Source of the DNA: Acidobacteriota bacterium
GTDB taxonomy: Bacteria; Acidobacteriota; Blastocatellia; Pyrinomonadales; Pyrinomonadaceae
NCBI GenBank assembly: GCA_032160705.1
Contig: JAVHVE010000001.1
Coordinates: forward strand, 92,113 to 116,112
Direction: 5' to 3'
Length of the DNA stretch: 24,000 bases
In this document: piece by piece, positions 1 to 24,000 of the stretch
How the letters are laid out: each line of letters begins with the position of its first letter
Numbering within the stretch: the first letter of the stretch is position 1
Notes under the pieces: model-generated
Told to the model about the DNA's origin: nothing
The model's input: the letters and a program-made list of their open reading frames with translations, nothing else
Databases searched by the model: none
Position numbers and translations under genes: made by a program

Positions 1-880
1 AATATGTATTTGCGGCCTTATTCAAGGAACACCTCCAAGTCTTTATTTGGTTCAACCCTTGCGTAAACTAGGCACCAGCAGCTTAGTCCTCAATTGAAGT
101 ATGAGAAGCCACGACCCATCATTGGAAAATGATGTTCACCTTGTTCATGTGATTTGTGCGCTTAATATTGCAGCCAACGGTCTGCGTTGGCTCTTGTTAA
201 TTTCTCAGGAAGATTGTGGTGCTTCCTGGTGTTTAACGGGCACTGATCCTGCCGTACTCAAGGCGACCCGCGTGTTTATACAGATCAGCGATTTTGAGCG
301 AACAACACACCCTGTGAGACGAGACTGCCGCCGTTGCGAGCAGACGCGCAGGGATGCCATCTTTCTACGGATAGTGATCCTTGACCGACATCCCCCGAGA
401 CTCTTCGTCACCAAGGATGATTTTGTCTTCATTGATCAATTCTCCGACAGCCTTGAAACCCACTAGCATTTCGCAAAGCGGATGCCCCGCATATCTGTCA
501 ATCCGCCACTTTTGTGTCAAAACCCAATATGCTGTATACGGGAAGGTGGATGACCACAAGTTGCTGTGCTACGTCTACATTCCAATTCTTTGCCAATCAA
601 GCACTTAGCGGCAAAGTGGCGGGACTGTAACATGGGGTAGAAAAGCTGTAAAGACATTTCTTTGCAACGACTTCGAGGGCTAAGTTCAACATTTACTTGA
701 GGTAAGCGGGGTTAAGTCCTTGTGGTGGCGAACAGCAGGCGAACGGAAATCCGCGAGAAGGGCAGCTTGGTTAGATAGGTAAGAAAATATGGGGGATAGA
801 GAATTTTACTGATTACCACAGGTGTGGAAAAGCATGACGTAGCCCGCTGGCGGCAAAATAAATGACTGGCGAAAAACCTT

Positions 881-904
881 GCTCTCAATAATATTATCAA
901 GAGC
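881..904. promoter_or_regulatory. 24-nt near-palindrome GCTCTcaATAAT/ATTATcaAGAGC; candidate operator upstream of the regulator gene promoter
   Basis: Read directly: 10 of 12 positions pair across the dyad. It ends about 20 nt upstream of the TTGACA at 925. No protein partner can be assigned. Confidence 0.25.
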
Positions 905-924
905 GACAAACTTGTTGAATTATG

Positions 925-953
925 TTGACAACATTCTGATATGTGCATAGACT
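925..953 (+). promoter_or_regulatory. Candidate sigma-70-type promoter for the sigma-54 activator gene (TTGACA, 17-nt spacer, TAGACT)
   Basis: Perfect -35 hexamer TTGACA at 925-930, 17-nt spacer, and -10-like TAGACT at 948-953. It lies in an AT-richer non-coding stretch about 150 nt upstream of the ATG at 1101. Confidence 0.35.
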
Positions 954-1100
954 GTCGAAATCTGGTTGAATCTCCTCATGTGATTCGGCCAGTTGCAGTG
1001 ACTCTTCCACGGAACTCTCGTTGTTAGACCTTGCCCCGGGTTGTTAGATTTTTACAGCTACCTAGATCATAGCCAGCACGGTTTTCGGTCGGTAAGGTCA

Positions 1101-2648
1101 ATGTCTTATTCGCATTTATCAGATAATCCATCCAACAATTCAGCCATGCCCGTATCATTGCCCTTAGCGTCAATGGTCAGGGCCTTGTGTCAGGCGGCTA
1201 CGGGCGGCTCTGATCAACTCTACGAGGTAATGATCAAGCTAACGTTAATGGTTGACGCAACAGCCCATACCTACGGCCTTGCGACCTGGACGCAAAAAGT
1301 TGGCGAGCGGCCTCGGCTGAAATGGGTCGAGGGGTTAGAGCAAAATGAGATTATGGATGCGGAAGTTGTCGTCACAGATGCTCTCTCAGTATTAAAAGAG
1401 GCGGTTGAGATTAAAGCAGGCGATCAGCATATCTGCATGGTACTTGTAACCACAAGCCTCAATCGCGAAGGGACGGCTATCTATGGTCGCTGTGTCCGCC
1501 CGCTCACGGAAATGCAGGCTAAAGAACTGAGGCTACTCTCAGATGTCGCGCAGCTAGCTCATGCGCATGTCGCGCTGCTTGGTGATCAGCAGCGACATTT
1601 TAAGACACAATCACTTCCGGCTATGGACGATGCAACACTCCCCGGCATGGTCTTCGTCAGCCGTGCAATGGCGACGGTGGCGCGCGCGATTGAAAGAATC
1701 AAGGACTCGGACTCCACTGTCTTAATTTCGGGTGAATCGGGCACTGGAAAAGAATTAGTCGCGCGAGCAATTCATCGCTTGAGCCGTCGGTGCCAAGGTG
1801 AGTTTATTCCTTTCAATTGCACCGCCGTACCTGCGGACTTGATTGAGAGCCTGCTCTTCGGCCATCGCAAAGGCGCATTTACGGGGGCGCATGCAGACCA
1901 CGAAGGAATGATCCGAGCTGCGGAAGGTGGAACGCTTTTTCTGGATGAGATTGGTGATCTGCCTGCCACTTTACAGCCCAAGCTCTTACGTTTTCTTCAG
2001 GAGGGTGAAATTCATACGCTCGGTGAGCGTGCGCCACGCAAAGTTAATGTCCGTGTTGTCGCCGCCACGCACAAGGATTTAGAGCGTGAAGTTCGTGAAG
2101 GACGTTTCCGTGAGGATTTATATTATCGGATAGCCTCACTCTCAATACATATTCCGCCGCTCAGGGAGCGTCCTGAAGACACGTCTGCGTTGATCTCACA
2201 CTTCTTGACACACTATGCGCGGCGCAACGACCGCGCGATTACCGGCATTACTTATGATGCCATCCGTGCTCTTCAAAATTATTCATGGCCGGGTAATGTG
2301 CGTGAGTTGGCGGCGGAGATTGAACGTCTGGTGCTTTATGCAGACGAAGGAAGCTATATCGGCGTTGAAGACCTCAACTCACGCATCCTTCCTGAACAGG
2401 CATTGACTGCGATGCAAGCGAGCGCTTCACCTGCGGACCTGGATCACATGATGGAAGATTTCGAGAGGCGCATCATCACAGAAACGCTCAGGCAGCATGA
2501 TTGCAACGTGGCGCGAGCAGCCGATGCGCTCGGCCTCGGCTCGCGTCAGACGCTCTACAAAAAGCTCAAGCGTCTGGCGATTGATATTGGAGATTTCCTT
2601 CAAGAGGACACAGAGCCCGGTCTACAATTGCGCCCCGAACGTCGCTGA
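1101..2648 (+). CDS. Sigma-54-dependent transcriptional activator (bacterial enhancer-binding protein): N-terminal sensory (GAF-like) domain, AAA+ domain, Fis-type HTH
   Basis: Walker A GESGTGKELVARAIH. GAFTGA sigma-54 contact loop (HRKGAFTGAH). Walker B TLFLDEIGDL. ESELFGH-like LIESLLFGH. C-terminal HTH NVARAADALGLGSRQTLYKKLKRL. The ORF track starts at TTG 1041. I prefer ATG 1101 (MSYSHL...), preceded by taagg 4 nt upstream, but the start is uncertain. Confidence 0.9.
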   Translation: MSYSHLSDNPSNNSAMPVSLPLASMVRALCQAATGGSDQLYEVMIKLTLMVDATAHTYGLATWTQKVGERPRLKWVEGLEQNEIMDAEVVVTDALSVLKEAVEIKAGDQHICMVLVTTSLNREGTAIYGRCVRPLTEMQAKELRLLSDVAQLAHAHVALLGDQQRHFKTQSLPAMDDATLPGMVFVSRAMATVARAIERIKDSDSTVLISGESGTGKELVARAIHRLSRRCQGEFIPFNCTAVPADLIESLLFGHRKGAFTGAHADHEGMIRAAEGGTLFLDEIGDLPATLQPKLLRFLQEGEIHTLGERAPRKVNVRVVAATHKDLEREVREGRFREDLYYRIASLSIHIPPLRERPEDTSALISHFLTHYARRNDRAITGITYDAIRALQNYSWPGNVRELAAEIERLVLYADEGSYIGVEDLNSRILPEQALTAMQASASPADLDHMMEDFERRIITETLRQHDCNVARAADALGLGSRQTLYKKLKRLAIDIGDFLQEDTEPGLQLRPERR

Positions 2649-2657
2649 CAATTCTAC

Positions 2658-3182
2658 TTGGACATCCTGAAAGCAAACTCATACCTCGTGCCCATTTCTT
2701 ACCTTCTGTCTTTCATAGTCGCGCTTCTGATCCATGAGCTAGGCCATCTTGTAGCGGCACGCGTCTGCCACGTGACTGCGACGGAGTTCGGTCTGGGATG
2801 GGGGCGAAAGCTCTTCGGCTTTCACTTCGGCGGCGTTGCGTACAAGCTGCATGCGCTTCCCGTCGGAGCATACGTTCGGCTGGACATGGCGGAGTTGCAG
2901 CGACGCTCGCTCAGCCGGCAGGTTTTGATCTTGCTGGCTGGCATTATAGTCAATTTGGTCGCCGCCACGCTCTCCGCAGGCACTCCCTTCGGTACAGTGA
3001 ATCTGCTGCTGGCAGCCACGAACCTTCTTCCGCTCTACCAGCAGGATGGTTGGAAATGCGGAATGGTGATGTTGCGCGCGCTCGTGCGACGCAAGAGTGC
3101 TGTTGTTGAATGGACGTTCACCATTGCGGGAAGCAGTGTTAGCCTCGCGCTCATCGCTTTCTTAGCCTTGCGCCATCTTTAA
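2658..3182 (+). CDS. Mini site-2 protease (peptidase M50 family) integral membrane metalloprotease, no PDZ domain
   Basis: HExxH zinc motif in a TM helix (LLIHELGHLVAARV), followed by the M50-typical FGLGWG...LHALPVGAYVRLD. Second M50 motif NLLPLYQQDGWKCG (NxxPxxxxDG). About 4 predicted TM segments. It starts 9 nt after the regulator stop. The TTG start is uncertain (GTG 2688 is possible). Confidence 0.7.
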   Translation: MDILKANSYLVPISYLLSFIVALLIHELGHLVAARVCHVTATEFGLGWGRKLFGFHFGGVAYKLHALPVGAYVRLDMAELQRRSLSRQVLILLAGIIVNLVAATLSAGTPFGTVNLLLAATNLLPLYQQDGWKCGMVMLRALVRRKSAVVEWTFTIAGSSVSLALIAFLALRHL

Positions 3183-3206
3183 AGAGCCAGTGATTTATGA
3201 AAGCTG

Positions 3207-3243
3207 AGGCGGCTGGTCATTTCAAGACCAGCCGCCTTTTTTA
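3207..3243 (+). terminator. Rho-independent terminator after the regulator / S2P gene pair
   Basis: Perfect 12-bp stem AGGCGGCTGGTC / GACCAGCCGCCT, 7-nt loop ATTTCAA, followed by a run of 6 T. Confidence 0.85.
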
Positions 3244-3347
3244 TCTTGCGCGCGGCGTGGATGATTGCGATTTCTAATCCAACATTTCTTTCCAGCCTCA
3301 AAGAAGCAAGGGGGAGAGTCGCCGGTCGTTGAAAAGGTACAAGTGCC

Positions 3348-3365
3348 TGTCAACTCGCGGCGACA
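3348..3365. promoter_or_regulatory. Candidate enhancer (UAS) site 1: TGTCAAC-tcgc-GGCGACA (TGTC-N10-GACA dyad)
   Basis: Dyad-symmetric ends TGTC/GACA. 14 of 18 positions are identical to the second copy 94 bp downstream. It is located upstream of a sigma-54-like promoter and next to an EBP gene. Confidence 0.35.
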
Positions 3366-3441
3366 AGAGGTTAAGTTCTTCAAGACTATTCACTTTGGCC
3401 TGCTGTGTGCCGTTTTTCAACTCTCTTGGACATCTCTCTTT

Positions 3442-3459
3442 TGTCAACGCGGGGCGACA
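3442..3459. promoter_or_regulatory. Candidate enhancer (UAS) site 2: TGTCAAC-gcgg-GGCGACA
   Basis: Same motif as 3348-3365. Its centre lies about 76 bp upstream of the GG of the putative -24 element. An AT-rich stretch (3481-3515) lies between it and the promoter. Confidence 0.35.
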
Positions 3460-3524
3460 GACCGCTTCCCCAACGCTTTACTAAAATCCAATAAAAATCG
3501 GATTGAAAACTAATTCGCGAGCTG

Positions 3525-3540
3525 CGGCACGCGCCTTGTT
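3525..3540 (+). promoter_or_regulatory. Candidate sigma-54 (-24/-12) promoter cGGCACG-cgcc-TTGtT
   Basis: Matches TGGCACG-N4-TTGCW at 10 of 12 specified positions with correct spacing. The -12 GC is GT, which weakens the call. It is the best such match I found upstream of the flp genes. Confidence 0.35.
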
Positions 3541-3613
3541 ATGAGGAGGCGCGTCAGCGAAGCAACGATGTGCATCGCCAAGCCTTCAGTCGAGGATACG
3601 AGGAAAGGTAGTC

Positions 3614-3898
3614 ATGAAAGCTGTCACCACGAAGATGATCGTCTCGCTCATCGGTATTCTGCTGGCCGCGCCGTTCTTCATCGTTGCAGTCATTATCGGC
3701 GCACGCGCCGTTGCTCTCTCTCAGGGCGCTCAAGATGATTTGCTGCTGGTCGCGCTCGCTTTAGGCGGCGCGGTAGCCAGCATCGCGAACGGCATGGGCC
3801 AGCGCGCAGCAAGAGAGAAGCACGCAGCCAGCCAGCACGGCGGAGTGACAGACAGCACACGAACACGTGGAGCTTCCATGATTCATCTCGGCTATTGA
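3614..3898 (+). CDS. Small hypothetical membrane protein (94 aa, two hydrophobic helices, polar C-tail)
   Basis: ATG preceded by aggaaagg about 6 nt upstream. GC-rich third codon positions resemble neighbouring genes. MIVSLIGILLAAPFFIVAVIIGA and LLLVALALGGAVASIA look like TM helices. No family recognised. Confidence 0.45.
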   Translation: MKAVTTKMIVSLIGILLAAPFFIVAVIIGARAVALSQGAQDDLLLVALALGGAVASIANGMGQRAAREKHAASQHGGVTDSTRTRGASMIHLGY

Positions 3899-3992
3899 AT
3901 TCTGTCCGTCCGGCGCGCTTGGGGCACAAGCGCCAACGCCGGAATCGGGCCTGACCCTCAACCATCAACCACACCCTAAAGGAGCAAACAAA

Positions 3993-4148
3993 ATGATTAA
4001 GAAATTTCTTCGCGATGAAACTGGTCTTGAATTGTCGGAGTACGCCGTCGCCGCCGCGCTCGTCGCGCTCGCAGCCGTCGCCGCTTTCCAACTGCTTGGC
4101 AAGAACATCGGCGTCAAGATCGACTCGCTGGCTAACACAATCAAATAA
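3993..4148 (+). CDS. flp: Flp/Fap-family type IVc pilin (51 aa)
   Basis: My translation: MIKKFLRDETGLELSEYAVAAALVALAAVAAFQLLGKNIGVKIDSLANTIK. Classic Flp leader ending in G, then E5-Y6 of the mature peptide and a hydrophobic helix. RBS aaaggag is upstream. Too short for the ORF track. Confidence 0.9.
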   Translation: MIKKFLRDETGLELSEYAVAAALVALAAVAAFQLLGKNIGVKIDSLANTIK

Positions 4149-4175
4149 GGGCGCGAGCCGTAAAGGAGCATGAAA

Positions 4176-4334
4176 GTGATTAAGAAATTCCTGAACGATG
4201 AGACGGGCCTTGAATTGTCCGAGTATGCCGTCGCCGCCGCGCTCGTCGCGTTGGCAGCCGTCGCGGCCTTCCAGCTTCTTGGTGGAAATATCGGCACCAA
4301 GATTAACGAACTGGCGGGCAAGATCGTCCCCTAA
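4176..4334 (+). CDS. flp: Flp/Fap-family type IVc pilin, tandem paralogue (52 aa from GTG 4176; ATG 4170 also in frame)
   Basis: My translation: (M)IKKFLNDETGLELSEYAVAAALVALAAVAAFQLLGGNIGTKINELAGKIVP. The N-terminal two thirds are near-identical to flp1 and the C-terminus diverges. RBS aaaggag at 4162-4168 favours GTG 4176. Confidence 0.88.
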   Translation: MIKKFLNDETGLELSEYAVAAALVALAAVAAFQLLGGNIGTKINELAGKIVP

Positions 4335-4352
4335 TCGTTCTCACTAACCGAA

Positions 4353-4407
4353 GAGGTGGGCGCGCTTTGCAAGCCGCCGCAAGACGAGCGAAAAAGCGCG
4401 CCTCCTC
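4353..4407 (+). terminator. Stem-loop after the pilin genes (candidate attenuator / partial terminator / mRNA stabiliser)
   Basis: GAGG(t)GGGCGCGCTTT at 4353-4368 pairs with AAAGCGCGCCTCCTC at 4393-4407. That is about 15 bp with one bulge and one G-U, closing a 24-nt loop. No clear U-tract follows, so full termination is doubtful. Confidence 0.45.
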
Positions 4408-4494
4408 CTTCAAACAACTCTTGCACTCGAAGATAAAAGGTTCTGGATCATAAGCGAGTTATTAATCAATTAACCGCAAGGCAGCGAATCATAA

Positions 4495-5022
4495 ATGTCC
4501 AGCTCACTCTTCATCGTCATCGCCGCGCTGCTCATCCCGCTGGCAATTATCATCACGTATTACGACGTGCGTTATCGCCGTATCCCAAACGCCTTTGTCC
4601 TGGCCACGCTCGCCAGCGGTTTAATCGTCAACACCATTTACGGCGGATTGAATGGGGTGCTGGCGAGCCTGGGCGGTTGCGCCATTGCATTCATCCTGAT
4701 GTTTATCCTGCACGTCTTCGGCGCGATGGGCGCGGGCGACGTGAAATTGTTTGCGGCTGTCGGCTCTCTCGTCGGCGCGCATCTCGTGTTGCCGACGTTT
4801 CTGGTGGTCATCCTGACAGGCGGAGCGCTGGCTCTCCTGTTAATGCTGCATACGGGCGCTGTGCGAGCGACGATGCAGCGCGTCCTGATGATTCTGGTCG
4901 GACTGCTGCCGGGTTGGGAGATGCCGCGCTTTGCAGTCCCCGCTGATCGCAGGCACACGATCCCTTACGGGGTTGCCATCACGTTTGGCAGCCTCATCTC
5001 GCTGGCAATCTTCCGCGCTTGA
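4495..5022 (+). CDS. cpaA: Flp prepilin peptidase (A24 family, CpaA/TadV type)
   Basis: Polytopic membrane protein with the two Asp contexts typical of A24 peptidases (YYDVRYRRIPN and FGAMGAGDVKLF). Lies directly downstream of the flp genes. Confidence 0.9.
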   Translation: MSSSLFIVIAALLIPLAIIITYYDVRYRRIPNAFVLATLASGLIVNTIYGGLNGVLASLGGCAIAFILMFILHVFGAMGAGDVKLFAAVGSLVGAHLVLPTFLVVILTGGALALLLMLHTGAVRATMQRVLMILVGLLPGWEMPRFAVPADRRHTIPYGVAITFGSLISLAIFRA

Positions 5023-5064
5023 CTCAGGCGCGAGTGATTCGTTTTTGAAACGGAGACAAACGAG

Positions 5065-5991
5065 ATGCGTAACAAACGCTTTCTGATCGTCATGGTGGGC
5101 GCGCTGGTTTTCGGCCTGCTCGCAGCTTTTTCCGTCAGCCGCTATTTGTCGAGCGCGCAGGCCGGGAGCGGCAACTTAACCAAAATCGCCGTCGCCAAAG
5201 TGGACATCCCGCTCGGTACGAAGATCATTGCGGAGCAGGTTGGAGAAGTTGAAGTTCCAGCGGGCACGACTCCTGATGGGACTTTCGAGTCGGCTGCAAA
5301 ACTGGTCGGTCGCGTCGCGGTCGTCAATATCGCCCCGCGCGAGGCTATCACGGATGCCAAGCTCGCGCCGGAAGGCACAGACGGCGGGCTGACGGCAGTC
5401 ATCCCCGAAGGCTATCGCGCGATGACGGTCAAGGTTGACGATGCTGTCGGCGTTTCGGGCTTCATCCAGCCGGGCGCGGTGGTTGATGTCGTCGTCGTCA
5501 TTGACCCCAGAGAAAACGGAGTCAATCAAGACCCGATCTCAAAAGTGGTGTTGCAGAACATCAAGGTGCTGGCCAACGGCCAGAACATTGATAAGCCGAA
5601 GAACGAGCGCGAGGCGACGACCGTAAAGGCAGTCACGCTGCAAGTGACGCCGGAGCAGGCAGAGAAACTCGCCCTGGCCGCCAACGAAGGCAAACTGCAA
5701 CTCATCATGCGCAACTCGACCGATCAGGGCGACTCGCAGACGACCGGTATCAACAAGCGCAGTTTGCTGTCAGGCGAGCGCGCCAACCCCATCCCCGATC
5801 CCGGCTCGCTCAAGAGCGAGCAACCTGAAGCCAAGCCCGCGACTGCGCCCGCGCCGCGCCGCATGCGCGTCATGGCTGAGCCAATGCAAGCGCCCGCACC
5901 GGCAATCAGCGCGCCAACTCAGCCGCCACCCCCGCGCAACTCTATCGAGATGATTCAGGGCGGCAAGAAAACCAACGTAGATTTTCCGTGA
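5065..5991 (+). CDS. cpaB: Flp pilus assembly protein CpaB/RcpC
   Basis: N-terminal membrane anchor and SAF-like segment (KIAVAKVDIPLGTKIIAEQV). Conserved core (GYRAMTVKVDD..GVSGFIQPGAVVDVV). Located between the peptidase and the secretin. Pro/Ala-rich C-tail. Confidence 0.9.
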   Translation: MRNKRFLIVMVGALVFGLLAAFSVSRYLSSAQAGSGNLTKIAVAKVDIPLGTKIIAEQVGEVEVPAGTTPDGTFESAAKLVGRVAVVNIAPREAITDAKLAPEGTDGGLTAVIPEGYRAMTVKVDDAVGVSGFIQPGAVVDVVVVIDPRENGVNQDPISKVVLQNIKVLANGQNIDKPKNEREATTVKAVTLQVTPEQAEKLALAANEGKLQLIMRNSTDQGDSQTTGINKRSLLSGERANPIPDPGSLKSEQPEAKPATAPAPRRMRVMAEPMQAPAPAISAPTQPPPPRNSIEMIQGGKKTNVDFP

Positions 5992-5996
5992 AAAAC

Positions 5997-6084
5997 CAGT
6001 TTTCAGTTTTCGGTTTTCAGTTTTAAGCAAAGACCATGTTGCTTCTTCTGGAAACTGAAAACTGAAAACTCAAAACTGAAAACT
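5997..6084. repeat. Heptamer-repeat hairpin element E1: (CAGTTTT)x4, 26-nt core, (AAAACTG)x5
   Basis: Left arm 5997-6024 pairs with right arm 6051-6078 over about 28 bp (1 mismatch, 2 G-U). The core 6025-6050 contains the mini-hairpin AAGCAA/TTGCTT. The element fills the cpaB-cpaC gap, starting 6 nt after the cpaB stop. Confidence 0.9.
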
Positions 6085-6114
6085 TCACTTCGCCACTATA
6101 GGAGCAATCGCATC

Positions 6115-7677
6115 ATGCAGACCCGTAACCCAATCGCTCGCCTCGTGACCCTGCTTTGCGCGGCGATGATCGCCAGCGCCGTTGCGCTGAACGTCCACGC
6201 GCAGGAAACCTCCTATAGCGCGTCTTTCGAGCGCAGCAAGGAGAGCGTTCCCGTCAACGTGCTCGTCGGACAATCGCGCGTCGTCAATTTTGACAAACCC
6301 ATCGGACGCTTTTCAGTCTCCAATTCTGAGATTGCCGAAGCCGTGCTCGTCGCGCCCGATCAGGTGCTCGTCAACGGCAAGGCATTCGGGCAGGTCAACT
6401 TCATCGCCTGGGAACAGTCCGGCGGCAAGTTCATCGTCTTCGATGTCTTCGTCCGTGCCAACCTGTCCCTGATTGATTCGCAGATTCGCGCGCTCTTTCC
6501 CAAAGACGACATCCGCTTGAGCCAGGCCAACGGCTCTGTGGTTATTTCGGGAAGCGTGAAAGACCCGAGGACTGTGACGCAGGTGCAAAGTGTGGTTGAG
6601 GCTGCGGGCTTCAAGACCGTCAATATGCTGGACTCGCCTGTGAAGAATGCCATGCAGGTGCAGTTGCAGGTGCGCGTGGCCGAAGTCAGCCGCACGAAGC
6701 TAAAAGAACTCGGCTCATCCTACGCCACAGCCAACGGCGGCACTTCCGCATTTGCCAGTGCTGCCGGCCCGGCGACATTGAATGAGATTGACGGCGGCAT
6801 AATGAAATACTTGTTCGCCGGAGCGAATCTTTTCTTATTCAATAGCTCGATTAATACACAGGCGTTAATTCACGCGCTCAAAACGGAAGGCGCGTTGCGC
6901 GCTCTGGCCGAGCCGAATCTGATTGCGATGGATGGCGAAGAGGCGAGCTTTCTGGCTGGCGGTGAGTATCCGGTTCCGGTCATCCAGAGCGGCGGCGATA
7001 GAAATAGCGTAAGCATCGTTTTCAAAGCCTACGGCGTGAAATTGAATTTCAAGCCGACGATCATTGATGAAAATCACATCCGGCTGGTGCTCGAACCCGA
7101 AGTCTCGACGATAGACTTTGCTACGGGAGTGAAGTTTGACGGGTTTCTGATTCCGGGCTTGCGGACACGTCGCGCCAAGACCGGCATTGAATTAAGAGAC
7201 GGCCAGAGCTTCGCGCTCGCCGGATTGCTCGACAACAGCGAGACCCGCTCGATCTCTAAGATTCCCATTCTCGGCGACATCCCCATCCTCGGCGCGCTTT
7301 TCAAATCGAAGGCGTTCCAGAAGCAGGAAACGGAATTGATGTTCTTTGTGACGGCGAATCTCGTCAAGCCCGTCAACCCGGACGACCTGCCGCGAACGCG
7401 CGGGATTGATGGACTGAAGAATGGCTCGCCGCTCGGCGTTGAGCCAAAAGGCGAAGGCATCACAGGACAAAGCGGCTTCTCGACTGGCACATCGGAAAAT
7501 AATCCTGCCGTCGCGCCGCAGCCCGCCACGCCCAAGCCCGCCAAGCCTGTGCCCGCGAGTCCGGCAGAGACGAAAGCGGTCAGCCAGCTCTCGCCGAACA
7601 CGCTGGAGGCTTTCCCGGCTCCCCCGCCGATGCCTCCAGCGGCGCAGGTGAAAGTTGACACTCCGGTTGCGCCTTAA
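6115..7677 (+). CDS. cpaC: Tad secretin CpaC/RcpA (outer-membrane channel)
   Basis: Signal peptide (...AVALNVHAQE), N-terminal pilus-secretin N domain and BON-like segment. Secretin core motifs (ALAEPNLIAMDGEEASFLAGGEYPVP; IPILGDIPILGALFKS). Pro/Ala-rich C-tail. Confidence 0.95.
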   Translation: MQTRNPIARLVTLLCAAMIASAVALNVHAQETSYSASFERSKESVPVNVLVGQSRVVNFDKPIGRFSVSNSEIAEAVLVAPDQVLVNGKAFGQVNFIAWEQSGGKFIVFDVFVRANLSLIDSQIRALFPKDDIRLSQANGSVVISGSVKDPRTVTQVQSVVEAAGFKTVNMLDSPVKNAMQVQLQVRVAEVSRTKLKELGSSYATANGGTSAFASAAGPATLNEIDGGIMKYLFAGANLFLFNSSINTQALIHALKTEGALRALAEPNLIAMDGEEASFLAGGEYPVPVIQSGGDRNSVSIVFKAYGVKLNFKPTIIDENHIRLVLEPEVSTIDFATGVKFDGFLIPGLRTRRAKTGIELRDGQSFALAGLLDNSETRSISKIPILGDIPILGALFKSKAFQKQETELMFFVTANLVKPVNPDDLPRTRGIDGLKNGSPLGVEPKGEGITGQSGFSTGTSENNPAVAPQPATPKPAKPVPASPAETKAVSQLSPNTLEAFPAPPPMPPAAQVKVDTPVAP

Positions 7678-7726
7678 CAAGCAAGGCATTCGTCAATGTC
7701 ATTAAGCATGAGAGAGGAGGGAAGCG

Positions 7727-8845
7727 ATGAGTGTCAGGGAAAGAAAGACAGACAGAAAAAGTGAGCGCGGATCGGTTCTGGCGACCGCCACACTCGGCAT
7801 GCTGACCCTCCTTCTCGCCGTCGGACTGGGCGTTGACATCAGCCGCATGTACCTGACGAAGACCGAATTGCAGAACGCGGCGGACGCGGCGGCGCTGGCC
7901 GGAGCATCGGGCTTGAACGGTTCAGGAAACGGAATCAAAACAGCGACGGATCGCGCCGTGCAAGCGATGAACAACTACGCCTTCAACAAGACGAATGTTG
8001 TCATCCCGCGCACGAATGTTACGTTCGCCGTCAACCTCGACGGGCCATACATGAGCGAGAGTGCGGCTGCGGCTGCGGCGACAAACATTCGCTTCGTCCG
8101 CGTCTCCACTCCCGATCTGCCGTCCAGCGTCACCTTTGCCGCGCCAATCCTCGGCGATAAACGAAACCTGGCGGCGACAGCGACCGCCGGTCTCTCAGTT
8201 CCAATTAACGTCTTCTGCAACTGGATTCCGCTCTCTGTCATTGACTACGACATCCCGATGGTTCCGGGCCAGGTCTACACGATTCGCTCTGCGCCCGGCA
8301 ACAAAGTCTCTCCGGGAAACTATCAGATTCTCGCCGTTTCGGGTCGCGGCGGCAAAGACGTGCGCGAAGGTCTGGCGAGCGGCGTTGACGAATGCGCCGA
8401 GCCGGGCGCGACCTATACGATTGATACCAAGCCGGGCGTCAGCGCTGGCCCGGTCAGGCAGGGCATCAACACGCGCTTCGATGATTACCAGGGCGGGCAG
8501 GTCAATCCGACGGATCATCCGCCCGACACGAACGTCAAGAACAACATCACCTACGACCAATATCGTGACGGCACGGCCACGCAAGCGCCGACGCATACGG
8601 GCGTGCCCGGTCGCCGCATAGTGATTATCCCGATTGTCAAATTAGCTGAGTACGACCAAGGCAGAGACACTGTGAAGTTCAACCGCTTCGGCCAGTTCTT
8701 CCTGCGCTCCAAAGTCGGCAACGGCAACGGCGGCGACATCGAGGCCGAGTATATAGACGACATCGTCGTCGCCGGTAAAGGCGGCTACAACCCGAACGGC
8801 GGCCCGACCAATAACCTGATGGCCGTTCCTGTGCTTTATAAATAG
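7727..8845 (+). CDS. tadG: TadG-like pseudopilin / pilus assembly protein
   Basis: N-terminus ERGSVLATATLGMLTLLLAVGLGVDISRMYLTKTELQNAADAAALAGA is the typical TadG-like N-terminal segment. RBS gagaggagg is upstream. No VWA domain seen in this copy. Confidence 0.8.
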   Translation: MSVRERKTDRKSERGSVLATATLGMLTLLLAVGLGVDISRMYLTKTELQNAADAAALAGASGLNGSGNGIKTATDRAVQAMNNYAFNKTNVVIPRTNVTFAVNLDGPYMSESAAAAAATNIRFVRVSTPDLPSSVTFAAPILGDKRNLAATATAGLSVPINVFCNWIPLSVIDYDIPMVPGQVYTIRSAPGNKVSPGNYQILAVSGRGGKDVREGLASGVDECAEPGATYTIDTKPGVSAGPVRQGINTRFDDYQGGQVNPTDHPPDTNVKNNITYDQYRDGTATQAPTHTGVPGRRIVIIPIVKLAEYDQGRDTVKFNRFGQFFLRSKVGNGNGGDIEAEYIDDIVVAGKGGYNPNGGPTNNLMAVPVLYK

Positions 8846-8892
8846 GGCGCTTCTTTCAGATTTTTTCAGAAATCAAACTTTGCGCTTCACGA

Positions 8893-9399
8893 ATGAGGGG
8901 AAGCAAAACGATGAGGAGACATGGAAAGATAACGAGGGGGTTTTTCAGCTTCGCACGCGAAGAACGCGGCGCGCAGCTCGTCGAGCTGGCAATCGTGCTG
9001 CCGATCTTCCTCGTGATGTTCGGCGCAGCCGCAGAGTTCGGACGTTACTTCTACGAATACACCACGCTCGACAAGGCCGTGCGCGCAGGCTCGCGCTATC
9101 TCGCCACCGCCGCAGTCAACGCGGCAGAGGACACAAAGGCCAGGAACATCATCGTCTATGGCAATCCGACGGGCACGGGCACGCCCGTCATCAAGGGATT
9201 GACGACGGCGAATGTCGTTATCACGCGCGCGGGCGGCGTTCCGGTTCTGCCGCAGACGGTGACGGTGCAGATTACGGGTTACAAGTACCAGCCCGTGTTC
9301 GATCTCGGCAAGCTCATCAAAGTCCCATCGCTCTCTCTGAACATTGATGTCAAGCCGAGCGTCACGATGCGCTACCTGCTGACGCAGCCGCCGATTTGA
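8893..9399 (+). CDS. tadE: TadE-like minor pseudopilin
   Basis: TadE N-terminal motif ERGAQLVELAIVLPIFLVMFGAAAEFGRYFY. An alternative start at ATG 8911 has better RBS spacing. Confidence 0.85.
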   Translation: MRGSKTMRRHGKITRGFFSFAREERGAQLVELAIVLPIFLVMFGAAAEFGRYFYEYTTLDKAVRAGSRYLATAAVNAAEDTKARNIIVYGNPTGTGTPVIKGLTTANVVITRAGGVPVLPQTVTVQITGYKYQPVFDLGKLIKVPSLSLNIDVKPSVTMRYLLTQPPI

Positions 9400-9460
9400 A
9401 TAGTCAGTTTTCAGATGGAATGCAGGACTGAAGACGAGGATGGACGGGGAGTCGTAGAGA

Positions 9461-9928
9461 ATGGTTCGCTCCAGAAGAGAAAGAAGAACTGAACGCGGCG
9501 CGACTCTTGTGGAGTTTGCCATCGGCGCGACCGTTTTCCTGACGGCCATGTTCGCCGTCATAGAGTTTGGCCGCGCCCTCTGGACGCACAACGCTCTGTC
9601 GGACGCGGCGCGGCGCGGCGCACGCTACGCTGTCAATCATAAAGGGCCGGACGTTGCCAATCCGGCGGGCGACGTTGCCGCCGTGAAGAACGTCGTCGTC
9701 TATGGCGACCCTTTGGGTGGCTCGAAACCAGTGGTTGACAATCTGACGACCGCCAACGTTCAGGTGCAATACTCAAACTTCGGACTCGGCGCGGGGACGG
9801 TCTCGGTGAGCATCACGAACTATAAATTCCAATTCATCATCCCCATCGTCGGCACAACCATCTCGATGCCCAACTACAACACGACGCTGACGGGCGAAAA
9901 CGCGGGACTTGTCCCGCCGAATCTTTAA
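9461..9928 (+). CDS. tadE: TadE/TadF-like minor pseudopilin (second copy)
   Basis: TadE N-terminal motif ERGATLVEFAIGATVFLTAMFAVIEFGRALW. It shares the later motif V(I/V)VYG(N/D)P.G...P(V)(I/V)..LTTANV with the preceding gene. Confidence 0.85.
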   Translation: MVRSRRERRTERGATLVEFAIGATVFLTAMFAVIEFGRALWTHNALSDAARRGARYAVNHKGPDVANPAGDVAAVKNVVVYGDPLGGSKPVVDNLTTANVQVQYSNFGLGAGTVSVSITNYKFQFIIPIVGTTISMPNYNTTLTGENAGLVPPNL

Positions 9929-9929
9929 T

Positions 9930-10018
9930 CAGTTTTCAGTTTTGAGTTTTCAGTTTTCAGTAAGAATTGAAGACTGGCGACTCGGAACTGAAAACTGAAA
10001 ACCGAAAACTGAAAACTG
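9930..10018. repeat. Heptamer-repeat hairpin element E2: (CAGTTTT)-type x4.5, 25-nt loop, (AAAACTG)-type x4.5
   Basis: Positions 9930-9961 pair with 9987-10018, about 32 bp with one 2-nt internal mismatch (GAGTTTT opposite AAAACCG). It starts 2 nt after the tadE stop and ends 3 nt before the cpaE ATG. Confidence 0.9.
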
Positions 10019-10021
10019 ACC

Positions 10022-11239
10022 ATGATTACATTCGTCATCCTGAGCACCGGCCTTGATACCTTTAAGGAGATTCGCAGCGCCCTGGCGAGCGACGCGCGAG
10101 CGCGTTTGCTGGCGGGCGGCGACGACGCCGAGCAGGTTTATGCGGAGATTAAGAACCTGCGCCCCTCGGCGGTTGTCATCACGATGTCAGAGGCGAATTC
10201 CGAGCAGGCGTTGAAGATGATTGTAAAGCTTTCTGCCGAAAGCCCGCAGATTGCGATCATCTCAGCCGTCCGCAACGCCTCGCCCGATCTGATTCTTCGT
10301 AGTATGCGCGCCGGAGCGCGCGAGTTTTTGCGACTCCCCATCATCGCTGAAGAATTCAAGACCGTGCTCGACCGCACAGTAGAATTTTGCGCCGTACAGA
10401 AGGAAGCGCCGAAGAAGAAAGGACGCATGATCGCGGTCTTTTCCAGCAAGGGAGGCTGCGGCACATCCTTTATCGCTACCAATCTCGCCGCCGCGTTGAA
10501 TGCTCCGACGATGCTGGTTGATCTCAATTTGCAGGCGGGCGACCTGCCGCTCTTTCTCGGAGTCGAGCCGAAATATTCCATCGCCGACATGGTTGAGAAT
10601 CGCGCCCGCATGGACGACTCCTTGCTGGCGAGCTACGTCACGCCGCACTCGTCGAAATTGTCGCTGCTGGCCGCGCCGCGCGAGGCCGATTCGGCGGATG
10701 ACATCGAGCCTGAGCATGTCTTCGAGGCATTAGAGCGCGTGCGCGAATCTTACGATTACGTCGTGCTCGACCCGCAGCACACGTTCGACGCCATCACGCT
10801 CGCCGCGCTCGATCAAGCGGACGACATCGTGCTGGTTCTCACCCTCGACATCCCGGCCATTCGCAGCGCGCAACGCGCACTGGAAATCTTCGACCGGCTC
10901 GGCTACCCGCGCAAGAAAGTCCGTATCATCGTCAATCGCTGGAGCAAGCAGATTGATCTTGATTTGCGGCAGGTCGAGCGATTCCTGAAGGAGAAAGTGA
11001 CGGGCTTTGTGTCGAGCGACTATCAAATGGCGGTCACGTCCATCAATCTCGGACAACCGCTTGTTCAGTCAGAGCCTTCGTCGAAAATCGCCGTCGAGAT
11101 TAAGCGCATTGTGGCGACACTGATGGGCGCATCCGCTGAAAGCATAGAGGAGCAACCGCAGCGCAAGAAAATCTGGGGGGCGCTCTTCAAGCGCAACAGC
11201 GGCGCAGCGCAAAATCTTGATCTCCGCCCAACTCCTTAA
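10022..11239 (+). CDS. cpaE: CpaE/TadZ: receiver-like N-domain plus atypical ParA/MinD-type ATPase domain
   Basis: Deviant Walker [20 protein letters not shown] keeps the KGG signature Lys but has Thr where the P-loop Lys sits in MinD (KGGVGKT), as described for TadZ. The CheY-like N-terminal fold pattern and position before cpaF also fit. Confidence 0.88.
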
Positions 11240-11295
11240 AACGCTCTCAACCAGGTGAGAGCGCAGAAACGAATCAAAACGGAAGACCACACATT

Positions 11296-12639
11296 ATGGC
11301 ACTACGCGAAAGATTAATCAGAGACATCACCCAGCCGGGCGCGGGCGTCGTGGCTGCCGAAGACGCGGCCAACTCGCAACGCTCGTTTCAGGAAATGAAG
11401 TCGCGGCTTCATCGCGCGCTCATCAATCGCATGGATTTGACGAAGCTCGGCGCGATGGCTCCCGAACAGGTTTATTCCGAAGTCTCGCGTCTGGCCGAAG
11501 GTGTGCTGGCGACCGAGGGGATGCCTCTGTCAACAGTCGAGCGCGAGCGGCTGGTCAATGAAGTACGCCACGAGCTTTTCGGCCTGGGGCCGCTTGAGCC
11601 GCTTCTCGCAGACCCGACCATCTCCGACATTCTCGTCAACTCGCACCGCACAATTTATATCGAGCGGCGCGGCAAACTGGAAGCGACCGACATTGCTTTC
11701 AAAGACGACGAGCATTTGATGCGCGTCATCGAGCGCATCGTCTCTTCGGTTGGTCGCCGGATAGATGAATCTTCGCCGATGGTAGACGCCCGCCTCGCGG
11801 ACGGCTCGCGCGTCAACGCCATCATCCCGCCGCTTTCGATTGACGGCCCTGTGCTTTCGATTCGCCGCTTCGGGGCTGAACCGCTCAGGATGGGTGCGCT
11901 GATTGAGAATCGCGCGTTGACTCGTGAAATCGCCGAGATGATGGAAATGTGCGTCAGTGCGCGTCTCAACTTACTCATCTCCGGCGGCACGGGCGCGGGC
12001 AAGACCACGCTCTTGAACGCGCTCTCGGCCTACATCCCGGAAACGGAGCGCATCGTCACCATCGAAGATTCCGCCGAGTTGCAGTTGCAGCAGCCGCACG
12101 TCGTTCGTCTGGAGACACGACCTCCCAACATCGAAGGTCGCGGCGAAGTCACGCAGCGCGATCTGGTCAAGAACGCCCTGCGTATGCGTCCCGACCGCAT
12201 CGTCATCGGCGAGGTGCGCGGCGGCGAAGCGATAGATATGTTGCAAGCGATGAACACCGGCCACGACGGGAGCTTGACGACGATTCACGCCAACACCCCA
12301 CGCGACGCACTCTCCCGGCTGGAAACGATGATTCAGATGACAGGCATGCGTCTATCGGAGCGCGCGATGCGGCAGCAAGTGGCCAGCGCGCTCGATATTG
12401 TCCTGCAAGTCGCTCGTCTGTCAGACGGCACGCGCCGCGTCACTTCCATCTCGGAGATTACGGGGATGGAAGGCGACACCATCACGATGCAGGAAATCTT
12501 CCAGTTCGAGAGAACGGGCATTGATCCGACGGGCAAGGTCATAGGCCGTTTTCGCCCGACCGGGATTCGCCCGCGCTTCGCGGAAAAACTCAAAGCCTAC
12601 GGACTTCACCTTCCGAGAACAATTCTGGAGGAGATGTAA
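11296..12639 (+). CDS. cpaF: Tad secretion ATPase CpaF/TadA
   Basis: Walker [16 protein letters not shown]. Asp box and Walker B ([12 protein letters not shown]; [13 protein letters not shown]). His box [14 protein letters not shown]. Typical VirB11/GspE-superfamily length. Confidence 0.97.
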
Positions 12640-12645
12640 AAGACA

Positions 12646-13611
12646 ATGCTGATCTCCTTTTTAGTTTTCGTCTTCTGCCTGTTTCTGGTGCTGGCCGCCT
12701 ATCTCTTGGCGACGCGAAGCTCCGACGCCAAGCGCACACGCTTGCAACAACGTCTCAGCGAAGCCCTGCTTAATTCGGCGCACACGGACGATGTCGAAGT
12801 GTTGCTGGCGCGGCAGGAGTTGATGAGCGAGATTCCCTGGCTCAATCGCACGCTGGTTCAGCTACAGGTGGTGACGCGATTCAAGCGCGTCCTCGATCAA
12901 GCCGACCTGGAGATTACCGTCACGCGGCTGGCGATGTTTGCGTTGATGGCGGGAATGCTCGCGGGTCTGGCCGCGTCAATGCTCACCGTTTCGTTCATGA
13001 TTATCTTGAGCTGCGGGTTGATGGGCGCGGTTGTTCCTTTCATGCACGTCTTCTGGAAACGAAAGAAACGCTTCGATAAGTTTCTCGAACACCTGCCAGA
13101 CGCGCTGGAGTTGATGAGCCGCGCTCTGTCCGCCGGGCACGCATTCTCCGAAGCCCTGCACATGGTCTCAATCGAGATGCCTGAGCCGATCTCCAAGGAG
13201 TTTCGCAAGACCTACGAGGAACAGAATCTGGGACTCTCGCTCAAGCTGGCGCTTGAGAATTTGACGCAGCGCATGCCGCTGCTTGATCTGCGCCTGTGCG
13301 TGACCGCCGTTATGATTCAACGCGAAACGGGCGGCAACCTCGCGGAGATTCTGGAAAAGGTCGCCTATACGATCCGCGAACGCTTCCGCATCCTCGGCGA
13401 TCTGAAAACACTGACAACCAGCTCGCGGCTCTCGGCGTGGCTGCTCTGCGGCCTGCCCGTTGGCGTCGCCATCGCCGTGACCGCGATGAACCCCGAATAC
13501 ATGAGCATCCTCTGGAAAGACCCGCGCGGCCACAAACTGATCTACCTCGCCGTCGCCCTGCAAATCTCCGGCATGCTCATCGTGAGGAAGATTTTGAGAA
13601 TCAAGATATGA
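12646..13611 (+). CDS. tadB: Tad inner-membrane platform protein TadB (T2SSF domain)
   Basis: N-terminal TM, then a cytoplasmic T2SSF-like domain (LPDALELMSRALSAGHAFSEAL...IQRETGGNLAEILEKVA), then C-terminal TMs. Lies directly after cpaF. Confidence 0.9.
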   Translation: MLISFLVFVFCLFLVLAAYLLATRSSDAKRTRLQQRLSEALLNSAHTDDVEVLLARQELMSEIPWLNRTLVQLQVVTRFKRVLDQADLEITVTRLAMFALMAGMLAGLAASMLTVSFMIILSCGLMGAVVPFMHVFWKRKKRFDKFLEHLPDALELMSRALSAGHAFSEALHMVSIEMPEPISKEFRKTYEEQNLGLSLKLALENLTQRMPLLDLRLCVTAVMIQRETGGNLAEILEKVAYTIRERFRILGDLKTLTTSSRLSAWLLCGLPVGVAIAVTAMNPEYMSILWKDPRGHKLIYLAVALQISGMLIVRKILRIKI

Positions 13612-13691
13612 GTTTTCAGTTTTCAGTTTTGAGCAAAGACTCGGTTGCTTCTTCTGAAAACTGAAAACTGAAAACTGAAAACTGAAAACTG
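13610..13691. repeat. Heptamer-repeat hairpin element E3: (C/G)AGTTTT x3, 26-nt core, (AAAACTG)x5
   Basis: The left arm 13610-13630 overlaps the tadB stop codon. The right arm 13657-13691 has 5 perfect units, so several pairing registers are possible. The core 13631-13656 is near-identical to the E1 core. It ends 3 nt before the tadC ATG. Confidence 0.9.
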
Positions 13692-13694
13692 ACT

Positions 13695-14624
13695 ATGCTT
13701 TTAATAATCACCATCTCCACATTCGTCTGCATCACGTTTGGCGTGATGGCTCTTTACTGGCTCGTCTATCGCCCGCAGAGCGCGGCGACCGAGCGGCTCA
13801 AGCGGCTGGGGCAAACGAACTCGGCGGCGACCGCTGCCGTTGTGGTGAGCGATGATCGCCCGGTGACGGAGTTGGCTGAACGCATCGCCGCACCGCTCCA
13901 TCGTCTTGCGCCGCCATCGGCAGCCGAAGCGCAGAAGCTCCAGAAGATTCTGATGCACGCGGGCTTTCGCGGACAAAATGCGCCGATTATTTATCGCGCG
14001 ATTCAGTTGACTTCGCTGGTGCTATTTCCGGGGGCAGTCGCGCTCCTGTTTGCTTTTCTGGCATGGCCGCTCAACAGCGCGCTCGTCTGGTTTCTGGTCG
14101 CCTTCATTCTCGGATTCTTCGTGCCGCGCTTCGTGCTGGATCAGAAGATTAAGGGGCGCAAGCAGCGTGTGCGCTGGGGACTGGCAGACGCGCTCGACCT
14201 GATGGTTGTTTCGATTGAAGCCGGGCTCGGATTAAACGCCGCGATGATGCGCGTGAGCGACGAGTTGAAAGATGTGCACAGGGACATCAGCGAAGAATTT
14301 GAGCTGGCGAATCTGGAAATCAAAGTCGGACGCGACCGCGACGAAGCCCTGCGTAACCTGGCAGAGCGCACGGGCGTTGACGATCTGCGCAGCCTCGTGG
14401 CGATGTTGATTCAGGCCGACCGCTTCGGCACATCAATCGCTCGCGCCGTGCGTGTCTTCTCTGATTCACTACGCACCAAGCGACGGCAACGCGCCGAGCA
14501 GGCCGCGCAGAAGGCCGCCGTCAAGCTGCTCTTCCCGCTCGCCTGCTTTCTTTTCCCGGTGCTTTTCATCGCCATCCTAGGCCCCGCGATGCTGACACTG
14601 ATTGACACTTTCGCCACCATGTAA
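13695..14624 (+). CDS. tadC: Tad inner-membrane platform protein TadC (T2SSF domain)
   Basis: T2SSF-like domain (LADALDLMVVSIEAGLGLNAAMMRVSDEL...LIQADRFGTSIARAVRVFSDSLRTKRRQRAEQ) flanked by TM segments. Paralogous to tadB. Confidence 0.9.
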   Translation: MLLIITISTFVCITFGVMALYWLVYRPQSAATERLKRLGQTNSAATAAVVVSDDRPVTELAERIAAPLHRLAPPSAAEAQKLQKILMHAGFRGQNAPIIYRAIQLTSLVLFPGAVALLFAFLAWPLNSALVWFLVAFILGFFVPRFVLDQKIKGRKQRVRWGLADALDLMVVSIEAGLGLNAAMMRVSDELKDVHRDISEEFELANLEIKVGRDRDEALRNLAERTGVDDLRSLVAMLIQADRFGTSIARAVRVFSDSLRTKRRQRAEQAAQKAAVKLLFPLACFLFPVLFIAILGPAMLTLIDTFATM

Positions 14625-14634
14625 TTACGAAAGG

Positions 14635-14669
14635 CAGAATTCAGAATTCAGAATCCAGAAGTCAGAATG
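14635..14669. repeat. Tandem heptamer tract (CAGAATT, CAGAATT, CAGAATC, CAGAAGT, CAGAATG)
   Basis: Five consecutive CAGAATN-type units read directly in the tadC-tadD gap. AGGCAGAA (14632-14639) can pair with TTCTGCCT (14706-14713). Confidence 0.8.
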
Positions 14670-14758
14670 AAGATGCGGAGAACCACTGTTACAGATTTTA
14701 TTTTCTTCTGCCTCCTGACTACTGCTTTTCATCGTCCGACTGAAAGGAGCTTGAAATA

Positions 14759-15703
14759 ATGCGTAGACGCACAATCATCGCCATCGCTATCGCCGCCACC
14801 CTGTGCTTCGGTGTCACGGCCTTCTGGAGCGCGCAGACTACTTTGCGCGACGGTGAGACGGACGCCAACATCGTCAGCGATGCGGGCGCGAAGACGGGTT
14901 CAAACATGGAGAAGAAAAAGGACGGCAATCGCGTCGTGAAAGTTTTGACCGCGCCGTTTCGCGCCTTTCGTCGTCTCTTCGGTGGAGGAAAAGATGAGGG
15001 CAAGCTTCAACACCTCAGCGAAAAGGATGTCGAGAAATTTGAGAGCACAGGGATGGCGCGCATCAACGACAGCCGTAACCCTGCGGAAGCGAAGCCGAGC
15101 GCGACAGGAACTGCCCGCGATCATCTCTCGCTGGGACGCATGTTCCTCTCAGCGGGGCGCATCAACGAGGCAATTTCAGAACTCTCGCTCGCCGCTTCGC
15201 TCGACCCGCGCCTTGCGGAAGCTCACAGCCTGCTTGGCCTCGCCTACGACCGCAAAGGCATGCACGACCGCGCGAAAGATGCTTACGACCGCGCGATCAA
15301 AAACGACCCTGAAGATGCGCAGACGCTCAACAATCTGGGCTTCTCGCTCTACCAGAACGGCAACTACCGCGCCGCCGTTGACAAGTTGAAGCGCGCCGCC
15401 CGCCTCGCGCCGACAGACGGGCGCATTCTGAACAATCTAGCCCTCGCGCAGATTCGTCTAGGCAAAACGGACGACGCTTACAAGAACTTTGCGCGCGCAG
15501 GCGGCGAAGTGACAGGCCATCTCAACACCGCTTCCATGCTCGAACGCCTCGGGCGCGAGGACGAAGCCATCAAGCACTACGAAGCCGCGCGCCGCGCTCA
15601 GCCGAACTCGATTACCGCGCTCAGTCGCCTGGCAGACCTCTACCGCCGGACAGGACGCGGCAACGAAGCTCAGGCGGCGCAGATGGCGCTTGCCGGAAAT
15701 TAA
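14759..15703 (+). CDS. tadD: TPR-repeat protein, TadD-like
   Basis: N-terminal signal/anchor, then several TPR units (e.g. AHSLLGLAYDRKGMHDRAKDAYDRAIKNDPEDAQTLNNLGFSLYQNGNYRAAVDKLKRAARLAP). Located after tadC. RBS aaaggag is upstream. Confidence 0.8.
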   Translation: MRRRTIIAIAIAATLCFGVTAFWSAQTTLRDGETDANIVSDAGAKTGSNMEKKKDGNRVVKVLTAPFRAFRRLFGGGKDEGKLQHLSEKDVEKFESTGMARINDSRNPAEAKPSATGTARDHLSLGRMFLSAGRINEAISELSLAASLDPRLAEAHSLLGLAYDRKGMHDRAKDAYDRAIKNDPEDAQTLNNLGFSLYQNGNYRAAVDKLKRAARLAPTDGRILNNLALAQIRLGKTDDAYKNFARAGGEVTGHLNTASMLERLGREDEAIKHYEAARRAQPNSITALSRLADLYRRTGRGNEAQAAQMALAGN

Positions 15704-15735
15704 AAGCCGAACGTACGACAGAAGGAAAATTTTCC

Positions 15736-17085
15736 ATGACGCATACAGGGATTCTGACGCGGACTGAAATCGAGAGCATGGGGCCGCCCGTGCCGGAAGA
15801 GATTGCCGACACGGGTGTGTCTGAAGGTTTCTTGTGTGATCTGGCGCTCAAGCACGTGGCGATGCTGGCCGAACCGACGACCGGAGCGGTCGCAGAAAGG
15901 CTTCATCTTCCGCGCACTCTCACAGAAGAGTTGTTGCAGATACTCTACCGCGAAAAGCTGATTGAAGTTCGCATGCAGACCACGCCGGGCTCGACGCGCT
16001 ACGCGATGCTGGATCACGGCTGGGAGCGCATGGCGCGCCTGCAAGCGATGTGCGGTTACACAGGCGCTGCGCCGGTCTCTCTGAAAGATTACGCGCACAT
16101 GATGCGCCTTCAGGCGATCCCTTCGCATCCGGCCTCGATGGAGACCGTGCGCGCGGCCTTTCGCGATCTGGTGCTGCCCGATTCCTTGCTGCAAACGCTC
16201 GGCTGCGTCATCAATTCACGCCGCTCGCTCTTTCTGACGGGGTTGCCGGGAACGGGTAAGACTGCCGTGGCGGAACGCATCAACTCGGCGCTCCCCGGCG
16301 CGATCTGGATTCCCTATGCCATCGAGATTGACGGTCAGATTATCCGTGTCTTCGATTCGCACTCGCATCGCGTCGTGCCCGAAGACCAGACGCCGATGGA
16401 GCACGACCGTCGCTGGGTGCACATTGAGCGCCCGCTGATTGTCGTCGGCGGCGAATTGACACTGGAGAACACAGACCTCGTCTGGTCGGATGTCGCAAAG
16501 TTTTATGAAGCGCCGTTTCAGATGAAGTCGAACGGCGGAACGCTGGTCATTGACGACTTCGGACGACAGCGCGTCGCGCCGCAGGATTTGCTCAATCGCT
16601 GGATTGTTCCCTTAGAGCGGCGCATGGACTATCTGGCGCTGCACACGGGCAAGAAAATCGAAGTTCCTTTCGAGCAGCTCGTGCTCTTTTCCACCAATCT
16701 TGAAGAGAAGGATTTGGCCGACGAAGCATTTTTGCGGCGCATGGGTTATCGCGCACGCGTCGAGCCTCCGACGCCTGCGGCTTACGTTGAAATCTTCAAG
16801 CGCGTGGCTTACACACGCGGCATCAAGTGCGATCAGACCTGCCTCGATCACATTTTGAACAACTACATGATTGAGCATCGCCAGATGAAAGCCTGCGAGC
16901 CGCGCGATCTGCTCGACCGCGTGACCGACATCTGTCTCTTCGAGGGGCACACGCTTGAGCTTAATCCGAAACTGATTGACGTGGCCTGGCGTAACTACTT
17001 TGGCGCATCGCACGGCTTCTCGACGCAAGCACCGTCGGCGCGCCAGACGGGCGAGCTTGTGCTGGACGAGCCGTTGCAGATTTGA
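15736..17085 (+). CDS. AAA+ ATPase (MoxR/AAA_5-like core) with a ~170-aa N-terminal winged-helix-like domain; function unknown
   Basis: Walker A LFLTGLPGTGKTAVAERI and Walker B GTLVIDDFGRQ. Then LNRWIVPLERRMDYLALHTGKKIEVPFEQLVLFSTN...DEAFLRRMGY, which mirrors the MoxR pattern (LLE..E.r.v...G....vPf..lv.aTqN ... A.ldRf). It starts 32 nt after tadD. Confidence 0.8.
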   Translation: MTHTGILTRTEIESMGPPVPEEIADTGVSEGFLCDLALKHVAMLAEPTTGAVAERLHLPRTLTEELLQILYREKLIEVRMQTTPGSTRYAMLDHGWERMARLQAMCGYTGAAPVSLKDYAHMMRLQAIPSHPASMETVRAAFRDLVLPDSLLQTLGCVINSRRSLFLTGLPGTGKTAVAERINSALPGAIWIPYAIEIDGQIIRVFDSHSHRVVPEDQTPMEHDRRWVHIERPLIVVGGELTLENTDLVWSDVAKFYEAPFQMKSNGGTLVIDDFGRQRVAPQDLLNRWIVPLERRMDYLALHTGKKIEVPFEQLVLFSTNLEEKDLADEAFLRRMGYRARVEPPTPAAYVEIFKRVAYTRGIKCDQTCLDHILNNYMIEHRQMKACEPRDLLDRVTDICLFEGHTLELNPKLIDVAWRNYFGASHGFSTQAPSARQTGELVLDEPLQI

Positions 17086-17153
17086 AGTAGCCACGCCTGA
17101 TTTAACGAGCGCCAGAGCGCCTCCCCTTGTTTGTCCGAAAGGAAAGAGAGCAG

Positions 17154-18365
17154 ATGACCCGAAAAAATTCCCCCCGCCGAGCGTTGGTTTTATCCGGTGC
17201 AGCGGTTTTTCTGTGCGCGGGTTTGATGGACGTGTCCGCGCAGGAAGTGTTGCCCCTGACGCTTCGCCAGTCGCCTGCGAGTGCGGCTCATGCGGCGCAA
17301 ACGCCGGGCGCGCGCCATGCTCTGGTGAAACCGGCGAAGAAACGTCTGAGCCGTCGCCGTCTGGTTAAAATCAGAACGAGAGCGGGCGATACCCTCAGCT
17401 TGCTCGGTGATCGCTTCGGCGCTTCGGCTCAGGAGATTGCGGATGTGAACGGCCTCGCTCCTTTCGCGCAGCTTCCACCGGGAAGCGAGCTTTTAATTCC
17501 GCTGCCCTCGCCTGAAATCTTAGCCAGAACCCCGGATGAAAAACTGGCTCAACACAACGGTGGCATTTCACTTGGCATGAACAGCGTTGCTTCTGCCGAG
17601 ACGGAAGCCGCCTGGGAGAATGTGCAGGGCGTGTGGTTCAGAAAAGGAAGTGAAAGGAAAGCGTCAAGCGAGACACCGTCAAGCGGGGTGGTGGAAGTGA
17701 GCGAAGCCGAGCGCAGCACCAGAGCGCAGCCGGTCTGGATTTTTCTTGTCGGAGGGGCGCGCGTCGAAGCGGATTCGGTGAACGAGACGACGGAAGGCGT
17801 CTGGTACACGCGAGGGCTGCTGACCATCTTCATTGAACGCTCGCGTATCGAGCGGATTGAACGTGAGCGCGTGAGCGCCGTTGCGACCGATGCGCCTTCG
17901 TGGACGGAGCGAGGTTGGACAACCGGCAATCAGCAGTTTGACGCGCTCATCAGGGAAAACGGTGCGCGCTACAATGTTGATCCCTACCTGATTTTCTGCG
18001 TGATGGAGCAGGAGTCGCAATTCAAACCCAGCATCGTCAGCCCGAAGGGAGCGCGCGGGCTGATGCAGTTGATGCCGGGGACGGCAGCGCATTTCGGCGT
18101 GCGTCGTCCCTTTGACCCGGCGGAAAATATCATGGGCGGCACAAAATACCTGAAGCAGTTGCTCGAAAATTTCAATGGCCGAGTTGATCTCGTGCTCGCC
18201 GGGTACAATGCGGGTGAAGGCGCGGTGATGAAGTACGGCGGAAACGTGCCGCCCTACAGGGAGACGCGCAACTACGTCCAGCGCATCAGCAAACGCTACG
18301 GGCAAAGCAGGTCTGCTACGCCCGTGCCCGCGGCGGAGACGACTGCGGCGGCAGGAATGAGGTAA
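17154..18365 (+). CDS. Secreted LysM-domain lytic transglycosylase (SLT / GH23 family)
   Basis: Signal peptide (ALVLSGAAVFLCAGLMDVSAQE). LysM (VKIRTRAGDTLSLLGDRFGASAQEIADVNGL). SLT motifs with the catalytic Glu context (FCVMEQESQF; GARGLMQLMPGTA; AGYNAGEGAV). The ORF track starts at TTG 17127. I prefer ATG 17154, preceded by aaaggaaagagag. Confidence 0.88.
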   Translation: MTRKNSPRRALVLSGAAVFLCAGLMDVSAQEVLPLTLRQSPASAAHAAQTPGARHALVKPAKKRLSRRRLVKIRTRAGDTLSLLGDRFGASAQEIADVNGLAPFAQLPPGSELLIPLPSPEILARTPDEKLAQHNGGISLGMNSVASAETEAAWENVQGVWFRKGSERKASSETPSSGVVEVSEAERSTRAQPVWIFLVGGARVEADSVNETTEGVWYTRGLLTIFIERSRIERIERERVSAVATDAPSWTERGWTTGNQQFDALIRENGARYNVDPYLIFCVMEQESQFKPSIVSPKGARGLMQLMPGTAAHFGVRRPFDPAENIMGGTKYLKQLLENFNGRVDLVLAGYNAGEGAVMKYGGNVPPYRETRNYVQRISKRYGQSRSATPVPAAETTAAAGMR

Positions 18366-18474
18366 GGAGCAAAGGGTTTAAGTCAAAGGTTAGCTTGAGT
18401 TTTTGAAATAGTCACTGAGTTAAAAGTGTCTTTGAATTGGGACGCGTAACTGTAAACTTGAAAGTGAATGCCCT

Positions 18475-19227
18475 ATGAAAAGTATATCTATCAAACTCTC
18501 ACTCATTCTCGCGCTCTGTTCCTGCCTGAGTTATCCGGCGTTCGCGCAGCAGAGCAGGGAAGCGCCGTTGACAAATTCCGCTGTCATCAAACTTGTGAGG
18601 GCAGGATTTAAGGAAAAGACTGTCATCGCCATCATCCGAAGCCGTCCCGCGCAGTTTGACCTTTCGCCCGACCGCTTAATCGAACTCAAGCGAAGCAATG
18701 TCAGCGAGAACATCATCCTCGCCATGCTCGCCCTGGGCGACACGGAGTTTGCGACAAACGATGATGATTGGGGCAGCGATCCTTTCTTCAACGATTCGGC
18801 GGGCACAAAAAAAGGGAACAAAGCACCCGACGGCGGTGTGGACATTTTCGGGATGAGCGGCGGCTCAAACAGTCGCACTCAGCGGCGCGGGCCTGATGGG
18901 TCGAGCGGAGGCGACACGCAGACGACCGGCAGCGCTACGGTACGCATCGTGCGCCCGCCGCTTGAGGCTGGCGGCAAACCTACGCTTGAAAAAACTCCGA
19001 CGCTGACCAACGACTCAATCGTGGAATTGGTCGAAGCCGGATTCTCTGAAGGCACGATCATTCGCCGCATCGAAAACGCGCCAGTCGAGTTTGATCTCGC
19101 CCCGCCCAAGCTCGCCGAGTTGCGCCGACACCGCGTCTCAGAGCGCATCATCGCCGCCATGACCACCGCGATGAGCGACGATTCGACGCAAGGCGCAAAG
19201 CCCGCGGGCAACACGCCGGAAAATTAA
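18475..19227 (+). CDS. Secreted hypothetical protein with two copies of a ~54-aa domain separated by a Gly/Ser/Asp-rich linker
   Basis: Signal peptide (LILALCSCLSYPAFA|QQ). Repeat 1: LTNSAVIKLVRAGFKEKTVIAIIRSRPAQFDLSPDRLIELKRSNVSENIILAML. Repeat 2: LTNDSIVELVEAGFSEGTIIRRIENAPVEFDLAPPKLAELRRHRVSERIIAAMT. No named family recognised. Confidence 0.7.
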   Translation: MKSISIKLSLILALCSCLSYPAFAQQSREAPLTNSAVIKLVRAGFKEKTVIAIIRSRPAQFDLSPDRLIELKRSNVSENIILAMLALGDTEFATNDDDWGSDPFFNDSAGTKKGNKAPDGGVDIFGMSGGSNSRTQRRGPDGSSGGDTQTTGSATVRIVRPPLEAGGKPTLEKTPTLTNDSIVELVEAGFSEGTIIRRIENAPVEFDLAPPKLAELRRHRVSERIIAAMTTAMSDDSTQGAKPAGNTPEN

Positions 19228-19231
19228 GTTG

Positions 19232-20356
19232 ATGCACAGCCGACAGAGGAAGACGAAAGGGAAGCGCGCGGGAATGAGCGAGACAAAAGACCGGAAGCGA
19301 AAGTTTCTCTATTGCGCGAGCCTGTTATTACTCTCTCTTCTCTTTCTCTGTTCGTCGCCCGCTCAGGCGCAGGCCAACAGGCAAGCTAACGCTTCTCCAA
19401 AACCTACGCCTGACGGAGATGAGATTGATGAAGGCGATGTCATTTCCGTCAGCACTTCGGAAGTGATGTTGCCTGTGACCGTTCGTGACGCGAGCGGCCA
19501 GCTTGTGACCACGCTGACGCGCGAGCACTTTCGCGTCTTCGAGGATGGACGCCTTCAGCCTTTGAGCGATCTGGCGCTCAGGCGCGTCCCCGTGGATGTT
19601 GTCCTGATGGTGGATGCTTCTTCGAGCGCCGCCGCCAACCTGGAAGACTTTCAACGCGCCGTCGAGGGCTTCGCTACAAACCTCGGAGCGGAAGACCGCA
19701 TTAGCCTGATTAAATTTGACGACCGCGTAGAACTCTTGCAGGACTGGACGCAGAGCCGCGTGCAGTTGCGCCGGAGCTTACGCCGCATCGTGCCGGGTAT
19801 GTTTACGCGCTTCAATGATGCCTTGCTCCTGGCCGCGCGCGAGCAACTGGCTCATGCGCGCGGGCGACACGCCGTGATCGTCCTGACCGACGGCATTGAT
19901 AGCGGGCGCGGCTACAGTACGCTCGAATCGGCGTTGCGTGCTTTACTCGAAGCGCAGGCCACCATCTATGTTGTCAGCAACACAGAGATAGAGCGTCAAA
20001 AGAAGAGCGCGGAGCTTGATTCTTTACTGGCTTCAACTTCTTCTTCTTCAGTCGCTCGCTTCAACGAGCTGCGCATCAATGACCTGCGCGAGGGCCTGCG
20101 CGTGCTGGATTTGAGCGAGCGGAATCTGGCGCAACTGACGGCGGCGACCGGGGGCAGGCTTTATAAGCCTTCGAGCTTTGACGAGCTGGATGCGACCTAC
20201 AGGGAAGTCGCGGAGGAGTTGCGCCACCAGTACGCGCTCTACTACACGCCTCTAAATAAAACGCGGGATGGGCGGTTTCGCCGTGTGCGGGTCGAAACAA
20301 CGACTCCTTCACAGAAAGTCTCTGCGCGCATCGGCTATTTCGCTCCCGGCAGATGA
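19232..20356 (+). CDS. Secreted von Willebrand factor A (VWA) domain protein with MIDAS motif, Acidobacteria-type VWFA-related family
   Basis: Signal peptide (...LLFLCSSPAQAQA). N-terminal beta-rich segment ISVSTSEVMLPVTVRDASGQLVTTLTREHFRVFEDGRLQPL, typical of the Acidobacteria-expanded VWFA-related domain as I remember it. MIDAS DxSxS (VLMVDASSSAA). VWA core (AVIVLTDGIDSG; TIYVV). Start is ambiguous (TTG 19229, ATG 19232, ATG 19274). Confidence 0.85.
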   Translation: MHSRQRKTKGKRAGMSETKDRKRKFLYCASLLLLSLLFLCSSPAQAQANRQANASPKPTPDGDEIDEGDVISVSTSEVMLPVTVRDASGQLVTTLTREHFRVFEDGRLQPLSDLALRRVPVDVVLMVDASSSAAANLEDFQRAVEGFATNLGAEDRISLIKFDDRVELLQDWTQSRVQLRRSLRRIVPGMFTRFNDALLLAAREQLAHARGRHAVIVLTDGIDSGRGYSTLESALRALLEAQATIYVVSNTEIERQKKSAELDSLLASTSSSSVARFNELRINDLREGLRVLDLSERNLAQLTAATGGRLYKPSSFDELDATYREVAEELRHQYALYYTPLNKTRDGRFRRVRVETTTPSQKVSARIGYFAPGR

Positions 20357-20585
20357 TCCCTTTAAGAGTCGTCACCCTCATTCGCAGATTTCCTCAATAA
20401 ATCACCTGATTCTTGAAGGGCAGGGGTCACAAAGCCCGCGCTTGCCGGGAAATAGACCTTCGTTGGTGTCATAATGCCACGACCTCTAATGAATGTGAAG
20501 GTGTGGGCTCATGTGACTCGCCAACCTCGCCTGTCGGTATCACGAAAAATTCTCCCTTTCAAATTAAGTTCTATCATTCCTTCAC

Positions 20586-20614
20586 TTGACTAATAGCTCT
20601 GAACGCGGCATAGT
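20586..20614 (+). promoter_or_regulatory. Candidate sigma-70-type promoter for the radical SAM gene (TTGACT, 17-nt spacer, CATAGT)
   Basis: The hexamers and spacing were read directly. It lies about 75 nt upstream of ATG 20690 (RBS ggagaagga) in a 333-nt intergenic region. Confidence 0.3.
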
Positions 20615-20689
20615 CATTGCTCTTGTGAGACTGCCGTTCTGCGAACTGCGTCTGTCTAAAGCAATTTATAACCCGGAGAAGGAAAATTC

Positions 20690-22720
<2,031 letters not shown>

Positions 22721-22749
22721 CTTTAATATCTAACGCCGACTGCAAACTG

Positions 22750-22795
22750 ATGTCCCCTGCGAATCTTAAGAGAAGCATTCGCAGGGGACATTTCT
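22750..22795. terminator. Bidirectional intrinsic terminator between convergent genes
   Basis: Perfect 15-bp stem ATGTCCCCTGCGAAT / ATTCGCAGGGGACAT with a 12-nt loop, followed by TTTCT. It sits between the radical SAM gene (+) and the DUF433 gene (-). Confidence 0.85.
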
Positions 22796-22829
22796 ATGAT
22801 TCAGGGAAACCTATCTCTTCATAACCACC

Positions 22830-23060
22830 CTATGCTGGCTGAAGACCGGCTTTGAGACTTTGAATTGTATATTCAAGGACGGCCTCTACTTGTTCTTTAG
22901 TGACCCCAGGAAACCACGATAAAAAGTCGTCAATAGAGGCTCCGCTTTCAAGGTTCTCAAATAGAGCGATCACAGGCACGCGGGTGTTGCGAAAGACCCA
23001 CGACCCGCTAACTTTTTCCGGGTCTCGCTCTACCGCAGAACATGAAGACCAATCAATCAT
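22830..23060 (-). CDS. DUF433 domain protein (antitoxin-like small HTH protein)
   Basis: VERDPEKVSGSWVFRNTRVPVIALFENLESGASIDDFLSWFPGVTKEQVEAVLEY matches the DUF433 pattern (G.P.i.GTRipV..il..l..G.s.eeil..yP.lt.e.i.aal.y). Confidence 0.75.
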   Translation of the reverse strand: MIDWSSCSAVERDPEKVSGSWVFRNTRVPVIALFENLESGASIDDFLSWFPGVTKEQVEAVLEYTIQSLKAGLQPA

Positions 23061-23122
23061 GAAAGAACAATATCGTCTTCATCCGATGAAGGCAAGAAAG
23101 GATATGCTTTCCATAGTCTCTG

Positions 23123-23386
23123 CTATTCTTCCTCTTCATCCTCTTCGTCCAGGAATTCGTACTTCTGCATGATTTTGTCCCATTCGGCCATCTTCTTCGG
23201 CTCGTCCGCGTATTGCTTGTGCACGAAGGCGTCCATTTTCTTAAATCCTTCTACGTTCTCTAAGGCGATTTCCTTTGCTGCCCGAAAACACTCTTCTTTG
23301 GTACGTTTGAGTGTCACCTCAAGGTTATGTCTCGCCAGATTTACACTCATTTCGCCAAATTTGTCCTCAGCCTCTCCGTCTTTCAT
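23123..23386 (-). CDS. Hypothetical highly charged protein with a poly-acidic C-terminus (87 aa)
   Basis: ATG preceded by gaaagga on the minus strand. Helical, Lys/Glu-rich sequence ending in LDEEDEEEE. No family recognised. Confidence 0.5.
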   Translation of the reverse strand: MKDGEAEDKFGEMSVNLARHNLEVTLKRTKEECFRAAKEIALENVEGFKKMDAFVHKQYADEPKKMAEWDKIMQKYEFLDEEDEEEE

Positions 23387-23502
23387 TGATTGCTCATCCT
23401 TTCTTCCCTCACAATTTGAAGATAAATCGCAAAAATTCAGCCTTTAGTGTGAATTCATGGTTCGTCTTCTTCCTCTGTCTTCATTGCATCTTAGTATAAC
23501 TA

Positions 23503-24000
23503 TTACTTGAAGCAGCCTAACGTCCGAATAACCCGCCCCGCGCATGAAGCATCCAAGATGAAGAAACCAGAACGCTCGCCTAACTGCTCGGCGAGAGGTT
23601 TCAGGCCGGGAGTGTTCCTGGCTGCGGTCTTGACGTAGTTGTAGACCTGTGTGGCCTGTTGCATGGCCTCGCTGCCGACGGCCAGCCGCGTGTCGTCAAT
23701 TCGGGAAGCGACCGAGGATGCGAGCGTGCCGAGTTCCGTGAGTGTTGCTAAGAGGTCAACATCTTTCTGAAAATCGGTGGTGTTGAAGCTCGCGGGAAAG
23801 ATCGTGGCGTTATTCTGTGCGGCGGAAGAGGCGTTTTGGACAAAGGACATGCTGTTCGGCCCTGTCTTTAAGAGAGCTTTACGTTCGTTCGCCGTCAGAT
23901 TGACGAGAAAGGGAAGTTTTGCAAGGACAGCCGCGAAAGAATCTTTGACGGCTTGCACGTCCGCAGATGAAATTGTGACGTTGATGTTCTGGTAAGGCAT
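23503..24000 (-). CDS. Hypothetical protein (165 aa as seen; the start codon coincides with the window edge, so the gene may extend further)
   Basis: Long minus-strand ORF (MPYQNINVTISSADVQAVKDSF...LTANERKALLKTGPNSMSFVQNA...DDTRLAVGSEAMQQATQVYNYVK). The pattern resembles an uncharacterised conserved family I cannot name. Confidence 0.55.
   Translation of the reverse strand: MPYQNINVTISSADVQAVKDSFAAVLAKLPFLVNLTANERKALLKTGPNSMSFVQNASSAAQNNATIFPASFNTTDFQKDVDLLATLTELGTLASSVASRIDDTRLAVGSEAMQQATQVYNYVKTAARNTPGLKPLAEQLGERSGFFILDASCAGRVIRTLGCFK

Follow-up and report, generated by a model that had tools for sequence, protein, structure and literature searches.

Heptamer-built hairpins in the gaps of an acidobacterial tad pilus operon: a dispersed family of intergenic palindromes with a putative role in messenger RNA

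Long inverted arrays of a heptamer separate the gene blocks of a tad pilus operon from a Pyrinomonadaceae bacterium, which raises the question of what kind of repeat they are and on which level, DNA or RNA, they would act. Within the window (the whole 24,000-nt stretch of DNA analysed) we confirmed three (CAGTTTT)n–core–(AAAACTG)n hairpins, E1, E2 and E3.

Three hairpins in the tad operon

The original prediction had described heptamer arrays with long stems at these three places, and TRF, inverted-repeat and folding analyses all agree. Pfam likewise agrees with its blocks cpaA-cpaB, cpaC-tadG-tadE-tadE, cpaE-cpaF-tadB and tadC, giving the gene order A24 peptidase and RcpC/CpaB; secretin, TadG, TadE and TadE; CpaE-like ATPase, CpaF and TadB; and TadC. 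The features are as follows.

5989-5991, + strand: TGA that ends cpaB/rcpC (gene 5065-5991); the E1 5' arm follows after 5 nt
5997-6085, + strand: E1, in the cpaB/cpaC gap
5997-6024, + strand: E1 5' arm, CAGTTTT CAGTTTT CGGTTTT CAGTTTT
6025-6050, + strand: E1 core and apical loop, AAGCAAAGACCATGTTGCTTCTTCTG
6051-6085, + strand: E1 3' arm, GAAACTG AAAACTG AAAACTC AAAACTG AAAACTT
6100-6117, + strand: AGGAG Shine-Dalgarno site and ATG (6115) of cpaC (secretin), outside the E1 hairpin
9926-9928, + strand: TAA stop codon of tadE2; the E2 5' arm starts 1 nt downstream
9929-10019, + strand: E2, in the tadE2/cpaE gap
9929-9961, + strand: E2 5' arm, T CAGTTTT CAGTTTT GAGTTTT CAGTTTT CAGT
9962-9986, + strand: E2 core, weakly similar to other cores
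9987-10019, + strand: E2 3' arm, ACTG AAAACTG AAAACCG AAAACTG AAAACTG A
13609-13611, + strand: TGA stop codon of tadB, overlapping the first unit of E3
13610-13692, + strand: E3, in the tadB/tadC gap
13610-13630, + strand: E3 5' arm, GAGTTTT CAGTTTT CAGTTTT
13631-13656, + strand: E3 core, GAGCAAAGACTCGGTTGCTTCTTCTG
13657-13691, + strand: E3 3' arm, (AAAACTG)x5

TRF reports period-7 arrays at 5997-6024 and 6048-6084 in E1, at 9929-9961 and 9986-10019 in E2, and at 13611-13630 and 13654-13692 in E3. When up to 2 mismatches are allowed, the 14-mer CAGTTTTCAGTTTT has 20 matches (0.17 expected), all of them within E1-E3. Inverted-repeat arms are 30-33 nt long with 90-94% complementarity and a spacer of 25-27 nt, those of E2 being 33 nt each and 94% complementary. 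RNA folding, which had been proposed as a check, gives minimum free energies of -41.0, -46.1 and -34.0 kcal/mol for E1, E2 and E3 (z-scores -6.9, -9.0 and -5.8), and none of 200 shuffles folds as well.

The unequal arms expected of slippage-prone repeats are there: E1 has 5 units in its 3' arm and 4 in its 5' arm, and in E3 the 3' arm exceeds the 5' arm by two units (5 vs 3). Variant units do swap arms, the pattern of E2 mirroring that of E1. Insertion of E2 in the opposite orientation to E1, to which this swap had been attributed, finds no support in the cores: those of E1 and E3 are co-oriented paralogues belonging to a core family common to other genomes, and the E2 core resembles these weakly, through GACTCGG and GAAGAC in matching orientation. 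E2 and E3 fill their gaps; E1 begins 5 nt behind the stop codon, and after it 29 nt containing the AGGAG Shine-Dalgarno site remain before cpaC. E2 ends 2-3 nt before the cpaE ATG (10022), a start codon backed by orthologues, so that a Shine-Dalgarno site cannot fit; E3 is followed by ACT (3 nt) and then the tadC ATG (13695), again with no Shine-Dalgarno site.

Distribution, placement and strand asymmetry

E1-E3 are copies of a repeat class abundant in soil Acidobacteria. The long hairpins form, as had been foreseen, a dispersed family in intergenic gaps. They are plentiful elsewhere in the source genome and in related genomes: matches occur at at least 117 genome loci and, among the matches listed, 101 come from Pyrinomonadaceae/Acidobacteriota MAGs, with the same element found sporadically in Planctomycetota and Bacteroidota. 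The source contig carries about 9 heptamer elements of at least 4 heptamer types in 42.7 kb. The class consists of dispersed intergenic palindromes, each with a 5' arm, an AT-rich core of about 25 nt and a 3' arm. Inverted tandem-array pairs have period 7 in 86 cases, period 8 in 5 and periods 5, 6 or 9-12 in none. The CAGTTTT sequence does not define the family: the genomes that carry it also have hairpins of this design built from other heptamers, 33 of which were counted, many heptamers share the architecture even at one operon junction, and many units have the CAGT/ACTG tetranucleotide in common. Unit number varies between elements. The cores fall into one similarity cluster in 44 of 87 cases, related cores being present at many loci in both orientations (24 against 20 relative to transcription, i.e. 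random).

Placement follows clear rules. None of 129 elements lies within a gene; 128 of the 143 classifiable ones (∼90%; p=0.0007) have co-directional flanking genes, while divergent gaps are depleted (3.5% of elements vs 10.9% expected; p=0.002), with genes at the comparison loci called by a simple method based on ORFs and codon usage whose one validation was against the JGI calls for the window. Between the upstream stop codon and the 5' arm lie a median of 4 nt (≤6 nt in 67%), and in long spacers 17 elements are stop-adjacent vs 2 that are start-adjacent (p=0.0007). Elements thus settle almost only directly after a stop codon when the next gene is co-directional. In 37 of 103 cases (35 of them ATG) the element ends ≤8 nt from a start codon, where a Shine-Dalgarno site cannot fit, and E2 and E3 belong to this start-abutting kind.

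A site directly behind a stop codon is typical of terminators, and family-wide, 3' flanks are rich in T and 5' flanks in A (for example ...AAAACTG CTTTTTATG), as if hairpin and downstream U-rich tract ended a fraction of transcripts within the operon, by termination or attenuation, and expression stepped down along it. For E1-E3 we consider this unlikely: they have no U-tract, their 3' flanks being CACTTCG, ACCATG and ACTATG respectively, the stems are AU-rich with loops of about 25 nt, and the 20 terminator-like hits in 3900-15000 all fall outside the elements. Moreover, downstream genes begin 2-6 nt past the stem, so a promoter of their own cannot fit.

The elements are not symmetric with respect to transcription. 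In sense-strand terms, the longer arm is the 3' one in 61 elements and the 5' one in 29 (p=0.001), an asymmetry that inverts with gene strand; the 3'-arm excess is 21:4 with an abutting start codon vs 10:10 with a distant one (Fisher p=0.023). Arm pairing is 94% Watson-Crick, and sense-strand mismatches are of G·U type in 54 cases vs A·C type in 31 (p=0.017). These two transcription-oriented asymmetries, in arm length and in G·U excess, point to the RNA level. Both are modest, and transcription-associated mutation could be a partial cause; in folding energy there is no significant difference between the sense and antisense strands (p=0.12).

The same asymmetries, together with the depletion of divergent (promoter) regions, speak against a function at the DNA level, be it as cruciforms, as heptad-periodic protein-binding sites (nucleoid, gyrase or IHF-like, as at BIMEs) or as hypermutable contingency loci. 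A palindrome is identical on both strands, core orientation is random, unit number is variable and the AT-rich centre would favour cruciform extrusion, all of which would suit such a function. However, since heptamers differ among elements, there is no conserved sequence for a specific binder, and we regard this explanation as very improbable.

Turnover at orthologous junctions

Of the 15 long gaps at the tadB/tadC junction, 13 give lag-7 hairpins on folding (z -3.5 to -13). Elements orthologous to E3 are present in L081 and L118, CAGTTGT/ACTGAC units occur in L119, L120, L125 and L145, and overall the hairpins of relatives represent at least 6 heptamer families whose distribution follows the CpaF tree. 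The hairpin is kept over roughly 15-25% protein divergence despite complete sequence turnover. E2 is absent in 24 of 24 comparable relatives, E1 is found only in the window and L055, and L131 and L132 have acquired hairpins in comparison with relatives whose CpaF is 95-97% identical. The elements evolve fast, by unit-number change and heptamer turnover with arm complementarity retained, and they are gained and lost among close relatives; being so readily gained and lost, any role they have is dispensable. A comparison of orthologous tad loci, which had been proposed as a check, showed these presence/absence differences; neither target-site duplications nor a consistent terminal sequence or MITE-type fixed inverted terminal repeat was found at the elements.

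Decay is visible in the window itself, in a fourth element between tadC and the TPR gene.

14635-14669, + strand: degenerate array in the tadC/TPR gap, CAGAATT CAGAATT CAGAATC CAGAAGT CAGAATG
14704-14725, + strand: decayed partner arm, TTCTTCTGCCTCCTGACTACTGC

Pairing is left only at CAG/CTG clamps and the region folds no better than shuffles (z -0.15); in 15 of 15 relatives the tadC/TPR gap is just 9-16 nt, with a Shine-Dalgarno site. This element is decaying, which counts against an RNA-level functional model.

Decayed copies, presence/absence differences between close relatives (E2 being unique to the window's lineage), homologous cores at many loci in either orientation and paralogous copies at neighbouring junctions (E1 and E3; likewise the two GTGACAG elements of L199) would all be compatible with selfish or neutral palindromic DNA without function. 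Such elements would be MITE-, REP- or PATE-like repeats, either mobile and non-autonomous or born of slippage, their palindrome kept by template-switch 'quasipalindrome correction', surviving only where a fold-out hairpin is harmless, namely behind stop codons and ahead of ribosome-binding sites. Purifying selection that removes harmful insertions could by itself yield the positional rules. Yet a harmless element in a long spacer need not hug the stop codon, whereas 17 do so and 2 sit at the start codon. The 61:29 and 54:31 asymmetries are unexpected for a purely DNA-level symmetric element, the tadB/tadC hairpin persists while its sequence is fully replaced, and neither target-site duplications nor a consistent terminal sequence turned up. 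We see this as a real possibility, on the unlikely side.

Putative role in messenger RNA and known relatives

Judged from sequence, the hairpins probably act on messenger RNA, with a putative function like that of REP-type post-stop-codon stem-loops on polycistronic transcripts. A stem of about 30 bp would adjoin the last ribosome of the upstream cistron and stop 3'-to-5' decay with no naked spacer left, and the tad transcript would thereby be split into segments differing in stability. Where the 3' arm reaches the next ATG (E2-cpaE, E3-tadC), the A-rich (AAAACUG)n could serve as a leader without a Shine-Dalgarno site, mostly masked by the 5' arm. Downstream translation might then depend on upstream-terminating ribosomes that melt the stem base (translational coupling), on extra unpaired 3' units or on cleavage of the stem. 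Besides the decaying fourth element, the ready gain and loss of copies, the modest size of the strand asymmetries, the similar folding energies of the two strands, the random core orientation relative to transcription and the position of E1 clear of the cpaC ribosome-binding site count against the model, and taken as a whole we hold it to be evenly balanced between right and wrong.

Cleavage could instead be the function; the original prediction had proposed processing by RNase III or RNase E, and segmental stabilisation setting subunit stoichiometry, as possible roles. RNase III generally requires a stem of at least 20 bp, which these stems, with few mismatches, satisfy, and cutting 21-33 bp of near-perfect double-stranded RNA would divide the tad mRNA into cpaA-B, cpaC-tadE, cpaE-tadB and tadC, as in phage T7 early mRNA or at Neisseria Correia elements. 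The products, an upstream mRNA ending in a half-stem and a downstream one with an A-rich leader, would fit the starts without Shine-Dalgarno sites. However, the 3'-arm excess and stop-codon adjacency need no cleavage, and AU-rich stems interrupted by periodic mismatches may be cut poorly or variably; we consider this function doubtful. When the hairpins of T7 early mRNA are processed, the 3' stem that remains is protective, and translation downstream can be activated. The T7 sites resemble the present elements as long stems between cistrons of a single transcript; they differ in being unique, non-repeat sequences with conserved internal loops and no heptad periodicity.

The post-stop-codon model has its precedent in REP/BIME-type repeats (SMAG, ERIC and Correia types included), which are likewise extragenic hairpins: they lie behind stop codons, where the neighbouring genes are co-directional or convergent, and are seldom seen in divergent promoter regions. 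They stabilise upstream mRNA segments, those of the Correia and ERIC types serve as targets of RNase III or RNase E, and REP elements no more than about 15 nt from a stop codon reportedly interfere with terminating ribosomes. In contrast to our elements, REP-type repeats have no heptamer periodicity; REPs are 20-40 nt long with a conserved sequence recognised by the RAYT transposase, whereas arm sequence here is free to vary, and target-site duplications or fixed inverted terminal repeats, as noted, were not found.

Among known repeats, cyanobacterial STRR hairpins and the TAACTGA repeats of Beggiatoaceae come closest. The elements are the acidobacterial counterpart of the former, a kind already described; the original prediction had not recognised any described family, though its placement of the repeats between REP/MITE hairpins and STRR was apt. 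STRR arrays and our elements alike are dispersed, intergenic tandem 7-nt units that, when arrayed in inverted pairs, fold into hairpins separating cistrons of a single operon (STRR also in nif/hyp operon spacers), and in both the sequence differs among close relatives and the structure is retained. They differ in host phylum (Acidobacteriota, Pyrinomonadaceae, vs Cyanobacteria), and the consistent arm–core–arm design with a shared core family and the quantified positional rules are features that we did not find described for STRR. To our knowledge CAGTTTT/AAAACTG, the dominant unit here, is not among the named STRR consensus sequences (STRR1-3). Nostoc PCC 7120 arrays, ttgtcag(x3) and ccactgactactgac (PMC2408588, Table 3), do use the CAGTTGT/ACTGAC units seen at four of the tadB/tadC junctions. 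Cyanobacterial 7-bp STRR arrays form hairpins between cistrons, for example hupS-hupL, where they were proposed to raise transcript stability or couple translation (PMC2670836).

TAACTGA direct heptamer repeats are known from marine Beggiatoaceae, some Cyanobacteria and Bacteroidetes; arrays end about 1 nt before start codons without Shine-Dalgarno sites, and a translational role via S1, Csp or CsrA-type binders was proposed (MacGregor 2015, PMC4679880). Their unit is one base away from ours (AAACTGA here), and both are intergenic with arrays ending 1-3 nt ahead of Shine-Dalgarno-less start codons. However, Beggiatoaceae arrays are direct, 1 of 170 being inverted, whereas here a reverse-complement partner is almost always present and gives a long hairpin, and our elements are anchored primarily to the stop codon upstream rather than to the start codon.

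Heptamer hairpins in the tad operon

The three heptamer hairpins originally predicted between genes of the tad operon are confirmed by TRF, arm complementarity, RNA folding and Pfam annotation. In transcription sense, each has a 5' arm of CAGTTTT-type units, a core and a 3' arm of AAAACTG-type units.

Heptamer hairpins of the tad operon
E1, 5997-6085, (CAGTTTT)n–core–(AAAACTG)n hairpin between cpaB and cpaC
E2, 9929-10019, (CAGTTTT)n–core–(AAAACTG)n hairpin between the second tadE and cpaE
E3, 13610-13692, (CAGTTTT)n–core–(AAAACTG)n hairpin between tadB and tadC

All six arms are period-7 arrays in TRF, 30-33 nt long and 90-94% complementary, around cores of about 26-33 nt. Matches to the 14-mer CAGTTTTCAGTTTT with no more than 2 mismatches number 20 (0.17 expected), all of them in E1-E3. 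Folding as RNA, a check proposed with the original prediction, gives –41.0, –46.1 and –34.0 kcal/mol for E1, E2 and E3, with z-scores of –6.9, –9.0 and –5.8. By Pfam, the elements divide a tad/flp pilus operon into A24 prepilin peptidase and RcpC/CpaB; secretin, TadG, TadE and TadE; CpaE-type ATPase, CpaF and TadB; and TadC and a TPR protein.

E2 and E3 fit tightly between their neighbouring genes. A TAA stop lies 1 nt upstream of E2 and the cpaE ATG 2-3 nt past its end, while the tadB TGA stop falls within the first unit of E3 and 3 nt separate E3 from the tadC ATG, so that neither cpaE nor tadC has space for a Shine-Dalgarno site. E1 begins 5 nt past the cpaB stop and leaves 29 nt with AGGAG before cpaC. 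Delivery of a Shine-Dalgarno site to the start codon by the folded hairpin was rejected, since there is no such motif just upstream of E2 or E3. Intrinsic terminators have a GC-rich stem, a short loop and a U-tract immediately 3'. This identity was rejected too, as the stems of E1-E3 are AU-rich, their cores are about 25 nt and no U-tract follows them; a scan for promoter and terminator consensus sequences gave no match at the elements.

Two other inverted repeats were noticed in the window. One, at 4350-4411, is GC-rich with 19-nt arms (GAAGAGGTGGGCGCGCTTT / AAAGCGCGCCTCCTCCTTC); it lies about 16 nt past the second small Flp-pilin gene, ahead of the A24 peptidase gene, and is probably a conventional stem-loop dividing highly expressed pilin genes from assembly genes. 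The other, at 22750-22791, is a perfect 15-bp repeat (ATGTCCCCTGCGAAT / ATTCGCAGGGGACAT) with a 12-nt loop, located 30 nt past a radical-SAM gene (20690-22720), and is likely a terminator or a protein-binding site.

Abundance, turnover and homology of the elements

When one genome per species was scanned for the exact pattern, at least 117 loci had elements of the E1-E3 type. Of these, 101 are in Acidobacteriota MAGs (labelled Pyrinomonadaceae, Pyrinomonadales, Blastocatellia or gp4), where a single MAG often has several; the remaining 16 among the matches listed belong to Planctomycetota, Bacteroidota, Verrucomicrobiota, Armatimonadota, Proteobacteria and one Firmicutes MAG. The source contig, 147 kb long and from JGI soil metagenome 3300044807, was examined 10 kb beyond the window on either side and has about nine heptamer elements in 42.7 kb, a density in this soil phylum of about one per 5 kb. 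In these flanks are two (GTGACAG)n hairpins and one (GGCAGTn)n hairpin, besides an (AAAACTG)5 array with one arm and a small array of CTCCAGA. These elements and the scan contradict absence elsewhere in the genome, part of the outcome on which the original prediction was to be abandoned.

A period-7 detector yielded 110 inverted array pairs in genome loci, 33 of them built from heptamers other than AAAACTG, including GGATTTT, GCGGATT, CAGTAGG, GATGAGT, AGGGATG and CTGGAGT. In a census of inverted tandem-array pairs by period, 86 were found at 7, 5 at 8 and none at 5, 6 or 9-12; tad loci of distant phyla had merely 2 heptamer arrays in 444 kb. Class membership is set by architecture rather than by sequence. 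AAAACTG arrays with a single arm were also recorded (n = 12).

Several examples stand on the same contig downstream of the window (locus L199). Two paralogous (GTGACAG)n–core–(CTGTCAC)n hairpins, at 15508-15577 and 16284-16357, occupy consecutive junctions of a surE-pcm operon, and the 151-191-nt regions holding them have folding energies of about –72 kcal/mol. In core sequence (AAGATAAAAGCTTGTTCTTTCTT) they are similar to CAGTTTT elements, which suggests that cores are common to different heptamer types. At 14352-14388, a one-armed (AAAACTG)5 precedes rpsU (S21) by 18 nt; this gene has a GGAGAG Shine-Dalgarno site of its own. At 20656-20770, a (GGCAGTn)4…(nACTGCC)5 hairpin sits within a region folding at –98 kcal/mol; its 3' arm falls within the gap ahead of a divergent dnaJ-domain gene, and a called minus-strand ORF shares its annotated 5' end with part of the 5' arm. 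An extremely high density of heptamer hairpins was seen in five loci with an IMG/VR 'viral' label and 62-68% GC (L200-L204), more than 20 arrays per 10 kb in one of them, with many families (GCTGTCG, GGGAGTA, CGCTATT, GGGATTA, CGTGGGG, CAGTTTT/CAGTGTT and others). Their host is possibly a planctomycete, going by the same CAGTGTT/CAGTTTT mix in the Gemmataceae loci L053 and L067.

Orthologous junctions, extracted from 80 tad loci of a metagenome scan with CpaF, show gain, loss and replacement at defined sites. At cpaB|cpaC the window shares its element with L055 (85% CpaB identity), with equal flanks and different core and unit numbers, and 14 other relatives lack it; the tadE2|cpaE element occurs in the window only and is absent in 24 relatives. 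At tadB|tadC, CAGTTTT hairpins were found in the window, L081 and L118, CAGTGGT/CAGTAGT in L119, L120, L125 and L127, TACTTAG/CAAAGTA in L121, L126, L128 and L129, GCAGTAA in L130, ATTGCC in L131 and the 8-mer CTCTGTGn in L132. At least 6 heptamer families appear at this one orthologous junction, which in eight close relatives is a gap of just 2-31 nt. Among the long tadB|tadC gaps, 13 of 15 form long stems (lag-7 autocorrelation 0.46-0.74, MFE –26 to –57 kcal/mol, z –3.5 to –13). The heptamer type there tracks the CpaF tree, which indicates vertical persistence with in-situ turnover, while the hairpins of L131 and L132 are missing from relatives with 95-97% identical CpaF, which indicates recent gain. 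The cpaE|cpaF and cpaF|tadB junctions are occupied in L118, L130, L133, L137, L139 and L145.

A fourth gap of the window, tadC|TPR (14625-14758), is 134 nt long and contains (CAGAATT)5 with a decayed partner arm; in 15 of 15 relatives the gap is 9-16 nt with AGGAG. The interval 14622-14762 folds no better than shuffles (z –0.15), and the array has the appearance of an old heptamer element, or one in decay, with another type of unit. In L126, L128 and L129 the tadE2|cpaE gap of 227-251 nt (34-112 nt in other relatives) carries a conserved insert of about 230 nt (…CCGGCCTTGCAGTATCGCGATGGTCCTACCGTAACCCCCAGGCACTCTGTC…) with no Rfam match at gathering thresholds; this insert may represent a small gene or a structured RNA not yet described.

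The cores show homology among the dispersed copies, with 44 of the 87 grouping into a single similarity cluster (CAG-xAAAAGC…GCTTTTx-CTG). The cores of E1 and E3 are mutual best matches (alignment score 38 versus a shuffled-core maximum of 20) and also resemble cores of other genomes; that of E2 shows weak similarity to any other core. The earlier idea that E2 is E1 inserted in the opposite orientation is not sustained: despite mirrored arm patterns, inversion of the whole element lacks support from the cores. Core orientation relative to transcription is random (24 versus 20 in the cluster; 76 same versus 86 opposite over all pairs), and this excludes a strand-specific core motif or small RNA. 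Neither a target-site duplication nor extension of the palindrome into the flanks was found at the elements, the flanks have no consistent direct repeat and their complementarity is 2.75 of 8 positions (2.0 expected at random), and comparison of filled with empty sites (L131/L132 versus L133-L137) gave no clean boundaries. Variant units (TAG, GAG, CGG) are matched by a complementary variant in the paired unit 18 times against 8.1 ± 2.6 by chance; this evidence for covariation is weak because most variants are uncompensated, leaving wobble pairs or mismatches.

Positional rules and relation to known repeats

Genes of the comparison loci were called with a simple ORF and codon-usage model whose output for the window agrees with the JGI calls. 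Of 129 AAAACTG-type elements, none is intragenic. Co-directional gaps hold 128 of 143 elements, by-catch hairpins included (89.5% versus 78.3% of all gaps, p = 0.0007), and divergent gaps are depleted (3.5% of elements versus 10.9% expected, p = 0.002). In transcription orientation, the distance from the upstream stop to the 5' arm has a median of 4 nt and is ≤6 nt in 67%. Where the spacer has ≥60 nt to spare, 17 elements are at the stop codon and 2 at the start codon (p = 0.0007), so stop adjacency is the primary rule and no by-product of short gaps. The distance from the 3' arm to the start is bimodal, with peaks at 2-6 nt and 14-19 nt. For 20 of the 33 elements ending 9-30 nt before a start, that interval contains a Shine-Dalgarno-like motif; 37 of 103 end ≤8 nt from a start codon (35 ATG), and 31 have both flanks ≤8 nt, with a summed single-stranded spacer of 6 nt (median).

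STRR-type heptamer repeats of cyanobacteria have been known for more than 30 years and have no accepted function; the named units are CCCCAGT (STRR1), TTGGTCA (STRR2) and CAACAGT (STRR3). Our elements share with them the 7-nt tandem unit, the many dispersed extragenic copies and the intercistronic stem-loop arrays of variable sequence and kept structure, as seen at tadB|tadC. They differ in unit (CAGTTTT) and host (Acidobacteriota), and only the CAGT tetranucleotide is common to CAGTTTT and the named units, besides Nostoc CAGTTGT/ACTGAC units in relatives. Filamentous cyanobacteria have hairpins of 7-bp STRR arrays between hupS and hupL (PMC2670836). Spacers of Nostoc PCC 7120 contain ttgtcagttgtcagttgtca (44 copies) and ccactgactactgac (PMC2408588 Table 3), which are the units of L119, L120 and L145, and a Nostoc preprint ties heptamer arrays near start codons to regulation (10.1101/2022.06.06.494920). 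The TAACTGA arrays of Beggiatoaceae end about 1 nt before starts without a Shine-Dalgarno site (PMC4679880). The 3' arms of E2 and E3 and 37 of 103 family members also end within a few nt of a start; the TAACTGA repeats (MacGregor 2015) are direct forward arrays, whereas ours stand within inverted pairs and have a unit 1 nt different. E1-E3 are therefore of the STRR-like kind hitherto known from cyanobacteria, and this architecture is now found in an unrelated soil phylum. The original interpretation stands insofar as the elements are real, abundant and non-random, and gives way insofar as their kind was already known.

Like REP/BIME elements, E1-E3 and their relatives are extragenic, follow stop codons and are rare in divergent promoter regions. 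REP/BIME are conserved imperfect palindromes of 20-40 nt with family-specific sequence, mobilised by a RAYT (Y1) transposase, while arm sequences here vary freely. Presence/absence polymorphism and multiple homologous copies recall MITEs, which differ in having a target-site duplication flanking terminal inverted repeats. By the defining features of those classes, E1-E3 are neither MITE nor terminator and probably not REP; they are REP-like in position and probably in action. At the gathering threshold, Rfam gave no match in the window and one tRNA, nothing else, in L126, L128, L129, L199 and L200. In the literature we found no bacterial report of the exact repeat sequence and none of heptamer hairpin elements in Acidobacteria.

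Strand asymmetries and a candidate role in mRNA

REP-type stem-loops are known to follow two of the same rules, stop-codon anchoring and depletion in promoter regions, and on this ground we infer that the elements act, as those do, at the mRNA level. In the work of Newbury in 1987 and of Liang, Rudd and Deutscher in 2015, such stem-loops reportedly keep 3' exonucleases off upstream segments of the mRNA and, if no more than about 15 nt from a stop, are said to interact with terminating ribosomes. The leading alternative sees a selfish or neutral palindrome that such sites simply tolerate. Most properties of the element are strand-symmetric because it is a palindrome, and the sense-strand asymmetries we observe are modest. 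On the transcribed strand of CAGTTTT elements, the 3' arm is longer in 44 cases and the 5' arm in 21 (p = 0.006); other heptamers give 17:8, and the combined ratio is 61:29 (p = 0.001). The ratio is 21:4 with a start ≤8 nt away versus 10:10 with a start >30 nt away (Fisher p = 0.023), and the asymmetry reverses with gene strand, the right arm being longer in '>>' pairs (25:15) and the left in '<<' pairs (19:6). Over 2114 arm positions, 94% are Watson-Crick, and direct counting in arm register gives 54 G·U versus 31 A·C mismatches on the sense strand (p = 0.017). The strand signal in pairing comes from this counting only: neither RNAfold energies of whole hairpins, sense versus antisense (p = 0.12), nor G·U counts from MFE structures (p = 0.2) differ significantly. 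In 18 of 25 hairpins of other heptamers the 5' arm is T-rich and the 3' arm A-rich, and with such arms the A-rich one faces the downstream start in either insertion orientation.

For action in mRNA, E2 and E3 offer a concrete case. Their (AAAACUG)n arm, which resembles the TAACTGA arrays of Beggiatoaceae, would be the sole leader for cpaE and tadC, and pairing with the 5' arm would mask it. With the stop just 0-5 nt from the stem, a terminating ribosome would have to melt the stem base, which would free nucleotides beside the AUG and thus couple translation of the downstream gene to that of the upstream one; extra 3' units would offer a standing single-stranded platform. RNase III cleavage of the predicted stems is plausible as well and would be compatible with this coupling. 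A wider version, which we think rather unlikely, would make inverted heptamer arrays a cross-phylum RNA-level 'zipper' coupling translation of adjacent cistrons. The terminating ribosome would unzip the 5' arm, which begins at the stop codon, and bare the 3' arm as an A-rich leader that works independently of a Shine-Dalgarno site at the following AUG; the 7-nt period would come from a dedicated single-strand-binding protein, of cold-shock-domain or S1 type, that covers about 7 nt and reads the freed units. The same system would then lie behind cyanobacterial STRRs, the Beggiatoaceae TAACTGA arrays and the dense hairpins of L200-L204.

The stop-anchored 5' arm, the depletion of divergent promoter gaps, sequence turnover with kept structure at one orthologous junction and the longer A-rich 3' arm where it adjoins a start without a Shine-Dalgarno site are quantitative rules, and they turn the vague statement that such repeats 'may affect stability or coupling' into specific predictions. 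Heptamer elements also matter for annotation: assemblies break at them, the 80-170-nt gaps that they open between cistrons will lead operon predictors to split operons wrongly, and they flag genes translated without a Shine-Dalgarno site. As a minor observation, (AAAACTG)n arms (13657-13692 and all other 3' arms) contain one TGA per 7 nt and hence stops in all three frames directly before the next start, and the (CAGTTTT)n arm is free of stop codons in every frame.

Follow-up and report, generated by a model that had tools for sequence, protein, structure and literature searches.

A probable two-part 3′ extension of acidobacterial tad loci: a predicted cytoplasmic winged-helix AAA+ ATPase and an exported trio

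Main

In many bacteria, adhesion and the formation of biofilms are driven by Tad pili, whose set of core genes is considered well established. Specialised lytic transglycosylases are known from other trans-envelope machines: VirB1 of type IV secretion systems, EtgA of type III secretion systems, FlgJ and SltF of flagella, PilT of the R64 thin pilus, and BfpH. Two kinds of ATPase system are also relevant here. In the MoxR–VWA pairs (NorQ–NorD, RavA–ViaA and CbbQ–CbbO), an AAA+ ATPase works with a VWA protein. In ExeA/ExeB (GspA/GspB) of type II secretion, an ATPase and peptidoglycan-binding proteins are encoded beside a secretin-containing type IV filament machine, and ExeA itself sits in the inner membrane and binds peptidoglycan through a domain in the periplasm. 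VWA domains are found in pilus proteins as well, namely PilY1 and, in some species, TadG. A literature search for AAA+, lytic transglycosylase or VWA modules associated with Tad systems returned nothing relevant.

Here we describe four genes that follow a tad locus in a soil acidobacterium. A preliminary description had proposed that they form one module for envelope remodelling and chaperoning of the Tad secretin or pilus, built around a MoxR-class ATPase with its VWA/MIDAS partner or acting like ExeA/ExeB. We favour, at a probability of about 60%, an extension in two parts that differ in age and cellular location: a cytoplasmic AAA+ accessory and a Blastocatellia-specific trio of exported proteins.

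The four-gene block

The window, the whole 24,000-nucleotide stretch of DNA that was analysed, contains a canonical Tad/Flp locus with every component present and matched in Pfam: two flp genes (3993-4148 and 4170-4334, both with the G/xxxxEY motif), tadV, rcpC/cpaB, the secretin gene, tadG, two tadE/F genes, tadZ, tadA, tadB, tadC and a TPR-type tadD. The protein in the TadD position has several TPR Pfam matches, and its top NCBIfam match, a PilW-type TPR model, is below cut-off. Four open reading frames follow on the same strand, with these features:

14759..15703, + strand: TPR protein at the TadD position; final gene of the canonical tad set, anchoring the block on its upstream side
15736..17085, + strand: 449-aa wHTH-AAA+ ATPase, cytoplasmic, from a family that lacks annotation
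15808-16053, + strand: wHTH of the ATPase (~aa 25-106)
16213-16770, + strand: AAA+ core (~aa 160-345)
16771-17010, + strand: lid (~aa 346-425; lid helices at aa 347-422 in the model)
17127..18365, + strand: exported LysM-SLT family-1 lytic transglycosylase (predicted), likely start ATG 17154
17379-17501 and 17946-18248, + strand: its LysM and SLT domains, respectively
18475..19227, + strand: 250-aa exported protein with two repeats (signal ending ..AFA, followed by QQ)
18565-18735 and 19000-19170, + strand: the two ~57-aa repeats of an unannotated domain
19229..20356, + strand: exported VWA protein of the TIGR03436 family, an optional block member (alternative starts ATG 19232/19275)
20357..20689, no strand: 333-nt non-coding gap, putative end of the tad-plus-accessory unit, with a sigma70-like promoter match for a radical SAM gene

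The gaps that precede the four genes are 32, 41-68, 109 and 1-4 nt (ranges reflect alternative starts), exactly as first described. The earlier observation that no terminator hairpin occurs before 20356 was borne out: the intergenic gaps of the block contain no terminator-like site, 15600-20800 is free of inverted repeats of at least 10 nt, and an Rfam scan of the block gave no match. The four genes were also correctly placed outside the canonical Tad set, none of them being part of the TXSScan Tad model.

This arrangement recurs in related genomes. We compared 57 Blastocatellia-type loci. The ATPase gene lies directly 3′ of tadD in 47/47 loci and the SLT gene comes next in 40/42; SLT and duplicated-domain genes are both present in 32/33, and all three exported genes in 27/33. 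The median gaps are 37, 18, 43 and 6 nt. The distance from the VWA gene to the radical SAM gene downstream has a median of 380 nt; it is always at least 246 nt and in none of 15 loci falls to 120 nt or below, and in the window a promoter-like site is found upstream of the radical SAM gene at 20586-20614. Because 380 nt contrasts with 6-43 nt within the block, the operon probably ends before the radical SAM gene. Judged from spacing alone, the block would be co-transcribed as a 3′ extension of the tad operon.

Conserved order could also reflect shared ancestry only, the ATPase being a housekeeping remodeller, the SLT protein a cell-wall enzyme of general function and the VWA protein one of many paralogues; the genes would then be passengers in an ordinary lineage-specific extension of an operon. 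Consistent with this, the unrelated radical SAM gene is likewise syntenic across Pyrinomonadaceae. However, that gene never shows the operon-like spacing of the block, and the block outlasts its synteny, being retained in loci L023-L030, where the radical SAM gene no longer adjoins.

Sequence and fold of the ATPase

The first protein of the block has all the elements of an AAA+ ATPase: Walker A (G169-T176, within GLPGTGKT from aa 169), Walker B (D273-D274, within VIDDFGRQ from aa 271), sensor-1 (N321, within FSTN from aa 318), an arginine finger (R334/R335, within FLRRM from aa 332) and a C-terminal helical lid. The key Walker A, Walker B, sensor-1 and arginine-finger residues are invariant in 52 diverse family members. 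The family is large (2960 representative clusters, at least 599 species), and the protein is strongly conserved: its median identity of 80% is second only to that of TadA (83%) and above those of TadB, TadC and TadZ. It has neither a signal peptide nor a TM segment (maximum KD19 1.08), whereas the other three block proteins have N-terminal signal sequences.

Sequence searches identify little beyond the P-loop. Pfam gave P-loop matches only, all sub-threshold, and sequence and profile searches of the PDB found nothing beyond the P-loop and generic classical-AAA proteins (midasin, spastin, p97). A role in phage defence was considered and rejected, PADLOC and PHROG scans having yielded P-loop matches only (IetA). 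The AlphaFold2 model was more informative. Generated from a diverse alignment (pLDDT 91.8; with a shallow alignment, of orthologues 79-93% identical, pLDDT was 48, too low for use), it predicts an AAA+ fold preceded by a winged helix, in agreement with the earlier reading of the N-terminus as winged-helix-like. Using Foldseek, the top match to this model was 8P49 (E 5e-13, ~290 aligned columns), the uncharacterised Pyrococcus furiosus protein Q8U0N8. This protein has no Pfam assignment; it assembles into a hexameric ring, and its N-terminal domain is flexible. 8P49 also shows a weak direct sequence match to the ATPase. It is, however, archaeal, only 17-18% identical, with a TM-score of only ~0.46-0.6 and no known link to pili.

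At the level of the family, the label 'MoxR-like' did not hold. Among the MoxR family models, bpMoxR (PF20030) scored 19.4 against a cut-off of 27 and AAA_5 (PF07728) 19.3 against 22, both as P-loop-only matches; AAA_3 (PF07726) gave none, and no NCBIfam MoxR model matched. There are possible resemblances to MoxR proteins. In the model, β inserts separate Walker A from Walker B, and aa 297-311 form a hairpin; these may correspond to the helix-2 and pre-sensor-1 inserts of MoxR–VWA ATPases. NorQ, bound to the NorD VWA domain, also turns up in the fold search. NorQ ranks 17th, though, below 8P49, LonB, BchI and RuvB, and the ATPase carries an extra N-terminal wHTH. The likeness to ExeA fails at the level of topology and domain content: the ATPase has no membrane-spanning segment and no PG_binding Pfam match, and peptidoglycan binding here resides on the separate LysM-SLT enzyme.

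The winged helix raises the question of whether the ATPase is a regulator that sets tad expression by binding DNA, or tad activity as a signal-controlled switch, with the exported trio as independent accessories. In some family members this domain is annotated as PadR-like by IMG, and relatives carry fused FHA or HDOD signalling domains. The Walker B motif is DD rather than DE, a feature that we take to recall switch-like AAA+ proteins. Sigma54 activators adjoin several tad-linked loci. On the other side, across the family the N-domain ranges from neutral to acidic, with a mean net charge of -0.7, and its recognition helix is not basic, so that DNA binding is unlikely as judged from charge. 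A sigma54 activator is already present at the tad locus in the window, matches to sigma54 promoters are about as many as chance predicts (29 found versus 27.7 expected), and no promoter or operator support was found. We regard this explanation as rather improbable, though slightly less so than simple shared ancestry.

The ATPase at tad loci and elsewhere

Outside the Blastocatellia-type loci, the ATPase is linked to tad in other ways. In a Vicinamibacteria-type clade, whose ATPases are at least 58% identical to that of locus L060, it ends the tad operon directly 3′ of tadC in 12/12 loci having any upstream flank, and these loci have no SLT, duplicated-domain or VWA gene. In two planctomycete loci, it lies directly 3′ of a TadG-like gene. 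The junctions are thus of three kinds in separate lineages (tadD 47/47, tadC 12/12 and tadG 2 loci), which chance adjacency does not predict. Synteny with tad across Acidobacteriota, proposed in the preliminary description as a test of the module, holds for the block across Blastocatellia-type loci and, in the Vicinamibacteria-type clade, for the ATPase without the other three.

Most of the family lives elsewhere. Approximately 85% of 105 distant-member loci are not near tad genes, and a rough neighbour-joining tree does not place the tad-linked ATPases in a single clade. No conserved partner emerged: 81 sampled neighbours fall into 70 Pfam families, none seen more than twice. BLAST clusters of neighbours were mostly shadow open reading frames, and filtering left clade-specific neighbours only. 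The contexts include pyruvate kinase/GDPD/DAGK and MoxR-DUF58-TgpA. Because most distant members are not near tad and share no partner, the basic activity of the family is probably not Tad-specific. The unrelated contexts of most distant homologues fit neighbours kept by descent, as does the paralogue-rich nature of TIGR03436; given the three junctions and the tight packing, we consider that explanation unlikely.

These distributions also bear on the single integrated module. In its favour, all four genes are operon-packed with tad and its secretin gene, the ATPase has a weak bpMoxR P-loop match, and the VWA protein, encoded in the same operon, carries MIDAS residues. Yet a co-inherited partner in the same compartment is not what we observe. 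The VWA gene, two genes away from that of the ATPase, is missing from 6/33 otherwise complete loci, and none of the SLT, duplicated-domain and VWA genes lies beside the ATPase gene in any of 74 loci outside Blastocatellia. The ATPase is cytoplasmic by its signals, the VWA and SLT proteins are exported, and no TM segment bridges them. Since the ATPase has no signal or TM segment and the VWA protein is exported and optional, coupling of the MoxR–VWA or ExeA/ExeB type is unlikely, and an integrated machine of either kind is the least probable of the explanations considered. What persists of the envelope-remodelling idea is a dedicated peptidoglycan cutter, which is reasonable; the four genes as one co-inherited module do not stand. 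Instead, because the VWA gene is optional and the exported genes are absent from the 74 loci elsewhere, the block probably combines an older ATPase–tad link with a younger exported trio.

In an abundant soil phylum, an extra, very strongly conserved AAA+ ATPase is fixed at the ends of tad operons in two deep clades, at different junctions, and one class has also added its own putative peptidoglycan-cutting enzyme and two more exported proteins.

What we observe is gene content, operon-like packing, conservation, topology signals, the fold and the catalytic motifs; physical interactions and effects on piliation are inferred throughout. In our preferred two-part reading, the product of the fixed terminal gene of acidobacterial tad operons would be a ring-forming cytoplasmic AAA+ protein whose N-terminal winged-helix domain may dock on a Tad component in the cytoplasm, be it TadZ, TadA or the TadB/C platform. 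Once docked, it might spend ATP to remodel or gate the machine. More tentatively, it could be a conserved cytoplasmic part, so far unrecognised, of Tad machines in Acidobacteriota and some planctomycetes. It would then serve next to TadA/CpaF as a second ATPase, one that gates, remodels or recycles the motor, platform or pilin pool; this is possible but less likely than not, and would provide the first functional handle on an orphan family. If it does act on the Tad machine, type IV filament systems would have gained a new accessory class, whether motor or regulator, and a large unannotated AAA+ family, of which 8P49 is the only solved relative, would receive a first role.

The exported proteins

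The second protein is predicted to be a lytic transglycosylase with intact catalytic motifs, in line with the LysM-SLT label of the preliminary description. Its Pfam scores are well above cut-off for SLT (PF01464, 102.3 bits versus 21.3) and above it for LysM (PF01476, 28.6 versus 20.9), and the family-1 motifs start, counted from ATG 17154, at aa 285 (E-S within EQES), 302 (GLMQ) and 351 (YNAG). An N-terminal hydrophobic segment forms a Sec signal ending ..VSA, followed by QEV. The top NCBIfam match is a flagellar-assembly lytic transglycosylase. Like the specialised enzymes of other machines, it has a family-1 SLT domain with all three motifs and is encoded within the operon of its putative client. 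In contrast to them, it combines LysM with a middle region of ~150 aa that lacks annotation, and the canonical Tad set of TXSScan contains no lytic transglycosylase. At least one orthologue (L002) lacks LysM. It is reasonable to see here a peptidoglycan-cutting enzyme dedicated to a trans-envelope machine: the protein would open a local gap in the peptidoglycan for the secretin and pilus, and would exemplify a wall-opening enzyme dedicated to Tad, which standard Tad gene models do not include.

The fourth protein was rightly assigned as a VWA/MIDAS protein. It matches TIGR03436 over positions 2-324 of 324 (187.4 bits versus a cut-off of 81.25) as well as Pfam PF00092/PF13519, has a signal-like N-terminus and carries MIDAS-type residues (from ATG 19232: DASSS at aa 128-132, FTRFN from 191 and LTDG from 218). 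It may be a periplasmic or surface binding protein. Compared with VWA-containing pilus proteins, it has an ordinary Sec signal instead of a prepilin leader and is dispensable in several lineages, the gene being absent from loci L007, L018, L020 and L045. It may be a passenger, because TIGR03436 proteins are highly paralogous in Acidobacteria.

The third protein gave no match in Pfam, NCBIfam, PHROG, PADLOC or the PDB, and its duplicated domain none in Pfam at E ≤ 10 or, as a repeat profile, in the PDB. The internal duplication noted earlier is clear (local score 149, versus 26 ± 5 for shuffled sequences), and a Gly/Ser-rich linker with conserved motifs joins the two repeats. The protein could be a periplasmic partner or scaffold. 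The 109-nt gap 5′ of its gene in the window is AT-rich and could hold an internal promoter.

The tad locus and the genes at its 3′ end

The gene content of the window identifies it as a Tad locus with lineage-specific accessories. The tad locus is complete, lies on the + strand and is followed by four genes on the same strand:

1041–2648, +, sigma54 activator, heading the tad locus
2658–3182, +, multi-pass membrane ORF (174 aa) with a HELGH metalloprotease-like motif, flanked by the activator and the flp genes
3993–4148 and 4170–4334, +, two Flp pilin genes in tandem (51 and 54 aa), each with a G/xxxxEY processing motif
within the tad locus, +, prepilin peptidase, RcpC/CpaB, secretin, TadG-like gene and two TadE/F genes
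within the tad locus, +, TadZ, TadA, TadB and TadC
14759–15703, +, TPR protein in the TadD position
15736–17085, +, ATPase gene
17127/17154–18365, +, LysM-SLT gene
18475–19227, +, duplicated-domain gene
19229/19232–20356, +, VWA gene
20690–22720, +, radical SAM protein (676 aa) with an HMPTM-type zinc ribbon

Both Flp pilin genes fall below the length of the default ORF list. The sigma54-dependent activator has no recognisable receiver domain, and its N-terminal ~200 aa are unannotated; no sigma54 promoter match above chance was found in the window. Such activators also adjoin distant tad-linked ATPase loci (L042, L054, L060 and L062).

The layout given in the preliminary description, four ORFs after tadD with gaps of 32, 41–68, 109 and 1–4 nt, matches ours exactly. 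The absence of a terminator hairpin was also confirmed: none of the intergenic gaps of the block contains a terminator-like site, 15600–20800 is free of inverted repeats of at least 10 nt, and an Rfam scan of the block gave no match. The 109-nt gap before the duplicated-domain gene (18366–18474) is AT-rich and exceeds the clade median of 43 nt; it could hold an internal promoter.

The domain calls made earlier for SLT/LysM, VWA and the internal duplication stand, but that of a MoxR-like ATPase does not, its HMM scores being sub-threshold. The LysM-SLT protein scores 102 bits for SLT and 28.6 bits for LysM, with the catalytic motifs E-S, GLMQ and YNAG all intact. LysM is not constant in this gene, because the 327-aa orthologue in locus L002 (11370–12353) has no LysM domain recorded. 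The VWA protein matches the paralogue-rich TIGR03436 family of Acidobacteria over its full length (187 bits; cut-off, 81). In the 250-aa protein, the internal duplication is real (score 149 versus 26 ± 5 in shuffles), and its two-repeat domain has no relative in Pfam or the PDB. Its linker carries the conserved motifs DPFF, DIFGM.GGSNSR and TGSATVRI.RPP.

Conservation in Blastocatellia-type loci

For the synteny analysis, 162 loci were fetched and their six-frame ORFs compared with the window proteins and with orthologue-derived profile HMMs. Loci with an ATPase at least 55% identical to that of the window (n = 57) were classed as Blastocatellia-type. In these related genomes, the proposed synteny of the four genes with tad holds. 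The TadD TPR gene lies directly 5′ of the ATPase in all 47 loci with upstream flank, and the ATPase is followed by the SLT gene in 40 of 42 loci, by the SLT and duplicated-domain genes in 32 of 33, and by all three exported genes in 27 of 33. The VWA gene is an optional member of the block; where it is missing (for example, L007, L018, L020 and L045), the next gene sits directly 3′ of the duplicated-domain gene. The two deepest loci, L029 and L030, have a 2.3–2.4 kb insertion between tadC and the TadD-like TPR gene.

Median gaps inside the block are 37, 18, 43 and 6 nt (~30 loci), whereas the VWA gene is separated from the next gene, encoding the radical SAM enzyme, by a median of 380 nt and never by 120 nt or less. 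The radical SAM gene was used to control for synteny by descent: its own synteny is confined to Pyrinomonadaceae, whereas the four-gene block is still present in the deeper loci L023–L030. With a median identity of 80%, the ATPase ranks second in the locus after TadA (83%); the exported proteins evolve faster (54–67%).

Family and structure of the ATPase

Against Pfam and NCBIfam, the ATPase yields P-loop matches only, all sub-threshold (AAA_16, 26.8 versus 32.6; bpMoxR, 19.4 versus 27; AAA_5, 19.3 versus 22). By the MoxR family's own criterion, it is therefore not a member. An exhaustive HMMER search returned 2960 representative clusters, of which 712 at E ≤ 1e-30 are 35–45% identical over near full length, N-terminal domain included. 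When one genome from each GTDB species was scanned, at least 599 carried the family, in Acidobacteriota, Chloroflexota, Planctomycetota, Desulfobacterota, Nitrospirota, Verrucomicrobiota, Binatia, Melainabacteria and Myxococcota. Public databases name these proteins generically ('hypothetical protein', 'AAA family ATPase', 'predicted ATPase with chaperone activity', 'PadR family'). Some distant relatives carry an FHA (P0274 and P0282) or HDOD (P0268) signalling domain N-terminal to the winged helix, which hints at signal-controlled activity. One Desulfuromonas MAG has the gene in two tandem copies (L052, 8336–9796 and 9812–11275).

A confident AlphaFold2 model from a diverse alignment (pLDDT 91.8, pTM 0.87) has a winged helix (~aa 25–106), an AAA+ core in which beta inserts lie between the two Walker motifs and a hairpin precedes sensor 1, and a helical lid. 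There is little or no variation in Walker A, Walker B (DD), sensor-1 N321 or R334/R335. In fold, the ATPase comes closest to 8P49, a hexamer from Pyrococcus furiosus that is uncharacterised, has a flexible N-domain and lacks a Pfam assignment; archaeal LonB, BchI and RuvB come next, and the MoxR-family NorQ appears only at rank 17. The ATPase is probably hexameric. Family members have an N-domain of neutral to slightly acidic charge, which lends DNA binding no support. The protein contains no hydrophobic segment.

Gene context in distant loci

Among the remaining 105 ATPase loci, here called distant, the four genes part company: none of the 74 with flank has the SLT, duplicated-domain or VWA gene 3′ of the ATPase, even with profile HMMs. 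Most distant ATPases occupy unrelated, clade-specific contexts, such as pyruvate kinase/GDPD/diacylglycerol kinase in Anaerolineae and MoxR-DUF58-transglutaminase in Obscuribacterales. In the latter (L049, L050, L059 and L066), the gene lies directly 3′ of a MoxR (AAA_3)-DUF58-transglutaminase (TgpA) operon; a genuine MoxR and the ATPase family are therefore distinct, coexisting proteins. Among 81 sampled neighbours of the distant ATPases, no common family emerged: 70 Pfam families were represented, each at most twice.

The link to tad nevertheless recurs. In a Vicinamibacteria-type clade (at least 58% identity to the L060 ATPase), all 12 loci that have any upstream flank place the gene directly after tadC, and in two Planctomycetaceae loci it closes the operon, directly after a TadG-like gene. 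Looser links occur in one planctomycete-like and one deltaproteobacterial locus. Since a rough NJ tree does not recover the tad-linked ATPases as a single clade, the link is either ancient with many losses or repeatedly gained. That the gene sits at three different junctions (behind tadD, tadC or tadG) is hard to explain by chance adjacency.

Two proposed accessories of the Tad machine

The reading that fits best divides the block into two add-ons. The first would be a cytoplasmic winged-helix AAA+ ATPase, fixed by the Acidobacteriota at the end of the tad operon, and the second a Blastocatellia-specific trio of Sec-exported proteins. What we infer about function draws on comparative genomics and the predicted structure. 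The preliminary description is confirmed in its observation and partly supported in its interpretation, an envelope module for Tad built on either a MoxR–VWA or an ExeA/ExeB-like coupling. Both couplings fail on family membership, on co-occurrence and on topology. The ATPase is predicted to be cytoplasmic and the other three proteins exported, with no membrane-spanning part of the block joining the two sides.

We propose instead that the ATPase may work at the cytoplasmic face of the Tad machine, on TadZ, TadA or the TadB/C platform, and may dock there through its N-domain. The LysM-SLT enzyme would make a local opening in the peptidoglycan for secretin and pilus. In T3SSs, T4SSs, flagella and some type IVb pili, this role falls to dedicated lytic transglycosylases; unlike the tad block of the window, the TXSScan Tad model lists none. 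The most interesting element is the ATPase itself, recurrent, very strongly conserved and wholly uncharacterised.

The neighbouring radical SAM gene always forms a predicted transcription unit of its own. Its product is 82–94% identical across Pyrinomonadaceae loci. The top NCBIfam match, to the tetraether lipid synthase Tes, scores 323 bits, under the cut-off of 450, and the protein is a candidate membrane-spanning-lipid enzyme in an acidobacterium.
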